Below, piece by piece: positions 1 through 63,784 of a stretch of DNA of 63,784 nt. The notes below the pieces were generated by a model. It searched no databases, was not told where the DNA came from, and worked only from the letters and a program-made list of their open reading frames with translations. The stretch comes from Candidatus Omnitrophota bacterium (GTDB lineage Bacteria; Omnitrophota; Gorgyraeia; Gygaellales; Profunditerraquicolaceae), in the NCBI GenBank assembly GCA_903852325.1, contig CAINQO010000045.1:1-63784 (forward strand), in the 5' to 3' direction. A program made the translations under genes and the position numbers. Every line of letters starts with the position of its first letter. Positions within the stretch are counted from its first letter, which is position 1.

Positions 1-109
1 GAGATGTATTATATGCTGCAGAGCTCCAAAAGCCTGAAATGGACGGCGGCAAACGTATTGGGGACCAAGCTAAAACTTTTGTTCTGATCTCCGGCAGGCC
101 TAATCTCCC

Positions 110-138
110 TTGACCCCTCCTGTTTACGGGTATATAAT
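110..138 (+). promoter_or_regulatory. sigma70-type promoter upstream of the lrp-aminotransferase-ANTAR-nadE gene string
   Basis: TTGACC (110-115), 17-nt spacer, TATAAT (133-138), about 80 nt upstream of ATG 219. Confidence 0.55.
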
Positions 139-218
139 CCATTCATAGTTTCTTTGTTTTTTATAGTCGCGATTGAATAAAAATTCGCCAGAATTTGTTG
201 TTTACCGGGAGGATGAAA

Positions 219-704
219 ATGGACGAAATACTGGAAATTTTAGAGAAGGACGGCAGGGCCAGCGTTGAAGATATCGCCAAGATGATCCACAAGAAGCCGG
301 AAGAAGTAAAAAAAGCGATCAAGAAGTATGAAAAAGAGGGGGCGATTTTAAAATATAAAGCGGTAATCAATAAGGATTTAATTCAAGACAGCCAGTCCGA
401 AGTCCGGGCGCTCATCGAAGTCAATATCCTTCCCCAGAAAGACCTGGGTTTTGAGAAGATCGCCGAGCGTATTTATTCGTTTCCGGAGGTCTCCAGCTGT
501 TATCTGATCAGCGGGACATATGATTTATTAGTGGTAGTGGAAGGCGAGAATCTGCATACGGTTTCTAATTTTGTGGCGGAGAAACTTTCCTGCCTGGAAA
601 ACGTGCGCGGCACCGCTACCCACTTTTTACTGAAAAAATATAAGGAAGACGGAGTGATCTTAAAACACCGGTCGGAGAATAAGAGGATCGCGATATCCTA
701 TTAG
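219..704 (+). CDS. Lrp/AsnC family transcriptional regulator
   Basis: N-terminal HTH (DEILEILEKDGRASVEDIAKMI) plus C-terminal AsnC/RAM-type ligand domain. GGGAGG at 208-213 favours ATG 219 over the track start at 195. Confidence 0.85.
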   Translation: MDEILEILEKDGRASVEDIAKMIHKKPEEVKKAIKKYEKEGAILKYKAVINKDLIQDSQSEVRALIEVNILPQKDLGFEKIAERIYSFPEVSSCYLISGTYDLLVVVEGENLHTVSNFVAEKLSCLENVRGTATHFLLKKYKEDGVILKHRSENKRIAISY

Positions 705-733
705 TCTTTGGCAGTGAGAATGCAGGTTAGAGA

Positions 734-1882
734 ATGGAAATATCCAAAGTAGTCGAAAAAATGCAGCCTTCTGGGATCCGGGCTTTTTTTGACCTGGTCC
801 TGGGGATGAAGGAGGTTATCTCCTTGGGGGTAGGGGAGCCGGATTTTGTCACTCCCTGGCAGATCCGCGAGGCAGGGATCTATTCCCTGGAGCAGGGGTT
901 TACCAGCTACACCTCAAATAAGGGGCTGTATAAACTGCGCCTGGGGATAAGCCGTTTCCTGAAAAATAAATACGGCCTGGAGTACAGCCCGGATGAAGAA
1001 ATACTGATTACGGTGGGGGTCAGCGAAGGATTGGACCTGGCGCTGCGCACGATCATTAACCCCGGCGACAAGATATTGATCCCCCAGCCCAGCTATGTTT
1101 CTTACGGGCCGGTGGCCGAGCTTGCCGGCGGGATTCCGGTTTATATCGATACTTCAAAAGACGGCTTCAAGCTTACGCCCGGACTCTTAGCAAAATATAT
1201 CGATAAAAAAACCAAAGCCATCGTTTTAAATTATCCGACCAATCCGACCGGGGTTTCCTATCGCCGGGGGGAATTGGAAAAGATCAACAAAATCTTATTG
1301 AAACATAAGGTGCTTTGTATCAGCGACGAAGTTTACGGGGACCTCACTTATGATTTTGAGCACGTCGCTTTCCCGACCCTGCCCGGGGCAAGAAAAAATA
1401 CGCTGTATCTTAACGGGTTTTCCAAGTCTTACGCGATGACCGGCTGGCGGGTGGGTTTTGCCTGCGGCCCGAAAGAGATCATCGCCGGGATGACTAAAAT
1501 TCACCAGTATACGATCATGTGCGTTCCGATCACCGGCCAAATGGCGGCCGCCGAAGCGCTGGTCAGCGCCAGACGTTCCGTGGAACAAATGAAACGGGAA
1601 TATAACCGCCGGCGGGAATTCATGCTTGCGGAACTGAATCTTTTGGGGCTCAAATGCGCCAAACCCCAGGGGGCATTCTATCTTTTTCCTTCGATCAAAA
1701 GCACCGGTTTATCCTCTTTGGATTTTTCGCGCAAGCTTTTGGAAGAAGAGAAAGTAGCGGTTGTCCCCGGGACGGCTTTTGGCCCCTGCGGGGAAGGGTA
1801 TATCCGGATCTCTTATGCTTCCAGCATGGATAATCTGCGGGAAGCTTTAGTCAGGTTAAAACGTTTTATAGAAAAGGGGTAA
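734..1882 (+). CDS. PLP-dependent class I/II aminotransferase (aspartate/aromatic aminotransferase-like)
   Basis: 382 aa; NYPTNPTGV motif and PLP-lysine motif NGFSKSYAMTGWRVGF. Confidence 0.9.
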   Translation: MEISKVVEKMQPSGIRAFFDLVLGMKEVISLGVGEPDFVTPWQIREAGIYSLEQGFTSYTSNKGLYKLRLGISRFLKNKYGLEYSPDEEILITVGVSEGLDLALRTIINPGDKILIPQPSYVSYGPVAELAGGIPVYIDTSKDGFKLTPGLLAKYIDKKTKAIVLNYPTNPTGVSYRRGELEKINKILLKHKVLCISDEVYGDLTYDFEHVAFPTLPGARKNTLYLNGFSKSYAMTGWRVGFACGPKEIIAGMTKIHQYTIMCVPITGQMAAAEALVSARRSVEQMKREYNRRREFMLAELNLLGLKCAKPQGAFYLFPSIKSTGLSSLDFSRKLLEEEKVAVVPGTAFGPCGEGYIRISYASSMDNLREALVRLKRFIEKG

Positions 1883-1884
1883 CG

Positions 1885-2616
1885 ATGGCTGCGGCTAAAA
1901 AAGATAATTTCACCATTTATGTAAAACAGATCGAAGCAATTTCCAAAGTGGCGAATTTGATCACTTCGGGAATGTACCTGGAGGAGTTGTTGCGCCTGGT
2001 GGTGCAGGTTACCGCGGAGATCATGAATTCGAAAATTTCCTCTTTAATGCTGCTTGACCCGGATAAAAAAGAATTAGTGGTCAAGGCGACCCAATCGATA
2101 TCCGAAGCATATAACGGCAAACCGAATATTCATCTGGGGGAAGGGATCGCCGGGGTAGTCGCGCAGACCAATAAGCCGATCTGCGTTTTGGATGTAAAAG
2201 CCGACACGCGTTATTTAAATCAGGATGTGGCTAAAAAAGAAGGTTTGTGTTCCCTGGCCTGCGTTCCGTTGGCCGTAAAAGGGAGGGTGATCGGAGTTTT
2301 GAACTGCTATACTTCCAAAAAACATAAATTTTCCAAACACGAGCTGGACCTTTTGACGGCTTTGGCCAACCAGGCGGCCCTGGCAATCGAGAACGCGGAG
2401 CTTGACCTGCGCGCCCGTTCCGCGGAAGAGGCCTTGACGACCCGTAAGCTTATCGAGCGGGCAAAAGATATCCTCTCCCTGGACGCCGGCATCCCTTCTT
2501 CGGAGGCTTACCGCTTGATCCAGAAACAAAGCATGGATATGCGTAAATCCATGCGCGAAGTAGCCGAAGCGATTATCCTGGCAAAAGATATCCGAAGCAA
2601 GAAAAATGAAAAATAA
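1885..2616 (+). CDS. GAF-ANTAR protein (RNA-binding transcription antitermination regulator)
   Basis: N-terminal GAF (GEGIAGVVAQTNKP, RVIGVLNCY) and C-terminal ANTAR (RKLIERAKDILSLDAGIPSSEAYRLIQKQSMDMRKSMREVAEAII). The 3' end overlaps the nadE start. Confidence 0.85.
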   Translation: MAAAKKDNFTIYVKQIEAISKVANLITSGMYLEELLRLVVQVTAEIMNSKISSLMLLDPDKKELVVKATQSISEAYNGKPNIHLGEGIAGVVAQTNKPICVLDVKADTRYLNQDVAKKEGLCSLACVPLAVKGRVIGVLNCYTSKKHKFSKHELDLLTALANQAALAIENAELDLRARSAEEALTTRKLIERAKDILSLDAGIPSSEAYRLIQKQSMDMRKSMREVAEAIILAKDIRSKKNEK

Positions 2617-4294
2617 AGTTTTGCTGCGCGTAGCGATAGCGCAGATCAATTCCACAGTCGGCGACCTAGAGGCGAATGCCGCTAAAATCATCAGCTATAC
2701 CCGGCAGGCAAAAGATTCCGGCGCCCAGATAATCTGTTTTCCGGAACTAGCGCTCTGCGGATACCCCCCCGAAGACCTCCTGTTAAAACCAAAATTTATC
2801 CGTGACAATACCGCCGCTTTAAAGGACCTGGTAAAAGGCATTGACCGGGGGATAGTGGCCGTGGTTGGTTTTGCCGACGGCAATATTAAAGAAGCGTACA
2901 ATGCCGCCGCCGTAATTTATAACCGCCAGGTCAAAGGGGTTTACCGGAAAATCTTTCTCCCCAATTACGGGGTTTTTGACGAAAAGCGTTATTTTTGTCC
3001 CGGGGATAAAGCGCTGGTCTTTTCCCTCGGCGATTTTATTTTCGGGGTGAATATCTGCGAGGATATCTGGGAAGCTTCCGGCCCGACCCGCCGGCAAGCC
3101 GCCGCCGGAGCAAAGCTGATCCTGAATATCAATGCCTCGCCGTATTATGCGGGCAAAAGGAAAAAGAGGCAGGAAGTGATCGCGCAGCAAGCCAGGGTTA
3201 ACGGCGTATTTGTGGTTTATACCAACCTGGTGGGCGGACAGGATGAGCTGGTTTTTGACGGCCAAAGCATGGTTGTGGATAATAAAGGTAAGCTTTTGGC
3301 CCGCGCCAGGGCGTTTAGCGAAGATTTATTATTTTATGACCTGGAGCTTCCGGCAAGCCGCGCCAGGGGTTCCAAAAAGGTAATTAAACTTTCTGCCGGT
3401 TTATCCGCGCCCAAAAAAGTTTTAGCGGCCAGCGAACAGCCGCCAGCCCTGGAACAGGAAGCCGAGGTTTACCAGGCGCTGGTTTTGGGGTTGAAGGATT
3501 ACGTGCATAAGAATGGTTTCGGTAAAGTGATCATCGGTTTAAGCGGAGGGGTAGACTCTTCCCTGGTCGCCACCCTGGCCGTTGACGCTTTGGGCAAGGA
3601 AAATGTTACCGGGGTATTTATGCCTTCCCGCTACACCAGCACCCAGTCGCAGGAGGATGCCTCGGGCCTGGCCAGGAATTTAGGGGTCAGATTTATCACT
3701 CTTTCCATCGAACAGATATTCAGATTTTATCTTTTGGTGCTTGAACCGCATTTCGCCGGCCGGGAAAGGGATATTGCCGAGGAGAACCTCCAGGCGCGCA
3801 TCCGGGGAAATATCCTGATGGCTTTTTCCAATAAATTCGGCTGGCTGGTTTTGACCACGGGAAATAAATCCGAAATGAGCATGGGCTATGCCACCCTGTA
3901 TGGAGATATGTGCGGGGGGCTTGCGGTGATCAAAGATGTGCCTAAAACTTTAGTCTACAAGTTAGCCAGGCACAGAAATTCCCTTGGCCTGGTGATCCCC
4001 GAACGCGTATTTTCCAAGGCGCCCACTGCCGAGTTGAAGTTTAATCAAACCGACCAGGATACCTTGCCTCCTTATGAGGTCCTGGACGGTATCTTGAAGG
4101 CATATGTCGAAGAGGATAAGGACATTACTCAGATCATCGCCTCGGGTTTTGACCCGGAGATGGTCCGGAAAACCTCCGGGGTAGTCGATAAAAACGAATA
4201 TAAGCGCCGGCAGGCCCCTCCGGGGATCAAGATCACTCCCAAAGCTTTCGGCCGCGACCGCAGGATGCCGATCACTAACGGCTACCGCGGTTAA
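2606..4294 (+). CDS. nadE: glutamine-dependent NAD+ synthetase
   Basis: 562 aa; N-terminal CN-hydrolase (glutaminase) domain plus NAD synthase domain with SGGVDSS PP-loop. Confidence 0.93.
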   Translation: MKNKVLLRVAIAQINSTVGDLEANAAKIISYTRQAKDSGAQIICFPELALCGYPPEDLLLKPKFIRDNTAALKDLVKGIDRGIVAVVGFADGNIKEAYNAAAVIYNRQVKGVYRKIFLPNYGVFDEKRYFCPGDKALVFSLGDFIFGVNICEDIWEASGPTRRQAAAGAKLILNINASPYYAGKRKKRQEVIAQQARVNGVFVVYTNLVGGQDELVFDGQSMVVDNKGKLLARARAFSEDLLFYDLELPASRARGSKKVIKLSAGLSAPKKVLAASEQPPALEQEAEVYQALVLGLKDYVHKNGFGKVIIGLSGGVDSSLVATLAVDALGKENVTGVFMPSRYTSTQSQEDASGLARNLGVRFITLSIEQIFRFYLLVLEPHFAGRERDIAEENLQARIRGNILMAFSNKFGWLVLTTGNKSEMSMGYATLYGDMCGGLAVIKDVPKTLVYKLARHRNSLGLVIPERVFSKAPTAELKFNQTDQDTLPPYEVLDGILKAYVEEDKDITQIIASGFDPEMVRKTSGVVDKNEYKRRQAPPGIKITPKAFGRDRRMPITNGYRG

Positions 4295-4306
4295 AATATA
4301 ATTTAA

Positions 4307-4336
4307 GTTACCAACTCTAGTTCTTTTTTACTTGTA
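4307..4336 (+). promoter_or_regulatory. bipartite box GTTACCA-N16-ACTTGTA, copy A (promoter-like)
   Basis: GTTACCA 4307-4313 and ACTTGTA 4330-4336 with exactly 16 nt between. The N16 ends in a T-run and the upstream flank is AT-rich (AATTTAA). Same box at 11468, 13597 and 15411. Confidence 0.5.
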
Positions 4337-4348
4337 TTGGTGTAAGGC

Positions 4349-4378
4349 TCGCAGAGAAGCGAAAAAAACATTGGCGTT
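4349..4378 (+). promoter_or_regulatory. leader RNA hexaloop hairpin pair (ANTAR-substrate-like), copy A
   Basis: P1 is TCGC-AGAGAA-GCGA (4349-4362). P2 is AAC-ATTGGC-GTT (4367-4378). The P2 loop and 3' arm (GGCGTT) form the 5' arm of the following terminator. Confidence 0.45.
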
Positions 4379-4407
4379 CCAAGATAAGGAACGCCATTTT
4401 TATTTTT
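4373..4407 (+). terminator. intrinsic terminator / attenuator in the leader of the APC-PII operon
   Basis: GGCGTTCC (4373-4380) pairs with GGAACGCC (4388-4395); 7-nt loop, then ATTTTTATTTTT. Confidence 0.75.
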
Positions 4408-4420
4408 AAACAGTTATCCT

Positions 4421-4440
4421 AGACGCAGGCGTCTTTTTTT
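4421..4440 (+). terminator. second terminator-like hairpin in the same leader
   Basis: AGACG-CAGG-CGTCT (or AGAC-GCAGGC-GTCT with a hexaloop) followed by a T-run. Confidence 0.55.
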
Positions 4441-4484
4441 GATCCTATGACGGAGAAAAAAAGGCGCTTTTTTATTTTATTAAC

Positions 4485-4495
4485 CAAATGTGTAA
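4485..4495 (+). promoter_or_regulatory. CAAATGTGTAA half-site shared with the amtB upstream regions
   Basis: 10/11 identical to CAATTGTGTAA at 13752-13762; lies about 25 nt upstream of ATG 4520. Confidence 0.3.
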
Positions 4496-4519
4496 TTAGT
4501 TAAAAGAAGGAGGGCAAAG

Positions 4520-6373
4520 ATGGCTCAAGGGGATATGACTTTGGTTAAGCCTAAGCTCGGTTTATTAGGCGCCACGATGAACGCAATGGCTTTGATTGCT
4601 CCGGGAGCGTTTTTGTGGATTACTTATCAGTTGCAGGCTGCGGCTACCGCGCCAAGCGGGGCTTCGGTTGCCAGCGACATTTGGGCAGGGATCGTGCTGG
4701 CCTTGACCGTATGTTTTTTAACCGCACTCTCCTATGCGCAGTTGGCAAAAATCTATCCGGAAGCAGGTTTTGCCAGCTGTACTTATTTCGCCGAAAAAGC
4801 CTTTTTGGATGCGCGTAAGGAGAAAGTAAGCGGCCCGACCTCGATAGCGCGTTTTGCGAAACTGGCTACCGGATGGGCGGCGCATCTTTTTTATTGGGTT
4901 TATCCGGGAGTAATGGTGGCGATGATGGCCACCCTGATCGGATATATTTATAACCAGTTTACCGGCCAAACCCTGCCGCTATTAAACATGACTGTTATCT
5001 GCGTAATATTTACGGTAGTGACCGGTTATGTCGCCTACCGGGGCGTAACCGGATCAACGGTTATTGCTATCTGGATCAATATTATTCAATGGGTTACTTT
5101 GGTGATCTTTACGGGCTTGGCGATCTGGTACCGCCTGGCTAATCCCCAGCATGCCACGCAGTGGGTATTTAGCGGAGGATTGGATATAATTAAACCGCAC
5201 TCCTTGCAGGGTATCCTGGTCCAGTCGACGATAGCGATTTTAATTCTCGTGGGTTTTGAAAGCTGCACGGCTTTGGCCGCCGAAACCAAAGATCCCAAAA
5301 CCACCATTCCCAAGGCGATCATTATTTCACTTATTGTTCAGGGGGTGTTTGCTTATCTGTTCCAGTATTTTGGTGCCGGATTGATGCTTAGTGAAAAGCT
5401 GGCTAATGCCGCAGGGGCAACCGGCATGGCTGCCGCCGCCGCTTCGGGGGCTCCCATCGGTGACTTGGCTAAACTTATCGGGGAATCTTTAATTCCCGGC
5501 CTGGGATTCGGTTTAATGATTACTATGGCCATTACCGTGGCGATCGCGGTGATCGGAACAACCTTAAGCTGTATGAATACGGCGATGCGGGTATCTGCCG
5601 GCATGGCGGAAGACCGGGAGCTGCCTTCCGCATTAAGCTTTATTCATCTAAAACATATTACGCCGCATGTTTCACTGGCAATGTTGATCCTGGTTACTTC
5701 GGTAATCGGAGCTATCGGCGTGCGTTCAGTAGTAGGGCTTTTTGGCATTACCCTTGCCTCAAACCTGGGGACTTTTATACTCTACGGGCTTACCTGCATC
5801 TGGACGATCGTTGCTTTTAAAAATAGGGAGGATTTTAATCTTTTAAAGCACGGGATTATCCCCGTGCTGGGGCTGATCGCCAATGTGGTGATGACCGCTG
5901 GGATCCTTTATTTATATATTATCGGCAATGCCGATGCCAAGGCGGAAGCCACGATCTGTTTTACTATCGCCGGAGGCTGGGCCTTGATCAGCGTTATCTA
6001 TGTTGCGGTAACTACCGTGCGTAAAACTTACCGCTTAAAGATGGTTTCCGGGATGATCCGTCCGGAGCAGCTCAACATAGTCGTGCAGGCGCTGAAAGAA
6101 GATGATTGTATTTTAGGGATGACGGTGACAAAAGTTAAAGGATTCGGCCGGCAAAAAGGTCACCTTGACGGTGAGCCGCAGAACGATATAATCAGTTTTA
6201 TACCGAAAATAAGGCTGGATGTCGTAGTTAAGGAGTGGGATGTCCCGCAGATAATGGATATTATCGCCGAAGCGGCGCGCACCGGCAATGTCGGTGACGG
6301 CAAGATCTTCGTGACCGATGCCTCGGAAGCGATGCGCATCCGCACCGGAGAAAAAGGGATTTGGGCGGTATAA
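4520..6373 (+). CDS. APC-superfamily permease with in-frame C-terminal PII (GlnB-like) domain
   Basis: 617 aa. About 500 aa form a multi-TM APC-type permease. The last ~105 aa carry the PII hallmarks GFGRQKG (T-loop base) and TGNVGDGKIFV (B-loop). AAGGAGGG RBS upstream. Confidence 0.85.
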   Translation: MAQGDMTLVKPKLGLLGATMNAMALIAPGAFLWITYQLQAAATAPSGASVASDIWAGIVLALTVCFLTALSYAQLAKIYPEAGFASCTYFAEKAFLDARKEKVSGPTSIARFAKLATGWAAHLFYWVYPGVMVAMMATLIGYIYNQFTGQTLPLLNMTVICVIFTVVTGYVAYRGVTGSTVIAIWINIIQWVTLVIFTGLAIWYRLANPQHATQWVFSGGLDIIKPHSLQGILVQSTIAILILVGFESCTALAAETKDPKTTIPKAIIISLIVQGVFAYLFQYFGAGLMLSEKLANAAGATGMAAAAASGAPIGDLAKLIGESLIPGLGFGLMITMAITVAIAVIGTTLSCMNTAMRVSAGMAEDRELPSALSFIHLKHITPHVSLAMLILVTSVIGAIGVRSVVGLFGITLASNLGTFILYGLTCIWTIVAFKNREDFNLLKHGIIPVLGLIANVVMTAGILYLYIIGNADAKAEATICFTIAGGWALISVIYVAVTTVRKTYRLKMVSGMIRPEQLNIVVQALKEDDCILGMTVTKVKGFGRQKGHLDGEPQNDIISFIPKIRLDVVVKEWDVPQIMDIIAEAARTGNVGDGKIFVTDASEAMRIRTGEKGIWAV

Positions 6374-6386
6374 ACAGGCAGGTGAA

Positions 6387-6710
6387 ATGATGAAAAAGAT
6401 AGAATGCATTATCCGTTCGGAAAAACTGAAAAACCTGACCGATTCGCTCCTGGGGGTAGGGATCGGGGGGATGACCGTGAGTGAAGTGCGCGGTTTCGGG
6501 ATGCAGAGTACGCGGCCGGAGAGTTTCCTGTTTGTGCATAAAACTAAAATCGAGATTTATGCCCTTGATGATCAGGTAAACGAAATCCTGGCGGTAATTT
6601 TAAAAGAATGTTTTTCCGGAAAAGCCGGTGACGGCAAAATTGCCGTGATCCCGCTGGATAACTGTATCCGTATCCGCACCAAAGAGAAGATGGACAAAGC
6701 CATTATTTAA
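6387..6710 (+). CDS. divergent PII-like signal transduction protein (short T-loop)
   Basis: MMKKIECIIRSEKL... with GFGMQST in place of GFGRQKG; B-loop SGKAGDGKIAV retained. The track ORF start at 6318 overlaps the upstream gene, so ATG 6387/6390 is preferred. Confidence 0.75.
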   Translation: MMKKIECIIRSEKLKNLTDSLLGVGIGGMTVSEVRGFGMQSTRPESFLFVHKTKIEIYALDDQVNEILAVILKECFSGKAGDGKIAVIPLDNCIRIRTKEKMDKAII

Positions 6711-6727
6711 ACGGAAGGAGAAAAACG

Positions 6728-8032
6728 ATGGAAAAGTTTTATAGAAGGTCTAAAGATATCGTAAGCAGCGGTATGGTAATAATGCTTTTGGGGCTGTGTT
6801 TTCTCGGGACAAATATTGCTTCTGTTTGGGCAGATGATCCTAGTGCGGCGGCGGCTGTTCCCGCGCCCGCGCCTACCTCTTCTCTCGGGCTGTTAATGAG
6901 CATGTTGGATAAGGCAGGGTTGGCTAAGCCTTTAAGCAATGCCGGGATCAACCTTTACGGTTACGTCCAGGCGGGTTTCTTCCATGACTTCACCCGTCCT
7001 CAAAAAGGGGGAGCAACATTTATGGGGTACAACAGCTTTAAAAATAGTGGCGTTCTTGACAAAGTGAGTTTGAACATTGAACGTACCGTTGATCCCACGA
7101 AAAAACAATTTGATTTGGGTTTCCGCCTGGAAGGGATTTATGGCTCGGATGCCGCTTTTGTCCACTCCAACGGGATGTGGGCTAAACAGACGGGTCATAC
7201 TCAAAGCGATCTTATCCAGGCCTATGTGGATATCGCCATTCCTAACCTGCCGGCAAAGATCCGGGTAGGTAAATGGATCGAGTTAGCCGGTTTTGAGCAG
7301 TTCGATGCCAACATTTACGGCGCTTTCGGCGATCCGTCCAGGGCATTGTATTCCTATAGCTACCAGTTTCTCTTTGCCGAACCGGTTACGCAGTCCGGTG
7401 CTTTTGCTACCTATGTATTTAGCCCGCAATTGACGATTGACGCGGGGATGACCCGCGGATGGAACCAGTCGACGCGGGATTCTAACGGCACCTCAGACTT
7501 CCTGGGCCGCCTGATCTTTACCCCCAATGACAAGACCACGGTTATTTTTGTAATGACGGAGGGGCCGGAATACCCGATTCTCGTAGGAAACAATGTCCCC
7601 GCCGGTGACAATAAAGATTGGTGGACCGCTTTGGACCTGGTTGTTACGCAGAAAATTAACGATAAGTTAAGGTTTGGCTTGGGCATGGATTACGTGCGGG
7701 CCCAGAAGATTCCCGGTTTAGAAGAAGGGGCTAAACAATGGGGCGGCGTGGCGGGTTATGCCAGCTACGCGTTTAATCCGTATTTAACGCTAAATAGCAG
7801 GTTGGAATGGTATCAGGATGCTGCCGGCGGTTTCTCAACCGGTGCGGCAACCGGAGCCAATTATTATGCTTCTACGGTAGGGGTGGCGATTAAACCGTTC
7901 CCGAATAATAAGTTTTTATCTAACTTGCTGTTCCGTCCTGAAGTGCGCTACGACTATTCTAATAAACCGGTTTTTAACAGCAACGAGCACAACCAGTGGA
8001 CATTCAGTATGGATACCATTTTTACCTTTTAG
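6728..8032 (+). CDS. outer-membrane beta-barrel porin (family uncertain)
   Basis: 434 aa; signal peptide (LLGLCFLGTNIASVWA), alternating beta-strand pattern, C-terminal ...TIFTF aromatic terminus. Confidence 0.7.
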   Translation: MEKFYRRSKDIVSSGMVIMLLGLCFLGTNIASVWADDPSAAAAVPAPAPTSSLGLLMSMLDKAGLAKPLSNAGINLYGYVQAGFFHDFTRPQKGGATFMGYNSFKNSGVLDKVSLNIERTVDPTKKQFDLGFRLEGIYGSDAAFVHSNGMWAKQTGHTQSDLIQAYVDIAIPNLPAKIRVGKWIELAGFEQFDANIYGAFGDPSRALYSYSYQFLFAEPVTQSGAFATYVFSPQLTIDAGMTRGWNQSTRDSNGTSDFLGRLIFTPNDKTTVIFVMTEGPEYPILVGNNVPAGDNKDWWTALDLVVTQKINDKLRFGLGMDYVRAQKIPGLEEGAKQWGGVAGYASYAFNPYLTLNSRLEWYQDAAGGFSTGAATGANYYASTVGVAIKPFPNNKFLSNLLFRPEVRYDYSNKPVFNSNEHNQWTFSMDTIFTF

Positions 8033-8090
8033 CATGAGCTAACCGATCGGCCGTAATTTAATAAGTACATATTTTAAGAGGGAGGATGCT

Positions 8091-8429
8091 ATGAAAAAGA
8101 TCGAAGCGATAATTCGTCCCGCAAAAGTGGGGGATGTTTGCGCGGCTTTAGCGAAAATTTGTAGTCCGGGGATTATGATCACCGAAATCGAAGGCCACGG
8201 AAGGCAATGCGGAATAAAGCAGGAGTTCCGCGGAAAAACCTACAAAACGGAACTGCTTAGTAAGGCTAAGCTGGAAATTATTGTAAATGATGGAGATCTG
8301 GATAAAACCGTTAAAGCGATCCGCGAAGCCGCCTTTACGGGAAAGGTGGGGGATGGCAAGATTTTTATTTATCCGGTAGACAATGCCATAAGGATCAGCA
8401 CAGATGAAAAAGGGGAGGCGGCAGTGTAG
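8091..8429 (+). CDS. PII family nitrogen regulatory protein (third paralog of the cluster)
   Basis: 112 aa; GHGRQCG T-loop base, TGKVGDGKIFIYP B-loop; GGGAGG RBS. Confidence 0.85.
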   Translation: MKKIEAIIRPAKVGDVCAALAKICSPGIMITEIEGHGRQCGIKQEFRGKTYKTELLSKAKLEIIVNDGDLDKTVKAIREAAFTGKVGDGKIFIYPVDNAIRISTDEKGEAAV

Positions 8430-8462
8430 CGCCGGGGCTGCCCGGCAGAAGAGCTTTTGAGC

Positions 8463-8490
8463 TTGACAGGGGTATTTTTTGTGCTATATT
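8463..8490 (+). promoter_or_regulatory. sigma70-type promoter of a long structured leader
   Basis: TTGACA (8463-8468), 16-nt spacer, TGc-TATATT (8485-8490, extended -10). Confidence 0.6.
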
Positions 8491-8496
8491 TTCTTG

Positions 8497-8689
8497 ATTA
8501 AGCTCAATCCCTTTTCGGGCGGTATTGACACCTGAGAAGAGCGAAAAGCCAGGTTTTCGATTTTTAATAGTCTCGGGGTGGATATCCGGAAATTTAGATT
8601 AGGTGTTATTCAACCTGAGCCCAACAACCGACCTCTTGAGAGCACGGTTCAAGAGGGGATCACCAGAGGACGTACACTCTGGTTTTTTA
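8497..8689 (+). promoter_or_regulatory. ~190-nt structured leader ending in a terminator; candidate riboswitch (possibly ydaO-type c-di-AMP class)
   Basis: Several hairpins plus a terminator sit directly upstream of a KimA-like transporter. GGGGTGGATATCC (8575-8587) and GAGCCCAACAACCGAC (8617-8632) loosely resemble conserved ydaO segments as I recall them. Confidence 0.35.
8662..8689 (+). terminator. intrinsic terminator closing the leader
   Basis: ACCAGAG-8 nt loop-CTCTGGT followed by TTTTTTAT. Confidence 0.75.
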
Positions 8690-8738
8690 TTGCAAAAAAG
8701 AATGCGCCCGTTCTTTGATTAATGCGGGACGCAGGGAG

Positions 8739-10718
8739 ATGATCGTGGAACAAGTACCTTGGTATACAAAAATAAAAAATCTGGTTATGGGCGGCCCGCG
8801 GAATGTTCAGGACCAGCACATTTTTCATAATTTATCCCTGATCGCTTTTTTTGCCTGGGTGGGGCTGGGCGCGGACGGCTTATCCTCCTCCTGTTATGGA
8901 CCCCAGGAAGCATTTCTGGCGTTAAACGGGCACACCTACCTGAGTATATTCGTCGCCATCGGCACCGTATTGACCATCTTTATTATCTGTTCCAGTTATT
9001 CGCAGATCGTTGAACTTTTCCCTCACGGAGGAGGCGGATATTTGGTGGCCAGTAAGCTGCTTTCTCCGACCCTGGGGATGGTTTCCGGCTGCGCCCTGCT
9101 GATCGATTACGTATTAACGATTACGGTTTCAGTGGCCAGCGGGGCTGATGCCATCTTCAGCTTTCTGCCTCCAGAGTGGCTGGGCTACAGGCTTAGTTTT
9201 GCGATTTTTATCGTGTTGATCCTTATTTATTTAAACATGCGAGGGGTAAAGGAATCGGTTGTCCCTTTGATGCCGATTTTTCTTATCTTTGTGGTGACCC
9301 ATGTTTTTATCATTATTTATGCGATCGCCAAACACGCTTCCAATATGCCGGCCCTGGCCGTTTCTACGGTGAGGGATACTCAGGCTACCCTTTCCCAGGT
9401 GGGTTTTTTCGGTTTATTATTTCTGGTCTTGCGCGCTTACAGTATGGGCGCCGGTACTTTTACCGGGATCGAGGCGGTAAGTAACGGGGTGCCGATTTTA
9501 AGGGAGCCCAGGGTGCAGACGGCAAAAAAGACCATGCACTACATGGCCTGGTCCCTGTCTTTTGTTGTCTTAGGGTTGATGGTGGCCTATTTACTTTTCC
9601 AGATCACTCCGGTTGAAGGCAAGACGCTTAACGCCATACTTTTTGAGTCGGCTACCTCAAACTGGGGCTGGGGGAAGATTTTTGTATTGGTCGCTTTATT
9701 TTCCGAAGGGATGCTGCTTTTTGTCGCCGCGCAAACCGGGTTTTTAGACGGCCCCCGGGTATTGGCGAATATGGCTGCCGACCGCTGGTTTCCCACCCGG
9801 TTTGCCAGCTTAAGCGACCGTCTGGTGATCAAAAAAGGGATATTGATCATGGGCGGCCTGGCTGCTTTACTCATGATCCTTACTCACGCCTCGGTAAAAT
9901 TCCTAGTCGTCCTTTACAGTATTAACGTATTTATTACTTTTGTCCTTTCTCAGAGCGGGATGGTACGCCACTGGTGGAATTACCGTAAAAAAGCCAAAGA
10001 ATGGATAAGAAAGATACTGATCAATGGTGTCGGGTTAATTTTAAGCTTTTTTATCCTGATTTCGATGGTGATCATGAAGTTTACTGAAGGTGGATGGATT
10101 ACCCTGTTCATTACCTCTATACTGGCTGTTTTAGCTATCCTGACGAAAAGGCATTACTATGAAATCTCCAAGCAGCTGCGCCGGCTCAACAGCCTGGTCA
10201 GGAGCGTGGAATTCCAGGAAGGTATCGCCAGCGGCGCTACCAGCGTTCCTCCGTATGATCCTAAATCTAAGACTGCGGTTTTAATGGTCAATGGTTTTAA
10301 CGGGGTGGGGCTGCATACGCTTTTTGGGGTAATCCGGCTGTTCGGAGGGGTATTTAAGAATTTTATTTTTCTGGAAGTGGGGATGGTGGATGCGGGGAAC
10401 TTTAAAGGCGTCACCGAAATGGAAGGCTTAAAGACCCAGGTGGATACGGATTTAAAACGCTACGTGAGTTTTATGAACCAGCAGGGTTATTTTGCCAAAG
10501 GGGTATCGGTGATCGGGGTAGATGTGGTCGATCAGGTGGCCCAGATCACTCCCCAGATCGTCGCAGAGTTCCCGAATGCGGTGTTTTTCGGCGGCCAGCT
10601 CTTATTTACCAAGGATTCCCTGTTTGCGCCGTTGTTCCATAACTACGCGGTATTCTCGATCCAGAAAAAACTGTACAGGCAGGGTGTCCCTTTTGTGATT
10701 TTGCCGATCAGGATTTAA
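8739..10718 (+). CDS. APC-superfamily transporter with cytoplasmic C-terminal domain, KimA (K+/H+ symporter)-like
   Basis: About 660 aa; N-terminal GADGLSSSCYGPQEAF motif typical of this APC subfamily, about 12 TM segments, ~200 aa soluble tail. The start is uncertain (ATG 8739, GTG 8745; the track gives 8715). Confidence 0.7.
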   Translation: MIVEQVPWYTKIKNLVMGGPRNVQDQHIFHNLSLIAFFAWVGLGADGLSSSCYGPQEAFLALNGHTYLSIFVAIGTVLTIFIICSSYSQIVELFPHGGGGYLVASKLLSPTLGMVSGCALLIDYVLTITVSVASGADAIFSFLPPEWLGYRLSFAIFIVLILIYLNMRGVKESVVPLMPIFLIFVVTHVFIIIYAIAKHASNMPALAVSTVRDTQATLSQVGFFGLLFLVLRAYSMGAGTFTGIEAVSNGVPILREPRVQTAKKTMHYMAWSLSFVVLGLMVAYLLFQITPVEGKTLNAILFESATSNWGWGKIFVLVALFSEGMLLFVAAQTGFLDGPRVLANMAADRWFPTRFASLSDRLVIKKGILIMGGLAALLMILTHASVKFLVVLYSINVFITFVLSQSGMVRHWWNYRKKAKEWIRKILINGVGLILSFFILISMVIMKFTEGGWITLFITSILAVLAILTKRHYYEISKQLRRLNSLVRSVEFQEGIASGATSVPPYDPKSKTAVLMVNGFNGVGLHTLFGVIRLFGGVFKNFIFLEVGMVDAGNFKGVTEMEGLKTQVDTDLKRYVSFMNQQGYFAKGVSVIGVDVVDQVAQITPQIVAEFPNAVFFGGQLLFTKDSLFAPLFHNYAVFSIQKKLYRQGVPFVILPIRI

Positions 10719-10751
10719 GTTAAAGAATAGAATTCATAACCATAAATCCTA

Positions 10752-10779
10752 TTGACAAATCCTTAAAATGTGGTAATCT
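10752..10779 (+). promoter_or_regulatory. sigma70-type promoter of the sigma-factor leader
   Basis: TTGACA (10752-10757), 16-nt spacer, TGg-TAATCT (10774-10779). Confidence 0.6.
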
Positions 10780-10787
10780 TTAAGTAA

Positions 10788-10818
10788 TACAGCGTTGTAG
10801 CAAAGACAGTGAAGTCTT
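10788..10818 (+). promoter_or_regulatory. dual hexaloop hairpins (ANTAR-substrate-like), sigma leader module 1
   Basis: P1 is TAC-AGCGTT-GTA (10788-10799) and P2 is AAGAC-AGTGAA-GTCTT (10803-10818). Both loops have A at position 1 and G at position 4. The P2 3' arm is part of the terminator 5' arm. Confidence 0.55.
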
Positions 10819-10851
10819 CTGGCAGTAATATCGCCCAGAAGGCTTTTTTTT
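10813..10851 (+). terminator. intrinsic terminator / attenuator 1 upstream of the sigma factor gene
   Basis: AGTCTTCTGG pairs with CCAGAAGGCT (one G-U pair), 12-nt loop, T8 run. Confidence 0.8.
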
Positions 10852-10886
10852 CGCCAAAATTGGCGAAGTTCCGGACTAAGGCGTCC
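10852..10886 (+). promoter_or_regulatory. hexaloop hairpin pair, sigma leader module 2
   Basis: CGCC-AAAATT-GGCG (10852-10865) and GGAC-TAAGGC-GTCC (10873-10886). The latter overlaps the next terminator stem. Confidence 0.4.
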
Positions 10887-10928
10887 TTTATCCAAAGAAG
10901 TAAACACGGGTAAAGGATTTTTTATTTT
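10884..10928 (+). terminator. terminator-like hairpin 2 upstream of the sigma factor gene
   Basis: TCCTTTA pairs with TAAAGGA, 20-nt loop, TTTTTTATTTT. Confidence 0.5.
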
Positions 10929-10943
10929 AAGGGGACTATAAAC

Positions 10944-11468
10944 ATGAGTTTTGAAGAGTTACACCAAAAATTATCGCCGACCATTAAAAGGATCGCCTAC
11001 CGGCTAAACGGGCATTACCGGTCTTTTAGCCATGAAGACCTTTACCAGGAGGCAACTATCCATCTTTGGAGTAATTTCTGTAAAGGTGTCCTTAGCGATA
11101 AGACCGACAGTTATATCCTCCAGGGTTGTTATTTCCACCTGAAAAACTATATCCGCAAGGTAAATGAGCGCTCCAATGTGATCAGTATTGACGCGACATT
11201 AAGCGCGCATGAAGATTCTACCGTTGAGGATGTCCTGGGCCAGTATTGGGCTTGTGATGATTGCCGGAGCCAACTGCACGATAAATTTTTAGTGCAAAGC
11301 ATCAGGAATAACGGTTTTGATCCGAAAGAAAAAAGGCTGCTGGATTATTTCAGCCAGGGGTTAACCACCAGGGATATCGGCAAGCGTATGGGGATATCCC
11401 ATGTCAGCGTAGTGAAGCTGATGCAAAAGGTCAGGGTCAAGGCCCGCAAGCATCTGGATAAAATTTAG
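10944..11468 (+). CDS. sigma-70 family (ECF-like, regions 2 and 4 only) RNA polymerase sigma factor
   Basis: 174 aa; region 2 (EDLYQEATIHLWSNF) and region 4 HTH (LTTRDIGKRMGISHVSVVKLMQKVRVKARKHL); no adjacent anti-sigma gene. Confidence 0.8.
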   Translation: MSFEELHQKLSPTIKRIAYRLNGHYRSFSHEDLYQEATIHLWSNFCKGVLSDKTDSYILQGCYFHLKNYIRKVNERSNVISIDATLSAHEDSTVEDVLGQYWACDDCRSQLHDKFLVQSIRNNGFDPKEKRLLDYFSQGLTTRDIGKRMGISHVSVVKLMQKVRVKARKHLDKI

Positions 11469-11497
11469 TTACCAGATCCGGGTATTTTTTACTTGTA
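11468..11497 (+). promoter_or_regulatory. bipartite box GTTACCA-N16-ACTTGTA, copy B
   Basis: GTTACCA 11468-11474 (its G is the last base of the sigma gene stop codon) and ACTTGTA 11491-11497. Confidence 0.5.
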
Positions 11498-11534
11498 CTC
11501 TTGTAATAATCTAAGTCCCCTTTAAAAAGGGCAG

Positions 11535-11568
11535 ACACAGTGATGTGTAAGATGTAAACATAGGCGTT
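11535..11568 (+). promoter_or_regulatory. leader RNA hexaloop hairpin pair, copy B
   Basis: P1 is ACAC-AGTGAT-GTGT (11535-11548) and P2 is AAC-ATAGGC-GTT (11557-11568). P2 overlaps the terminator 5' arm. Confidence 0.45.
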
Positions 11569-11595
11569 CTAGAGATAGAGCGCCTTTTTATTTTT
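11562..11595 (+). terminator. intrinsic terminator / attenuator, leader B
   Basis: AGGCGTTCT pairs with AGAGCGCCT (one G-U pair), hexaloop AGAGAT, then TTTTATTTTT. Confidence 0.8.
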
Positions 11596-11630
11596 CCCGG
11601 ACCCAGCGGGTTTTATGAAGGCGGTATCTG

Positions 11631-11807
11631 ATGATTGACGGAAAACTGATCGATAAATTGAGCCAATTAAAGGAAGCCAGGGGATATACTTTATATGATT
11701 TATCCAGAAAGCTGGATATTCAGGTCACGACCATTGAGCGCTGGTTTAAGACCAAACGCATCAATAAGGTTTACGCGCAGCTGGTTAGGGATAAGTTAAG
11801 TATTTAA
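11631..11807 (+). CDS. small XRE-like HTH protein (58 aa), below the ORF-track length cutoff
   Basis: Hand translation gives MIDGKLIDKLSQLKEARGYTLYDLSRKLDIQVTTIERWFKTKRINKVYAQLVRDKLSI. The YTLYDLSRKLDIQVTTIERW stretch looks like a helix-turn-helix. The RBS is weak. Confidence 0.45.
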   Translation: MIDGKLIDKLSQLKEARGYTLYDLSRKLDIQVTTIERWFKTKRINKVYAQLVRDKLSI

Positions 11808-11842
11808 AGCGATTAACGGGGAAAGGTCTTTTTGTTTAATTT

Positions 11843-11853
11843 TTACACAATTG
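11843..11853 (+). promoter_or_regulatory. TTACACAATTG half-site upstream of amtB copy 1
   Basis: Identical to the left arm of the 13735-13762 palindrome; the right arm is degenerate here. Confidence 0.3.
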
Positions 11854-11897
11854 GATAACCAAGAGTCAAGTTAAGTACTCATTTAAAGGAGGGAGAA

Positions 11898-13124
11898 ATG
11901 AATTCAGGGGATACAGCTTGGGTGTTAATCTCATCGGCACTGGTATTGCTGATGACTCCGGGTTTGGCCTTTTTTTACGGCGGGATGGTCAGGCGGAAAA
12001 ATGTGTTGAGTGTTTTGATGCAGTGCTTCATTATTATGTGCGTTTTGAGCATCCAGTGGGTTCTGATCGGATACAGCTTATCTTTTCACCCGGGAAACGG
12101 ATTCTGGGGAGGATTGAAATGGATGGGATTGAACGGGGTAGGCTTAGAGCCTTACGCGGATTATGCCGGAACGATCCCGCACCAGGCATTCATGGCCTTT
12201 CAGATGATGTTCGCCATTATCACTCCGGCGTTGATCATCGGGGCGTTTGCCGAAAGAATGAAATTTTCCGCATTTTTAATTTTTACCCTGCTCTGGGCGA
12301 CTTTTGTTTATGATCCTTTGTGCCACTGGGTTTGGGGAATGGGCGGCTGGTTAAGGAACCTGGGGGCTTTGGATTTTGCCGGGGGCACGGTCGTGCATAT
12401 TAACGCCGGGATCGCCGCTTTGGTTACGGCGATAGTTTTAGGAAAACGCGCTAACCTGGATAAGAACATCCCTACTCCGCACAATATGCCTTTTGTGGTG
12501 TTAGGGACCGGTTTATTGTGGTTTGGCTGGTTCGGTTTTAATGCCGGAAGCGCTTTGGCCGCTAACGGATTGGCGGTAAATGCTTTTGTGGTAACCAATA
12601 CCGCCGCGGCCGCCGCCGGTTTAAGCTGGGCGTTGATCGAGTGGATGCGTAACGGCAAACCGACGATCTTCGGGGTTTGTTCCGGGGCGGTAGCCGGCCT
12701 GGTGGCGATCACTCCTGCCGCCGGATACGTGAATGTAGTTTCGGCGCTCATTATCGGTTTTTTAGTCAGCATGATCTGTTTTATCGCGGTTACCGTAATC
12801 AAGCCTTTATTCGGTTATGATGATTCCCTGGATGCTTTCGGCGTGCACTGTGTCGGAGGGATGTGGGGGGCTTTGGCTACCGGGCTGTTTGCTTCCAAGC
12901 TGGTCAACCCGGCAGGAAGCGACGGTTTATTTTTCGGCAATCCTAAACAGTTCCTGGTCCAGCTGGCCGCGGTTTTAGTTACCGTAGCTTATACCAGCGT
13001 AGTCACTTTTATAATTTATAAGCTGGTAGACGTTTTTGTCGGAGTAAGGGTGGATGAAAAAACAGAAGCGATGGGCTTGGATCTTACTCAGCATCGCGAG
13101 AGAGCATATACCGTACTAGAGTAA
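11898..13124 (+). CDS. amtB: ammonium transporter (Amt family), copy 1
   Basis: 408 aa; Amt signatures (FFYGGMVRRKN, DFAGGTVVHINAG, LDAFGVHCVGG); GGAGGGAG RBS. Confidence 0.95.
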   Translation: MNSGDTAWVLISSALVLLMTPGLAFFYGGMVRRKNVLSVLMQCFIIMCVLSIQWVLIGYSLSFHPGNGFWGGLKWMGLNGVGLEPYADYAGTIPHQAFMAFQMMFAIITPALIIGAFAERMKFSAFLIFTLLWATFVYDPLCHWVWGMGGWLRNLGALDFAGGTVVHINAGIAALVTAIVLGKRANLDKNIPTPHNMPFVVLGTGLLWFGWFGFNAGSALAANGLAVNAFVVTNTAAAAAGLSWALIEWMRNGKPTIFGVCSGAVAGLVAITPAAGYVNVVSALIIGFLVSMICFIAVTVIKPLFGYDDSLDAFGVHCVGGMWGALATGLFASKLVNPAGSDGLFFGNPKQFLVQLAAVLVTVAYTSVVTFIIYKLVDVFVGVRVDEKTEAMGLDLTQHRERAYTVLE

Positions 13125-13178
13125 AAGGCAGGCAGCAGTTAGCCGCGAGTAGGTAGGAAAATTTAAGTGGAGGATAAG

Positions 13179-13520
13179 ATGAAATTAGTAATCGCGATTA
13201 TTCAGCCTTATAAGCTTGAAGAAGTTAAAGAAGAGCTGTATAAAGTGGATGTCAATTTGATCACGGTCAGCGAAGTCCTGGGGCATGGCCGGCAAAAAGG
13301 GGTGACGGAGGTATACCGAGGTTCTAAAGAAACCGGCAACCTTCTGCGTAAGGTGCGCCTGGAGATCGCGGTGAACGATAATTTCCTGGAGCCGACGATC
13401 AAGGCGATCGTTAAGGGGGCTAAAACCGGGGAAACCGGGGACGGAAAGATCTTTGTCCTGGATTTAAAAGAGTGCATCCGCATCCGGACGGAGGAGCAGG
13501 GAAGCCAGGCGATCGGATAG
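13179..13520 (+). CDS. glnK: PII nitrogen regulatory protein GlnK, copy 1
   Basis: 113 aa; GHGRQKG T-loop base, [12 protein letters not shown]-loop; follows amtB. GGAGG at 13169-13173 favours ATG 13179. Confidence 0.93.
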
Positions 13521-13596
13521 ATAAAAGATCCTTCGTCTGTAGATAAAAGATTATTGTGGACTCAGGATAAATTTTGCTTCGCAAAATTTAATTTAA

Positions 13597-13626
13597 GTTA
13601 CCAGAGTCGGTGTTTTTTTACTTGTA
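13597..13626 (+). promoter_or_regulatory. bipartite box GTTACCA-N16-ACTTGTA, copy C
   Basis: GTTACCA 13597-13603, ACTTGTA 13620-13626; the AATTTAA upstream flank matches copy A. Confidence 0.5.
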
Positions 13627-13665
13627 TGATTAATGTAAGCACGGGGTAGTGTTTTACATTAATCA
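13627..13665 (+). promoter_or_regulatory. 12-bp perfect hairpin in leader C
   Basis: TGATTAATGTAA (13627-13638) pairs with TTACATTAATCA (13654-13665), 15-nt loop. Confidence 0.6.
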
Positions 13666-13679
13666 AAGCGCAATGACGG

Positions 13680-13721
13680 CGCCGATATGGTTATTTAAAG
13701 TAACCGTAAAGGCGTTTTTTT
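13680..13721 (+). terminator. intrinsic terminator / attenuator, leader C
   Basis: CGCCGATATGGTTA pairs with TAACCGTAAAGGCG (imperfect), then T7. It is preceded by GCGC-AATGACG-GCGC (13668-13682), which competes for its 5' arm. Confidence 0.65.
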
Positions 13722-13734
13722 ATTTATCCTAATT

Positions 13735-13762
13735 TTACACAATTGAATAGTCAATTGTGTAA
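13735..13762 (+). promoter_or_regulatory. perfect 11-bp inverted repeat (candidate operator or hairpin) upstream of amtB copy 2
   Basis: TTACACAATTG-aatagt-CAATTGTGTAA, ending 19 nt before ATG 13781. Confidence 0.5.
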
Positions 13763-13780
13763 CGCACAAAGGGGAGGAAG

Positions 13781-15007
13781 ATGATTAATCAGGCGGATAC
13801 GTTATTTGTTTTGCTGTCGGCGGCGTTTGTGATGTTAATGACCCCGGGACTTGCTTTTTTCTACGGCGGCATGGTGCGGCGCAAAAATATCTTAAGCGTT
13901 TTAATGCAGTGTTTTGTGGCTTTATGTTTATTGTCTTTGCAGTGGATCCTTTTCGGCTACAGCCTTTCTTTTGCCCCCGGCAGCGGATTCTGGGGCGGCT
14001 TGAGCTGGTTTGGTTTAAACGGCGTGGGGACAGCTCCTTACGCGGGTTATTCTGCGACTATCCCGCATGAGGCGTTTATGGTTTTTCAGATGATGTTTGC
14101 CGTAATTACCCCGGCTTTAATTATCGGAGCGTTTGCCGAAAGAATGAAATTCTCGGCTTTTTTGGTTTTCACTCTGCTCTGGGCGACTTTTGTTTATGAT
14201 CCTTTGTGCCACTGGGTCTGGGGTGAAGGCGGCTGGTTAAGGAATCTGGGAGTGATGGATTTTGCCGGGGGGATCGTGGTGCACACCAGCGCCGGGGTCG
14301 CCGCTTTAGTGACGACCATTGTCATCGGCAAAAGAAAAAACTTGGAACATACCCCTTCCCCGCATAACCTGCCCTTCGTCGTTTTAGGCACCGCGCTTTT
14401 ATGGTTTGGCTGGTACGGGTTTAATGCCGGAAGCGCTCTGGCGGTTAATGGGATCGCCGTGAATGCTTTTGTGGTTACGAACACCGCCGCGGCCGCCGCC
14501 GGGTTAAGCTGGGCTTTATTGGAATGGATCCGTAACGGTAAACCGACAGTCTTCGGGATAGTTACCGGTTCGATTGCCGGTTTGGCTACGGTAACCCCGG
14601 CATCAGGGTTTGTCAGCCCGATTTCGGCGATCATTATCGGGATTGCCGCAAGCATCGTCTGTTTTATCGCGGTGGCGGTGACCAAACCGCGGTTCGGTTA
14701 TGATGATTCCCTGGACGCTTTCGGAGTGCACGGGGTCGGGGGCATATTGGGTACGCTCTTAACCGGGGTATTGGCTTCTAAGGTGATTAATCCGGCCGGA
14801 GCTAACGGATTATTCTATGGTAATCCTAAGCAGCTGTTGATACAATTGATCGGAGTGGCGGTTGCCGCCGGCTATACTTTCCTGGCCACCTTTGCTATTT
14901 ATAAGCTGGTGGATATTTTCTTTAGAATGCGCGTCAGCGAGAAGGATGAGCTGGTAGGGCTTGACCTCACCCAACACAGGGAAAGAGCGTATACTATCTT
15001 AGAGTAA
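13781..15007 (+). CDS. amtB: ammonium transporter (Amt family), copy 2
   Basis: 408 aa; colinear with copy 1; GGGGAGG RBS. Confidence 0.95.
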   Translation: MINQADTLFVLLSAAFVMLMTPGLAFFYGGMVRRKNILSVLMQCFVALCLLSLQWILFGYSLSFAPGSGFWGGLSWFGLNGVGTAPYAGYSATIPHEAFMVFQMMFAVITPALIIGAFAERMKFSAFLVFTLLWATFVYDPLCHWVWGEGGWLRNLGVMDFAGGIVVHTSAGVAALVTTIVIGKRKNLEHTPSPHNLPFVVLGTALLWFGWYGFNAGSALAVNGIAVNAFVVTNTAAAAAGLSWALLEWIRNGKPTVFGIVTGSIAGLATVTPASGFVSPISAIIIGIAASIVCFIAVAVTKPRFGYDDSLDAFGVHGVGGILGTLLTGVLASKVINPAGANGLFYGNPKQLLIQLIGVAVAAGYTFLATFAIYKLVDIFFRMRVSEKDELVGLDLTQHRERAYTILE

Positions 15008-15062
15008 GAGTAGTTAGTGGGTAGCAGAGAGCGTGTAGGAAAATCTAAAAGCGGAGGACAAG

Positions 15063-15404
15063 ATGAAGCTGGTTATCGCGATCATTCAGCCGTATAAATT
15101 AGAAGAAGTTAAAGAAGAATTGTATAAAGCGGAGATCAACCTGCTGACGGTCAGCGAAGTCCTGGGACATGGCCGGCAAAAAGGGGTAACGGAAGTTTAC
15201 CGCGGGGCCAGGGAAACCGGAAACCTGCTGCGCAAGATCCGTCTGGAGATCGCGGTGAACGATAATTTCCTGGAACCGACGATCAAAGCGATCGTTAAGG
15301 GGGCTAAAACGGGTGAGACCGGGGACGGAAAGATCTTTGTCCTGGATTTAAAAGAGTGCATCCGCATCCGGACGGAGGAGCGCGGAAGCCCGGCGATCGG
15401 CTAA
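15063..15404 (+). CDS. glnK: PII nitrogen regulatory protein GlnK, copy 2
   Basis: 113 aa; near-identical to copy 1, with Ala49 where copy 1 has Ser49. Confidence 0.93.
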
Positions 15405-15410
15405 AATCAG

Positions 15411-15440
15411 GTTACCAGAACCCCCGTTTCTTTACTTGTA
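15411..15440 (+). promoter_or_regulatory. bipartite box GTTACCA-N16-ACTTGTA, copy D
   Basis: GTTACCA 15411-15417, ACTTGTA 15434-15440. Confidence 0.5.
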
Positions 15441-15448
15441 ATTAAGAG

Positions 15449-15464
15449 AGAACTGAGGCGTTCT
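15449..15464 (+). promoter_or_regulatory. hexaloop hairpin competing with terminator, leader D
   Basis: AGAAC-TGAGGC-GTTCT; the loop and 3' arm form the 5' arm of terminator D. Confidence 0.4.
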
Positions 15465-15491
15465 GGATTTTAAAGAATGCCTCTTTTAATT
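15455..15491 (+). terminator. intrinsic terminator / attenuator upstream of glnA
   Basis: GAGGCGTTCT pairs with AGAATGCCTC (one G-U pair), 9-nt loop, then TTTTAATT (short T-run). Confidence 0.6.
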
Positions 15492-15549
15492 ATCGGGGTT
15501 TATGGTAAGATAGGTAATCATTTTTTAAGACCATATCACGGAGGAGAAA

Positions 15550-17745
15550 ATGAGCATAAGACAGGAAGTTTTATTCAAAATTAAAAGCACGGAATTAGAA
15601 AAGATCGATGCGCCGAAAAAAACCTCTTCTTATTTCGGAGTAAATACTTTCAGCACGGAAACGATGCAGAAGCATATCTCCAAAAGCACCTTTGAAGCAT
15701 TTAAAACCTGGATGTCCGAAGGCAAAACCATTACTTTAGCGCAGGCAAACGAAATCGCCGACGCGATGAAGGAATGGGCGATGGCTAAAGGCGCAACCTA
15801 TTATACGCACTGGTTCCAGCCGATGACCGGGCTTACCGCGGAAAAACACGATAGCTTTATTTCGATCGTTTCTCCGGGAAAAGTGATCGAGAAATTCTCC
15901 GGGAATAAATTGATCCAGGGTGAGCCGGATGCTTCCAGTTTTCCTTCCGGAGGGATCCGTTCCACCTTCGAAGCCAGGGGTTACACTGCCTGGGACCCTT
16001 CCAGCCCCGCATTCATCATTGAAAGCAAGCTCGGCAAAACTTTATGTATCCCCACGATATTTATTTCTTATCACGGCGAAGCGCTGGATAAAAAACTGCC
16101 GCTTTTACGCTCCGATGAAGCTTTGAATAACGCCGCCTTAGGCCTGGTCAAGCTTTTCGGCCACAAAGGGGTAAAGAAAGTATTTTCCACCTGCGGCCCG
16201 GAGCAGGAATATTTCTTGATCGATAAAAATTATTATAATTTACGCCAGGATCTGATCTTGACCGGCCGCACCCTGGTCGGCGCTCCCAGCCCTAAAGGCC
16301 AGCAGTTAGAGGACCAGTATTTCGGCACGATCAAGGAGCGGGTAGTAAATTTCATGTTTGAGGTCGCTGAGGAAGCCTATAAGTTAGGGATCCCCTTGAT
16401 GACCCGGCACAATGAAGTTGCCCCGCACCAATACGAATTTGCTCCGGTATTTGAGGAGTCAAACATCGCCGCCGACCACAACCAGCTGCTGATGGAAATA
16501 ATGAAAAAGGTAGCTTTAAGGCACGGGATGGTTTGCCTATTGCATGAGAAACCTTTTGCCGGGATAAACGGCAGCGGAAAACACCTGAACTGGTCCCTGG
16601 CAGATAATTTAGGAAACAACCTGTTGAATCCCGGTCAGACCCCGGAAGATAATCTGCAGTTTTTAGCGGTATTGGCCGCGGTTTTAAGGGCGGTTTATCT
16701 GCACGCAGATTTATTGCGCGCTTCCGTTGCCCTTGCCGGGAACGAACACCGCTTAGGAGCCAATGAAGCTCCTCCGGCGATCATCAGCGTGTTCTTGGGG
16801 GAACAATTGACCTCGATTTTAAACATGATCGAGAAGGGGGTAAAGTCCAAGGTTTCCAAAAGCGATATTATCGATTTAGGGGTTAACCGTTTGCCTAAGT
16901 TCAATAAGGATACCACCGACCGCAACCGTACCTCTCCTTTCGCTTTTACGGGAGCCAAGTTCGAATTTCGCGCGGTCGGTTCATCGCAGAACATTTCCAC
17001 TCCTATCGCGGTGATCAATACGATCATTGCCGAAAGCCTGGATTATGTCGCCGAACAGATCAAGAAAGCCGTTGCCAGCGGAAAAGACTTTAACGCCGGG
17101 GTGCTGCAGGTAATCTCCAAGATCGTTAAAGAAACCAAGGATATCCGTTTTGAAGGGAATAACTATTCCGAGGAATGGCTCAAGGAAGCCACCAAGCGTG
17201 GTTTACCGAATATCGCTTCGACCTATGCGTCCCTGGAGGCTTTAACCAAAAAAGAGAATATCGCCCTTTTTGAGAAATATAAAGTTTTTTCTAAAGAGGA
17301 GCTGGTCGCCCGTTACCATATCTGGATCCATATGTATGACCTTACCCTGGAGATCGAGGCCAATACTTTGATTGAAATGGTCAATGCTTCGATCGTGCCG
17401 GCAGGTTATAAATATGAACAATTATTGGCAGGCAACCTGGATGCTTTGGTAAAATTGCAGAAAGATGCCAGCTTAACTTTGGACAGCGCGGCGTTGAAAG
17501 ACAAGAAGGAGCATTTGGCCGAAATAGTCACCAAGATCTATTACGTGCGCAGAAATGCCTCGGAAATGGTAAAACTGCTGGAAAAGGCAGGGAAAATGGG
17601 AAGCGAAGAAAAGGCCGAGCTTTATTTCAATGAGCTTAAGCCTTTAATGGAACACATCAGGAAGCACGTGGACCAGCTGGAATGCGTAGTTTCCGACGAT
17701 GCCTGGGACCTTCCCAAGTACCGCGAGATGTTGTTTATAAAATAA
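15550..17745 (+). CDS. glnA: glutamine synthetase, type III
   Basis: 731 aa, the length and organisation typical of GSIII (GlnN); catalytic-domain motifs (NGSGKHLNWS, HEKPFAGINGSG); GGAGGAG RBS. Confidence 0.92.
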   Translation: MSIRQEVLFKIKSTELEKIDAPKKTSSYFGVNTFSTETMQKHISKSTFEAFKTWMSEGKTITLAQANEIADAMKEWAMAKGATYYTHWFQPMTGLTAEKHDSFISIVSPGKVIEKFSGNKLIQGEPDASSFPSGGIRSTFEARGYTAWDPSSPAFIIESKLGKTLCIPTIFISYHGEALDKKLPLLRSDEALNNAALGLVKLFGHKGVKKVFSTCGPEQEYFLIDKNYYNLRQDLILTGRTLVGAPSPKGQQLEDQYFGTIKERVVNFMFEVAEEAYKLGIPLMTRHNEVAPHQYEFAPVFEESNIAADHNQLLMEIMKKVALRHGMVCLLHEKPFAGINGSGKHLNWSLADNLGNNLLNPGQTPEDNLQFLAVLAAVLRAVYLHADLLRASVALAGNEHRLGANEAPPAIISVFLGEQLTSILNMIEKGVKSKVSKSDIIDLGVNRLPKFNKDTTDRNRTSPFAFTGAKFEFRAVGSSQNISTPIAVINTIIAESLDYVAEQIKKAVASGKDFNAGVLQVISKIVKETKDIRFEGNNYSEEWLKEATKRGLPNIASTYASLEALTKKENIALFEKYKVFSKEELVARYHIWIHMYDLTLEIEANTLIEMVNASIVPAGYKYEQLLAGNLDALVKLQKDASLTLDSAALKDKKEHLAEIVTKIYYVRRNASEMVKLLEKAGKMGSEEKAELYFNELKPLMEHIRKHVDQLECVVSDDAWDLPKYREMLFIK

Positions 17746-17753
17746 TGTAAAAT

Positions 17754-17805
17754 GGGGCCAGATTTATTTTTCAATAGCTAACTGCTGGAAAATAAATCTG
17801 ACCCC
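17754..17805 (+). terminator. long hairpin after glnA (weak terminator)
   Basis: 17-nt arms GGGGCCAGATTTATTTT and AAAATAAATCTGACCCC (one mismatch); no strong T-run follows. Confidence 0.4.
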
Positions 17806-17819
17806 ATTTAAAAGTTAAG

Positions 17820-17865
17820 AGCACAACGTAGTGCTTTAAAGATAAAAGTTGAACAGGGGCGTTCA
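17820..17865 (+). promoter_or_regulatory. dual hexaloop hairpins (ANTAR-substrate-like) upstream of the fis-like gene and gltBD
   Basis: P1 is AGCAC-AACGTA-GTGCT (17820-17835) and P2 is TGAAC-AGGGGC-GTTCA (17850-17865). Both loops have A1 and G4. P2 overlaps the terminator 5' arm. Confidence 0.55.
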
Positions 17866-17908
17866 CTTTGGCAAATATATTTTTTGCCATTGTGAGCGTC
17901 ATTTTTTT
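17858..17908 (+). terminator. intrinsic terminator / attenuator upstream of the fis-like gene and gltBD
   Basis: GGCGTTCACTTTGGC (17858-17872) pairs with GCCATTGTGAGCGTC (17886-17900): 13 of 15 positions pair, with a 2x2 internal loop. ATTTTTTTAA follows. Confidence 0.7.
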
Positions 17909-17938
17909 AAACAGCGGTGCATAAAAATTGAGCAAATC

Positions 17939-18319
17939 ATGCTGACGATCCTCATTACCGAGAACGAAACTGAAATTAAGGAAGCGCTGGCCAGGATCTT
18001 AAAACAGGAGGGGTATGCTTTATCCTCCGATAGCCAGGGGGAGGTGATCCGCCTGGTAAAAAAAGACTGCATCCGCGACCTGGCTTTCATTAAAGATAAA
18101 GCCATCGAATTAGAAAATTCTTTGTTTCTTGAAAAAAAAGGTGTATTATATAAATCCGTTTTAGAAGCAGTGGAAAAACCCCTACTGGAACAGACACTGG
18201 AGCGCTGCGAAGGCAACCAGCTTAAAGCCGCCAGGATTTTGGGGATAAACCGCAACACCATGCGCGCCAAGATAAATAAATTGGGGATCGACGTATCGAA
18301 ATGGAAAACAAATTCATGA
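17939..18319 (+). CDS. small Fis-type HTH protein with degenerate receiver-like N-terminus (NtrC remnant-like)
   Basis: C-terminal HTH_8 (GNQLKAARILGINRNTMRAKINKLGI). The N-terminus ILITENETEIKEALARILKQEGY resembles REC beta1-alpha1 without the acidic pocket. ATG 17939 lies downstream of the leader terminator. Confidence 0.7.
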   Translation: MLTILITENETEIKEALARILKQEGYALSSDSQGEVIRLVKKDCIRDLAFIKDKAIELENSLFLEKKGVLYKSVLEAVEKPLLEQTLERCEGNQLKAARILGINRNTMRAKINKLGIDVSKWKTNS

Positions 18320-21300
18320 CACCGGTAAATTTGCCGCAAAAACAGGGTTTATATGACCCGCAGTTCGAGCATGACTCCTGCGGGGTGGGGTTTGTTTGTA
18401 ATATTAAAGGTAAGCAAAGTAATGAGATCGTTAAGCAGGGGTTGGAAGTTTTGCGCCGCCTGAGCCATCGCGGGGCAACCGGAGCCGACCCGAAGACCGG
18501 GGACGGAGCCGGGCTGCTGATCCAATTCCCGCATGAATTTTTTGTTTCCGCCTGCGCCAAGGATAATCTTGTCCTGCCCGCGGGAGGAGAGTACGCTTCC
18601 GGCCTGGTATTTTTACCCAAAGATGCCAAGGAGCACCAATTTTGTAAAGAAACCTTTACCAAAATTATCGCTGCCCAGGGGCAGGTATTATTGGGCTGGC
18701 GCAAGGTCCCGGTGAACAATGCCGATATCGGCCAAAGCGCCAAAGACAGCCAGCCGGAGATCGAACAGGTTTTTATCGGTAAAAACAAAAAAGTAAAAGA
18801 TCTTTTGGCTTTTGAGAGAAAACTTTATATCATCCGCAAGCAAGTTGAAAACATTATCCGCGCCAGCCGGATCAAACAAAAATCATTTTTCTACATTCCC
18901 AGCTTATCCAGCCGCACCTTTATTTATAAAGGGTTGCTTACTCCCCAGCAGGTGGAAAATTTCTTTACGGATTTAAGTTCCCCGAAGATCAAGAGCGCCC
19001 TGGCGTTGGTGCATTCGCGTTATTCCACCAACACTTTTCCCACCTGGGATCTCTCCCAGCCTTTCCGGTTCATCGCCCATAACGGGGAGATCAATACCCT
19101 GCGTGGCAACATTAACTGGATGCGCAGCCGGGAGAGCCTTTTGAAAGATCCTTTATTGGGAGCGGAGCTTAAGAAAATACTGCCGGTGATCGTTCCGGGC
19201 GGAAGCGATTCGGCGACCATCGACAATGTTTTTGAGCTCCTGGTTTTATCCGGCAGGAGCCTGCCCCAGGCGATCTCCATGCTGATCCCGGCTGCCTGGC
19301 AGCAAAATAATTTACTTTCCAAAGAGGTGAAGGCCTTTTATCAATACCACAGCTGTTTGATGGAACCCTGGGACGGCCCGGCGGCAATGGCTTTTACCGA
19401 TGGTCAAAGTATCGGCGCCGTACTGGACCGCAACGGCCTGCGCCCCTGCCGTTATATTGTTACCAAAAATGATTTTGTGGTGATGGCCTCTGAGGTTGGG
19501 GTCCTGGATATCGATCCTTCCCAGATCCTGCATTCCGGCAGGCTGGAGCCGGGGAAAACTTTTTTTATCGATACCCTTGTCGGCTGTATCGTCCAGGACA
19601 GCCAGATCAAAAAAGACCTGGCTAAAGCCAGGCCTTATGAGCAGTGGGTGAAGAAAAATATTTTGGAGTTAGACAGCTTGCCGGCGAGGTCTTCCGTAAA
19701 GGCCGGGGAAAGATTGGATGCCTTTACCCAGCTTAAAGCCTTCGGATATACCCGGGAAGATTTAAAAACCATTATTAATCCGATGGCGGAAAACGGGCAG
19801 GAACCGGTAGGTTCAATGGGCAATGATACTGCCCATGCCGTGCTTTCGGCAAGGCCGCAGCTTTTGTTCTCTTACTTTAAACAATTGTTCGCCCAGGTAA
19901 CTAATCCCCCGATCGATCCGATCCGGGAAGAATTGGTGATGAGTTTAGCCAGCTACCTGGGGCCGCAGGAAAATATCTTAAGTGACGGCCAAAAACATTG
20001 CCATAAATTACTGGTCAACCGGCCCATCCTTACTGACGGGGAGATCGCCAAGATAAGCAAGGTCAAGAAAAACGGTTTTAAGACAAAAACCATCTCTTTG
20101 CTTTTTGACGCCCCGCTGGATACGGCCAAGGTTGATTTTGAAAAGATCTTGAACAAGATTTTCCGCCAGGCAGAATCGGCCATCAAGCAGGGTTATACAT
20201 TTGTAATTTTAAGCGACCGGGGAGTGGATAAAGATTCCGCCGCCCTGCCCAGCCTGTTGGCGGTTTCCGCCCTGCACCAATATTTAGTGCGCCGTTCCCT
20301 GCGCACCCGTTTAAGTATAATTTTGGAGAGCGCCGAACCCCGCGAAGTAAATCATTTTGCCCTGCTTTTTGCCTACGGAGCCGACTGCGTTAATCCTTAC
20401 CTGATCTTTAAGGCTTTGGAATGGCAGGTTAAGGAAAAAACCTTGAACCTGGAGATCGAAAAGGCTAAAAATAATTATATAAAAGCGATCGATAAAGGGA
20501 TATTAAAAGTGCTTTCGAAAATGGGGATCTCTACGCTGCAAAGCTACCGGGGAGCCCAGATTTTCGAAGCGGTCGGGTTGGGCCAGGAAGTGATCGATAA
20601 TTATTTCAGCGGTACGGTTTCCCGTATCAGCGGCGTTTCCTTGGCGGATATCGCCCGGGAGACCCTCATGCGCCACCGGGAGGCTTTTTGCCAGAGGCCG
20701 CCGAGCGAGAATTTAGCTGCCGGAGGAATTTATCAGTGGAAACGGGACGGAGAGTTCCATCTTTGGAACCCGGACAGTATCAGCGCGCTGCAGGATGCGG
20801 TGCGCAATAACGATGCCGCTAAATATAAGCAATTCGCCGCTTTGATCAATGATCAGTCGAAAAATCCGGTAACTTTGAGGAGCTTGTTAAAATTCAAGCT
20901 CCAGCCGCCCGTTCCCCTGGAAGAAGTGGAATCCACCCAGGAAATCATTAAAAGATTCGCTACCGGAGCGATGAGTTTCGGTTCGATCAGCCGGGCTACG
21001 CACGAAACCATCGCTATCGCGATGAACCGGTTACAGGGCAAGAGCAATACCGGAGAAGGCGGGGAAGACCCGGCGCGTTTTGTTCCTTTGGCTAACGGTG
21101 ATTCTGCACGGAGCGCGATTAAGCAGGTCGCTTCCGGCCGCTTCGGAGTGACCACGAATTATCTGGTTAATGCCGATGAACTGCAGATCAAGATTGCCCA
21201 GGGGGCAAAACCCGGAGAGGGCGGGCAGCTTCCGGGGCACAAGGTAAGCGCGATCATTGCCCGGACCCGCTATACTACACCGGGAGTGACACTGATCTCC

Positions 21301-22902
21301 CCGCCGCCGCACCACGATATTTATTCCATCGAGGACTTAGCGCAGTTGATCTTTGATTTAAAGAACGTAAACCCCAAAGCCCGGGTGAGTGTAAAATTAG
21401 TTTCCGAGATCGGGGTGGGGACGGTTGCCGCCGGAGTGGCCAAGGGACATGCGGATATGATTTTAATTTCCGGGCAGGACGGAGGGACCGGGGCATCTCC
21501 TTTGAGCTCGGTCAAGCATGCCGGCCTTCCCTGGGAGCTGGGGCTTTCTGAAACGCACCAGACCCTGGTTCTAAATGATTTAAGGAGTAGGGTAAGGCTG
21601 CAAACCGACGGGCAGATGCGCACCGGCCGGGACGTGGCGATCGCCGCGCTTTTAGGGGCCGAAGAGTTCGGTTTCTGCACCGCGGTGCTGATCGTGCTGG
21701 GATGCATAATGCTGCGGCACTGCAACCTGAACAATTGCTCGGTGGGTATCGCTACGCAGGATGAGATTTTAGAAAAAAGATTTACCGGCAGGCCGGAATT
21801 TATTATGAACTATTTTAACTTTATCGCCAACGAGCTGCGCCAGATCATGAGTGCTTTGGGAATAAGAAAAGTGGAGGAGATGATCGGCCGGGTGGACCTG
21901 TTGGAATTGAACCGGGAGATCCTGCCCTGGAAAGCCAAAGCGATTGATTTTTCCAAAATTCTTTATAAACCGCAGGTGCCCGCCTCGGTAGTGACGCATT
22001 ATAGCCGCCAGCCGCATCAGGGTAATGATGCTGCCGCCGTCCTTAACGCCAGCGGCGAATACGGCCAAACCATCGATAAGATCCTGGATCTAAAACTTAT
22101 CGAGTCGGCTAAGGCGGCCTTGGCCGGAGCTACCCCGGTGGAAATTGAGTTAAGGATCGATAATGTAAACCGGACTACGGGAGCGATGTTGAGCGGGGAG
22201 GTTTGTAAAAGGTTCGGGGAAAGCGGCCTGCCGGAAGATACGATCCAATGTAATTTTAAAGGGGTCGCCGGCCAGAGTTTCGGGGCATTTTTAGCCAAAG
22301 GCGTTACTTTTACCCTGGAAGGGATGGCCAATGATTATGTCGGCAAAGGAATCTCCGGAGGTAAAATTATAATTTATCCGGATAAAAGAGCCGACTATAA
22401 GCCGGATGAAAATATTATTATCGGCAACACTACTTTTTACGGAGCGATTAACGGGGAGGCGTATATCCGGGGAGTGGCGGGAGAAAGGTTTTGCATCAGG
22501 AACTCCGGGTTAAACGCGGTAATCGAAGGGGTGGGAGACCATGGCTGCGAATATATGACCGGCGGCAAGGTGGTGGTCCTGGGGGCAACCGGCAGGAATT
22601 TCGGCGCCGGGATGTCCGGCGGGATCGCTTACTGCCTGGATGAAGCCGGGGATTTTCATAAAAAATGCAACCTGGATATGGTGGTATTGGAAAAAATAGA
22701 TGAAGCGGATAAGGGGGCGATCAAGAACCTGTTGGTTAATCACCATAAATATACCCAAAGCCCCAAAGCCAGGGAGATCCTGGATAATTTTAATAAATAT
22801 GCGCACTCCTTTATTAAGGTAATGCCCTTAGAGTATAAGCGGATACTGGAAGAAAGGAAAATAGCCAAGAAAGCGGAGTCGGGAGAGTACACGGATGGGT
22901 GA
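18301..22902 (+). CDS. gltB: glutamate synthase large subunit
   Basis: 1533 aa; Ntn amidotransferase start (EHDSCGVGFV), FMN/3Fe-4S central domains, C-terminal GXGXG domain. An alternative start at ATG 18316 forms an ATGA overlap with the upstream stop. Confidence 0.95.
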   Translation: MENKFMTPVNLPQKQGLYDPQFEHDSCGVGFVCNIKGKQSNEIVKQGLEVLRRLSHRGATGADPKTGDGAGLLIQFPHEFFVSACAKDNLVLPAGGEYASGLVFLPKDAKEHQFCKETFTKIIAAQGQVLLGWRKVPVNNADIGQSAKDSQPEIEQVFIGKNKKVKDLLAFERKLYIIRKQVENIIRASRIKQKSFFYIPSLSSRTFIYKGLLTPQQVENFFTDLSSPKIKSALALVHSRYSTNTFPTWDLSQPFRFIAHNGEINTLRGNINWMRSRESLLKDPLLGAELKKILPVIVPGGSDSATIDNVFELLVLSGRSLPQAISMLIPAAWQQNNLLSKEVKAFYQYHSCLMEPWDGPAAMAFTDGQSIGAVLDRNGLRPCRYIVTKNDFVVMASEVGVLDIDPSQILHSGRLEPGKTFFIDTLVGCIVQDSQIKKDLAKARPYEQWVKKNILELDSLPARSSVKAGERLDAFTQLKAFGYTREDLKTIINPMAENGQEPVGSMGNDTAHAVLSARPQLLFSYFKQLFAQVTNPPIDPIREELVMSLASYLGPQENILSDGQKHCHKLLVNRPILTDGEIAKISKVKKNGFKTKTISLLFDAPLDTAKVDFEKILNKIFRQAESAIKQGYTFVILSDRGVDKDSAALPSLLAVSALHQYLVRRSLRTRLSIILESAEPREVNHFALLFAYGADCVNPYLIFKALEWQVKEKTLNLEIEKAKNNYIKAIDKGILKVLSKMGISTLQSYRGAQIFEAVGLGQEVIDNYFSGTVSRISGVSLADIARETLMRHREAFCQRPPSENLAAGGIYQWKRDGEFHLWNPDSISALQDAVRNNDAAKYKQFAALINDQSKNPVTLRSLLKFKLQPPVPLEEVESTQEIIKRFATGAMSFGSISRATHETIAIAMNRLQGKSNTGEGGEDPARFVPLANGDSARSAIKQVASGRFGVTTNYLVNADELQIKIAQGAKPGEGGQLPGHKVSAIIARTRYTTPGVTLISPPPHHDIYSIEDLAQLIFDLKNVNPKARVSVKLVSEIGVGTVAAGVAKGHADMILISGQDGGTGASPLSSVKHAGLPWELGLSETHQTLVLNDLRSRVRLQTDGQMRTGRDVAIAALLGAEEFGFCTAVLIVLGCIMLRHCNLNNCSVGIATQDEILEKRFTGRPEFIMNYFNFIANELRQIMSALGIRKVEEMIGRVDLLELNREILPWKAKAIDFSKILYKPQVPASVVTHYSRQPHQGNDAAAVLNASGEYGQTIDKILDLKLIESAKAALAGATPVEIELRIDNVNRTTGAMLSGEVCKRFGESGLPEDTIQCNFKGVAGQSFGAFLAKGVTFTLEGMANDYVGKGISGGKIIIYPDKRADYKPDENIIIGNTTFYGAINGEAYIRGVAGERFCIRNSGLNAVIEGVGDHGCEYMTGGKVVVLGATGRNFGAGMSGGIAYCLDEAGDFHKKCNLDMVVLEKIDEADKGAIKNLLVNHHKYTQSPKAREILDNFNKYAHSFIKVMPLEYKRILEERKIAKKAESGEYTDG

Positions 22903-24337
22903 TCTAAAGGGATTCTTGAAAATTAAAAGGCAGCCGGCTAGGTTCCGTCCGGTTTGCGAAAGGGTAAAAGATTTCGCAGAGATTCTTCAATTGCGGTCGG
23001 AAGCCGAAGATAAAGAGCAGTCCAGCCGCTGCATGGACTGCGGAACGCCTTTTTGCCATTGCGGATGCCCGATCGGTAATTATATCCCGGAATGGAACGA
23101 CCTGGTTTTTGCCGGCCGTTGGGAAAAAGCCCTGAGCTTGTTAAGAGAGACCAATAATCTGCCGGAAATTACCGGCCGTATTTGTCCGGCACCTTGTGAA
23201 TACGCCTGCGTTCTGGGGATTAATGATGATCCGGTGACGATCCGCGAAGATGAGCTGGCGATTATCGAACATGCTTTCGGTAAAGGGTTGATCAAGCCCC
23301 GGATCCCGCAAAAAAGGACCGGCAAAAAAATCGCGGTAGTCGGTTCCGGCCCGGCGGGATTATCCTGTGCCGACCAGCTCAACAGCGCTGGGCATAAAGT
23401 AGTGGTTTTTGAAAGGGATGATGCCGTGGGAGGGATATTGCGTTATGGCATCCCGGAATTTAAATTAGAAAAAGAAATTATTCAGCGCCGGGTCAGGATT
23501 TTACAGAAAGAAGGGATAGAGTTTAAAGTCAATGCCAATATCGGTATTGACGCCAAGACTAAAGACTTAACCAGGGAGTTCGACGCGGTCTGCCTGGCTT
23601 GCGGATCGCGCTCCCCCCGCGATTTGAATATTCCGGGCAGAGAACTTTCCGGGATCCAGTTCGCCATGGATTACCTGATCCAGTCGAATAAACGGATCGG
23701 CGGCGTAAAAATTCCTGCGGATAAACTGATCGATGCTAAAGGTAAACGGGTGGTGGTGATTGGGGGAGGGGATACCGGGGCTGACTGCGTGGGGGTGGCG
23801 CACCGCCAGGGGGCCGCCTGCATTATGCAGATCGAGATCCTGCCCAAGCCGGCAACCTGCCGCACCCAGGATTATCCCTGGCCGAAGTACCCTTTATTGC
23901 TTAAATCTTCCACCAGTCATGAAGAAGGTGGGAAAAGAGATTGGTCCATCCTGACTAAGAAATTTATCGGTTCAGCCGGGAGGGTGAATAAGCTTTCTTG
24001 CGTAAAAGTGGAGTTTAACAAAGACGCGGCCGGTTGTTCGCTGATGCAGGAAATTGCCGGTTCTGAATTTGAGATCGAAGCGGATCTAGTGATCCTGGCC
24101 CTGGGTTTTTTACACCCGGAGAAAAAGGGATTGCTCCAGGAGTGGAAACTGGAGCTGGACCAGCGCGGCAACGTCAAAACCGACGCCAAATTCATGACCT
24201 CTAAAAAAAGCGTATTTGCCTGCGGGGATATGCACCGCGGACAGTCCCTGATCGTCTGGGCGATCGCCGAAGGCAGGCGGGCGGCCCACGCCATAGACGA
24301 ATATCTGATGGGATATTCCAGCCTTCCTAAGTTATAA
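22895..24337 (+). CDS. gltD: glutamate synthase small subunit (NADPH)
   Basis: 480 aa; N-terminal Fe-S cysteines (CMDCGTPFCH, CPAPCEYAC) and two Rossmann motifs (VVGSGPAGL, VIGGGDTGADC). Confidence 0.93.
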   Translation: MGDLKGFLKIKRQPARFRPVCERVKDFAEILQLRSEAEDKEQSSRCMDCGTPFCHCGCPIGNYIPEWNDLVFAGRWEKALSLLRETNNLPEITGRICPAPCEYACVLGINDDPVTIREDELAIIEHAFGKGLIKPRIPQKRTGKKIAVVGSGPAGLSCADQLNSAGHKVVVFERDDAVGGILRYGIPEFKLEKEIIQRRVRILQKEGIEFKVNANIGIDAKTKDLTREFDAVCLACGSRSPRDLNIPGRELSGIQFAMDYLIQSNKRIGGVKIPADKLIDAKGKRVVVIGGGDTGADCVGVAHRQGAACIMQIEILPKPATCRTQDYPWPKYPLLLKSSTSHEEGGKRDWSILTKKFIGSAGRVNKLSCVKVEFNKDAAGCSLMQEIAGSEFEIEADLVILALGFLHPEKKGLLQEWKLELDQRGNVKTDAKFMTSKKSVFACGDMHRGQSLIVWAIAEGRRAAHAIDEYLMGYSSLPKL

Positions 24338-24421
24338 AAAATTATTCTTTTTAAAAAATTGATGTAGAATAGGCGTATACGGTTATTCCCTTTTAAGCCT
24401 TAAACAGGAAAGGAAGTAATA

Positions 24422-25039
24422 ATGAATATCGGTGAATTGATCAAGGTCGGCGGTTTTACGATGATCGTGCTTTTAGGCTCTTCGGTATTATCCATCGCGA
24501 TTATTCTGGAAAGGCTGATCGCTTACCGGGTTAAATCCCGGATCAAACGCAAAGAGTTCATGTTAAAGGTGCGCCAGGAGCTGAAAAAAAGCAAATTAAT
24601 TCCGGTTACGGAGATGTGCAAGAACACTAACGCCCCCTTTGCCCAGGTGGCTTACGCGGGCCTAAGTTTCTTTGACGCAAGCGAAAAAGAGATCTCCAAC
24701 AACATGGAACGCCAGATCATTATTGAAACCACCGTCCTTGAACGGTTGACCTCGATCATCGGGACCATCGGAAGCGTTTCGGTTTACGTCGGTTTATTCG
24801 GCACGGTCCTGGGGATAATCCGCGCCTTCCATGATATTTCCGCCAACGGCTCCGGAGGGATAAGCGTAGTGATCAACGGTATATCCGAAGCGCTGGCCTG
24901 CACCGCCGCCGGGCTTTGCGTGGCGGTCCCGGCAGTCGTGGCCTACAATTACTTTATGAAAAAAATAGACGATTTTATTAAAGATATGGAGTTAGCTGCT
25001 TCGGAAACCATGGACCTGATCAGCGCGATAAAGAAATGA
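24422..25039 (+). CDS. MotA/TolQ/ExbB proton channel family protein
   Basis: 205 aa; three TM segments; conserved C-terminal region (GISEALACTAAGLCVAVPAVVAYNYF). Confidence 0.85.
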   Translation: MNIGELIKVGGFTMIVLLGSSVLSIAIILERLIAYRVKSRIKRKEFMLKVRQELKKSKLIPVTEMCKNTNAPFAQVAYAGLSFFDASEKEISNNMERQIIIETTVLERLTSIIGTIGSVSVYVGLFGTVLGIIRAFHDISANGSGGISVVINGISEALACTAAGLCVAVPAVVAYNYFMKKIDDFIKDMELAASETMDLISAIKK

Positions 25040-25440
25040 GATCTCCCGCCAAACAGCAAAAGTTGATCGCGGAAATCAATATTACCCCTTTTACGGACGT
25101 GATCCTGGTGTTGTTGATCATTTTTATGATCACTACCCCGCTTATCCTGCAGTCAAATATCCGGGTGAACTTGCCCAGTTCTTCCAGCGGCCAGCCGCAG
25201 GAGCAGACCCTGCAGATCAGCGTCATGGTCACTAATGAAGGAATGGTTTATCTGGATAACAAGCCGATTTCCCGAAAATCCCTTAAGACGGAAATTACCA
25301 GGCTGCATCAAGCCAATCCGGGGCTGGAAGTCATCCTCTTTTCGGATAGGATGGTCAGATTTAAGGACCTGGTGGCGCTTTTGGATATTTTTAATGAATT
25401 AGGCATCAAAAATTTAAATATCGCCACCAGAACAGAATAG
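25036..25440 (+). CDS. ExbD/TolR family biopolymer transport protein
   Basis: 134 aa; N-terminal INITPFTDVILVLLIIFMI anchor; 4-nt overlap with the upstream gene. Confidence 0.85.
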   Translation: MRSPAKQQKLIAEINITPFTDVILVLLIIFMITTPLILQSNIRVNLPSSSSGQPQEQTLQISVMVTNEGMVYLDNKPISRKSLKTEITRLHQANPGLEVILFSDRMVRFKDLVALLDIFNELGIKNLNIATRTE

Positions 25441-25482
25441 GGCTAGCGCTTTAACCCGATTGTTTTTAACTGTTTATAGCGT

Positions 25483-25517
25483 AAAACTTCCCGATTCCCG
25501 AAAAGTTTTTATTTTTT
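25483..25517 (+). terminator. weak AT-rich terminator after exbD
   Basis: AAAACTT pairs with AAGTTTT, then TATTTTTT. Confidence 0.35.
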
Positions 25518-25520
25518 CCC

Positions 25521-25549
25521 TTGACTTACCTGAATTTGGAATTTATAAT
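25521..25549 (+). promoter_or_regulatory. sigma70-type promoter of the [NiFe] hydrogenase operon leader
   Basis: TTGACT (25521-25526), 17-nt spacer, TATAAT (25544-25549). Confidence 0.65.
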
Positions 25550-25591
25550 CTTTAGACTATCTGCGGGTAAATAACCTTTGGAAGAGAAGAC

Positions 25592-25625
25592 GCCAGAGAA
25601 ATGCGTTCTCTGGCTATTTTTATTT
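25592..25625 (+). terminator. intrinsic terminator inside the hydrogenase operon leader (attenuator or short RNA 3' end)
   Basis: GCCAGAGAA-ATGCG-TTCTCTGGC followed by TATTTTTATTT. An upstream AGAGAA (25583-25588) could pair alternatively with the 3' arm. Confidence 0.7.
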
Positions 25626-25666
25626 CACCCGGGAACCCGTAACCCTGTAGGCCTAAATAACCGATT

Positions 25667-27109
25667 ATGACCAAAGAATTGACCTTATTCCTAATTATCC
25701 TCATCCCGCTGACCGGGGTGTTTATCCTGCCCTTGATCAGCCGGGTTTCCGCTTCCCTGAGAAATTGGTTCTCTTTCGCGGCGATTCTTTTATCCGCGGT
25801 GTTTTCCTTCCTTTTGATTCCTTCTATATTTAAGGATGGAGCAGTGACGGTGTTTAAGAGCCTGCCTTTCGGGTTTAATCTTGCGTTGACCGCGGATAGC
25901 CTGGCTATTTTTACGGCTGCGGTGGTGTCTTTGATCAGCGCGCTCATCGTATTATTTTCCTTTGATTATATCAGCCACTACAAACACCAGGATGAATATT
26001 ACCCGATGGTGGTTTTGTTCCTGGGGGCGATGATGGGGCTGGTATTCTCCGCGAACCTGATCTTACTCTATATTTTTTGGGAGATTACCGCCATTACCAG
26101 TTGGCGGCTGATCGGGTTTTTCCGGGAGAAAGAGCATGTTTTACGCGCGGATAAGGCGTTTTTGGTTACGGTTTTCGGTTCATTGCTCATGCTGATGGGC
26201 TTCCTGAGGATCTATCAGGAGACCGGCTCTTTCGACCTGTTCACGATAAAAGAAGCGGTCAAGTTGCATCCGATCTCCAATCTTACTATTTCCTTAATTT
26301 TAGCCGGGATACTTTCCAAATCGGCGACCCTTCCTTTTCACACCTGGCTTCCGGATGCCGGCGTGGCTCCTTCTCCGGTAACCGCGCTTTTACATGCGGC
26401 GGTCCTGGTGAAGATAGGAGTTTATGTTTTTGCCAGGATTTTTGTCGCCACGATCCCCTTAAATCTGCCCTGGCAGACTATTGTCGCGGTGATTGCCGGG
26501 GCCAGCGCCCTGGTCTCCGCCGGAGCAGCCCTGGTGGACACGGACTTAAAAAGGATAATTGCTTATTCGACGGTCAGCCAGATCGGTTTTATCTTCCTGG
26601 GCTTTTCCCTGGGTAATGAAATCGGCGTTGCCGGAGGGGTTTTGTATATTTTGATGCACGGTTTGGCCAAAGCCGGGCTTTTCTTATGCGCCGGCATAAT
26701 CGAACAAAACGCAAAAACCAAAGATGTGCGCCATCTTGGCGGGTTATTTTCTTCCATGCCGATAACCGGAATTTCCTTCTTGTTTTGCGCTTTTTCCGTG
26801 ATGGCGATTCCTCCTTTCGGGGGATTTTTCAGCAAATATATGATCATCTCCGGAACATTCCAGGCCGGGCACCGGATTATCGCCACGGTATTCTTGTTCG
26901 GGGCATTTTTAACGGTCCTGTATCTTTTCCGGGCTTTTAATCTGGTGTTTATGGGCGAGAAAAAAAGCCCGTCTACGGTTGCAGGAGAAGGCTCCCGGCT
27001 GATGCTGGCTTGCGTGGCGGCCTTCGCTTTATTATCTTTACTCGGCGGTATTTTTATCCGGTTCCCCAGCGCGCTGGCTTTAATCACGGCGCAAAAAATG
27101 CTTTTATAA
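25667..27109 (+). CDS. antiporter-like membrane subunit (NuoN/MrpD family) of group 4 [NiFe] hydrogenase
   Basis: 480 aa; proton-conducting membrane transporter motifs (SKSATLPFHTWLPDA, LLHAAVLVKIG). Confidence 0.85.
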   Translation: MTKELTLFLIILIPLTGVFILPLISRVSASLRNWFSFAAILLSAVFSFLLIPSIFKDGAVTVFKSLPFGFNLALTADSLAIFTAAVVSLISALIVLFSFDYISHYKHQDEYYPMVVLFLGAMMGLVFSANLILLYIFWEITAITSWRLIGFFREKEHVLRADKAFLVTVFGSLLMLMGFLRIYQETGSFDLFTIKEAVKLHPISNLTISLILAGILSKSATLPFHTWLPDAGVAPSPVTALLHAAVLVKIGVYVFARIFVATIPLNLPWQTIVAVIAGASALVSAGAALVDTDLKRIIAYSTVSQIGFIFLGFSLGNEIGVAGGVLYILMHGLAKAGLFLCAGIIEQNAKTKDVRHLGGLFSSMPITGISFLFCAFSVMAIPPFGGFFSKYMIISGTFQAGHRIIATVFLFGAFLTVLYLFRAFNLVFMGEKKSPSTVAGEGSRLMLACVAAFALLSLLGGIFIRFPSALALITAQKMLL

Positions 27110-27110
27110 A

Positions 27111-28928
27111 ATGCAAACTTCCTTAATCGTATTTATCTTTATGCCGTTTGTCCTGGGACTGGCGGCTTTTCTGCTGCCTAAAGCGGCGCGCGGAATTTTA
27201 GTTCTGGCGGCGGCAGTGGCTAACTTTTTGTTCGCCGTTTCCATATTCCACAAAGAAGCGATGATCACCATCCCCTGGGCAGGGGCGGGGATGGATTTTT
27301 CACTGCGTTTAAATCAATTCAGCGGATTTATCCTTTTGGCTGCCGCGTTTTTCAGTTTGCTTATCGTGATTTATTCCCTCAGTTTCTTTAAAGGAAAAGA
27401 TAACGCCAAACAATTTTATTTGTATTTATTGATTTCTCTTTCCCTGGTTAACGGGGCGGTCTTGGCGAATAACCTGATCCTGCTGCTTTTCTTTTGGGAA
27501 GGGTTGCTTTTGACTTTGTTCGGCTTGATCGCCATCGGAGGGAGAATGGCATTTAAAACCGCCACCAAAGCCTTCCTTATCGTGGGAGTATCCGACCTGT
27601 GCCTGATGGCCGGGATCGCCCTCACCGGTTACCTGGCGAAAACCCTGGTCATCTCCGAGATCCATCTTTCCCTGGGAGGATTAGGCAGCCTGGCGTTTAT
27701 ACTTTTGGCGATCGGAGCGGTTTCCAAGGCCGGATCAATGCCTTTTCACAGCTGGATCCCCGACGCGGCAGAGGATGCCCCGCTTCCGTTTATGGCTTTT
27801 TTACCGGCTTCCCTGGAAAAACTGCTGGGGATTTATTTCCTTGCCCGGATCAGCCTGGAGATGTTCAAGCTTGAGCCGGAATCCTGGTTGAGCGTTTTTT
27901 TGATGATCCTCGGGGCGGCAACTATATTTTTGGCGGTAATGATGGCGCTGGTCCAGAAGAATTACAAAAAATTACTTTCCTATCACGCGATCAGCCAGGT
28001 GGGTTATATGGTCCTGGGGATCGGAACCGCTATCCCCATCGGGATTGTCGGCGGGCTTTTCCATATGCTTAACCACGCTTTATATAAAAGCTGCCTTTTT
28101 TTAACTGCCGGCAGCGTAGAAAAACAAGCCGGGGCCACAGACCTGGAAAAACTCGGGGGCTTAGGCAGGAAAATGCCTCTGACTTTTGCGGCCTTTACCG
28201 TGGCGGCGCTTTCTATCTCCGGGGTACCGCCGTTTAACGGGTTTTTCTCCAAAGAAATGGTTTATCATGCGGCCATGGAAAGAGGGATGATCTTTTATGT
28301 CGTGGCGGTAGTCGGAGCTTTTCTGACCGCCGCTTCTTTTTTAAAATTAGGGCACAGCGCTTTCCTGGGAAAGATCCATCAGGAGCACAAGGCCGTCAAA
28401 GAAGCGCCGGCGGCAATGCTTGTGCCGATGGCGGTGCTGGCGTCAACCTGTATTATTTTCGGGATTTTTAATTATTTACCGCTGAATAATTTTATCCAGC
28501 CGATTTTGGGGGCCAGGTTAGCCGGCAGGAGCTTCGCGGGTTTTTCCGCCAACTGGTTCCTGGTGATCATCACTCTTTTGGTTTTAACCGCGGCCCTGGT
28601 GCACCACCTTTTAGCGGTGCGGTTTTCCGGGAGCGCGCTTAAGGCTGCCGACCATATCCACCATGCCCCGGGACTTTCCGCATTATACCGCTGGGCCGGA
28701 AAAAAATATTTTGACCCCTATGTGGTCGGGCTTAAAATTATTGACGGCCTAACTTTGGTGCTTTTTAAGATCGACCGGGGGATCGATTGGATATACAGTT
28801 CTTTGGTTACGCGCCTGGCTTTGAATTTTTCCAAAATGATCCGTAAAATGCATACCGGTTATTACGCGGTATATATTTCCTGGTCCCTTTTAGGCGCGGT
28901 AATTGTCATGTTTTTTATGTTCAAGTAA
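27111..28928 (+). CDS. antiporter-like membrane subunit (NuoL/MrpA-like)
   Basis: 605 aa; SKAGSMPFHSWIPDA motif; C-terminal extension. Confidence 0.85.
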   Translation: MQTSLIVFIFMPFVLGLAAFLLPKAARGILVLAAAVANFLFAVSIFHKEAMITIPWAGAGMDFSLRLNQFSGFILLAAAFFSLLIVIYSLSFFKGKDNAKQFYLYLLISLSLVNGAVLANNLILLLFFWEGLLLTLFGLIAIGGRMAFKTATKAFLIVGVSDLCLMAGIALTGYLAKTLVISEIHLSLGGLGSLAFILLAIGAVSKAGSMPFHSWIPDAAEDAPLPFMAFLPASLEKLLGIYFLARISLEMFKLEPESWLSVFLMILGAATIFLAVMMALVQKNYKKLLSYHAISQVGYMVLGIGTAIPIGIVGGLFHMLNHALYKSCLFLTAGSVEKQAGATDLEKLGGLGRKMPLTFAAFTVAALSISGVPPFNGFFSKEMVYHAAMERGMIFYVVAVVGAFLTAASFLKLGHSAFLGKIHQEHKAVKEAPAAMLVPMAVLASTCIIFGIFNYLPLNNFIQPILGARLAGRSFAGFSANWFLVIITLLVLTAALVHHLLAVRFSGSALKAADHIHHAPGLSALYRWAGKKYFDPYVVGLKIIDGLTLVLFKIDRGIDWIYSSLVTRLALNFSKMIRKMHTGYYAVYISWSLLGAVIVMFFMFK

Positions 28929-28958
28929 ACTCTTTCTTAATATAAGGAAAAAGAAGTC

Positions 28959-30383
28959 ATGCTTTCATTATTTATTCTGGCCCCGCTTTTTTTATTATTC
29001 GTTTTAAACCTGCCTTTAAAGCCGGTAAATAAAGCCTGCTTTTGGCTGGCCGGGGTTTTATTGTCCGCGCAAATATTAATGGCGCTGGGGCATGCTTTGT
29101 GCCCCTGGAGCCTTTATCCGGACAAGCTGGGTTTATTTTTTGTTTTTAACCTGGTGATGGATAATTTGACCCTGGTGATGCTTCTGGTCATCGGGATCGT
29201 TTCCCTGGTTGCGCTTTTTGTCGGTAAAAGCACCATCATTCTGGAAGAACAAAGGTTTAATTTTGTCAGCCTGGTGCTGGCCTGCGTTATCGGAATGAAC
29301 GCGGTGGTGCTGGTCAGAGATATCTTTTCTCTGTATATTTTTATCGAAATTACTTCCATCGCTTCTTTTGTCCTCATTGCCCTGAAAAAAGATAAGCTGG
29401 CGATCGAAGGCACCTTTAAATATCTCATCATGTCGGCGGTGGCTACCGTATTTATGCTTTGTGCCATGGCTTTTTTACTGTTGGCCGCCGGAGACCTGTC
29501 TTTTGCCGCCGTGCACAGCGCTTTTTATAACCCGGCAAATGCCGGATTGCTTAAATGCGGAGCGGGTTTATTTTTGTGCGGCCTGTTGATTAAATCGGGA
29601 GTGGCCCCTTTCCACGGATGGGTGCCGGATGCTTATTCTTCGGCGCCGGCAGGGGTCTCGATCCTCCTGGCCGGGATAACTACCAAGGTCGCCGGGGTTT
29701 ATGTGTTACTGCGGCTTTTCGGTTCGGTATTTATCCTGAACGCGCAATTCCAGAACATTCTTTTATTCGCCGGAGCGTTCTCCATTGTTATGGCGGCGCT
29801 GGCCGCTTTAACCCAGGATGATTTTAAGCGGATGCTTGCATATTCAAGCATCAGCCAGGTCGGCTACATTATCCTGGCTTTGGGCTGCGGCACCCCGCTG
29901 GCTTTTGCCGGAGCGATATTCCATTTCTTTAACCACGCTATTTTTAAATCACTGCTTTTTGTCAACGCCGCGTCTTTGGAAAAAGAATTCGGTTCGACCA
30001 ATATGAATACCTTAGCCGGCCTGGGGAATAAATCTCCGGTAACCGGTTTTACTTCCCTGATCGGAGCGCTCTCTACCGCCGGTATTCCGCCTTTTTCCGG
30101 CTTCTGGAGCAAGCTGATCATTATCCTGGCTCTTTTTAGCGCGGGCAGGTTCGTTTACGGGGGGATTGCCCTGTTAGCCAGCATTCTGACCCTGGCTTAT
30201 TTTCTGGCCTTCCAGCGCCGGGTTTTCTTCGGGAAAACCGAGTCTACTTTAAGCAGCGCGGGAACATCCTGGGCCTTGCGGTTCTGGGAAATCGCGCTGG
30301 CGTTAATCACCGCCGCCAGCGGAGCGGTCTTTGTTTTAGTGCACAATAACTGGGTATTGCCTTTAAAGGCGATCTTTTGGTAA
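28959..30383 (+). CDS. antiporter-like membrane subunit (NuoM/MrpD family)
   Basis: 474 aa; KSGVAPFHGWVPDAY motif. Confidence 0.85.
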   Translation: MLSLFILAPLFLLFVLNLPLKPVNKACFWLAGVLLSAQILMALGHALCPWSLYPDKLGLFFVFNLVMDNLTLVMLLVIGIVSLVALFVGKSTIILEEQRFNFVSLVLACVIGMNAVVLVRDIFSLYIFIEITSIASFVLIALKKDKLAIEGTFKYLIMSAVATVFMLCAMAFLLLAAGDLSFAAVHSAFYNPANAGLLKCGAGLFLCGLLIKSGVAPFHGWVPDAYSSAPAGVSILLAGITTKVAGVYVLLRLFGSVFILNAQFQNILLFAGAFSIVMAALAALTQDDFKRMLAYSSISQVGYIILALGCGTPLAFAGAIFHFFNHAIFKSLLFVNAASLEKEFGSTNMNTLAGLGNKSPVTGFTSLIGALSTAGIPPFSGFWSKLIIILALFSAGRFVYGGIALLASILTLAYFLAFQRRVFFGKTESTLSSAGTSWALRFWEIALALITAASGAVFVLVHNNWVLPLKAIFW

Positions 30384-30384
30384 A

Positions 30385-30870
30385 ATGCTTATAAATTTAA
30401 TTCTTCTTTTTGCTCTGGTTCTTGCGGCGCTCTGGACGGTAACTACCCCGCGGCTTATCCGCGCTATCGTCGGACTGGCGATTACCAGCGCGATCCTTTC
30501 GGTGATCATGTATCAGCTCAGTTCTCCGCTGGCGGCGGTTTTTGAGCTTTCGGTTTGCTCCGGGCTGATCTCGGTTATCTTTGTCGTGACCATAAGTTTT
30601 ACGCGGCGGGTCAGCAAAGAAGAGCTGCTGGTGCGCCGGAAACAAAAAATCATTAAATACTGGTACCTGCCGGTTATTCTCATCGCCGCCGGATTATTAT
30701 TGAACCATTATTTACTGGCGAATTTAAATTCCTCGGTTTTGCCGGCGCAAGAGGGGGATGTCCGGAACCTGATCTGGAACTCCCGGCACCTGGACCTGTT
30801 CGGCCAGGCGGTCATCCTGTTAGTGGGGGCACTGGGAGTGGTGGTTTTGTTTAAGGAGCCTAAAAAATGA
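30385..30870 (+). CDS. small membrane subunit, MbhD/MnhB-like
   Basis: 161 aa; four or five TM segments; operon position between the antiporter-like and NuoK-like subunits. Confidence 0.55.
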   Translation: MLINLILLFALVLAALWTVTTPRLIRAIVGLAITSAILSVIMYQLSSPLAAVFELSVCSGLISVIFVVTISFTRRVSKEELLVRRKQKIIKYWYLPVILIAAGLLLNHYLLANLNSSVLPAQEGDVRNLIWNSRHLDLFGQAVILLVGALGVVVLFKEPKK

Positions 30871-31187
30871 GCGCGCCTTCAATGTATCTCTTTGTATTTT
30901 TCGGGATCTTTTCCGCCCTGCTTTTAATTACCGGCATTTATTGCATGCTGGTAAGTTTTAATCTGATCCGCATAATTATCGGATTTGAAATTCTGGTTAA
31001 AGCGGCAACACTTTTGATCATTTCCGCCGGGTATGCCTGCGGGAAAAGCGCCCTGGCGCAGGTGATGGTGATCACGCTGATCGTCATCGAGATCGTGGTG
31101 ATGGTGGTCGCCGGAGGGGTGGCGCTTTGGGCATTCAGGCACAATGATAATATCGATCCCAGGGAACTGGGCAACTTGAAAGGTTAA
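30867..31187 (+). CDS. NuoK/MnhC-like membrane subunit
   Basis: 106 aa; three TM segments with a conserved membrane glutamate context (IIGFEILVKAATLLI). Confidence 0.7.
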   Translation: MSAPSMYLFVFFGIFSALLLITGIYCMLVSFNLIRIIIGFEILVKAATLLIISAGYACGKSALAQVMVITLIVIEIVVMVVAGGVALWAFRHNDNIDPRELGNLKG

Positions 31188-31188
31188 G

Positions 31189-31524
31189 ATGCTGCAAGAG
31201 ATCCTGCTTTCTCCTCCGGGAGCTTTTATCGTGATCCTTATGGCGGTAACTATCGCCGCCAGGTTCCTGGGCAAATTTGCCTCCGGCAAACGCAGCGACC
31301 AGGGTGATTCCAAAAAGGCGTATGCCTGCGGGGAGGATTTCCAGGGAAGCGTGATCCAGCCGGATTACAGCCAATTTTTTCCGTTCGCTTTTTTCTTTAC
31401 TATTTTACACGTGGTGGCGCTGGTGATCGCCACGGTGCCCGCCGAAACTGCGGGGATGCTGGCCATGGCGCTGGTTTATGTGTTTGCCGCGGTCATCGGC
31501 CTTTTAATTTTACTAAGGAAATAA
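31189..31524 (+). CDS. small membrane subunit, NuoA/MbhI-like
   Basis: 111 aa; YACGED motif resembling the NuoA YECG loop, flanked by TM helices. Confidence 0.5.
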   Translation: MLQEILLSPPGAFIVILMAVTIAARFLGKFASGKRSDQGDSKKAYACGEDFQGSVIQPDYSQFFPFAFFFTILHVVALVIATVPAETAGMLAMALVYVFAAVIGLLILLRK

Positions 31525-31525
31525 C

Positions 31526-31984
31526 ATGGGAATGATTTCTAAAATAATCAACTGGTCGCGCCTTAAATCACCCTGGGTTTTGCATTTTAATACCGGCGCC
31601 TGCAACGCCTGCGATATCGAGATCATTGCCGCCCTTACCCCCAGTTATGATCTGGAACGTTTCGGGGTAGTGCTCAAAGCTACTCCGCGCCACGCCGATG
31701 TGCTTTTGTGCTCCGGCCCGGTGACCAAGCAGATCGAAAGCCGGTTGGTGCGGATATACGAACAGATGCCTGAGCCCAAATTCGTGGTGGCCATCGGCAG
31801 CTGCGCCTGCAGCGGAGGCGTGTTTAATGGCTGTTATAACGTGGCCGGGGGAATAAATTCGGTGATCCCGGTTTCCGCGTATATCCCGGGTTGCCCGGCC
31901 AGCCCCAAAGCGATCATTGACGGGGTGGTGAAACTTTTGCGCAGCCTGGAAACAAAAGAACGTAAATCCGGAGGCAAAAAATGA
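31526..31984 (+). CDS. [NiFe] hydrogenase small subunit (NuoB-like)
   Basis: 152 aa; Fe-S cysteines CNACDIE, GSCACSGG, IPGCP. Confidence 0.9.
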   Translation: MGMISKIINWSRLKSPWVLHFNTGACNACDIEIIAALTPSYDLERFGVVLKATPRHADVLLCSGPVTKQIESRLVRIYEQMPEPKFVVAIGSCACSGGVFNGCYNVAGGINSVIPVSAYIPGCPASPKAIIDGVVKLLRSLETKERKSGGKK

Positions 31985-32451
31985 ATGAAGAACAGATAAA
32001 GCAGGAATTGGAAGATAAATTTTCTTTCCTTAAAGACGCGGTCAGTATTACACGCAAGGGGCGGATTTTCGCGCAGGTCCCCTTGGATAAATTCGAAGCG
32101 GTATTTGCCCACGCGCTGAAGAAGATGAATTTCACGGCGCTTTCGGCGGTTACCGGGCTTGACCGCGGGGACGGTTTTGAAGTGATCTATCATCTTAACC
32201 GGGATGGGGCAATCGTATTGAATTTAAAAGTACTTTTAGAAAAAGAAAATCCACAGGTAAAAACCATCACTGGTTACTGCCCCAGCGCCGATATTTACGA
32301 AAGGGAGCTGATGGATTTATTAGGGATCAAGGTGGACGGGCTTGCCCCGGGACAGCGTTATCCGCTTTCCGATGACTGGCCCAAGGGAGAGTATCCGTTA
32401 CGCAAGGATTGGAAAGGGCCGACCTCGGCCAAGGAGGCGCAAAATGCATAA
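31981..32451 (+). CDS. NuoC-like (30 kDa) subunit
   Basis: 156 aa; ERELMDLLGIKVDG motif typical of NuoC/HycE N-terminal domains. Confidence 0.85.
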   Translation: MNEEQIKQELEDKFSFLKDAVSITRKGRIFAQVPLDKFEAVFAHALKKMNFTALSAVTGLDRGDGFEVIYHLNRDGAIVLNLKVLLEKENPQVKTITGYCPSADIYERELMDLLGIKVDGLAPGQRYPLSDDWPKGEYPLRKDWKGPTSAKEAQNA

Positions 32452-33679
32452 ATATGGAGATGTAATTGTCCCGATCGGGCCGCAGCATCCGGCATTAAAA
32501 GAACCGGAGAGTTTTTTGATCACTCTGCGCGGAGAGAAAATAACCGCTTCCAGCGTCAGGTTAGGTTATAATCACCGCGGCATTGAAAAGGCCTGCGAGG
32601 AAAGAACTTATACCCAGGGAGTTTACCTGATCGAGCGGGTTTGCGGGATCTGTTCGCATTCCCATTCTACCGCTTTTGTGCAGGCAGTGGAGGAGATCGC
32701 CGGAGTGGAAATCCCGGCGCGCGCTAAATATATCCGCACCCTGATCGCTGAGCTCGAGCGCATCCACAGCCATCTTTTATGGTTAGGGGTGGCCGGGCAT
32801 GAGATCGGTTTTGATACCCTGCTGATGTATACCTGGCGGGACCGGGAAGTAGTGATGGACCTGTTGGCCAAGCTTACCGGTAACCGGGTAAATTACGGGA
32901 TCAATACTATCGGCGGGGTCAGGCGGGATGTCAGCGTTAAGCAAAAAGAAGAAGTTTTAAAAGCGATCGACACGCTGGAAAAACAGACAAAATACTACAT
33001 TGATCTGGCGACAAAAGAAACCACCCTGCTTAAACGTTTACAGGGAGTGGGGGTTTTATCTCACGAAGACGCCATAAGCTTAGGAGCGGTGGGGCCCACC
33101 GGCCGGGCATCAGGGATCGCCCGGGATACGCGTAAAGATGATCCTTACGCGGCCTACGGGGAATTAGATTTTAAAGTGATCAGCGTAGATAACTGCGATG
33201 TTTACGGCCGCACTCTGGTGCGTTTGGGGGAATTGATCGAGTCCTTCAGCCTGGTGCGCCAGGTGATCGCCAAAATCCCGGACGGGCCGATTACCGTCAG
33301 GGTTCCGCGCAAGATCCCGGCGGGAGAGGTGTTGAGCCGCTATGAAGCGCCGCGCGGGGAGGATGTGCATTATGTGCGCTCCAACGGCACGGAAAAACCG
33401 GACCGGGTAAAAGTAAGGGCGCCGACCCTGGCGAATGTGCAGTCGGTTTCCAAAATGCTTGAAGACCGGTACCTGGCGGATATGCCCATCGTGATTGCCG
33501 CCATCGATCCCTGTTTTTCCTGCACCGACAGGTTGATCGCCCTGAGGGATACGCAGACAAAAAAAAGTAATACCGTGATCTGGGAAACGATCCGGCTCAA
33601 AGGGATAGAGTGGTATAAACAGCAGGGGGTAGATTTTACCGCCTTGAATAAAAAATTATCCAAAAAATTACACCTATAA
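32444..33679 (+). CDS. group 4 [NiFe] hydrogenase large subunit (NuoD-like)
   Basis: Both Ni-Fe ligand motifs are present: RVCGICSHSH near the N-terminus and DPCFSCTDR at the C-terminus. AAGGAGG at 32431-32437 favours ATG 32444 over the track start at 32342. Confidence 0.9.
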   Translation: MHKYGDVIVPIGPQHPALKEPESFLITLRGEKITASSVRLGYNHRGIEKACEERTYTQGVYLIERVCGICSHSHSTAFVQAVEEIAGVEIPARAKYIRTLIAELERIHSHLLWLGVAGHEIGFDTLLMYTWRDREVVMDLLAKLTGNRVNYGINTIGGVRRDVSVKQKEEVLKAIDTLEKQTKYYIDLATKETTLLKRLQGVGVLSHEDAISLGAVGPTGRASGIARDTRKDDPYAAYGELDFKVISVDNCDVYGRTLVRLGELIESFSLVRQVIAKIPDGPITVRVPRKIPAGEVLSRYEAPRGEDVHYVRSNGTEKPDRVKVRAPTLANVQSVSKMLEDRYLADMPIVIAAIDPCFSCTDRLIALRDTQTKKSNTVIWETIRLKGIEWYKQQGVDFTALNKKLSKKLHL

Positions 33680-33688
33680 AAGTGCAGA

Positions 33689-33824
33689 TAAACTCTAAAC
33701 TCAAAACACTAAACTCTAAACAAATCCAAAATCCAAAACCTGAAACCCTAAGGTTTCGTTTGGAATTTTGGATTTTGAGTTTTGGGTTTGTTTAGGATTT
33801 AGGGTTTAGGATTTAGGGTTTTTA
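33689..33824 (+). repeat. ~135-nt imperfect long hairpin built from degenerate heptads (copy 1 of a repeat family)
   Basis: A/C-rich arm TAAACTCTAAACTCAAAACACTAAACTCTAAACAAATCCAAAATCCAAAACC, centre GAAACC-ctaa-GGTTTC, G/T-rich arm ...TTTGGGTTTGTTTAGGATTTAGGGTTTAGGATTTAGGGTTT. A homologous copy lies at 60168-60301. Confidence 0.85.
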
Positions 33825-33830
33825 AAAATT

Positions 33831-34772
33831 ATGCTTAAAGCATTATTTCAAATTTTAATCTTTCCGGGAGTGTTGTTTCTCTTTGTCTTCGGCCTTTGCG
33901 GCGAATTTATCGACCGGAAGCTTTGCGCCCGGTTTCAAAACCGGATCGGGCCTCCCTGGTTCCAGCCGCTGGCGGATTTTATTAAGCTGGTCAGTAAAGA
34001 AGAGATTATCCCGGAAGAAGCGGATATCAAAGTGTTTAAGTTGATGCCTGTCTTGGCCCTTACCGCTTCATCGGTCTCTATACTTTATATCCCTACTCTG
34101 GCGGAGAGATCGGCTTTTTCCTTTAACGGGGATGTGATCGTGGTTTTATACCTTTTGACCCTGCCGACATTTACTTACTTTCTCGGGGGCTGGTATTCCC
34201 GGGGGGTTTATTCGATGATCGGAGCGGTGAGAAGCTTGACGCAGCTATTTGCTTATGAGGTGCCGCTCTTTTTAGTTATTTTAGCTTCGGCGTTGTTAGC
34301 CGATACCTGGTCGTTAAGCGGTATGGTCGCTTTTTACAGCCGCCACCTGGGTTACTGGTTTTGCAATATTATCGGGTTTGGCGTGGCCCTGATCTGTTTC
34401 CTGGGCAAGCTGGAGAAGGTCCCTTTCGATATCCCGGAAGCGGAAACCGAGATCGTCGCCGGAAGTTTTACCGAATATAACGGAAGGCTCCTGGCGCTTA
34501 TCCGCACCTCTTTTAATATCGAAATGATCGTCGGGGCGTCTTTGCTGGCGGCGGTGTTTCTGCCGTTCGGCCTTAACCTGTGGCCGGCGCTGATCTTTCC
34601 TTTCTACCTGCTCCAGGTATTGTTTATTATCGTGATCATTACTTTCCTGCGCCTGTTGTTCGCGCGGCTGCGCCTGGACCAGATGATCAGTTTTTGCTGG
34701 CGATTCCTGGCTCCTTTGGCGTTCCTGCAGGTCATTCTTAACCTGATTTTTAAGGCGGTGCTCCCAAGATGA
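33831..34772 (+). CDS. NuoH-like membrane subunit (HyfC/MbhM/EchB-like)
   Basis: 313 aa; RIGPPWFQPLADFIKL motif typical of NuoH family. Confidence 0.88.
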   Translation: MLKALFQILIFPGVLFLFVFGLCGEFIDRKLCARFQNRIGPPWFQPLADFIKLVSKEEIIPEEADIKVFKLMPVLALTASSVSILYIPTLAERSAFSFNGDVIVVLYLLTLPTFTYFLGGWYSRGVYSMIGAVRSLTQLFAYEVPLFLVILASALLADTWSLSGMVAFYSRHLGYWFCNIIGFGVALICFLGKLEKVPFDIPEAETEIVAGSFTEYNGRLLALIRTSFNIEMIVGASLLAAVFLPFGLNLWPALIFPFYLLQVLFIIVIITFLRLLFARLRLDQMISFCWRFLAPLAFLQVILNLIFKAVLPR

Positions 34773-35146
34773 AAAGGCCCGGTAAGATCGCAAAGCTGCT
34801 GATAAAGACATTTTTTAAAAAACCGATCACCGGGAATTATCCGGCGGACGGCTCGGGAATGCCGGAGGGTTTCCGGGGAAAGTTAAAATTCAATCCTTCC
34901 GCCTGCATCGGCTGTAAAATGTGCATGCGCGACTGCCCTTCGGGGGCAATCGAGATCAGAAAGACCGGGGAGAAACAATTTGAGGCGGAAGTTAATTTAG
35001 CCAGATGTATCTATTGCGGCCAATGCGTAGATTCCTGCCTGAAAAAAGCCCTGGAAATCACCGCCGACTTTGAACTTGCCAAGCTGGATCCCGCCCAGCT
35101 TAAGGTTATCCTGAATGCCGCAAATAAAGAACAGCCTAAAGCATAA
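34769..35146 (+). CDS. 2x[4Fe-4S] ferredoxin subunit (NuoI-like)
   Basis: CIGCKMCMRDCP and CIYCGQCVDSC cluster motifs. Confidence 0.88.
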   Translation: MKRPGKIAKLLIKTFFKKPITGNYPADGSGMPEGFRGKLKFNPSACIGCKMCMRDCPSGAIEIRKTGEKQFEAEVNLARCIYCGQCVDSCLKKALEITADFELAKLDPAQLKVILNAANKEQPKA

Positions 35147-35618
35147 TCTTAGAACAGCCAAAAAGATCGCCATCCTGGGCGTCGGTTCGCCGCTGCGCGC
35201 CGATGACGCCGCCGGCCTGATCATTTGCGGAAAACTTAAAAAAATTTTCAAGGAAAACAAAAAAAAAGGGCGGGTCAGGGTTTTTCTGGGAGAGACCGCT
35301 CCGGAGAATCTCACCGGCCAGATAAAAAAATTCAAGCCTACACATCTTCTGGTGATCGACGCAGTTGACCTGGGCCTGGCTACCGGAACGGTGAAGATGG
35401 TCAATCTGTGCGCCGAGGACCGGGTTTCTTTTTCCACCCACCGGGTCCCGGTCGGGATACTCCGGGATTACCTGCACCAGTCTATCGGCTGCGAAACTTT
35501 TCTGCTGGGGATCCAGCCCGGGTCTACGGAATTTTGCGGGAAGGTGTCGGCGCAGATCCATAAATCTTCCGCAGCCGCCTGTAAAGAAATAGCCCAAGCG
35601 CTTAAGGATTTTATTTAA
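35115..35618 (+). CDS. hydrogenase maturation endopeptidase (HycI/HyaD family)
   Basis: IAILGVGSPLRADDAAG N-terminal motif; LLVIDAVD; STHRVP. Confidence 0.8.
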   Translation: MPQIKNSLKHNLRTAKKIAILGVGSPLRADDAAGLIICGKLKKIFKENKKKGRVRVFLGETAPENLTGQIKKFKPTHLLVIDAVDLGLATGTVKMVNLCAEDRVSFSTHRVPVGILRDYLHQSIGCETFLLGIQPGSTEFCGKVSAQIHKSSAAACKEIAQALKDFI

Positions 35619-35716
35619 TCCCCGGTTGGAAATCCTTGGGTTTTACCCGGAGGATTTCCTGAGGGGGAGGAAGCCCGGACTTTAGTCCAGGGGCTTCGCA
35701 GACAAAGGAAACAGTT

Positions 35717-37012
35717 ATGTGTTATACCATACCGGCTTTGGTGGAGGAGGTGCGTAAGGGGGTCGCCACGATCTCATATTTCGGCGAGCGCAAGCAGGCC
35801 TACTGCGAATTCGTCAAGCTTTCTCCCGGGGATTACATCTACGCGCAGGGCGGTTACGTGGTCGAAAAAATCTCACCCGCGCAGGCGCAAAAAACCCTGA
35901 AAGCCTGGAAAGATGTTTTTTTCCAGCTAAGGAAACTGGATGCCGAGTCGGCGGCGTTAAAAGCTAATGACAACAGCTCCGACCTTAAATTGCAGCGGAT
36001 CCTGGAGAAAGCGCGGAATAGCGGCAAGCTTTCTAAAGCGGAAGCGCTGTTCCTTTTGAGGCTTAAAGACCCGCAGGCGCAATTCTTGCTGCGGCGTACC
36101 GCTAATTACCTGCGGCAAAAGTTCCACAATAATTCCTGCTGCGTGCACGGGATCCTGGAAATATCCAATATTTGCGTCAGGCAATGCGCTTATTGCGGGA
36201 TCTCCGCCCCCAGCGGCCCGGTGCGGTACCGGATGAGTGTCGGGGAAATAATCGCGGCGGCCGGGGAGGCAGTGAATAAATTCGGTTTTAAATCCCTGGT
36301 TCTGCAATCGGGGGAAGGGTGCGGTTATACGGTCGAAGAGCTGGCAGAGATCGTCAAAAAGATAAGGCAGCGGTTTCCCGTGCTTATTTTTATCAGTTTC
36401 GGGGAGGTCGGCATCCCGGGATTGCGTAAGCTGTATGCCGCAGGCGCCCGCGGGCTTTTGCTGCGCTTTGAAACTTCTAATCCGGCGCTTTATAAAAAGA
36501 TTCATCCCGGAGATACTCTGGATTCCCGGATCAAGCATTTACAAGCCGCTTACCGGATGGGATACTTGATCATCACCGGCGGACTGATCGGGCTTCCCGG
36601 ATCCACGGAAGCAGATTCAGTGAATGATATCAATCTGGCGGCCTCCCTGCACGCGGAAATGCTGAGTTTCGGCCCGTTTTTACCGCATCCGTTCACCCCT
36701 CTGGCTAAGCACCCGGCGCCTTCCGAAGAAGCAGTGCTGGGGGTTTTGGCTCTGGCCAGGATAATCTTTCCGGCCAAAACAAAAATCCTGATCACTACCG
36801 CTTATGAAACGCTTTCTCCGCAAGCCAGGCAGAATGGTTTGATTTCCGGGGGCAATTCGATCATGATCAATGTCACCCCTTTAAAATACCGTTCCCTCTA
36901 TACGATTTACCCTCACCGTGCCCACGCCGATCAAACCGTCGCCCAGCAGGTCCGGGAAGCGCTGGCCATGCTTAAATCCTTCGGGCGCGGACCGACGGAT
37001 TTGGGAAATTAA
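35717..37012 (+). CDS. HypC-like domain fused to a HydE/BioB-like radical SAM enzyme
   Basis: Residues 1-70 start MCYTIPALVEEV...GDYIYAQGGYVVEKI (HypC MCxxIP signature). The rest is colinear with the HydE at 50792 (CVRQCAYCG, YRM, VLQSGEG, FETSNPALYKKIHPG, LIGLPGS, GPFLPHP, NVTPLKYRSLYTIYP). Confidence 0.8.
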   Translation: MCYTIPALVEEVRKGVATISYFGERKQAYCEFVKLSPGDYIYAQGGYVVEKISPAQAQKTLKAWKDVFFQLRKLDAESAALKANDNSSDLKLQRILEKARNSGKLSKAEALFLLRLKDPQAQFLLRRTANYLRQKFHNNSCCVHGILEISNICVRQCAYCGISAPSGPVRYRMSVGEIIAAAGEAVNKFGFKSLVLQSGEGCGYTVEELAEIVKKIRQRFPVLIFISFGEVGIPGLRKLYAAGARGLLLRFETSNPALYKKIHPGDTLDSRIKHLQAAYRMGYLIITGGLIGLPGSTEADSVNDINLAASLHAEMLSFGPFLPHPFTPLAKHPAPSEEAVLGVLALARIIFPAKTKILITTAYETLSPQARQNGLISGGNSIMINVTPLKYRSLYTIYPHRAHADQTVAQQVREALAMLKSFGRGPTDLGN

Positions 37013-37036
37013 AACCGCAAGGATTACAAAGAGTAT

Positions 37037-37064
37037 TTGACAAGTAAACAATTTATGATAGCAT
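37037..37064 (+). promoter_or_regulatory. candidate promoter of the atp operon
   Basis: TTGACA (37037-37042), 16-nt spacer, TGa-TAGCAT (37059-37064). Confidence 0.45.
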
Positions 37065-37137
37065 AACTTATTATCAGCCTACACAGAGGTAGCGGTATTG
37101 AATAGCACGGCGACGTCTTAAATCCAAAATTGGATAT

Positions 37138-37395
37138 ATGACGTCATTTTTTTATTGGGGACTTATGCCCAAAGAAGAGTTATTTAAAGGGATAAAAGTC
37201 GTCGGTTTTGTCACTTTCATCCCGTTCATGCTGGCTGCCGGGCCGCTTACCGGTTATTTCGTAGGCACATTTTTAGTCGGGCGTTTTCATCTGTCTTCTT
37301 ATTGCGTGATTTTAGGGGTTATTCTTGGTTTCCTGGCGGCGGTGACCGAAGTGGTCAAGATCGTCAGGGCAATAATCAGGGTGAATAAAAAATGA
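37138..37395 (+). CDS. AtpZ/AtpI-like small membrane protein
   Basis: 85 aa; two TM helices; first gene of the atp operon; alternative start at ATG 37165. Confidence 0.6.
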   Translation: MTSFFYWGLMPKEELFKGIKVVGFVTFIPFMLAAGPLTGYFVGTFLVGRFHLSSYCVILGVILGFLAAVTEVVKIVRAIIRVNKK

Positions 37396-38165
37396 GCGAA
37401 GCAGGGGTACCGGAATTACCGAATATTTTGGGGTTGCTTAGCGCCAGGTTTCCGGGCAACAGTTTTCTTAAGTTCATTTATCACTGGGAAAACGTGAGTT
37501 TTTCCCTGATTATTGTCCTGGTTTTGAGCGGATTCTTTTTCCTGGCCTGCCGGAAAAGAAGCATCGTCCCGGCAAGGATGCAGGCGCTGGCGGAGTTGAT
37601 CGTCGGCGGAATGGATAGTTTTGTCTGCGGGATCATGGGCCCCCGGGGTAGGAAATTCACTCCTTTTATCGGCACCCTGTTCATTTATATCCTGGCGATG
37701 AACCTTTCCGGGTTGATCCCGTTCATGAAAGCCTCTACTTCCAGCTGGTCGACGACCCTGGCGCTTGCTTTATGCGTATTTTGTTACGTGCAGTATACCG
37801 CGATAAAAGAATTAGGATTTTTGGGTTATCTCGACCATTTGGCAGGGAAGCAGCGCGGGGCATTGGCTTTTACGATCATTATGCCGTTATTCATGCTGGT
37901 TTTACATATCCTTACCGAATTGATCCGGCCGATCAGCCTTTCTTTGCGTTTGCGCGGCAATATGTGGGGGGATGAAACTTTGATCGCCTTGCTTGCCGGG
38001 TTCGGGATTAAGGGTTTGCCGCTTTTGCTTTTTAATATGTTGATGGGGGTTTTAACTTCGATTGTCCAGGCTTCGGTTTTTTGCCTGTTAACCACAATTT
38101 ATTTCGCTTTGGTTTTGGAAGAGCACGAAGAAGAATCTGCGGAACAAGGGGTATTACCGAAATAG
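37392..38165 (+). CDS. atpB: F-type ATP synthase subunit a
   Basis: 257 aa; conserved Arg in LSLRLRGNMWGDE. Confidence 0.92.
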   Translation: MSEAGVPELPNILGLLSARFPGNSFLKFIYHWENVSFSLIIVLVLSGFFFLACRKRSIVPARMQALAELIVGGMDSFVCGIMGPRGRKFTPFIGTLFIYILAMNLSGLIPFMKASTSSWSTTLALALCVFCYVQYTAIKELGFLGYLDHLAGKQRGALAFTIIMPLFMLVLHILTELIRPISLSLRLRGNMWGDETLIALLAGFGIKGLPLLLFNMLMGVLTSIVQASVFCLLTTIYFALVLEEHEEESAEQGVLPK

Positions 38166-38322
38166 GGGTGTATTTTTTTAAGGAAACTTTCGCCTCAGAA
38201 GCTGCGTCAAAATTCTCTGGAATTTTGACGCATTCGGCGAAATTAATTCGCAGACGGCCTGGCGGCCTACGACTTACGTCGCTGGCGCTTCCGTAAGTCG
38301 TCTGCTCATTAAGGAGGAAAAA

Positions 38323-38550
38323 ATGGATTCAAAAGCAATAATGGATATCGGTGTAGCGGTGGCTCTGGGCGCGGCGGCTTTTGCCTCGGCAATCAGTTTA
38401 GGGATCGCGGTGGCGGCGGCAATGGGAGCGATCGGCAGGCAGCCGGAGGCATCCAATAAGATCATGACGAACATGATCATCGGCTGCGCCTTCATCGAAG
38501 CGATTACTATTTATGTTTTGGTATTTGCTTTTATGTACGCCGGTAAATAA
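38323..38550 (+). CDS. atpE: F-type ATP synthase subunit c
   Basis: 75 aa hairpin; GAIGRQPEA loop; carboxylate in FIEAITIY. Confidence 0.93.
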   Translation: MDSKAIMDIGVAVALGAAAFASAISLGIAVAAAMGAIGRQPEASNKIMTNMIIGCAFIEAITIYVLVFAFMYAGK

Positions 38551-38628
38551 AATTTAACGGGTAAGGTCAAGCCAGGGAGTGGTTTTTCTAACCTTTGCGG
38601 CTGGACTAATTTTTCGGGGGCTTAAGTC

Positions 38629-39132
38629 GTGGAACTGTTAAAGATGCTCAGCGGCAGTGAAATTCTGGCGCAAATCGTGAGTTTTTTCCTGCTTTTGTTC
38701 TTGCTCCGGGTTTTTGCCTGGAAAAAGATCCTGGGGCTTTTGGATCAGCGCAAGGAAAAGATAAGCTCTGAGCTTGGGGAAATCGAGAATACCAAACAGG
38801 AGATCACCCGGCTGAAGGAGGATTACGAGTCTAAGCTCTCCACGATCAGCGCGCAGGCCCAGGCAAAGATCGACGCGGCGATCGCCGAGGGCAAAGAACT
38901 CAATGCCCAGATGCGCAAAAAAGCCCACGAGGAGGCGCAGGATATTATTACTGACGCCCGCAAACAGGTAAAATACGAGGTCTCCAAGGCCCAGGAGCAG
39001 CTTAAGGAAAAAATCGTGGATATTGCCCTGGGGGCAGCGCAAAGTCTGATCCAGGAAAAGCTCACCGGCGAGGCGGACCGCAAAATCGTCGAGGAGTTCA
39101 TTGAAGAGGTATCCAGGGATGATCAGAAATAA
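38629..39132 (+). CDS. atpF: F-type ATP synthase subunit b
   Basis: One N-terminal TM helix then a long charged helix; the start is GTG 38629 or ATG 38644. Confidence 0.85.
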   Translation: MELLKMLSGSEILAQIVSFFLLLFLLRVFAWKKILGLLDQRKEKISSELGEIENTKQEITRLKEDYESKLSTISAQAQAKIDAAIAEGKELNAQMRKKAHEEAQDIITDARKQVKYEVSKAQEQLKEKIVDIALGAAQSLIQEKLTGEADRKIVEEFIEEVSRDDQK

Positions 39133-39667
39133 AGTTTTAGTTTCCCGGTACGCTGAGGCATTCTTAAATTTTTCCCGCGCTAATTGCGGGACGGATAAAG
39201 CACTGGTCGATCTGGCCGCGGTGAAGAAGATCCTCCGCGATAACCCCGGGCTTAAAGACCTGATGGATAACCCGGAGATCTCTTATCTCGAGAAGTGCGC
39301 GATCATCGACGAAGTGGTGCGGGACGGCATCTGCGAGGATATCCGTAATTTCCTGAAACTGCTTTTGGAAAAAAAACGTTTTGATATTTTACCGGACGTT
39401 GCCGAATACCTTCGCGTAAAATACAGCCACCAGGGGCAGCTGGACGTGGTGCTGAAAACCGCTTTCCCTTTGGAGCTGGAGCTGATCGAAAGGATCCAGG
39501 AAGCTTTAAGAAAAAGGTTTAAACAGAATTTACGGTTTTACATAGATTTGGACGGGAGTTTATTGGGCGGGGTGCAGGTGGTGGTGGGGAATACGATCCT
39601 GGACGGCTCGATAAAAAAACGGCTTTTGGAATTAAGGGGCAGGCTAACCGCCCTGGAAATGGGTTGA
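39119..39667 (+). CDS. atpH: F-type ATP synthase subunit delta
   Basis: OSCP-family sequence (VSRYAEAF..., GGVQVVVGNTILDGSIKKRL). Confidence 0.88.
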   Translation: MIRNKVLVSRYAEAFLNFSRANCGTDKALVDLAAVKKILRDNPGLKDLMDNPEISYLEKCAIIDEVVRDGICEDIRNFLKLLLEKKRFDILPDVAEYLRVKYSHQGQLDVVLKTAFPLELELIERIQEALRKRFKQNLRFYIDLDGSLLGGVQVVVGNTILDGSIKKRLLELRGRLTALEMG

Positions 39668-39708
39668 TCCGCCCGATGATCTTTAAGCTTGCTTAGGAGA
39701 ATACAAAA

Positions 39709-41232
39709 ATGGTTTTAAGGCCGGAAGAAGTTACTTCAATAATCGAAAAAGAATTAGAGAAATATAAGTCCCACTTGCACACCGAGTCTATTGGTACGGT
39801 CATCCAGGTCGGCGATACCATCGCCAGGATTTACGGGCTGGATGACGTAATGATGGGTGAGTTGGTGGAATTTTCCGACAATATCATGGGAATGGTATTG
39901 AACCTGGAAGAAGATACCGCCGGGGTGGTAATTTTCGGTACCGATAATCCGGATAAAAATATCCGCGAAGGGGATATCGTCAAGCGTACCGGCAAGATCG
40001 TCCAGGTGCCGGTAGGCGCGGCGCTGGTCGGCAGAGTGGTTAACGGCTTGGGCCGGCCGATTGACGGAAAAGGCGCGATCAATACGCAGAAGTTCCGTCC
40101 GGTTGAATCCAGCGCTCCGAATGTCGTCGAGCGCCAGCCGGTGAACCAGCCTTTGCAGACCGGGATCAAAGCGGTTGACGCTATGACTCCCATCGGCCGC
40201 GGGCAGCGGGAATTGATCATCGGAGACCGCCAGACCGGAAAAACCGCCATTGCCCTGGATACGATCATTAACCAAAAAGGCAAAGACGTTTATTGTATTT
40301 ATTGCGCTATCGGGCAGAAATTATCCAGCGTGGTGGCGGTAAATGAAACCTTGAAGAAGTACGGGGCGATGGAGTATACCACTATTGTCAGCGCTTCCAG
40401 CCGGGCTTCCGCCAGCCTGCAGTATCTGGCGCCTTATTCCGCCACGGCGATGGCCGAGGAGCTGATGTATTCCGGAAAACATGTCCTGGTAATTTATGAT
40501 GATCTCTCTAAACACGCCCAGGCTTACCGCCAGCTGTCCTTATTGCTGCGCCGGCCTCCGGGAAGGGAAGCTTATCCGGGAGATATTTTTTACCTGCATT
40601 CCCGGTTATTGGAGCGCAGCGCCAAATTAAATGATACTTTGGGCGGCGGCTCAATTACCGCGATCCCGATTGTCGAAACCCAGGCCGGGGATATCTCCAG
40701 CTATATCCCCACCAATGTCATTTCGATCACTGACGGACAGATCTATCTGGAAAGTGATTTATTTTATGCCGGTATCCGGCCGGCGGTAAACGTGGGTTTA
40801 TCCGTTTCCCGTGTCGGAGGCAAGGCCCAGAGTAAAGCGATGCGCCAGGTAGCCTCAAAATTAAGATTGGATTTGGCGCAATACCGGGAATTGGTAACCT
40901 TTACACAATTCGGTACGGACTTGGATAAAAATACCCGTGCCCAGCTGACCCGCGGGGAAAGAATGGTGGAAGTCTTAAAGCAGTCCCAGTATGAACCGCA
41001 GGAGACAGCCAAGCAGATAATCATTATCTATGCCGGAACAAACGGCTATTTGGATGATTTACCGGCGGCGGCGGTTAAAAAATTTGAGCAACAACTGGAT
41101 GTCTTTATCGAGAAAAAATATCCGCAAATTCAGGCAGAGGTCGTCTCGAAAAATGATTTAGACCAAAGCTTAAAGGAAAAATTGGACGCCTTGCTCGCGG
41201 AGTTTAAAAAAGAATTTTTAGCCAATCCTTAG
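39709..41232 (+). CDS. atpA: F-type ATP synthase subunit alpha
   Basis: 507 aa; Walker A GDRQTGKT. Confidence 0.97.
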
Positions 41233-41247
41233 ACAGCCGGGGTTTAA

Positions 41248-42105
41248 ATGTCGCAATCGATCAAACAGATAAAAAACCGCATCCGCAGCGTAGAAAACAC
41301 CAAAAAAGTGACCGGGGCGATGCAGATGATTTCGGTAGTTAAGCTCAACCGGATCCAGGCGCGCCTCCTGGCGCTGCGGCCATACGCGGCGAGATTAGAG
41401 AATTTGATGCATGATTTGGCTAATGCTTCGGGAAGGGCTCCCTCCGGATATTTCAATCAAAGGGAGGATGTGCCCGGAAGTATCCTGGTGCTTTTTGCCG
41501 CCGATAACGGATTATGCGGGCTGTATAACCAGAATGTAATGAGCTTGGCCCAGGAGTTTTTGGAGAAAAATAAAGCCAAAAAAATCAAATTGATCTTAAT
41601 CGGGCAAAAAGGAGCAAGTTATTTTAAGAATAGGCCCGTGGAAATACTGAATACCTACACCGGATTGAACGGAAAATTCGATCCGGATTTTTGCGATAAA
41701 ACCACGCAGCAGTTAAGTGATTTATTTTTAAGCGGCCAGGCCGGATCGGTTCATCTGGCTTATACCTATTTTAAAAATTCGTTGATCCAGAAACCGGTGC
41801 TGGAGCAGTTTTTGAGCATTCCACCCCGGCCGGGCAAGGCGATCGAGTATATCGCGGAGCCGGATCTGGCAAGCATCCTGGCAGACCTGATTCCGCAGTA
41901 TCTTAAGGTTAAACTGCAGCTTGTTTTGCTGGAATCCTTGACCAGCGAGCACGCGGCCAGGACTGTTTCAATGAAGACGGCTACGGATAATGCCAAAGAA
42001 CTTTTGGACGGGCTGGTGCTTTTCAGGAATAAAGTCCGCCAGGCAGGGATTACCCAGGACATTTTAGAGATTACTTCTTCAGCAGAAGCTTTAAGAAGCG
42101 GATAA
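41248..42105 (+). CDS. atpG: F-type ATP synthase subunit gamma
   Basis: 285 aa; N-terminal IKNRIRSVENTKKVTGAMQMIS and C-terminal ITQDILEI motifs. Confidence 0.95.
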   Translation: MSQSIKQIKNRIRSVENTKKVTGAMQMISVVKLNRIQARLLALRPYAARLENLMHDLANASGRAPSGYFNQREDVPGSILVLFAADNGLCGLYNQNVMSLAQEFLEKNKAKKIKLILIGQKGASYFKNRPVEILNTYTGLNGKFDPDFCDKTTQQLSDLFLSGQAGSVHLAYTYFKNSLIQKPVLEQFLSIPPRPGKAIEYIAEPDLASILADLIPQYLKVKLQLVLLESLTSEHAARTVSMKTATDNAKELLDGLVLFRNKVRQAGITQDILEITSSAEALRSG

Positions 42106-42123
42106 TAAATTAGCATTAAATAA

Positions 42124-43599
<1,476 letters not shown>

Positions 43600-43600
43600 T

Positions 43601-43855
43601 ATGTTCACTAAATCTTTTCAGGTAGGCATTTATTCCCGGGACAAGGTAGTATATGAAGGAAAGGTTGTCTCTTTGACCGTGCCCTCGGTATGGGGTTATT
43701 TGGGGGTTTTGGCCGACCACGCCCCGATCGTGGCTAAGCTGGTGAACGGTAAGATTACCGTACGCACCCCAGAAGGCGGCACCACCGCAATCGACTTATC
43801 CTCCGGAGGATTCCTGGAAGTTTTGCAGAATCAGGCGACCATTCTTTTAGCGTAA
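43601..43855 (+). CDS. atpC: F-type ATP synthase subunit epsilon, short form (beta-sandwich only)
   Basis: 84 aa; the N-terminal domain is present and there is no C-terminal helical hairpin. Confidence 0.85.
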   Translation: MFTKSFQVGIYSRDKVVYEGKVVSLTVPSVWGYLGVLADHAPIVAKLVNGKITVRTPEGGTTAIDLSSGGFLEVLQNQATILLA

Positions 43856-43872
43856 TAATTAAAAATATACTC

Positions 43873-43901
43873 TTGACAAGCAGTGAGGTTTTTGGTATAT
43901 T
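43873..43901 (+). promoter_or_regulatory. sigma70-type promoter of rex and the hyd operon
   Basis: TTGACA (43873-43878), 17-nt spacer, TATATT (43896-43901). Confidence 0.65.
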
Positions 43902-43911
43902 TGTGTTGTTA

Positions 43912-43929
43912 TTGTGAAAAATAGAACAA
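43912..43929 (+). promoter_or_regulatory. candidate Rex operator
   Basis: TTGTGAA-AAAT-AGAACAA versus the consensus TTGTGAA-N4-TTCACAA. The left half is perfect and the right half matches 4 of 7. It lies between the -10 box and the rex ATG. Confidence 0.5.
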
Positions 43930-43930
43930 T

Positions 43931-44557
43931 ATGATTACCAATAAGAATTGCATTATCCGGCTTTCCCGGTATAAAAACGCTCTTTATAGGCTGCAGGACC
44001 TGGGTTTTGTGAAAGTTTTCTCAGATAACCTGGCGGATGCCGTGGGGGGGACCGCCTCCCAGGTGAGAAAAGATTTTTCGATTTTCGGTATCAGCGGGAA
44101 TAAAAAAGGCGGCTACCAGATCGATTCGCTGCTGGAGAAATTAAACAGTATCCTGGGCAAAGACCAGCTGCAGAAAGTGATCGTGATCGGAGCAGGGCAT
44201 ATCGGCAGCGCCCTGATGCGTTACCGCGGGTTTGAAAAAGAAGGGATAAAGATAGTCGCCGGATTCGATATCGACCCGGCCAAGATCAACCGTTCTAACC
44301 CTGTTCCGGTTTATCCGTTAGAGGAAGCCAGGGCTTTTATAAAGACCAACCAGATCCGCATCGCGATCCTGGCGGTTCCGGATATCGCCGCCCAGCAGGC
44401 CGTGGATCTGATTTGCGCGGCGGGGATCAAAGGGGTGTTGAATTTTGCCCCCCTGGGGCTTAAAACCCCCGAGGGAAGTATTGTCAATAACGTAAATTTA
44501 GAGATCGAACTGGAAAACCTGATTTATTTCGTCAATGTGGCGGAGAAGACCCGCTAA
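43931..44557 (+). CDS. rex: redox-sensing transcriptional repressor Rex
   Basis: 208 aa; N-terminal winged helix (RLSRYKNALYRL) plus Rossmann fold (VIVIGAGHIGSAL). Confidence 0.92.
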   Translation: MITNKNCIIRLSRYKNALYRLQDLGFVKVFSDNLADAVGGTASQVRKDFSIFGISGNKKGGYQIDSLLEKLNSILGKDQLQKVIVIGAGHIGSALMRYRGFEKEGIKIVAGFDIDPAKINRSNPVPVYPLEEARAFIKTNQIRIAILAVPDIAAQQAVDLICAAGIKGVLNFAPLGLKTPEGSIVNNVNLEIELENLIYFVNVAEKTR

Positions 44558-44574
44558 AGCTAAGGAAAAATAAA

Positions 44575-45063
44575 ATGATCGAAGAAAAAAAGAGCATGCA
44601 GGAAGAGGTCGCCAGCCTGGTCGAGAAGTGGAAGGATAAAGAAGGGAATTTGATCATGATCCTGCATGAGCTGCAGAATTATTACGGCTATGTCCCGCGC
44701 CCGGCGGCTTTGGAGCTTTCCCGGGTTTTACATGCCCCGCTGGCCAGGATCTACGAAGTGATTACCTTCTATAATTTTTTTAAACTGGAAGCTCCCGGCA
44801 AACATACGATCTCTTTGTGCCTGGGGACCGCCTGTTATTTAAAAGGTTCGGCTATCCTGCTGAATGAAATTAAAACCCTGCTGAATATCGAGGAGGGGCA
44901 AACCACCAAAGACGGCCTTTTCCAGCTGGATGTGGTCCGCTGCCTGGGTTGCTGCGGGCTGGCTCCGGTGATCAAGATTGATGATAAAATTTACGGCAAA
45001 GTGCAGAAAAACCAGGTAATGGGGATCCTTTCCGAATACGCCGAACATAAACCAGAGGTATAA
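44575..45063 (+). CDS. hydC: NuoE-like [2Fe-2S] subunit of NAD(H)-linked [FeFe] hydrogenase
   Basis: 162 aa; CLGTACYLKG ... CLGCCGLAP cysteine pattern. Confidence 0.9.
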   Translation: MIEEKKSMQEEVASLVEKWKDKEGNLIMILHELQNYYGYVPRPAALELSRVLHAPLARIYEVITFYNFFKLEAPGKHTISLCLGTACYLKGSAILLNEIKTLLNIEEGQTTKDGLFQLDVVRCLGCCGLAPVIKIDDKIYGKVQKNQVMGILSEYAEHKPEV

Positions 45064-45064
45064 A

Positions 45065-45418
45065 ATGGGAAAACTTACGCCAAAAGATTTGGAGAGAATA
45101 AAAACGGCGCACGCCGATGACGGTAAAGACTGGATCAAAGTCGGGATGAGTACCTGCGGGATCGCCGCCGGGGCGGATAAAGTATATGCGCTTTTTGTCG
45201 AAGAGATCAAGAAAAGAAACCTGAATATCCAGGTGAAAAAATGCGGCTGCCAGGGGATGTGTTATTCCGAGCCGTCGGTAGAGGTGCGCGTCAAAGGCCT
45301 GCCGGATGTGATTTACGGCAAGGTGGATAAAGAAGGGGTAATCAAGATTTTAGATAAACATGTGTGCGGTAATGCGCTGGTAAAAGATTCCATCTACGAA
45401 TTAAGGACAAAGAGGTAA
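45065..45418 (+). CDS. small thioredoxin-like [2Fe-2S] ferredoxin subunit
   Basis: 117 aa; MSTCGIAAGA and CGCQGMCYSEP motifs; lies between the NuoE-like and NuoF-like genes, as in tetrameric HydABCD enzymes. Confidence 0.7.
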   Translation: MGKLTPKDLERIKTAHADDGKDWIKVGMSTCGIAAGADKVYALFVEEIKKRNLNIQVKKCGCQGMCYSEPSVEVRVKGLPDVIYGKVDKEGVIKILDKHVCGNALVKDSIYELRTKR

Positions 45419-45424
45419 ATTAAA

Positions 45425-47164
45425 ATGGGCGCCAAGATCGTTTTTATCAAAGATACCGCTGTAAACCAGGATACGACCCAGGATTTTTATGTCCACTTTT
45501 CGAACATCCTGCGCGAAAACGCATTGGAGGGCAAGGTTCAGGTGGTCAGGGTCGCCGATATCGGGATCTACGGCCAGGGGCTGGTAGTCAAGTTTCCCGA
45601 AGAAAATATAATTTATGCCAATGTGCAGGAAAAGGATCTAAAAAATATCGTCGATAAGACGGTCAGGGACGGTCAGGTGATCAAGGAATTATTATACCAA
45701 CCCGAGCCCAAACAGCTGCGCATTGTTTTGCGTAACTGCGGGGAGATCGACCCGGAAAATATCGACGAATATATCGCCAAGGACGGTTACCGGGCTTTGG
45801 CTAAGGCAATCAATGATTACCAGCCGGAGCAGGTGATCGAGGAATTGAAAAAAAGCGGCTTAAGGGGGAGGGGCGGGGCGGGATTCCCCACTTGGTTAAA
45901 ATGGAAGTTGACCCGGGAGACCCCGGAGGCGCAAAAATACGTAATCTGTAATGCCGATGAGGGAGATCCCGGAGCGTATATGGATCGCGGGGTGCTTGAG
46001 GGAGATCCGCATTCGGTGATCGAAGGATTGATCCTGGCCGGATACGCGATCGGAGCTTCCAAAGGGTATTTCTATGTGCGCGCCGAGTATCCGCTGGCGG
46101 TGGAAAGGATCGAAAAGGCTTTAAAACAGGCTTACGACTGCGGATTTTTGGGAAAAAATATTTTCGGCAGCAGTTTCAGTTTTGAGGTCGATATCCGTTT
46201 AGGGGCCGGGGCATTTGTCTGCGGCGAAGAAACCGCGTTGATCGCTTCCATCGAAGGCAGGCGCGGGACTCCCCGTCCGCGGCCGCCGTATCCTTCGGTA
46301 AAAGGTTTATGGGGAAAGCCCACGGCGATCAATAACGTCGAGACTCTGGCCAATATCCCCCCGATAATTTTAAAGGGGGGCGCCTGGTATGCTTCCATCG
46401 GGACCGAGAAATCAAAAGGCACCAAAGTGTTCGCGCTCACCGGAAAAGTGAAAAATTCCGGGTTAGTGGAAGTGCCGATGGGGATCACTTTAAGAGAGAT
46501 TGTTTTTGATATCGGCGGAGGGATGTTTTCCGGTAAGGGGTTAAAGGCGATCCAAACCGGAGGGCCTTCCGGAGGGGTCATCCCGAAAGAATATTTAGAC
46601 ACCCCGGTAGATTATGAAAACCTGCAGAAGCTGGGTTCGATCATGGGCTCAGGCGGAATGATCGTCATGGATGAGGACGATTGCATGGTGGATATCGCAA
46701 AGTTTTACCTGGGTTTTTGCGTGGATGAATCCTGCGGCAAATGCGTGCCCTGCCGGATCGGCGGGTATCAGATGTTGAATCTGCTGAATAAAATTACCGA
46801 AAGCCGGGGGGAACTTACGGACCTGGATAGTTTGAAGCGGATTGCCGTAGCGATGCAAAAAGCCTCCCTGTGCGCTTTGGGCCAGACCGCGGCAAACCCG
46901 GTAGTTTCCACGATCCGCTATTTTGAGGAAGAATACAAGGATCACATCGTCAATAAAAAATGCCGCTCGCATAAATGTAAGCACCTGCTTAATTACAACG
47001 TGATCCAGGAAAAATGCAAACGCTGCCGGGTTTGCGTAATCAACTGTCCGGTTAACGCCATCGAGGGAGACAAGGAAAAAGGATTTTTTGTCGACCCGAA
47101 AACCTGCGTGCGTTGCGGTAAATGTTATGAAGTCTGTAAATTCAATGCTATTTTTAAGGAGTAA
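45425..47164 (+). CDS. hydB: NuoF-like NAD(H)/FMN/Fe-S subunit of [FeFe] hydrogenase
   Basis: 579 aa; GRGGAGFPTWLKW FMN/NADH motif, ESCGKCVPCR N3 cluster motif, C-terminal 2x[4Fe-4S] motifs. Confidence 0.93.
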   Translation: MGAKIVFIKDTAVNQDTTQDFYVHFSNILRENALEGKVQVVRVADIGIYGQGLVVKFPEENIIYANVQEKDLKNIVDKTVRDGQVIKELLYQPEPKQLRIVLRNCGEIDPENIDEYIAKDGYRALAKAINDYQPEQVIEELKKSGLRGRGGAGFPTWLKWKLTRETPEAQKYVICNADEGDPGAYMDRGVLEGDPHSVIEGLILAGYAIGASKGYFYVRAEYPLAVERIEKALKQAYDCGFLGKNIFGSSFSFEVDIRLGAGAFVCGEETALIASIEGRRGTPRPRPPYPSVKGLWGKPTAINNVETLANIPPIILKGGAWYASIGTEKSKGTKVFALTGKVKNSGLVEVPMGITLREIVFDIGGGMFSGKGLKAIQTGGPSGGVIPKEYLDTPVDYENLQKLGSIMGSGGMIVMDEDDCMVDIAKFYLGFCVDESCGKCVPCRIGGYQMLNLLNKITESRGELTDLDSLKRIAVAMQKASLCALGQTAANPVVSTIRYFEEEYKDHIVNKKCRSHKCKHLLNYNVIQEKCKRCRVCVINCPVNAIEGDKEKGFFVDPKTCVRCGKCYEVCKFNAIFKE

Positions 47165-47168
47165 TTAA

Positions 47169-48914
47169 ATGGTTAAAGGAAAGATCAATAATATAGCGGT
47201 GGAGGTGGATGAGGGGGTATCCATTCTGGACGCGGCTAAAAAAGCCCAGATCAAGATCCCCACCCTTTGTAAGCACCCGGACCTGCCTCCCGGCGCCGGA
47301 TGCGGTCTATGCATTATCAGGATCAAGGGGACGCCGAAAATGCTGCGCGCCTGCTGTACGCCGTTAGAGGAGGGGATGGAGATCACTACCCATGACCCGG
47401 AGATCGTTGCGGTGCGCCGCACCGTGCTGGAATTGATCCTTTCCAACCACCCGAATGACTGCCTGCAGTGCGGCAGGAACAACAACTGCGAGTTACAGAC
47501 GCTGGTAGCGGATTTCGGCATCCGCCAGGAGTCTTTTCAGAAATTCCTGCCGGATGTGCCCAAGGATGATTCTACCCGCACGATCGTGCTTGACCCGCAG
47601 AAATGTATCCGCTGCGGAAGATGCGTTAAAGTCTGCCAGGAGATGCAGAATGTTTGGGCGCTTTCATTTTTGGAGAGAGGTTTTTGCACCCGGATTTCCC
47701 CGGCCGGAGATATAAAGCTGGCGGATTCTCCCTGCATCCGCTGCGGCCAATGCTCTAACCATTGCCCGACCGGTTCGATCGTGGAGCTGGATGAGACGGC
47801 AAGGGTTTGGGAATTATTGCAGGACCAGGATAAACATTGCGTGGTCCAGATCGCTCCGGCAGTCAGGGTAGCGATCGGGGAAGCTTTCGGCTATCCTTTG
47901 GGAACGAACTTAACCAAGAAACTTTACGCTTTACTTCGCCGGCTGGGATTTAAAGCGGTTTTCGATACGAATTTCGGCGCCGACGTGACGATCATGGAGG
48001 AGGCCAATGAATTTATCCAAAGGTTGCAGAAGGGTAAGGGCCACCTTCCCTTGATCACTTCCTGCTGCCCGGGTTGGGTGGATTTTATGGAAAAATTCCA
48101 TCCGGACATGATCGATCATTTTTCCAGCTGTAAATCCCCGCATGAAATCGTCGGGGTTTTATCCAAGACCTATTACGCGGAAAAGAATAATATCGATCCT
48201 AAAAAGATCGTGGTAGTTTCGATCATGCCTTGCACGGCGAAGAAGAATGAGATCATCCGCAGTGAAGAGATGTATGCTTCCGGCAGCCAGGATGTGGATG
48301 TGGCGCTGACTACCCGGGAATTAGCCAGAATGATCAAGCAGGCGGGGATAGATTTTGTAAATCTGCCGGATGAAAACCCGGATCATTTATTGGGGGATTA
48401 TACCGGAGCCGGGGTAATTTTCGGAGCAACCGGAGGGGTAATGGAGGCGGCATTAAGGACCGCTTACTTTTTACTTAACGGCAAAAACATGGAAAAGGTC
48501 GAGTTGAACCAGATTCGCGGCCTGGACGGGGTGAAAGTTTCCGAGATCCCGATCAACGGTAAAAGGATCCGCGTCGCGGTTGCCCACGGTTTAAATCACG
48601 TGGAGTATGTGTTGGACCAGGTCAGGGAAGCGGAAAAAAATAATAAAGAGATGCCTTTTCATTTTATCGAAGTCATGGCCTGCCTGGGCGGATGTGTCGG
48701 CGGCGGCGGGCAGCCTTACGGGGTAACCGATGAGCTGCGGGCAAAACGCGCCGCGGGAATTTATCAGGATGATAAAAGCTCTAAACAGCGCTGTTCACAT
48801 GAAAATCCTTTTGTGCAGCAGCTGTATAAGGAATTTTTAGGGGCGCCTTTAAGCGAGAAAGCGGAACACCTGCTGCATACGCATTACCATGCGCGGCCGG
48901 TTTACGCTAAATAA
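47169..48914 (+). CDS. hydA: [FeFe] hydrogenase catalytic subunit
   Basis: 581 aa; N-terminal 2Fe-2S and 4Fe-4S domains; H-cluster motifs TSCCPGW, MPCTAKKNE, EVMACLGGCVGGGGQP. Confidence 0.95.
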   Translation: MVKGKINNIAVEVDEGVSILDAAKKAQIKIPTLCKHPDLPPGAGCGLCIIRIKGTPKMLRACCTPLEEGMEITTHDPEIVAVRRTVLELILSNHPNDCLQCGRNNNCELQTLVADFGIRQESFQKFLPDVPKDDSTRTIVLDPQKCIRCGRCVKVCQEMQNVWALSFLERGFCTRISPAGDIKLADSPCIRCGQCSNHCPTGSIVELDETARVWELLQDQDKHCVVQIAPAVRVAIGEAFGYPLGTNLTKKLYALLRRLGFKAVFDTNFGADVTIMEEANEFIQRLQKGKGHLPLITSCCPGWVDFMEKFHPDMIDHFSSCKSPHEIVGVLSKTYYAEKNNIDPKKIVVVSIMPCTAKKNEIIRSEEMYASGSQDVDVALTTRELARMIKQAGIDFVNLPDENPDHLLGDYTGAGVIFGATGGVMEAALRTAYFLLNGKNMEKVELNQIRGLDGVKVSEIPINGKRIRVAVAHGLNHVEYVLDQVREAEKNNKEMPFHFIEVMACLGGCVGGGGQPYGVTDELRAKRAAGIYQDDKSSKQRCSHENPFVQQLYKEFLGAPLSEKAEHLLHTHYHARPVYAK

Positions 48915-48997
48915 ATTAATCCTGCGCTAAAACGCGCAGCAATATATTCCTGCGGTAAGGAGCTTTGGCTCTGAATCCAAGGGGGATAATAATTTAG

Positions 48998-49046
48998 AAT
49001 CCCAACCTTTATGCAGGAGAAATTGCAAAATAGAGGTTGGGATTTT
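48998..49046 (+). terminator. terminator-like hairpin after hydA
   Basis: AATCCCAACCT pairs with AGGTTGGGATT, 25-nt loop, short T-run. Confidence 0.4.
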
Positions 49047-49117
49047 GCTTGCGGAAGCACATTGGCGCGATTCCACTATGCGTCAGGTGTAGTCAACCAC
49101 TGTCTATGGAGGCTAAT

Positions 49118-49396
49118 ATGGAGAAGCGTCTAGGTTTTGTCGGGATGATCGTGCATAACCGTAAGAAAACTGCGCCTCAGGTGAACAAAGTATTAACCGA
49201 ATTCGGCGATTTGATTATCGGCCGGATGGGGATCCCGCATGTCAAGAGGGAGCACAGCGTGATTGTGGTGATCGTGGATGCTTCTACCGATGAATTAGGG
49301 GCAATGACCGGGAAGCTTGGAAAGATCGAAGGAGTTTCGGTGAAGTCTGGCTTAAGCAAAGACGAAACCTGCGCGGCGCTGGGGAAGAAGGAATAA
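49118..49396 (+). CDS. small ACT/NikR-C-like protein, TM1266-type iron-only hydrogenase system regulator
   Basis: 92 aa (MEKRLGFVGMIVHNRKKTAPQVNKVLTEFGDLIIGRMGIP...); conserved position ahead of hydG-hydE-hydF; GGAGG RBS before ATG 49118. Confidence 0.6.
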   Translation: MEKRLGFVGMIVHNRKKTAPQVNKVLTEFGDLIIGRMGIPHVKREHSVIVVIVDASTDELGAMTGKLGKIEGVSVKSGLSKDETCAALGKKE

Positions 49397-49419
49397 ATTC
49401 GCCTAACCTTAAATTAAAG

Positions 49420-50805
49420 ATGAAATATATAAATGCGGAAAAGATAAATAATTTATTGACGGATGCGGCTAAATTTGACCGTCGCCGATTAGATCAAATT
49501 TTGGACAAAGCCAGGTCGCTTAAACGTTTGACGCTTGCGGAGTCTGCGGCGTTATTGTCCGTTAAGGATCCGCAGGACCTCCAGAAAATATTCGCCGCCG
49601 CCAGCTTCGTTAAAGATGCGATTTACGGCAGGAGGGTAGTATTGTTTGCTCCGCTTTATATCAGCAATCTGTGCGCGAATAACTGTCTTTATTGCGCGTT
49701 TAAGGCGGATAATCTGGCGCTTAAGCGTAAAGCGCTGGCTATCCCGGAGATCGGAGAGCAAGCCGAATGGCTGCTCAAGCGCGGGCACAAAAGGATACTC
49801 ATGGTGTGCGGAGAAAAGGCTCCCGCAGGCAAATCCGGGGTCAGCTATTATACGGAAGCGGTGCAAGCCATATACAGCGCCGGAAGCGGTAAGGATAAAA
49901 TTAAAAGGGTCAATATTAATTGCGCGCCTTTAAGTATCGATGAATTTAAACAGCTTAAGGCCAGCGGCATCGGGACTTATCAGATATTTCAGGAGACTTA
50001 TCACGAACAGACTTACCGCCTCATGCATCCGTCCGGCCCCAAAAGCGATCCGGATAACCGGATTACCGCGGTTGACCGCGCCTTTAAAGCCGGGATCGAC
50101 GATATCGGGATCGGAGCGCTTTTTGGTTTATACGATTACCGTTTTGAAACTTTGGGCCTCTTGAGCCATGTCGAGCATATGGAAGAGGAGTTTAAGGTCG
50201 GCCCGCACACAATTTCGGTGCCGCGGATTGAACCGGCAGAGGGTTCCTTGATATCGCTTAATCCTCCCTGTAAAATTACCGATGAGGAATTTAAAAAAAT
50301 AGTCGCGGTCCTAAGGCTCAGCGTGCCTTATACCGGGATCATTATGTCTACCCGGGAGAACCCGGCTTTGCGGGACAGCCTGCTGAGCCTGGGGGTTTCC
50401 CAGGTCAGCGCTGGATCCAATACCTCTCCGGGAGGATATTCCGCGGCCAGGGCCGCAGCCGGAGGGCAATTTTCTTTAGGGGACACCCGCAGCCTGGATG
50501 AGATCGTGGGAACCCTTATTGCCCATGATTACATTCCCAGCTTTTGCGCCGCCTGCTACCGCATGGAGCGGACCGGGGAAAGTTTTATGGAACTGGCCCG
50601 GCCCGGAACCATTAAAGGTAAATGCAATATGAATGCCTTGATCACCTTGCAGGAGTATCTGTATGATTTCGCCTCCGCGCCCGTTAAGGCCGCCGGGCAA
50701 AAGATGATCGACCGTTATTTTAAGGCGCTGGCGCCTGCGGACCAGGAAAAGCTTAAGATTTTTTTTGCGCACGTAGCGCAAGGTAAAAGGGATGAGTATG
50801 TCTAA
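49420..50805 (+). CDS. hydG: [FeFe] hydrogenase maturase HydG (radical SAM)
   Basis: 461 aa; CANNCLYCAF radical SAM motif; C-terminal cysteines (FCAACYR, GKCNMN). Confidence 0.92.
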   Translation: MKYINAEKINNLLTDAAKFDRRRLDQILDKARSLKRLTLAESAALLSVKDPQDLQKIFAAASFVKDAIYGRRVVLFAPLYISNLCANNCLYCAFKADNLALKRKALAIPEIGEQAEWLLKRGHKRILMVCGEKAPAGKSGVSYYTEAVQAIYSAGSGKDKIKRVNINCAPLSIDEFKQLKASGIGTYQIFQETYHEQTYRLMHPSGPKSDPDNRITAVDRAFKAGIDDIGIGALFGLYDYRFETLGLLSHVEHMEEEFKVGPHTISVPRIEPAEGSLISLNPPCKITDEEFKKIVAVLRLSVPYTGIIMSTRENPALRDSLLSLGVSQVSAGSNTSPGGYSAARAAAGGQFSLGDTRSLDEIVGTLIAHDYIPSFCAACYRMERTGESFMELARPGTIKGKCNMNALITLQEYLYDFASAPVKAAGQKMIDRYFKALAPADQEKLKIFFAHVAQGKRDEYV

Positions 50806-51862
50806 GCCCGAGGATATTTTAAACCGGATCTATGATCAGGCCTTGCCGGAACCGGCTGACCTGGAGCAGGCCTTGTCCTGGGATAAACCGCAGGAGCTTG
50901 AGCGGTTATTTAATTTTGCCGATACGGTAAGAAAAGAATACTGCGGGGACGGGATCATCCCGCGCGGAATAATCGAATTTTCCAATTTTTGCGATAAGGA
51001 GTGCTCTTATTGCGGTTTAAATAAAAATAACCGCAAGCTTGGCCGCTACCGGATGAAAGCAGAGGAGGTGCTCAAAAGCGCCGGTCATTTATTTTCTTGC
51101 GGGATCAGGACGGTGGTTTTGCAATCCGGGGAAGACCCGGGGAGCGATGTTTCCTGGCTGGCGGAGATGATCAAACAGATAAAATCGCAGTTTGCTCTAA
51201 GCATTACCCTTTGCGTCGGAGAGCGTCCTTTCCAGGATTACCGGCGGTGGAAGGATGCCGGCGCGGACCGGTATCTTTTAAAAATAGAGACTTCTGATAA
51301 GGAATTATACCGGCAAATGCATCCGGGAATGAGCTTTGAGCAGAGGATCGGTTGTTTGGATGCTTTGCGCGAATCAGGGTACCAGGTGGGTTCGGGAAAT
51401 ATCGTGGGATTACCCGGCCAGAGCCGGGAAAGCCTTGCCCGGGACATTTTGTTTTTTAAACAGAATAATTTTGACATGATCGGTATCGGCCCGTTTATCG
51501 CGCATCAGGAAACCCGGCTGGCCGGCCAGCCCAAAGGCCAGGCGCTGCTTACTTTAAAAGTGCTGGCGCTGGCCCGGATTGCTACCCGCAACGCGCATTT
51601 ACCGGCGACCACGGCTTTGGGCAGCCTGGGAGAAGATTACCGGCAGGAGGGTTTAAAGTGCGGAGCCAATGTTTTAATGCCGAATTTTACCCCGCTTCCC
51701 TACCGCAAGCTTTATGAGATCTATCCGGATAAAAAATGCGTCAATGAACCGGTGGGCGCCTGCAATTTCTGCATGGAGCAGATGGCCAAACAGATCAACC
51801 GGTTCATCGATTATACTAAAGGCGATTCTTTAAAATTCAAAGGAGTAACGTTAAATGTATAG
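50792..51862 (+). CDS. hydE: [FeFe] hydrogenase maturase HydE (radical SAM)
   Basis: 356 aa; CDKECSYCG motif; BioB-like fold motifs. Confidence 0.9.
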   Translation: MSMSKPEDILNRIYDQALPEPADLEQALSWDKPQELERLFNFADTVRKEYCGDGIIPRGIIEFSNFCDKECSYCGLNKNNRKLGRYRMKAEEVLKSAGHLFSCGIRTVVLQSGEDPGSDVSWLAEMIKQIKSQFALSITLCVGERPFQDYRRWKDAGADRYLLKIETSDKELYRQMHPGMSFEQRIGCLDALRESGYQVGSGNIVGLPGQSRESLARDILFFKQNNFDMIGIGPFIAHQETRLAGQPKGQALLTLKVLALARIATRNAHLPATTALGSLGEDYRQEGLKCGANVLMPNFTPLPYRKLYEIYPDKKCVNEPVGACNFCMEQMAKQINRFIDYTKGDSLKFKGVTLNV

Positions 51863-53096
51863 GACACCCGCAAGCAACCGGCTGCACATAGGGATATTCG
51901 GAAAAAGAAACACCGGCAAATCCAGTTTGATCAACGCGGTCACCGGGCAGGAGGCGGCGATTGTTTCGGAGATTGCCGGCACGACCACCGACCCGGTATA
52001 TAAATCCATGGAAATTATGCCCATCGGCCCCTGCATGCTGATCGATACTGCCGGGATCGATGATGTGGGGATCCTGGGGGAGGAAAGGGTCAAGCGCACC
52101 CTGGTGGTTTTAAGAAAAACCGACCTGGGGCTGATCGTAGTTTCCCCGGATACGACCATCGATAATTTTGAAGAAGAATTGATCGGCACGCTGCAAAAGA
52201 AGAAACTGCCGTTTTTGTTTGTGATCAATAAATGCGAATTACCCGGTAATGCCGCGCAGGATTATCTGGAAAAAAACAAACTCCCCTTTATCCGGGTCAG
52301 CGCCAAAACCAAGCAGGGGATCGAAGAACTTAAATTAAAGATCATGGAGATGGCTCCCGGGCACTGGTCCCCGGTCCCGCTAGTCGGTGATATTATCAGC
52401 GCCAAAGACGTGGTGATCCTGGTTTGTCCGATCGATAATGCCATGCCGCAGGGCCGCCTGATCTTACCGCAGGTGCAGGTGATGCGCGATTGCCTGGATA
52501 ACAACGCGATGGCTTTGGTGACCAAGGAAACGGAATTACTGGACTGTCTTAAGGCGTTAAAAGCCAAGCCGCGCCTGGTGATCACCGATTCGCAGGTGTT
52601 TGAGGATGTCCGGGATATGCTGCCCGCCGATATTGCGCTCACCTCATTTTCTACGGTTTTTGCCAGGCATAAGGGTGACCTTAACGCTTACATCCGCGGG
52701 GTATACGCGTTGGAAGGGTTAAAGGACGGAGATGAAATTTTAATTGCAGAAGCCTGCACGCACCATGTGCAGCCGGAAGATATCGGCCGCTCCAAGATCC
52801 CCAGCTGGTTATTGAATTATACGAAAAAAGAACTGCATTACGAAGTAACCGCGGGAGGGGATTTTCCGGAAGATTTACGCCGCTATAAATTGATCATTTC
52901 CTGCGGCGGCTGCATGGTCAACCGGAGGGAAATCCTGCACCGGATCCAGAAAGCCAAAGACGCGGGGGTGCCGATCACTAATTACGGGGTTTTAATGGCG
53001 TATCTGTCCGGGATCCTTGAGCGAGTGATCGCGCCTTTCCGGGGAGGCCTGGTTGAGATTGATACGCCGCAGTTTGACAAAGTCAGGGGAAAGTAG
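51855..53096 (+). CDS. hydF: [FeFe] hydrogenase maturase GTPase HydF
   Basis: 413 aa; G1 GKRNTGKSS, G3 DTAG, C-terminal cluster cysteines (EACTHH, SCGGCMVN). Confidence 0.92.
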   Translation: MYRTPASNRLHIGIFGKRNTGKSSLINAVTGQEAAIVSEIAGTTTDPVYKSMEIMPIGPCMLIDTAGIDDVGILGEERVKRTLVVLRKTDLGLIVVSPDTTIDNFEEELIGTLQKKKLPFLFVINKCELPGNAAQDYLEKNKLPFIRVSAKTKQGIEELKLKIMEMAPGHWSPVPLVGDIISAKDVVILVCPIDNAMPQGRLILPQVQVMRDCLDNNAMALVTKETELLDCLKALKAKPRLVITDSQVFEDVRDMLPADIALTSFSTVFARHKGDLNAYIRGVYALEGLKDGDEILIAEACTHHVQPEDIGRSKIPSWLLNYTKKELHYEVTAGGDFPEDLRRYKLIISCGGCMVNRREILHRIQKAKDAGVPITNYGVLMAYLSGILERVIAPFRGGLVEIDTPQFDKVRGK

Positions 53097-53103
53097 TATA
53101 AAC

Positions 53104-53153
53104 AAGGGGACGGTTCTCTTTTAACAAATCTTATCAAAGAGAATGGTCCCCTT
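53104..53153 (+). terminator. 18-bp imperfect hairpin after hydF
   Basis: AAGGGGACGGTTCTCTTT pairs with AAAGAGAATGGTCCCCTT (one mismatch, one wobble); weak T-tract. Confidence 0.45.
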
Positions 53154-53167
53154 AATTTAAGACAAAA

Positions 53168-54007
53168 ATGAAAATTCTTGCCAAAGAAATAATCGCCGAT
53201 TACTCCGGGATCAAAATTATTCAGTTAATCGTGGAGGCCCCGGAGATCAGCCGTAAAGCCCGCGCCGGCCAGTTTGTCGTGATAATGGTTAGCGAAAAAG
53301 GGGAAAGGATTCCTTTGACCATTGTGGAGGCGGATGCGCAAGCCGGCAGGATAAAACTTATTTTTCAGGAAGCCGGTTTAACTACCCGGGTTCTGGGAGC
53401 CCGCAGCGCCGGAGATGATTTATTCGCTTTGCTTGGACCGTTGGGGCACCCCACGGAAATTAGCAAGTATGGAAAAGTGATCCTGGTTGCCGGAGGAGTG
53501 GGGATCGCCGAGATCCTGCCGGTTGCCCGGGCATTAAAGCAGGCCGGTAATCAGGTAATCAGCATCCTGGGAGCAAAGAATCAGGCGCTGCTTATTTTAG
53601 AGAAGGAAATTAAAGCCTACAGTGATGAGTTTTATCCGGTAACCGATGACGGCTCGAGTGGAAAAAAAGGTTTTACCACTGATAAGCTTGAAGAGCTTTT
53701 AAGTCAGGGTAAATATGATTTGATTTACGCGGTCGGCCCCATTCCGATGATGAAAAAAGTATCCGCGATCAGCCAGGCCGCCGGGGTCAAAATCCTGGTT
53801 TCCTTGAATGCGCTGATGGTCGACGCCACCGGGATGTGCGGCTGCTGCCGGGTAACCGTAGGCGGGCAGGTTAAATTCAGCTGCATTGATGGCCCGGATT
53901 TTGACGGCCAATACGTTGACTGGGAGGAACTGGCCAAAAGAAATCAGGCCTACAATCAGCAGGAAAAACATATCTGCAGCCATTTTCCTTCAGCGAAAAC
54001 CCCATGA
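53168..54007 (+). CDS. nfnA: NfnA-type ferredoxin-NADP+ reductase subunit (FAD/[2Fe-2S])
   Basis: 279 aa; FNR-like fold with C-terminal CGCCRV...FSCIDGP cluster motif. Confidence 0.85.
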   Translation: MKILAKEIIADYSGIKIIQLIVEAPEISRKARAGQFVVIMVSEKGERIPLTIVEADAQAGRIKLIFQEAGLTTRVLGARSAGDDLFALLGPLGHPTEISKYGKVILVAGGVGIAEILPVARALKQAGNQVISILGAKNQALLILEKEIKAYSDEFYPVTDDGSSGKKGFTTDKLEELLSQGKYDLIYAVGPIPMMKKVSAISQAAGVKILVSLNALMVDATGMCGCCRVTVGGQVKFSCIDGPDFDGQYVDWEELAKRNQAYNQQEKHICSHFPSAKTP

Positions 54008-55425
54008 AAAAAGAACCGGTAAAAACCAGGGAGCTTGATCCGCAAGTCAGGACGGGTAATTTTCAGGAGGTGGTTTTGGGTTACTCCGAAACAGAGGCTT
54101 TGGCTGAGGCCTCCCGCTGTCTGCAGTGCGCTAAACCCCTTTGCGTCGGCGGCTGCCCGGTGAATATCGAGATTAAAAAATTTATTTATTATATCCAGCG
54201 CAAGGATTACGCCCGGGCGTATTTTACGATCCGGGAAAGGAATAGCTTTGCCTCTATTTGCGGCAGGGTCTGTCCGGCGGAATACCAGTGCCGCAAGGCC
54301 TGCGTCCTGAACAAGAAGCAGCAGCCTTTTGCTTCTAGCGAAGCGATCAATATCCATTTTTTGGAGCGTTTCGCGGGAGATTACGGGAAGGATAACCGCC
54401 TGGCGGTTGCCTCCGAGAAAGAGGAAAAATTTTCTGAATTTAAGGTAGCGGTAGTGGGTTCGGGACCGGCGGGATTATGCTGTGCCGGGGAGCTGGCGCG
54501 TAAAGGGATCAAGGTAGATATTTTTGAAAGCTTACACAAGCTGGGCGGGGTGCTGCGCTACGGGATCCCGCCTTTCCGGCTTCCGGCGGAGGTCCTGGAT
54601 TTTGAAATAAACCTGCTTAAGCAGCTGGGAGTAAATTTTACTCCTAATTTTCTCGTGGGGAAAGCCAAGTCGATCAAAGAATTATTTGCCGACGGCTATT
54701 CCTGCATTTTTTTGGGGCTGGGAGCCGGGGTCCCCTCATTCTTGGGGATCAAGGGAGAGAACCTGAATAATATTTATTCGGTAAATGAATTCCTTACCCG
54801 GGTGAATCTGATGTCCGCTTATAAATTTCCGGAGTTCCATACGCCGGTAAATATCGGCAAGCATGTTTTGGTTGTCGGCGGCGGAAACACGGCGATGGAT
54901 GCGGCCCGGGTGGCGCTTAGACTGCAGAAGCTTAAAGGGCTTGTCCCGGATACCACGGTTGTTTACCGGCGCACAGAAACAGAGATGCCTGCCCGCAGAC
55001 TGGAGATCGAACATGCCAAAGAAGAAGGGATCAAATTTGAATTTTTGACCCAGCCGAAAGAATTTGAGGGAGATGAACAGGGTTTTGTCAATAAGCTGTC
55101 CTGTTTGCGGGCCAAATTAGGGGAAGCGGATGCCTCCGGACGGCGGCGGCCGGTGATCCTGGAGGGAAGCGATTTTTCCCTGGATTGTGATTTATGTGTG
55201 ATCGCCGTGGGTTTAAAGGCCAATCAGATTTTAATTAAAGAAACCGCGGAATTAAAGATCAACCAGGACTCCGATATCGTCGTTGACCCGGAAACCATGG
55301 AAAGCTCGATTCCGGGAGTTTATGCCGGAGGGGACATTGTCGGAGGGGAAGGGACGATCATCGAGGCGATGGGAATGGCTAAAATTGCTGCCCGGGCAAT
55401 TATCAAGAAACTCGCCCCGGTTTAA
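54004..55425 (+). CDS. nfnB: NfnB-type (GltD-like) NADPH-dependent oxidoreductase subunit
   Basis: 473 aa; CLQCAKPLCVGGCP, CGRVCPAEYQC, two Rossmann motifs (VVGSGPAGL, VVGGGNTAMD). Confidence 0.88.
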   Translation: MKKEPVKTRELDPQVRTGNFQEVVLGYSETEALAEASRCLQCAKPLCVGGCPVNIEIKKFIYYIQRKDYARAYFTIRERNSFASICGRVCPAEYQCRKACVLNKKQQPFASSEAINIHFLERFAGDYGKDNRLAVASEKEEKFSEFKVAVVGSGPAGLCCAGELARKGIKVDIFESLHKLGGVLRYGIPPFRLPAEVLDFEINLLKQLGVNFTPNFLVGKAKSIKELFADGYSCIFLGLGAGVPSFLGIKGENLNNIYSVNEFLTRVNLMSAYKFPEFHTPVNIGKHVLVVGGGNTAMDAARVALRLQKLKGLVPDTTVVYRRTETEMPARRLEIEHAKEEGIKFEFLTQPKEFEGDEQGFVNKLSCLRAKLGEADASGRRRPVILEGSDFSLDCDLCVIAVGLKANQILIKETAELKINQDSDIVVDPETMESSIPGVYAGGDIVGGEGTIIEAMGMAKIAARAIIKKLAPV

Positions 55426-55465
55426 AAATTTGTTTTTATCCCTCGAGTGATACTTTTACGCAGAG

Positions 55466-55508
55466 ACGCGCCGCGACCAGGTTGATCACGGCGCGTTTAT
55501 TTTTTTTG
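55466..55508 (+). terminator. intrinsic terminator after nfnB
   Basis: ACGCGCCG pairs with CGGCGCGT, 15-nt loop, TTATTTTTTTT. Confidence 0.8.
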
Positions 55509-55544
55509 GTTGCGGGTAGGCTTTTTTGGATGTAAAATAAGCCC

Positions 55545-57467
55545 GTGAAAAAAGAAAAAGCCATCGATGAATTTTTCCGCAGCTTGAGGGTCACCCTGAC
55601 CAACGCTTTCTCTTACCCCAAAGACCACCCTTATTTTCTGAAATCCATTGATAGTTTTAAGCTCAAGCTTCAAGAGGTCCAGGAAACTCTAAATCCGCTT
55701 AAAATCGGGGTTACCGATACAGGGCTGGTCGTCAATGAAGAGAGCTTGTCCGGTTCCGGTTTCTACGAAGAGCTGGGCCGCCTGCTGCATCAGCGTAAAA
55801 TCAAAAGCGTGGAAATCAGGAGCGGGGTGACCCCCTCCGAGATCGTGAGTTTTTTTTCCGTTATTTCCATGTCCACCAAGGATATTCTGAAACAGGGCGG
55901 GGTCAATGCCCTCCTGGGAAAATATCAGGTGGTTAATTTTATTGTCGAGGAACTCGATTATTCCGTGCTCTTGCAGGAGAACGGGCAGGAGTGCGCCGAC
56001 CTTTGGGGTTATCTCCTCAACTATGCTTCGCAGGGTAACGATCAATCCAAATTAGACAGCCTGGTAGAGAACTTCGGCGGCTTGATCAAGCGTACGGACC
56101 AGAACGATCTTTTTAAAACCGAAGCGATCCCTTCCAATATCAGCGATTTTCTGCTTTCTCTCAAAGAAAAGAATAAAGAACATTTTGCCAAATGCTCCAA
56201 GGAACTTTTCCTGTGGTTATTGCGGAATAAAAAATCCCTGAACGAAGAAAAAATGGAAAAGCTTAAATTGATTTTCAACAGCCTCAACAGCGAGGATATG
56301 GATACGCTTTTCTGGGAGGGGTTATTGCAGGAGGATAATTTCGATATTTTAAGCCTGGAACTCTTTTCCAAGATCTCCGAGCAAAAGAACCCGCAAAAGT
56401 TCGGGGAAGGTTTTTTAAGCAAGCTAAAAAGCGGCCAGCAGCTGGCCGCCAACAACCCCAAGGTGGTCAAAACGGTGAAAAACCTGCTGACCGGTATCCA
56501 CGGCAGCCAACTTTCCGCGGTTTACCGCCACACCCTGGAATCTTTGGTCCGCGGGATTTCCGCTTCCGGGGTGCAGGTTTTTGATCAAAAGGCGCTGCGG
56601 GAAAATTACCGCTATATAACTTTAAACGTGCTTTCGGTGGAAGAGGATAAGGATAATTTATCCCTGGCCGCGGAAATCCTGGAAAAAGAACTCCCGGTGG
56701 TGCTGGAGGATGACGCCCTGGATTTCCTTAAAGATCTTTGGGGAGCGTTGCTTAAAAGGAAAAATGAGCCGCTGGGGATTTGCGCGGAGCTGGAAAAAAA
56801 ATTCTCCGCTTTTATCGAGAATATCATCCTGAACCAGGATTTGCCTGCCGAAAAAGAATTTTTTCTGGAAATGGTTTCCCTCCCCTCCCAGGATGCGGGT
56901 TTTTACCTGGACAAAATATTTGCCGCGGAAAAGGCCAATAAAAATATTCTAAGTCTATTTTTCAAATTTTTCCCGGGGAACCTGGATATCTTTTATTCGC
57001 AGGTCGAGCAAAGGATTATGGATATCGAGTTCCTCGCCTCCCTCATTGAAGCGTTGGGGAGCCTGAGTACTCCCGAGACCCTGGGCATCCTGGACCACAT
57101 CTATTCTTCCGCCAATGAATTGATCAAGAATGAGATACTGAATATTATGCGTAAATTAAAAAAGGTGGATGTTCAATTCTTACTGCGTCAACTCCAGACG
57201 GAATCTCCCTTGTTGAGAAAAAACCTGCTTTCTGTTTTGATCATCGACGCCCAGGGGGCGGAAGGGGCGCTGGAGGCTTTATTTAAATTCCCCAATTTCC
57301 TGGGCAGGAAGAATGAGCTGCTTATGGAAAACATGCAGATCGCCTTTGAGCTGGGACTGCTTGAGGCGGTAGGGTTGATCCATGAGTTGAGCCGCCGGAG
57401 ATTTTTCTGGAACCGCGCCCTGCGCAAAAAGGCAAAACAGGTTCTTAAGGAGTGGAATGCTCAATAA
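55545..57467 (+). CDS. HEAT-repeat-like protein sharing an N-terminal domain with the downstream HD-GYP protein
   Basis: 640 aa; GTG start. Its N-terminal ~110 aa align by eye with the N-terminus of the 57457 ORF. The C-terminal region is helical-repeat-like. Confidence 0.6.
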   Translation: MKKEKAIDEFFRSLRVTLTNAFSYPKDHPYFLKSIDSFKLKLQEVQETLNPLKIGVTDTGLVVNEESLSGSGFYEELGRLLHQRKIKSVEIRSGVTPSEIVSFFSVISMSTKDILKQGGVNALLGKYQVVNFIVEELDYSVLLQENGQECADLWGYLLNYASQGNDQSKLDSLVENFGGLIKRTDQNDLFKTEAIPSNISDFLLSLKEKNKEHFAKCSKELFLWLLRNKKSLNEEKMEKLKLIFNSLNSEDMDTLFWEGLLQEDNFDILSLELFSKISEQKNPQKFGEGFLSKLKSGQQLAANNPKVVKTVKNLLTGIHGSQLSAVYRHTLESLVRGISASGVQVFDQKALRENYRYITLNVLSVEEDKDNLSLAAEILEKELPVVLEDDALDFLKDLWGALLKRKNEPLGICAELEKKFSAFIENIILNQDLPAEKEFFLEMVSLPSQDAGFYLDKIFAAEKANKNILSLFFKFFPGNLDIFYSQVEQRIMDIEFLASLIEALGSLSTPETLGILDHIYSSANELIKNEILNIMRKLKKVDVQFLLRQLQTESPLLRKNLLSVLIIDAQGAEGALEALFKFPNFLGRKNELLMENMQIAFELGLLEAVGLIHELSRRRFFWNRALRKKAKQVLKEWNAQ

Positions 57468-58788
57468 TATCGAAGAAGCTTTTAAGGCATTACTTAGCTG
57501 CCTGCAGTCTTTGAAGATGTACGGCCAGGCGCATCCGATGTTCCAGAAGTCGCTGGACAAGGCTTTTGAGGCGCTCAGCGAGGTCTTAAGTACCCGCCAG
57601 GACATGGTGATCGGGATCGTCGGCCAGGACCTGGCTTTTGAAAAAGAGGTGCTCTTTGATCTGGCCAAGATCCTGCGGCCGGCGATTGTTTACCTCAAAG
57701 AAAGGAACATCGAGCGGATCGCTTTTTACCGCGGGCTGACCAAAGAAGAGTTGGGGTCGTTCGTTAATTTCATTGCCGCGCCGAAAGCGGATTTTAAAGG
57801 GGATGTCCAGGCTGCTTTTAGCCTTCTGGGGATCGAACATGTAAGCATCAGCAAGCTTAAGGTCGACCCGAATAACAAGGGGGGAGGGTTTTCCCTGGCG
57901 CAGGCGGAGCTTTACGATTCTTCCGCTGATATTGTCGGCCAGGCTTTAAGCGGGGTACTTAACTCCGAGAAGGTCGACCACCTGGCGCTTAAATTTTCCC
58001 TGAATAACATCATCGAAAACTTAAGCACCCAGCGCCAGGAACTTCTGCAATTAGCCACGGTAAAAAGATATGATATGGAAACTTACATGCATATGCTCAA
58101 CGTTTCCATTTTTTCCATGTATTTTGCCTCCTGTTTGGGTTTTGACAAGGCGGATATTTTAAATATCGGCATCGCCGCGATGTATCACGATATCGGTAAA
58201 TTATTTATTTCGCGTAAAATCCTGCATAAGCCGGGAGAGTTAACGGATCAGGAGTTTGTCCGGATCAAAAGCCACACCCTGATGGGCGCCGAGATCATGA
58301 TGCGCTATATCGATACCCTGGGCATCCTGCCGGTAGTGGTCGCCTACGAGCACCATTTAAAGTTCGACGCCAGCGGGTATCCGCACCTGCCTTTTTTAAG
58401 AAAACAGCACATCGCTTCTTCGATCGTTTCGATTTGCGATGTTTACGACGCGCTTTCCCAAAGGCGGGGTTATAAACAGGATTATTCCCCGGATGTGGTT
58501 TATAACCTGATGAACCGGGACCGGGGCAGCTATTTTGACCCGGAATTGCTGGATAAATTTTTTAAATTTATGGGTTATTGGCCGATCGGTTCGGTGGTCG
58601 CCTTAAATGACGGCAGCATCGCCCTGGTAAAGAGCCCCAGCGAAACGGATATCCGCCGGCCAAAAATCCAGATCGTTGCTCCCCCCGAAAAGAAGCGTCT
58701 GGTCGATTTGACTCAGGAGCCGGCCCTAAGCATTGAGCGTTATCTTAACCCTTGGAAAGAGGGCAAGGAATACCTGGAGATGGGTTAA
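57457..58788 (+). CDS. HD-GYP domain protein (putative cyclic-di-GMP phosphodiesterase)
   Basis: 443 aa; HMLNVS, MYHDIGK, HHLKFDASGYP motifs. Confidence 0.88.
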   Translation: MLNNIEEAFKALLSCLQSLKMYGQAHPMFQKSLDKAFEALSEVLSTRQDMVIGIVGQDLAFEKEVLFDLAKILRPAIVYLKERNIERIAFYRGLTKEELGSFVNFIAAPKADFKGDVQAAFSLLGIEHVSISKLKVDPNNKGGGFSLAQAELYDSSADIVGQALSGVLNSEKVDHLALKFSLNNIIENLSTQRQELLQLATVKRYDMETYMHMLNVSIFSMYFASCLGFDKADILNIGIAAMYHDIGKLFISRKILHKPGELTDQEFVRIKSHTLMGAEIMMRYIDTLGILPVVVAYEHHLKFDASGYPHLPFLRKQHIASSIVSICDVYDALSQRRGYKQDYSPDVVYNLMNRDRGSYFDPELLDKFFKFMGYWPIGSVVALNDGSIALVKSPSETDIRRPKIQIVAPPEKKRLVDLTQEPALSIERYLNPWKEGKEYLEMG

Positions 58789-58791
58789 TTT

Positions 58792-58914
58792 GAGTAGTGA
58801 GGGTTAGGGTGAGGAGCGGGTTAGGTGGCGTGAATGAGTAGTTAGTTTTGCCTCACTACCAATCCCCACTACGTAACTCACTACTTTACCTAATCCACAT
58901 CCACACTACTCATC
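58792..58914 (+). repeat. imperfect long hairpin with G/T-rich left arm and C/A-rich right arm
   Basis: GAGTAGTGAGGGTTAGGGTGAGG...TTAGGTGG on the left faces ...TTACCTAATCCACATCCACACTACTCATC on the right. Complementarity is partial (e.g. GAGTAGTG with CACTACTC, TTAGGT with ACCTAA). Confidence 0.45.
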
Positions 58915-58944
58915 TCGGCATCAGGGTATTTTTTTATTGGAGGG

Positions 58945-58972
58945 TTGACTTTACGGTAAATTGTGCTATAGT
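58945..58972 (+). promoter_or_regulatory. sigma70-type promoter of carA
   Basis: TTGACT (58945-58950), 16-nt spacer, TGc-TATAGT (58967-58972). Confidence 0.6.
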
Positions 58973-58977
58973 TATTC

Positions 58978-58991
58978 AAACAAAGGCGTTT
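58978..58991 (+). promoter_or_regulatory. hexaloop hairpin competing with the carA leader terminator
   Basis: AAAC-AAAGGC-GTTT; same AC-NNNGGC-GT core as the nitrogen-operon leaders; overlaps the terminator 5' arm. Confidence 0.4.
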
Positions 58992-59025
58992 AGGGGCCGC
59001 AATTTCGGCACTAAGCGCTTTTTTT
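58985..59025 (+). terminator. intrinsic terminator / attenuator in the carA leader
   Basis: GGCGTTTAG pairs with CTAAGCGCT (two G-U pairs), enclosing GCCG-CAATTT-CGGC; a T7 run follows. Confidence 0.65.
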
Positions 59026-59072
59026 GCGGAATTAGCGGTCAATTTTAAAGGCAAAAATTAAGGGAAAAGAAT

Positions 59073-60164
59073 ATGCAGGCGGTATTGGCTTTAGAGGATG
59101 GAACAATCTATAAAGGTATTTCTTTCGGCGCCAGCGGAGAAGTCCTGGGAGAGGTGGTTTTTAATACCAGCATGGCCGGATACCAGGAGATCATTACCGA
59201 TCCTTCTTATAAAGGCCAGATCGTGGCAATGACCTATCCGTTGATCGGCAATTACGGGGTGAACAAAGAAGATGTGGAAAGCCGCCAGCCTTTCTTGGAA
59301 GGTTTTGTGGTCAAGGAGTACAGTAAAATCGCCAGCAACTGGAGAAAAGACCAGGGGTTGGGGGAGTACCTGAAAGAAAATAATATTTTAGCCATCGAGG
59401 GGATCGATACCCGCGCCCTGACCTTGCGCATCCGGGAAAAAGGGGCGATGAAGGCGGTTCTCTCTACGCAGGATTTTGATGCCGCCAGCCTGGTCAGAAA
59501 AGCCAGCCAGAGCCGGGGCTTAGTCGGCCTGGATCTGGTTAAAGAAGTCACCATCTCCCGGAAATATTTGTATACCCAGTCCAGGGACGCTAAATTCAAA
59601 GTGGCGGTCTTGGACTGCGGAGTAAAATATAACATCTTAAGGGAATTGCTGCGCCATAAATGTAACGTCACCGTGTTCCCGGCGCAGACCAGCGCCAAAG
59701 AGATCCTCGCCCTTAAGCCTGAAGGAGTTTTATTGTCTAACGGTCCCGGTGATCCGGCGGCAGTAGAGTGCGTGATCAAAACGACCGCCGATCTGATCGG
59801 CCGGGTGCCCATCTTCGGGATCTGCCTGGGGCATCAAATGCTCGGGCTGGCGATGGGAGGAAAGACCTTTAAACTTAAGTTCGGCCATCACGGAGCCAAT
59901 CATCCGGTAAAGGACCTGCGCACCGGTAAGGTCCACATCACCAGCCAGAACCACGGTTTTTGCGTGGATATCAATTCTTTGCCCAAAAAAGAGATCCAGT
60001 TGACCCACGTAAATTTGAATGACGATACTTCGGAAGGGATGCGCCATAAAAAGCTGCCGGTATTTTCCGTGCAGTTCCATCCGGAGTCGGCTCCCGGGCC
60101 GCACGACGCCAAATATTTATTTGCCGAATTTACACAGTTGATGAGCAAGAACAAGAAACATTAA
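59073..60164 (+). CDS. carA: carbamoyl-phosphate synthase small (glutaminase) subunit
   Basis: 363 aa; GATase catalytic GICLGHQ and HPE triad elements. Confidence 0.95.
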   Translation: MQAVLALEDGTIYKGISFGASGEVLGEVVFNTSMAGYQEIITDPSYKGQIVAMTYPLIGNYGVNKEDVESRQPFLEGFVVKEYSKIASNWRKDQGLGEYLKENNILAIEGIDTRALTLRIREKGAMKAVLSTQDFDAASLVRKASQSRGLVGLDLVKEVTISRKYLYTQSRDAKFKVAVLDCGVKYNILRELLRHKCNVTVFPAQTSAKEILALKPEGVLLSNGPGDPAAVECVIKTTADLIGRVPIFGICLGHQMLGLAMGGKTFKLKFGHHGANHPVKDLRTGKVHITSQNHGFCVDINSLPKKEIQLTHVNLNDDTSEGMRHKKLPVFSVQFHPESAPGPHDAKYLFAEFTQLMSKNKKH

Positions 60165-60167
60165 TGT

Positions 60168-60301
60168 TAAACTCTAAACCCGAAATCCTAAACTCTAAAC
60201 AAACCCAAAAAATCAAAACACAAAACTCAAAACGTTAGATTAAAAATTTGAGTTTTGGATTTTGGATTTGTTTAGGATTTAGAGTTTAGTGTTTAGGGTT
60301 T
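60168..60301 (+). repeat. ~135-nt imperfect long hairpin, copy 2 of the heptad-repeat family
   Basis: Starts TAAACTCTAAAC and ends TTTAGGGTTT like copy 1. The right arm TTTTGGATTTGTTTAGGATTTAGAGTTTAGTGTTTAGGGTTT is near-identical to 33781-33822. Confidence 0.85.
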
Positions 60302-60310
60302 GAAAAAAAT

Positions 60311-61972
60311 ATGCCTAAAAGAAAAGATATCAAGAAAATTTTAATTATCGGAAGCGGGCCGATCGTTATCGGCCAGGCCTGCGAGTTCGATTATTCCGGC
60401 ACCCAGGCCTGCAAGGTCCTTAAGCAGGAAGGGTATAAAATCGTGCTGGTCAATTCCAATCCCGCGACGATCATGACTGACCCGGAGGTCGCCGATAAAA
60501 CTTATATCGAACCGCTTACCGTGGAGATGGTGGAAAAAATCATCGCCAAGGAAAGGCCGGACGCGCTTCTGCCTACTTTAGGCGGCCAGACCGCCCTGAA
60601 TACGACGATCGGCCTGGCGCAAAAAGGGGTGTTGAAGAAATATAAAGTCGAAACCATCGGAGCCGATATCAAGGCGATCAAAAAAGGGGAAGACCGTCAA
60701 TTGTTCAAGGCGGCGATGAAAAAGATCGGCTTGGACCTGCCTAAAAGCGGCCGGGCCTATAATCTTGAAGAGGCAATCTCTGTTTCGCAGGAGGTCGGTT
60801 TTCCTTTGATCATCCGCCCCAGTTTTACGATGGGAGGAAGCGGGGGATCTATCGCTTACAATATCGAGGAGTTTAGGGCTTTAGCCAAGCGCGGACTGGA
60901 ATCAAGTATTATTAGTGAAATCCTGGTAGAAGAATCGGTGATCGGTTGGAAAGAATTCGAGCTGGAGGTCATGCGCGATTTAAAGGATAATGTCGTGGTT
61001 ATCTGCACTATTGAAAACTTCGATCCGATGGGGGTGCACACCGGGGATAGTATCACGGTTGCCCCGATCCAGACCCTGACTAACCGGGAATACCAGTTGA
61101 TGCGTAATGCCGCCATTGCCTGCATCCGGGAGATCGGCGTTTCCACCGGCGGTTCAAATATCCAGTTTGCCGTCCACCCGGAAACCGGAAGGATGGTGGT
61201 GATTGAAATGAACCCCCGGGTTTCGCGCAGTTCGGCGCTATCTTCCAAAGCCACCGGTTTTCCGATCGCTAAAATCGCCGCTAAGCTTGCCGTCGGCTAT
61301 ACCCTGGATGAGATCGCTAACGATATTACCCAGTCTACCCCGGCCTGCTTTGAACCGGCCATCGATTATTGCGTGGTGAAGATCCCGCGTTTTACTTTTG
61401 AAAAATTTGCCTCCGCCGAGAATATCCTGGGGATTTCCATGAAATCCGTCGGGGAAGCGATGGCGATCGGCCGGACCTTTAAGGAGGCGTTACAGAAGGG
61501 GCTGAGGGCGCTGGAGCTTAAAAAATTCGGCCTGGAAAGCATCCTTTTCAGCGACCTGCGGGAAATAAAACCCGAAAACGGGGTCCTGGATATAATTTAT
61601 CAAAAGTTAAGACAACCCAATGCTGAAAGGATCTTTTATATCGGCGACGCTTTTCGCGCGAATTTAGATATCGAGATCGTCCACGACCTGACTAAGATCG
61701 ACCGCTGGTTTTTGCATAACATAAAAGAGATTATCGATTGCGAACGGCAGCTGTTAAATAGTAAAGAAGGCCTTAGTTTTGAAATGCTCAAGAAAGCCAA
61801 AGAATACGGCTTTAGCGACAGGCAGTTAAGCAGGCTTTTGGCCAAAAGCGAGCAGGAGATCCGGGATTTACGCAGATCCATGGGGCTTTTCCCGGATTTT
61901 AAACTGGTAGATACCTGCGCCGCGGAGTTTGCCGCCAAGACCCCGTATTTTTATTCTACTTATGACAAGTAA
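60311..61972 (+). CDS. carB: carbamoyl-phosphate synthase large subunit, N-terminal half only (split carB)
   Basis: 553 aa. It contains the first ATP-grasp and oligomerisation domains ([21 protein letters not shown]) and ends at ...YFYSTYDK. No second ATP-grasp half follows. Confidence 0.9.
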
Positions 61973-61984
61973 TTTATTTCCCTT

Positions 61985-63340
61985 ATGGCCGTTAAAATAA
62001 AATTTCTGGGAGGGGCAAAAACCGTTACCGGTTCCAGCCACCTGATCTCCGCCGGCAATACCGATATCCTTCTTGACGGAGGGCTTTTCCAGGGACACCG
62101 CCAGGCGTTTTATGATATCAATACGACTTTTCATTATAATCCCCGCACCATTAAAGCGATGGTCCTTTCGCACGCGCACATCGACCATTGCGGGAACATT
62201 CCCAACTTGATCCGCCAGGGGCTGCGCTGCAAGATCTATACCACCTCAGCAACCAAGGACCTGGCGGACCTGATGCTGGTGGATTCGGGTAAGATCCAGG
62301 AAGAAGACGTGCGCTACGTAAATAAGATCAACCGGCGGATGAACCTGCCGCTGCGTAAGCCGCTCTATACCGCTAAAGAAGCTTCCAAGGCGACCCGGAT
62401 ATTCCGCTCCATTTCTTATAACCAGAAATTTTGCATCGCCAAGGATGTTTCGGCGACCATTGTTGACGCTGGGCATATTTTAGGTTCCGGAATTATTGTT
62501 TTAGATATCCGGGACGGGGAACGCTGCCTGCGGCTGGGCTATGCCGTGGACTTGGGCAGGAAGAACCTCCCGCTTTTGAATAACCCATCCATTCCCAAGG
62601 GGCTGGATTATTTAATTTTAGAGTCTACTTACGGCGGAAGGATGCACCGGCCGATCGAAGAGGCTCAATCAAAATTAAGGGAAGCGATCTCCCGGGCGGT
62701 TAAAAGAGGGGGGAAGGTGATCATTCCCTCTTTTACTCTGGAGCGCACCCAGGAGGTAATTTATTTTCTGAATGAGCTGCTGAAGGAAAAGATCATTCCT
62801 TCCGTCCCGATCTATGTGGACAGCCCCCTGGCCACCAATATTACTGATCTTTTTAAATATCACCTTGATTTTTTGAATGAAAAGACCCGCCAGGCTTTTA
62901 TGCGCGGGGACAACCCTTTCGAATTATTGAATTTACGCTTTATCCGGGAACAGAGGGAATCCAAGGCTTTAAATACCGACAATCGGCCGATGATCATTAT
63001 CGCCGGAAGCGGGATGTGCGAATCCGGCCGGGTACTCCACCATTTACAGAACAATATCGAAGATTCACGCAACATGGTGTTGGTGGTCGGTTATATGGCC
63101 CAGGATACTTTAGGCAGGAGGATCGTGGATAAGACCCCTTTTGTAAAAATATTCGGAGTGGAGTATGAGCTGAATGCCGAAGTGGTGGTGATCAACTCTT
63201 TTTCCGGCCACGCCGACCAGGGGGAATTACTGGAATTTGTCTCCGGCTGCCTTCCTCTTAAGCGCATCTTTCTGGTCCACGGAGAGCTGGAGCAGTCCCA
63301 GGCACTGGCGGAGGCATTGATCCTTCAGTGGTTAGATTAA
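61985..63340 (+). CDS. beta-CASP family metallo-beta-lactamase-fold RNase
   Basis: 451 aa; HAHIDHCG motif, beta-CASP insert, C-terminal SGHAD motif. Confidence 0.85.
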   Translation: MAVKIKFLGGAKTVTGSSHLISAGNTDILLDGGLFQGHRQAFYDINTTFHYNPRTIKAMVLSHAHIDHCGNIPNLIRQGLRCKIYTTSATKDLADLMLVDSGKIQEEDVRYVNKINRRMNLPLRKPLYTAKEASKATRIFRSISYNQKFCIAKDVSATIVDAGHILGSGIIVLDIRDGERCLRLGYAVDLGRKNLPLLNNPSIPKGLDYLILESTYGGRMHRPIEEAQSKLREAISRAVKRGGKVIIPSFTLERTQEVIYFLNELLKEKIIPSVPIYVDSPLATNITDLFKYHLDFLNEKTRQAFMRGDNPFELLNLRFIREQRESKALNTDNRPMIIIAGSGMCESGRVLHHLQNNIEDSRNMVLVVGYMAQDTLGRRIVDKTPFVKIFGVEYELNAEVVVINSFSGHADQGELLEFVSGCLPLKRIFLVHGELEQSQALAEALILQWLD

Positions 63341-63784
63341 ATGATGCCTTTCCTAATTGTTTATTAGCTAGTAGTTTTCCTAATTGCAGATTGTCTGACT
63401 TTACTTCACCGCTGTAGATAAGGTCTTTCAACTCGTTTTCAAATTTCAAAGAAACATCCGTTGTAATGTCCCCAATATTTGTCAACACGTTGCCATAGAG
63501 AACCAGGTTGTTAAGGAATCCGGTAATGTTACCCTTATAATGCACCACCCCAAGTTGATTAAGTTCGTCGGGGGAGCAGAAATGGTTTACGGGTAAGGTC
63601 AGAAATAAAATCCTGTAAATCACTTTTTTGGAAGTGTAGATCAACAATCTGACCGTAAATAAAGGCTTCGCGTAAATCAGGAAAGCCGTTTACATCCAAA
63701 TCGGCATTAAGTTGGAACGTATCACCGTATTTAATTTCCATTTTCTGGAAATGCATTCCTTTTACTCGTCCGGTTATCAAGCCC
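63341..63784 (-). pseudogene. 3'-truncated, frameshifted fragment of a minus-strand gene of unknown function in a low-GC terminal segment
   Basis: Two minus-strand ORFs (63559-63780 and 63258-63647) read as one protein only if a 1-nt frameshift near 63590-63600 is allowed. The lower ORF finds a stop only after running 83 nt into the convergent RNase gene. Confidence 0.4.

Follow-up and report, generated by a model that had tools for sequence, protein, structure and literature searches.

The window analysed here, a 63.8-kb stretch of DNA from an Omnitrophota bacterium, encodes a [NiFe] hydrogenase operon, an [FeFe] hydrogenase with its maturation enzymes and, between the two, a protein in which a HypC module is fused to a HydE-like radical SAM domain. 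The genes and features of this neighbourhood are the following:

25667..35146, + strand: group-4-type membrane [NiFe] hydrogenase operon (Pfam)
32342..33679, + strand: [NiFe] large subunit (Pfam Complex1_49kDa and NiFeSe_Hases)
35115..35618, + strand: HycI-type [NiFe] large-subunit maturation protease (PF01750, 46.9 bits)
35717..37012, + strand: HypC-HydE-like fusion gene, a single ORF of 431 codons plus stop codon
37037..37064, + strand: sigma-70-like promoter (TTGACA, 16 nt, TAGCAT, with TG; consensus scan, pattern match only)
43931..44557, + strand: Rex (Pfam)
44575..45063, + strand: HydC (Pfam)
45425..47164, + strand: HydB (Pfam)
47169..48914, + strand: HydA, catalytic subunit of the [FeFe] hydrogenase (Pfam)
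49420..50805, + strand: HydG, the sole copy in the window (Radical_SAM and BATS; canonical C-terminal CX2CX22C motif)
50792..51862, + strand: canonical HydE, a paralogue coexisting with the fusion (TIGR03956)
51855..53096, + strand: HydF (Pfam HydF_dimer and HydF_tetramer)

According to Pfam, the [NiFe] operon comprises three Mrp/NuoLMN-like subunits together with NuoJ-, NuoA-, NuoC-, NuoH- and NuoI-like subunits, and its NuoB-like and NuoD-like proteins represent the small and the large hydrogenase subunit, respectively. The large subunit, whose true start is likely the ATG at 32444, displays in translation the ligand motifs RVCGICSHSH and DPCFSCTDR with all four cysteine ligands, as well as a cleavable C-terminal extension of about 45 residues. 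As an earlier sequence-only reading of this DNA had stated, the fusion gene lies directly after this operon and its protease. It starts with an ATG, 8 nt downstream of an AGGA ribosome-binding site, and runs to its stop codon without a frameshift. Since the sigma-70-like promoter pattern follows its stop codon, ahead of an F-ATPase operon, we regard it as the last gene of the [NiFe] operon, with the reservation that the promoter is a pattern match only. Two hairpins are found between HycI and the fusion gene (-47.6 kcal/mol, z = -3.55); they are not conserved in the closest relatives and were dismissed as part of the system. Rfam yielded no match in the window at gathering thresholds.

Searches with the E. 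coli HypA, HypB, HypD, HypE and HypF sequences as seeds matched nothing in the 63.8 kb, in agreement with Pfam searches of the remaining ORFs. The absence of hypDEF from the window, inferred earlier, is thereby upheld; HypA is likewise not encoded here, and the protease is present upstream of the fusion. Further downstream lie the [FeFe] hydrogenase HydABC with HydG, HydE and HydF (44575-53096) as well as CarA and CarB (59073-61972).

Within the fusion protein, the following parts can be distinguished:

35717..35929, + strand: HypC module, residues 1-71 (PF01455, 45.8 bits)
35930..36004, + strand: linker of about 25 residues (72-96), variable in the alignment; the HydE HMM match begins at residue 97
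36005..37009, + strand: HydE-like radical SAM domain, residues 97-431 (TIGR03956, phmmer, Foldseek)
36137..36148, + strand: clade-specific motif C141-C142-V143-H144, invariant in the alignment of fusion relatives
36173..36196, + strand: radical SAM cluster motif C153-x3-C157-x2-C160, invariant and aligned with C63, C67 and C70 of Thermotoga maritima HydE (TmHydE)
36659..36661, + strand: Met315, equivalent to TmHydE Met224, kept in 34/34 fused domains
36863..36865, + strand: Met383, equivalent to TmHydE Met291 (second Fe(I) site), kept in 34/34 fused domains

A Pfam profile search for both domains, as proposed in the sequence-only reading, returned HupF_HypC above its threshold, Radical_SAM (residues 148-305, 51.4 bits) and a weak BATS match, and an AF2 model of the whole protein was obtained with high confidence (pLDDT 91.6, pTM 0.91). 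The possibilities that the two parts are in fact separate genes, or that they were joined by a frameshift or an assembly artefact, can be ruled out: beyond the uninterrupted ORF in the window, the identical full-length single-ORF layout recurs in 117 independent loci.

HypC normally carries the Fe(CN)2CO unit and delivers it to the [NiFe] large subunit. The identification of the N-terminal part as a HypC/HupF module proved correct by several measures. HupF_HypC is matched with 45.8 bits (gathering score 28.5), residues 1-64 covering the whole 65-position profile, and the solved HypC structures 2z1c and 3vyr are matched as well, the sequence of 2z1c with E = 4e-6. The AF2 model of the module (pLDDT 86-95) contains the OB-fold β-barrel and C-terminal helix expected of HypC, with five strands (residues 7-13, 16-21, 24-29, 40-44 and 47-52) followed by a helix from 54 to 79. 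On the narrower NCBIfam profile TIGR00074, the window protein remains below the cut-off (34.5 versus 48 bits), which some of its relatives pass (P0132, 53.7 bits; P0134, 50.7 bits). Its N-terminus reads MCYTIP, with the Cys2 codon at 35720-35722, and both Cys2 and Pro6 are found in 41 of 43 fused modules and in all 34 control HypC sequences. Thus, the fused module has in common with HypC, HybG and HupF (PF01455; PDB 2z1c, 3vyr) the N-terminal Met-Cys2-x-x-Ile-Pro6, the barrel with its helix and a position beside [NiFe] structural and maturation genes. In contrast to these free-standing proteins of about 80-90 residues, however, it is tethered, falls short of TIGR00074 in the window protein and lacks a histidine at position 51 (E. 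coli HypC numbering). This residue has been proposed to ligate Fe in the HypCD scaffold (PMC12134894); it is present in 31 of 34 controls but in 0 of 43 fused modules, 35 of which have a glutamine instead (Gln44 in the window fusion).

The second part of the protein had been described as colinear with the HydE encoded further downstream (50792-51862), and the two indeed share 36% identity over 297 residues (E = 2e-59). Its best NCBIfam match is the HydE family TIGR03956 (residues 97-421), at 207.7 bits under the equivalog cut-off of 254.6, which the canonical HydE of the window passes with 325.8 bits. TmHydE is recovered by phmmer with E = 2e-52, and a Foldseek comparison of the fusion model with the T. 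maritima structures 7o1p and 3cix gave a TMt of 0.96 and an rmsd of 1.6 Å at 34% identity. The equivalog cut-offs of related families are missed by far, with 120.5 versus 348.2 bits for PylB, 83.9 versus 225 for BioB and 69.3 versus 320.9 for HmdB (TIGR03957), and the fold of PylB is a poorer match than that of HydE (TMt 0.85 versus 0.96). HmdB and HcgA, from [Fe]-hydrogenase cofactor synthesis, resemble the fused domain as radical SAM enzymes of the BioB/HydE superfamily that serve a hydrogenase cofactor, yet the match is much weaker, and no fusion locus shows an hmd or hcg context. In a neighbor-joining tree, the fused domains form their own clade with moderate support (54/100), outside of which the canonical HydE of the window falls. 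Calling the domain HydE-like is therefore appropriate in so far as HydE is its closest relative by HMM and fold, but it belongs to a distinct paralogous clade and is not HydE proper; we refer to it as HydE' in the following. Nor is the fusion the organism's HydE, because the canonical enzyme coexists with it in the window.

HydE' shares with HydE (T. maritima; PDB 3cix, 7o1o; TIGR03956) the full (β/α)8 radical SAM fold, the CX3CX2C cluster motif, the residues Q107, S136, L157, R159 and E161 and the methionines M224 and M291. The cluster cysteines C153, C157 and C160 are invariant across the aligned fused domains, and those of the second cluster are missing. Across 22 aligned fusion proteins at 53-78% identity, about 120 positions are invariant, among them the cysteines of the cluster and the residues for SAM and Fe(I), and judged from this alignment the domain is under strong constraint. 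The differences concentrate in a part of the active site for which detailed structural knowledge is available: in TmHydE, M224 and M291 hold the Fe(I)(CO)2(CN)S intermediates, and R54, T134, R155 and T269 contact the CN ligand (PMC11826987). Three of these four contact residues are exchanged in the fused domains, where T269 alone is retained: Arg54 is replaced by His in 34 of 34 sequences (Arg in 102 of 114 canonical HydE), Thr134 by Phe in 31 of 34 (Thr in 100 of 114) and Arg155 by Gly or Ala in 34 of 34 (Arg in 98 of 114). In addition, H52 has become an invariant cysteine, so that Cys142 and His144 of the window protein sit where TmHydE has His52 and Arg54, again in 34 of 34 fused domains. 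As far as substitution patterns can tell, the pocket is specifically remodelled, with its Fe(I)-binding methionines kept.

The fusion is encoded by at least 386 species-level genomes, and more than 120 clusters at 90% identity have this architecture, which is far beyond chance or assembly error. At present, different sources list its representatives as ‘biotin synthase’, ‘radical SAM protein’, ‘HydE’ or ‘HypC’, an annotation that the present analysis corrects. We surveyed 126 fusion loci with about 10 kb readable on each side, many of them from MAGs with uncertain binning. They span Omnitrophota, CPR bacteria, DPANN archaea, Margulisiibacteriota, Elusimicrobia and others, and their usual gene order is [NiFe] structural genes, protease, a short HypA, the fusion, (Rex) and HydG. 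A [NiFe] large subunit was found in 90 of the 126 loci, a protease in 73 and HypA in 55, and HypB was also detected near fusions; HydA, on the other hand, was found in just 12 and HydF in 2. This argues against a co-occurrence with [FeFe] rather than [NiFe] enzymes, which the sequence-only reading had named as a possible objection, and, within these flanks, sets the fusion apart from HydE, as it adjoins [NiFe] genes, protease and HypA but almost never HydF or HydA.

Where at least 3 kb are available upstream, 57 of 70 loci encode a [NiFe] large subunit in the same direction, and the gene directly upstream of the fusion is a protease or HypA in 65 of 80 loci. The link with group 4 hydrogenases suggested by the window holds for 20 of these 57; the main partner across genomes is group 3b (37 loci), whose subunits were recovered through unbiased ORF clustering of the loci. 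With group 3b operons as the commoner neighbour, a group-4-specific accessory can be ruled out, and in CPR and DPANN loci only group 3b [NiFe] genes surround the fusion module. Because two unrelated [NiFe] classes are linked to the fusion, across bacteria and DPANN archaea, we infer a role in maturation and not in one particular enzyme.

On the downstream side, HydG is the commonest neighbour. As our HydG probe also matches the radical SAM domain of the fusion itself, its count of 123/126 is inflated, and we relied on an ORF-based count, by which 60 of 89 evaluable loci have HydG and 30 have it adjacent or fused. True HypC-HydE'-HydG triple fusions occur (P0122, L091, L025), as do split pairs of HypC and HydE' genes. 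The window and 11 loci have an [FeFe] hydrogenase (HydBAC) downstream, after Rex, and at one locus (L130) HydA-like genes precede the fusion. Of the 45 loci that can be followed for 9 kb or more downstream, 17 contain neither HydG nor HydA. Where encoded nearby, HydG is a partner that HydE' shares with HydE, and the joining of maturases is not without precedent: HydEF fusions are known from green algae, and we found a HydE-HydG fusion (P0145) that has no HypC and in which H52, R54, T134 and R155 are all canonical. Such proteins combine maturases of one pathway in one polypeptide, a logic that the triple fusions also obey. However, they join parts of the [FeFe] pathway alone, whereas the fusion described here links a [NiFe] carrier to [FeFe] enzyme families.

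Within the roughly 10 kb read on each side, the rest of the genomes being unread, HypD, HypE and HypF were found in 0 of the 126 fusion loci. By contrast, among 32 loci with an ordinary hypC, the same seeds detected HypD in 19, HypE in 19 and HypF in 14 (Fisher p = 2e-16, 2e-16 and 1e-11, respectively), and the adjacency of hypD and hypE in 19 of these 32 marks a further difference between HypC and its fused counterpart. To our knowledge, the prevailing view is that no [NiFe] hydrogenase matures without HypA to HypF, and the HydE family is known to us only from [FeFe] hydrogenase assembly. The sequence-only reading knew of no characterised example of such a protein, and our full-text literature search also found no prior description of a HypC-HydE fusion, of HydG in [NiFe] maturation or of missing hyp genes in these lineages; the supplements of PMC8542988 contain no hyp or hyd terms.

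In our judgement, the fusion is probably a dedicated [NiFe] maturation protein that combines HypC with a neofunctionalised HydE paralogue and has HydG as its partner, although no biochemical data exist. We put forward more hesitantly, as a hypothesis that could well fail, that these proteins constitute a pathway independent of HypD, HypE and HypF, by which Omnitrophota, CPR, DPANN and other anaerobes would make the iron-carbonyl-cyanide half of the [NiFe] site from tyrosine, by means of HydG, an altered HydE paralogue and the HypC tethered to it; here, too, biochemical evidence is lacking, and hyp genes were read only within about 10 kb on each side. Support for the dedicated maturation role comes from the synteny with [NiFe] genes, the HydG partnership, the triple fusions, the lack of nearby HypD, HypE and HypF, the clade-specific substitutions at the CN site and the retention of Cys2 with loss of His51. 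The earlier proposal of an alternative radical SAM route to the [NiFe] iron unit is thus strengthened, in particular by HydG downstream or fused, by the absence of HypD, HypE and HypF within some 10 kb and by the remodelled pocket; the cross-talk between maturation pathways that it had offered as the other option remains possible in this window, because the HydG encoded there also belongs to a complete set of [FeFe] maturation genes.

Cleavage of tyrosine and assembly of the [Fe(Cys)(CO)2(CN)] synthon are established HydG chemistry, and their use at these loci, in the window presumably by the HydG at 49420..50805 as supplier of Fe-CO/CN, would be the first step. HydE' would then bind the synthon and remove the cysteine backbone by SAM-derived radical chemistry, as HydE does, an inference drawn from its retained CX3CX2C cluster, Q107, R159, E161 and the two methionines that hold Fe(I). 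Unlike HydE, which converts the synthon into the [Fe2S2(CO)4(CN)2] precursor, it would presumably not join two Fe units into an [FeFe] precursor; instead, its altered pocket (with His for Arg54, Cys for His52, Phe for Thr134 and Gly for Arg155) may retain a mononuclear Fe-CO/CN unit. This unit could next be taken up by Cys2 in the attached HypC module and be passed on from there to the apo large subunit, in keeping with the established role of HypC. Finally, HypA, where encoded, would insert nickel, and the HycI-type protease would trim the C-terminal extension. In its strong form, the proposal implies that the Fe(CN)2CO unit would be made by this module in place of HypD, HypE and HypF. A parallel may be seen in HypX, the aerobic CO synthase for [NiFe] maturation, which is also an accessory enzyme that gives a diatomic ligand to HypC-bound iron outside HypDEF (PMC12134894). 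It differs in its unrelated fold and chemistry, using formyl-THF and not radical SAM, and in being linked to oxygen, whereas the fusion lineages are anaerobes.

Several points count against this reading. The HydG synthon carries two CO and one CN, the [NiFe] site one CO and two CN, and no ligand-exchange step has been identified. In the window, HydA, HydE, HydF and HydG form a complete set, and there is no HydG other than the one in this [FeFe] cluster, 12 kb from the fusion. Furthermore, hypD, hypE and hypF may lie elsewhere in the genomes, beyond the roughly 10 kb read, and the loci without HydG or HydA, the moderate clade support and the uncertain MAG binning remain as weaknesses.

Three other explanations were weighed. 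The cyanides of the [NiFe] site are currently understood to derive from carbamoyl phosphate, and the fusion and HydG might serve [NiFe] maturation merely as a supplement to conventional HypD, HypE and HypF encoded elsewhere, for example with the carbonyl from HydG and the cyanides from carbamoyl phosphate via HypEF. This would fit the [NiFe] synteny equally well, would make the mismatch in CO and CN vanish and is compatible with locus data that cover flanks and not whole genomes; CarA and CarB are encoded in the window, and HydG makes CO, the [NiFe] ligand whose anaerobic source is unknown and was called the most pressing question of the field in a 2025 review (PMC12134894). We nevertheless consider such a supplement rather unlikely, since HypD, HypE and HypF are missing within about 10 kb at all 126 loci, from many phyla, whereas HypA, HypB and the protease do occur there, and since a HypC-HypD complex is hard to reconcile with the loss of His51, the residue tied to Fe binding on the HypCD scaffold, in 43/43 fused modules; moreover, we infer that maintaining both systems would be costly in the genome-reduced CPR and DPANN, in which the module is common.

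Alternatively, the fusion could belong to H-cluster maturation, its HypC-like module shuttling the HydG synthon to the HydE-type domain and its [NiFe] position reflecting co-regulation (Rex) or chance. HydE as the closest relative, HydG as the partner and the HydBAC genes after Rex or, in L130, the HydA-like genes upstream all speak for such a role, which we still regard as improbable. [NiFe] large subunit, protease and HypA outnumber HydA and HydF at these loci, CPR and DPANN have only group 3b genes around the module, and the HydE residues that organise the two-iron product are precisely those replaced in the fused domain. In the window, canonical HydE, HydF and HydG already stand beside HydA, which makes the fusion a surplus paralogue, and we know of no role for HycI or HypA, the proteins encoded around the fusion, in [FeFe] maturation. 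Lastly, that an ordinary HypC chaperone carries a radical SAM domain that has decayed or does something unrelated, such as a BioB-, PylB- or HmdB-like reaction, as the source names and the weaker HMM matches to these families might suggest, is scarcely credible given the better score and fold match of HydE, the strong constraint on cluster, SAM and Fe(I) residues and the conserved partnership and fusion with HydG, which points to Fe-CO/CN chemistry.

The dedicated [NiFe] maturation role therefore remains our preferred reading, and it places HydG-type chemistry, which turns tyrosine into CO and CN, inside the [NiFe] gene clusters of hundreds of genomes. If the proposed pathway is true, it would offer a testable answer to the source of CO, and perhaps of CN, in a large group of anaerobes, and it would explain by a compact tool-kit how group 3b hydrogenases could be matured in the genome-reduced CPR and DPANN. 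A set of two or three genes might then also serve the heterologous production of [NiFe] hydrogenases. Above all, the maturation of [NiFe] and [FeFe] hydrogenases, supposedly separate, would share chemistry and be linked both mechanistically and evolutionarily.

The gene at 35717-37012 (plus strand) is a single unbroken open reading frame (ORF) of 431 amino acids with a good ribosome-binding site. The sequence-only reading had described its product as a HypC domain joined to a HydE-like radical SAM enzyme, and profile searches find both domains within this one uninterrupted frame: residues 1-64 match Pfam HupF_HypC (45.8 bits against a threshold of 28.5) and residues 148-305 match Radical_SAM, and the top NCBIfam match is HydE (TIGR03956, residues 97-421, 207.7 bits). 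Among solved structures, the N-terminal part matches HypC 2z1c (E = 4e-6) and the C-terminal part T. maritima HydE (TmHydE; E = 2e-52). An AlphaFold2 model built from 22 family members (pLDDT 91.6, pTM 0.91) predicts a five-stranded barrel with a helix, followed by an alpha/beta barrel, which Foldseek superimposes on TmHydE with a TM of 0.96 and an rmsd of 1.6 A; PylB scores lower (0.85). Because the ORF, domain and structure-match results agree, the earlier description is correct in all checkable details. The window's own HydE (ORF 50792-51862), to which the fusion is 36% identical over 297 amino acids, exceeds the TIGR03956 equivalog cut-off (325.8 against 254.6 bits), whereas the fusion remains below it. 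No curated NCBIfam model captures the fusion protein, and it is named inconsistently across sources.

The fusion of a HypC module with this distinct HydE paralogue, whose domain we call HydE', is conserved. It is common to more than 120 clusters at 90% identity and occurs in about 20 representatives at 50% identity; pattern scans in which each GTDB species was represented by a single genome found the closer form in at least 386 genomes and 279 relatives belonging to a more divergent set. Of the first 80 loci, about two-thirds bear an Omnitrophota label; among the others and the divergent set are Margulisiibacteriota/WOR-1/Saganbacteria, Elusimicrobia, Brevinematales, Nitrospirae and Thermodesulfobacteriota. 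Further carriers are found in the CPR (Falkow-, Sacchari-, Parcu- and Buchananbacteria) and among DPANN archaea (Micrarchaeota, Woesearchaeota). Many loci are from metagenome-assembled genomes, whose labels may be imprecise. The architecture also varies: HypC-HydE'-HydG triple fusions occur in protein P0122 (906 aa), in Falkowbacteria (locus L091 = P0134, 10001-12643, 881 aa) and on a closed Omnitrophota chromosome (L025, CP070797.1, 922 aa), while two loci (L110, L134) have a split form, in which the HypC gene (77-78 aa) lies immediately 5' of the HydE' gene. In six DPANN loci (L093, L100, L105, L106, L114, L115), HydG immediately follows the double fusion.

The active site of HydE' is partly retained and partly remodelled. 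In TmHydE, M224 and M291 hold Fe(I)(CO)2(CN)S intermediates, R54, T134, R155 and T269 contact the CN ligand, and K309 takes part in the radical relay (PMC11826987). We aligned 149 HydE-type domains, 34 of them HypC-fused and 114 canonical. Each of the 34 fused ones retains the cluster cysteines, V105, Q107, S136, L157, R159, E161, M224 and M291 (TmHydE numbering). They also share a set of replacements: H52 to Cys, R54 to His and R155 to Gly or Ala (34/34 each), and T134 to Phe (31/34); canonical HydEs have Arg at position 54 in 102, Thr at 134 in 100 and Arg at 155 in 98 of the 114. In the window's protein, positions 52, 54, 134, 155, 224 and 291 correspond to C142, H144, F225, G246, M315 and M383. 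A neighbour-joining tree sets the fused domains apart from HydE proper, in a clade of 37 with three unfused sequences of the same signature (bootstrap 54/100); one more signature-bearing sequence lies just outside, and TmHydE and the window's own HydE fall outside as well. In the HypC module, Met-Cys2 and Pro6 are kept in 41/43 cases. His51 is present in none of the 43 (Gln in 35), as opposed to 31/34 bona fide HypCs. The iron ligands of the HypCD scaffold are HypC Cys2, possibly His51, and HypD Cys41 (PMC12134894).

The [NiFe] operon and protease that had been placed directly before the fusion are both confirmed:

25667-35146, plus strand: complex-I-like group 4 [NiFe] hydrogenase (Pfam), 5' of the fusion
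35115-35618, plus strand: HycI-type protease, between the hydrogenase operon and the fusion

The operon encodes three antiporter-like subunits and NuoB-, NuoC-, NuoD-, NuoH- and NuoI-like subunits; its large subunit has both ligand motifs (RVCGICSHSH, DPCFSCTDR) and is extended at the C-terminus by about 45 residues. The mechanical ORF of this subunit begins at a TTG and shares 110 nt (32342-32451) with the NuoC-like gene; translation more plausibly begins at the ATG at 32444 (Met35). Between protease and fusion (35619-35716) lie two stable hairpins without a T-run (-47.6 kcal/mol, z = -3.55), for which the closest relatives (L001, L002, L004) show no conservation. A putative sigma-70-like promoter lies directly 3' of the fusion's stop codon, 5' of an F-ATPase operon, and the fusion therefore reads as the final gene of the hydrogenase operon. 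Farther downstream follow Rex, the [FeFe] hydrogenase HydC/B/A, a TM1266-like regulator and canonical HydG, HydE and HydF. E. coli seeds (NC_000913.3) for HypA, HypB, HypD, HypE and HypF have no match in the 63,784-nt window, and Pfam searches of the remaining ORFs likewise yield no hyp gene, the products there including nitrogen-assimilation proteins, NfnAB-like proteins and CarAB, so that the reported lack of hypDEF in the window stands.

All of the roughly 50 credible genes are on the plus strand and GC skew is positive in each 4-kb bin, consistent with a long co-directional leading-strand stretch. Elsewhere in the window, 4520-6373 encodes a 617-aa fusion of an amino-acid-permease-type transporter (about 48-506) with a C-terminal P-II nitrogen-regulatory domain (507-611), near two tandem pairs of an ammonium transporter and a small ORF (11898-13520, 13781-15404), type III GS and GOGAT. 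A 640-aa ORF (55545-57467) without a Pfam match at E <= 1e-5 is flanked by NfnAB-like genes on one side and the gene of an HD-domain protein on the other. Only the N-terminal half of the carbamoyl-phosphate synthase large chain is encoded at 60311-61972 (553 aa), followed by a beta-CASP RNase, which suggests a split carB with its second half elsewhere.

Across the family, neighbourhoods were surveyed with window-derived probes and then by unbiased clustering of all ORFs, to 10 kb on either side. The canonical order is [NiFe] structural genes, HycI-type protease, short HypA, fusion, (Rex), HydG. The fusion is tightly linked to two classes of [NiFe] structural genes and to the [NiFe]-specific HycI and HypA: a same-strand large subunit is found in 57 of the 70 loci for which 3 kb or more of upstream sequence is available, and protease or HypA lies directly 5' in 65 of 80 with at least 1 kb. 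Group 4, whose co-occurrence with the fusion had been proposed for analysis, is not the commonest class: 37 of the 57 are group 3b and 20 group 4, and the most frequent structural operon is a Pfam-confirmed four-gene group 3b enzyme (beta, gamma, delta, alpha). The fusion is likewise linked or fused to HydG, which is present in 60/89 evaluable loci; in 47 it is no more than 2.5 kb away, and in 30 it is adjacent or fused. In 126 non-redundant loci (about 2 Mb), we counted the [NiFe] large subunit in 90, protease in 73, HypA in 55 and HypB in 4, against HydA in 12 and HydF in 2, which bears out an association with [NiFe] rather than [FeFe] enzymes. Locally, hydA and hydF are nearly absent and hypD, hypE and hypF entirely so: E. 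coli seeds found them in 0/126 loci within 10 kb per side, compared with HypD in 19, HypE in 19 and HypF in 14 of 32 stand-alone hypC control loci, which came from a second scan and span many phyla including archaea and Patescibacteria (Fisher p = 2e-16, 2e-16 and 1e-11). Phylogenetic non-independence weakens these p-values, although the fusion loci, too, come from many phyla. Genome-wide absence of hypDEF, hydA or hydF is not established, because only 10 kb per side could be read.

In two controls from Saccharibacteria/Patescibacteria (L149, L152), a stand-alone HypC is found in or beside a group 3b operon, and neither HypD nor HypE is within reach. The HypC gene of L152 is placed between those of the gamma and delta subunits, as the fusion is in L123 and L091, and both controls may represent intermediates between the stand-alone and fused arrangements.

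Some partners are themselves unusual. HypA directly 5' of fusions is mostly truncated to about 81 residues (45/59 under 95; e.g. L042 9663-9908, L011 9647-9889), with the Ni-binding MHE motif at the start but without the two CxxC zinc pairs; 10/10 control HypAs have full length, with a median of 113.5 aa, and retain both pairs. No HypA was found in the window. A HydG variant, 'type B', adjoins fusions in L011 (11968-13467), L053 and L025, where it is part of the 922-aa triple fusion, and occurs in 12 further loci (L023, L032, L050, L054, L061, L064, L072, L080, L084, L089, L109, L121). Its C-terminus has the canonical auxiliary-cluster motif CX2CX22C rearranged to C-x2-G-x2-C-x5-C-x13-C (SFCTAGYRCGRTGKCIM...KFC), and it may yield a different Fe-CO/CN product. 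HydA is found in 0/15 of these loci, group 4 or 3b [NiFe] genes in most.

On balance, and without biochemical data, we consider it probable that the fusion module is a [NiFe] maturation device using HydG/HydE-type chemistry. By inference, HydG would supply an Fe-CO/CN-cysteine synthon, and HydE' would remove its cysteine backbone by HydE-type radical chemistry. In HydE', the remodelled pocket and its newly gained Cys/His pair would hold one iron unit rather than pair two, and this unit would pass to Cys2 of the tethered HypC and on to the large subunit, ahead of nickel insertion and proteolysis. This mechanism does not explain the stoichiometry (2 CO/1 CN against 1 CO/2 CN), though the variant HydG lies near some fusions. 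That the module replaces HypDEF altogether can be proposed only tentatively, and we doubt it somewhat more than we trust it; the absence of hypDEF is seen only within 10 kb. The module might instead supplement a HypDEF set located elsewhere in the genome, perhaps providing the missing anaerobic source of CO; this would suit the synteny and dispose of the ligand-count problem, but the universal loss of His51 in fused modules and the lack of any hypDEF nearby are harder to reconcile with it, and we regard it as unlikely. A role as an [FeFe] accessory seems very improbable in view of the scarcity of HydA and HydF beside so many [NiFe] large subunits, the CPR and DPANN contexts, and the canonical HydE, HydF and HydG that coexist with the fusion in the window. 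An unrelated or decayed function of the radical SAM domain is hardly tenable given its strong conservation and its partnership with HydG.

Full-text searches of PMC and bioRxiv found neither a HypC-HydE fusion nor HydG in [NiFe] maturation; a 2025 review of [NiFe] cofactor synthesis (PMC12134894) does not mention radical SAM enzymes, nor does a 2024 survey of archaeal hydrogenase maturases mention HypC fusions. The nearest precedents are fusions of maturases belonging to a single pathway (algal HydEF, for instance) and HypX, an accessory enzyme that supplies a ligand. The present protein differs from HydE in missing the equivalog cut-off and failing the test of CN-contact residues, and from HypC in lacking His51 and any association with HypD; by inference from sequence it would work like HypC joined to HydE, but it is a full member of neither family.
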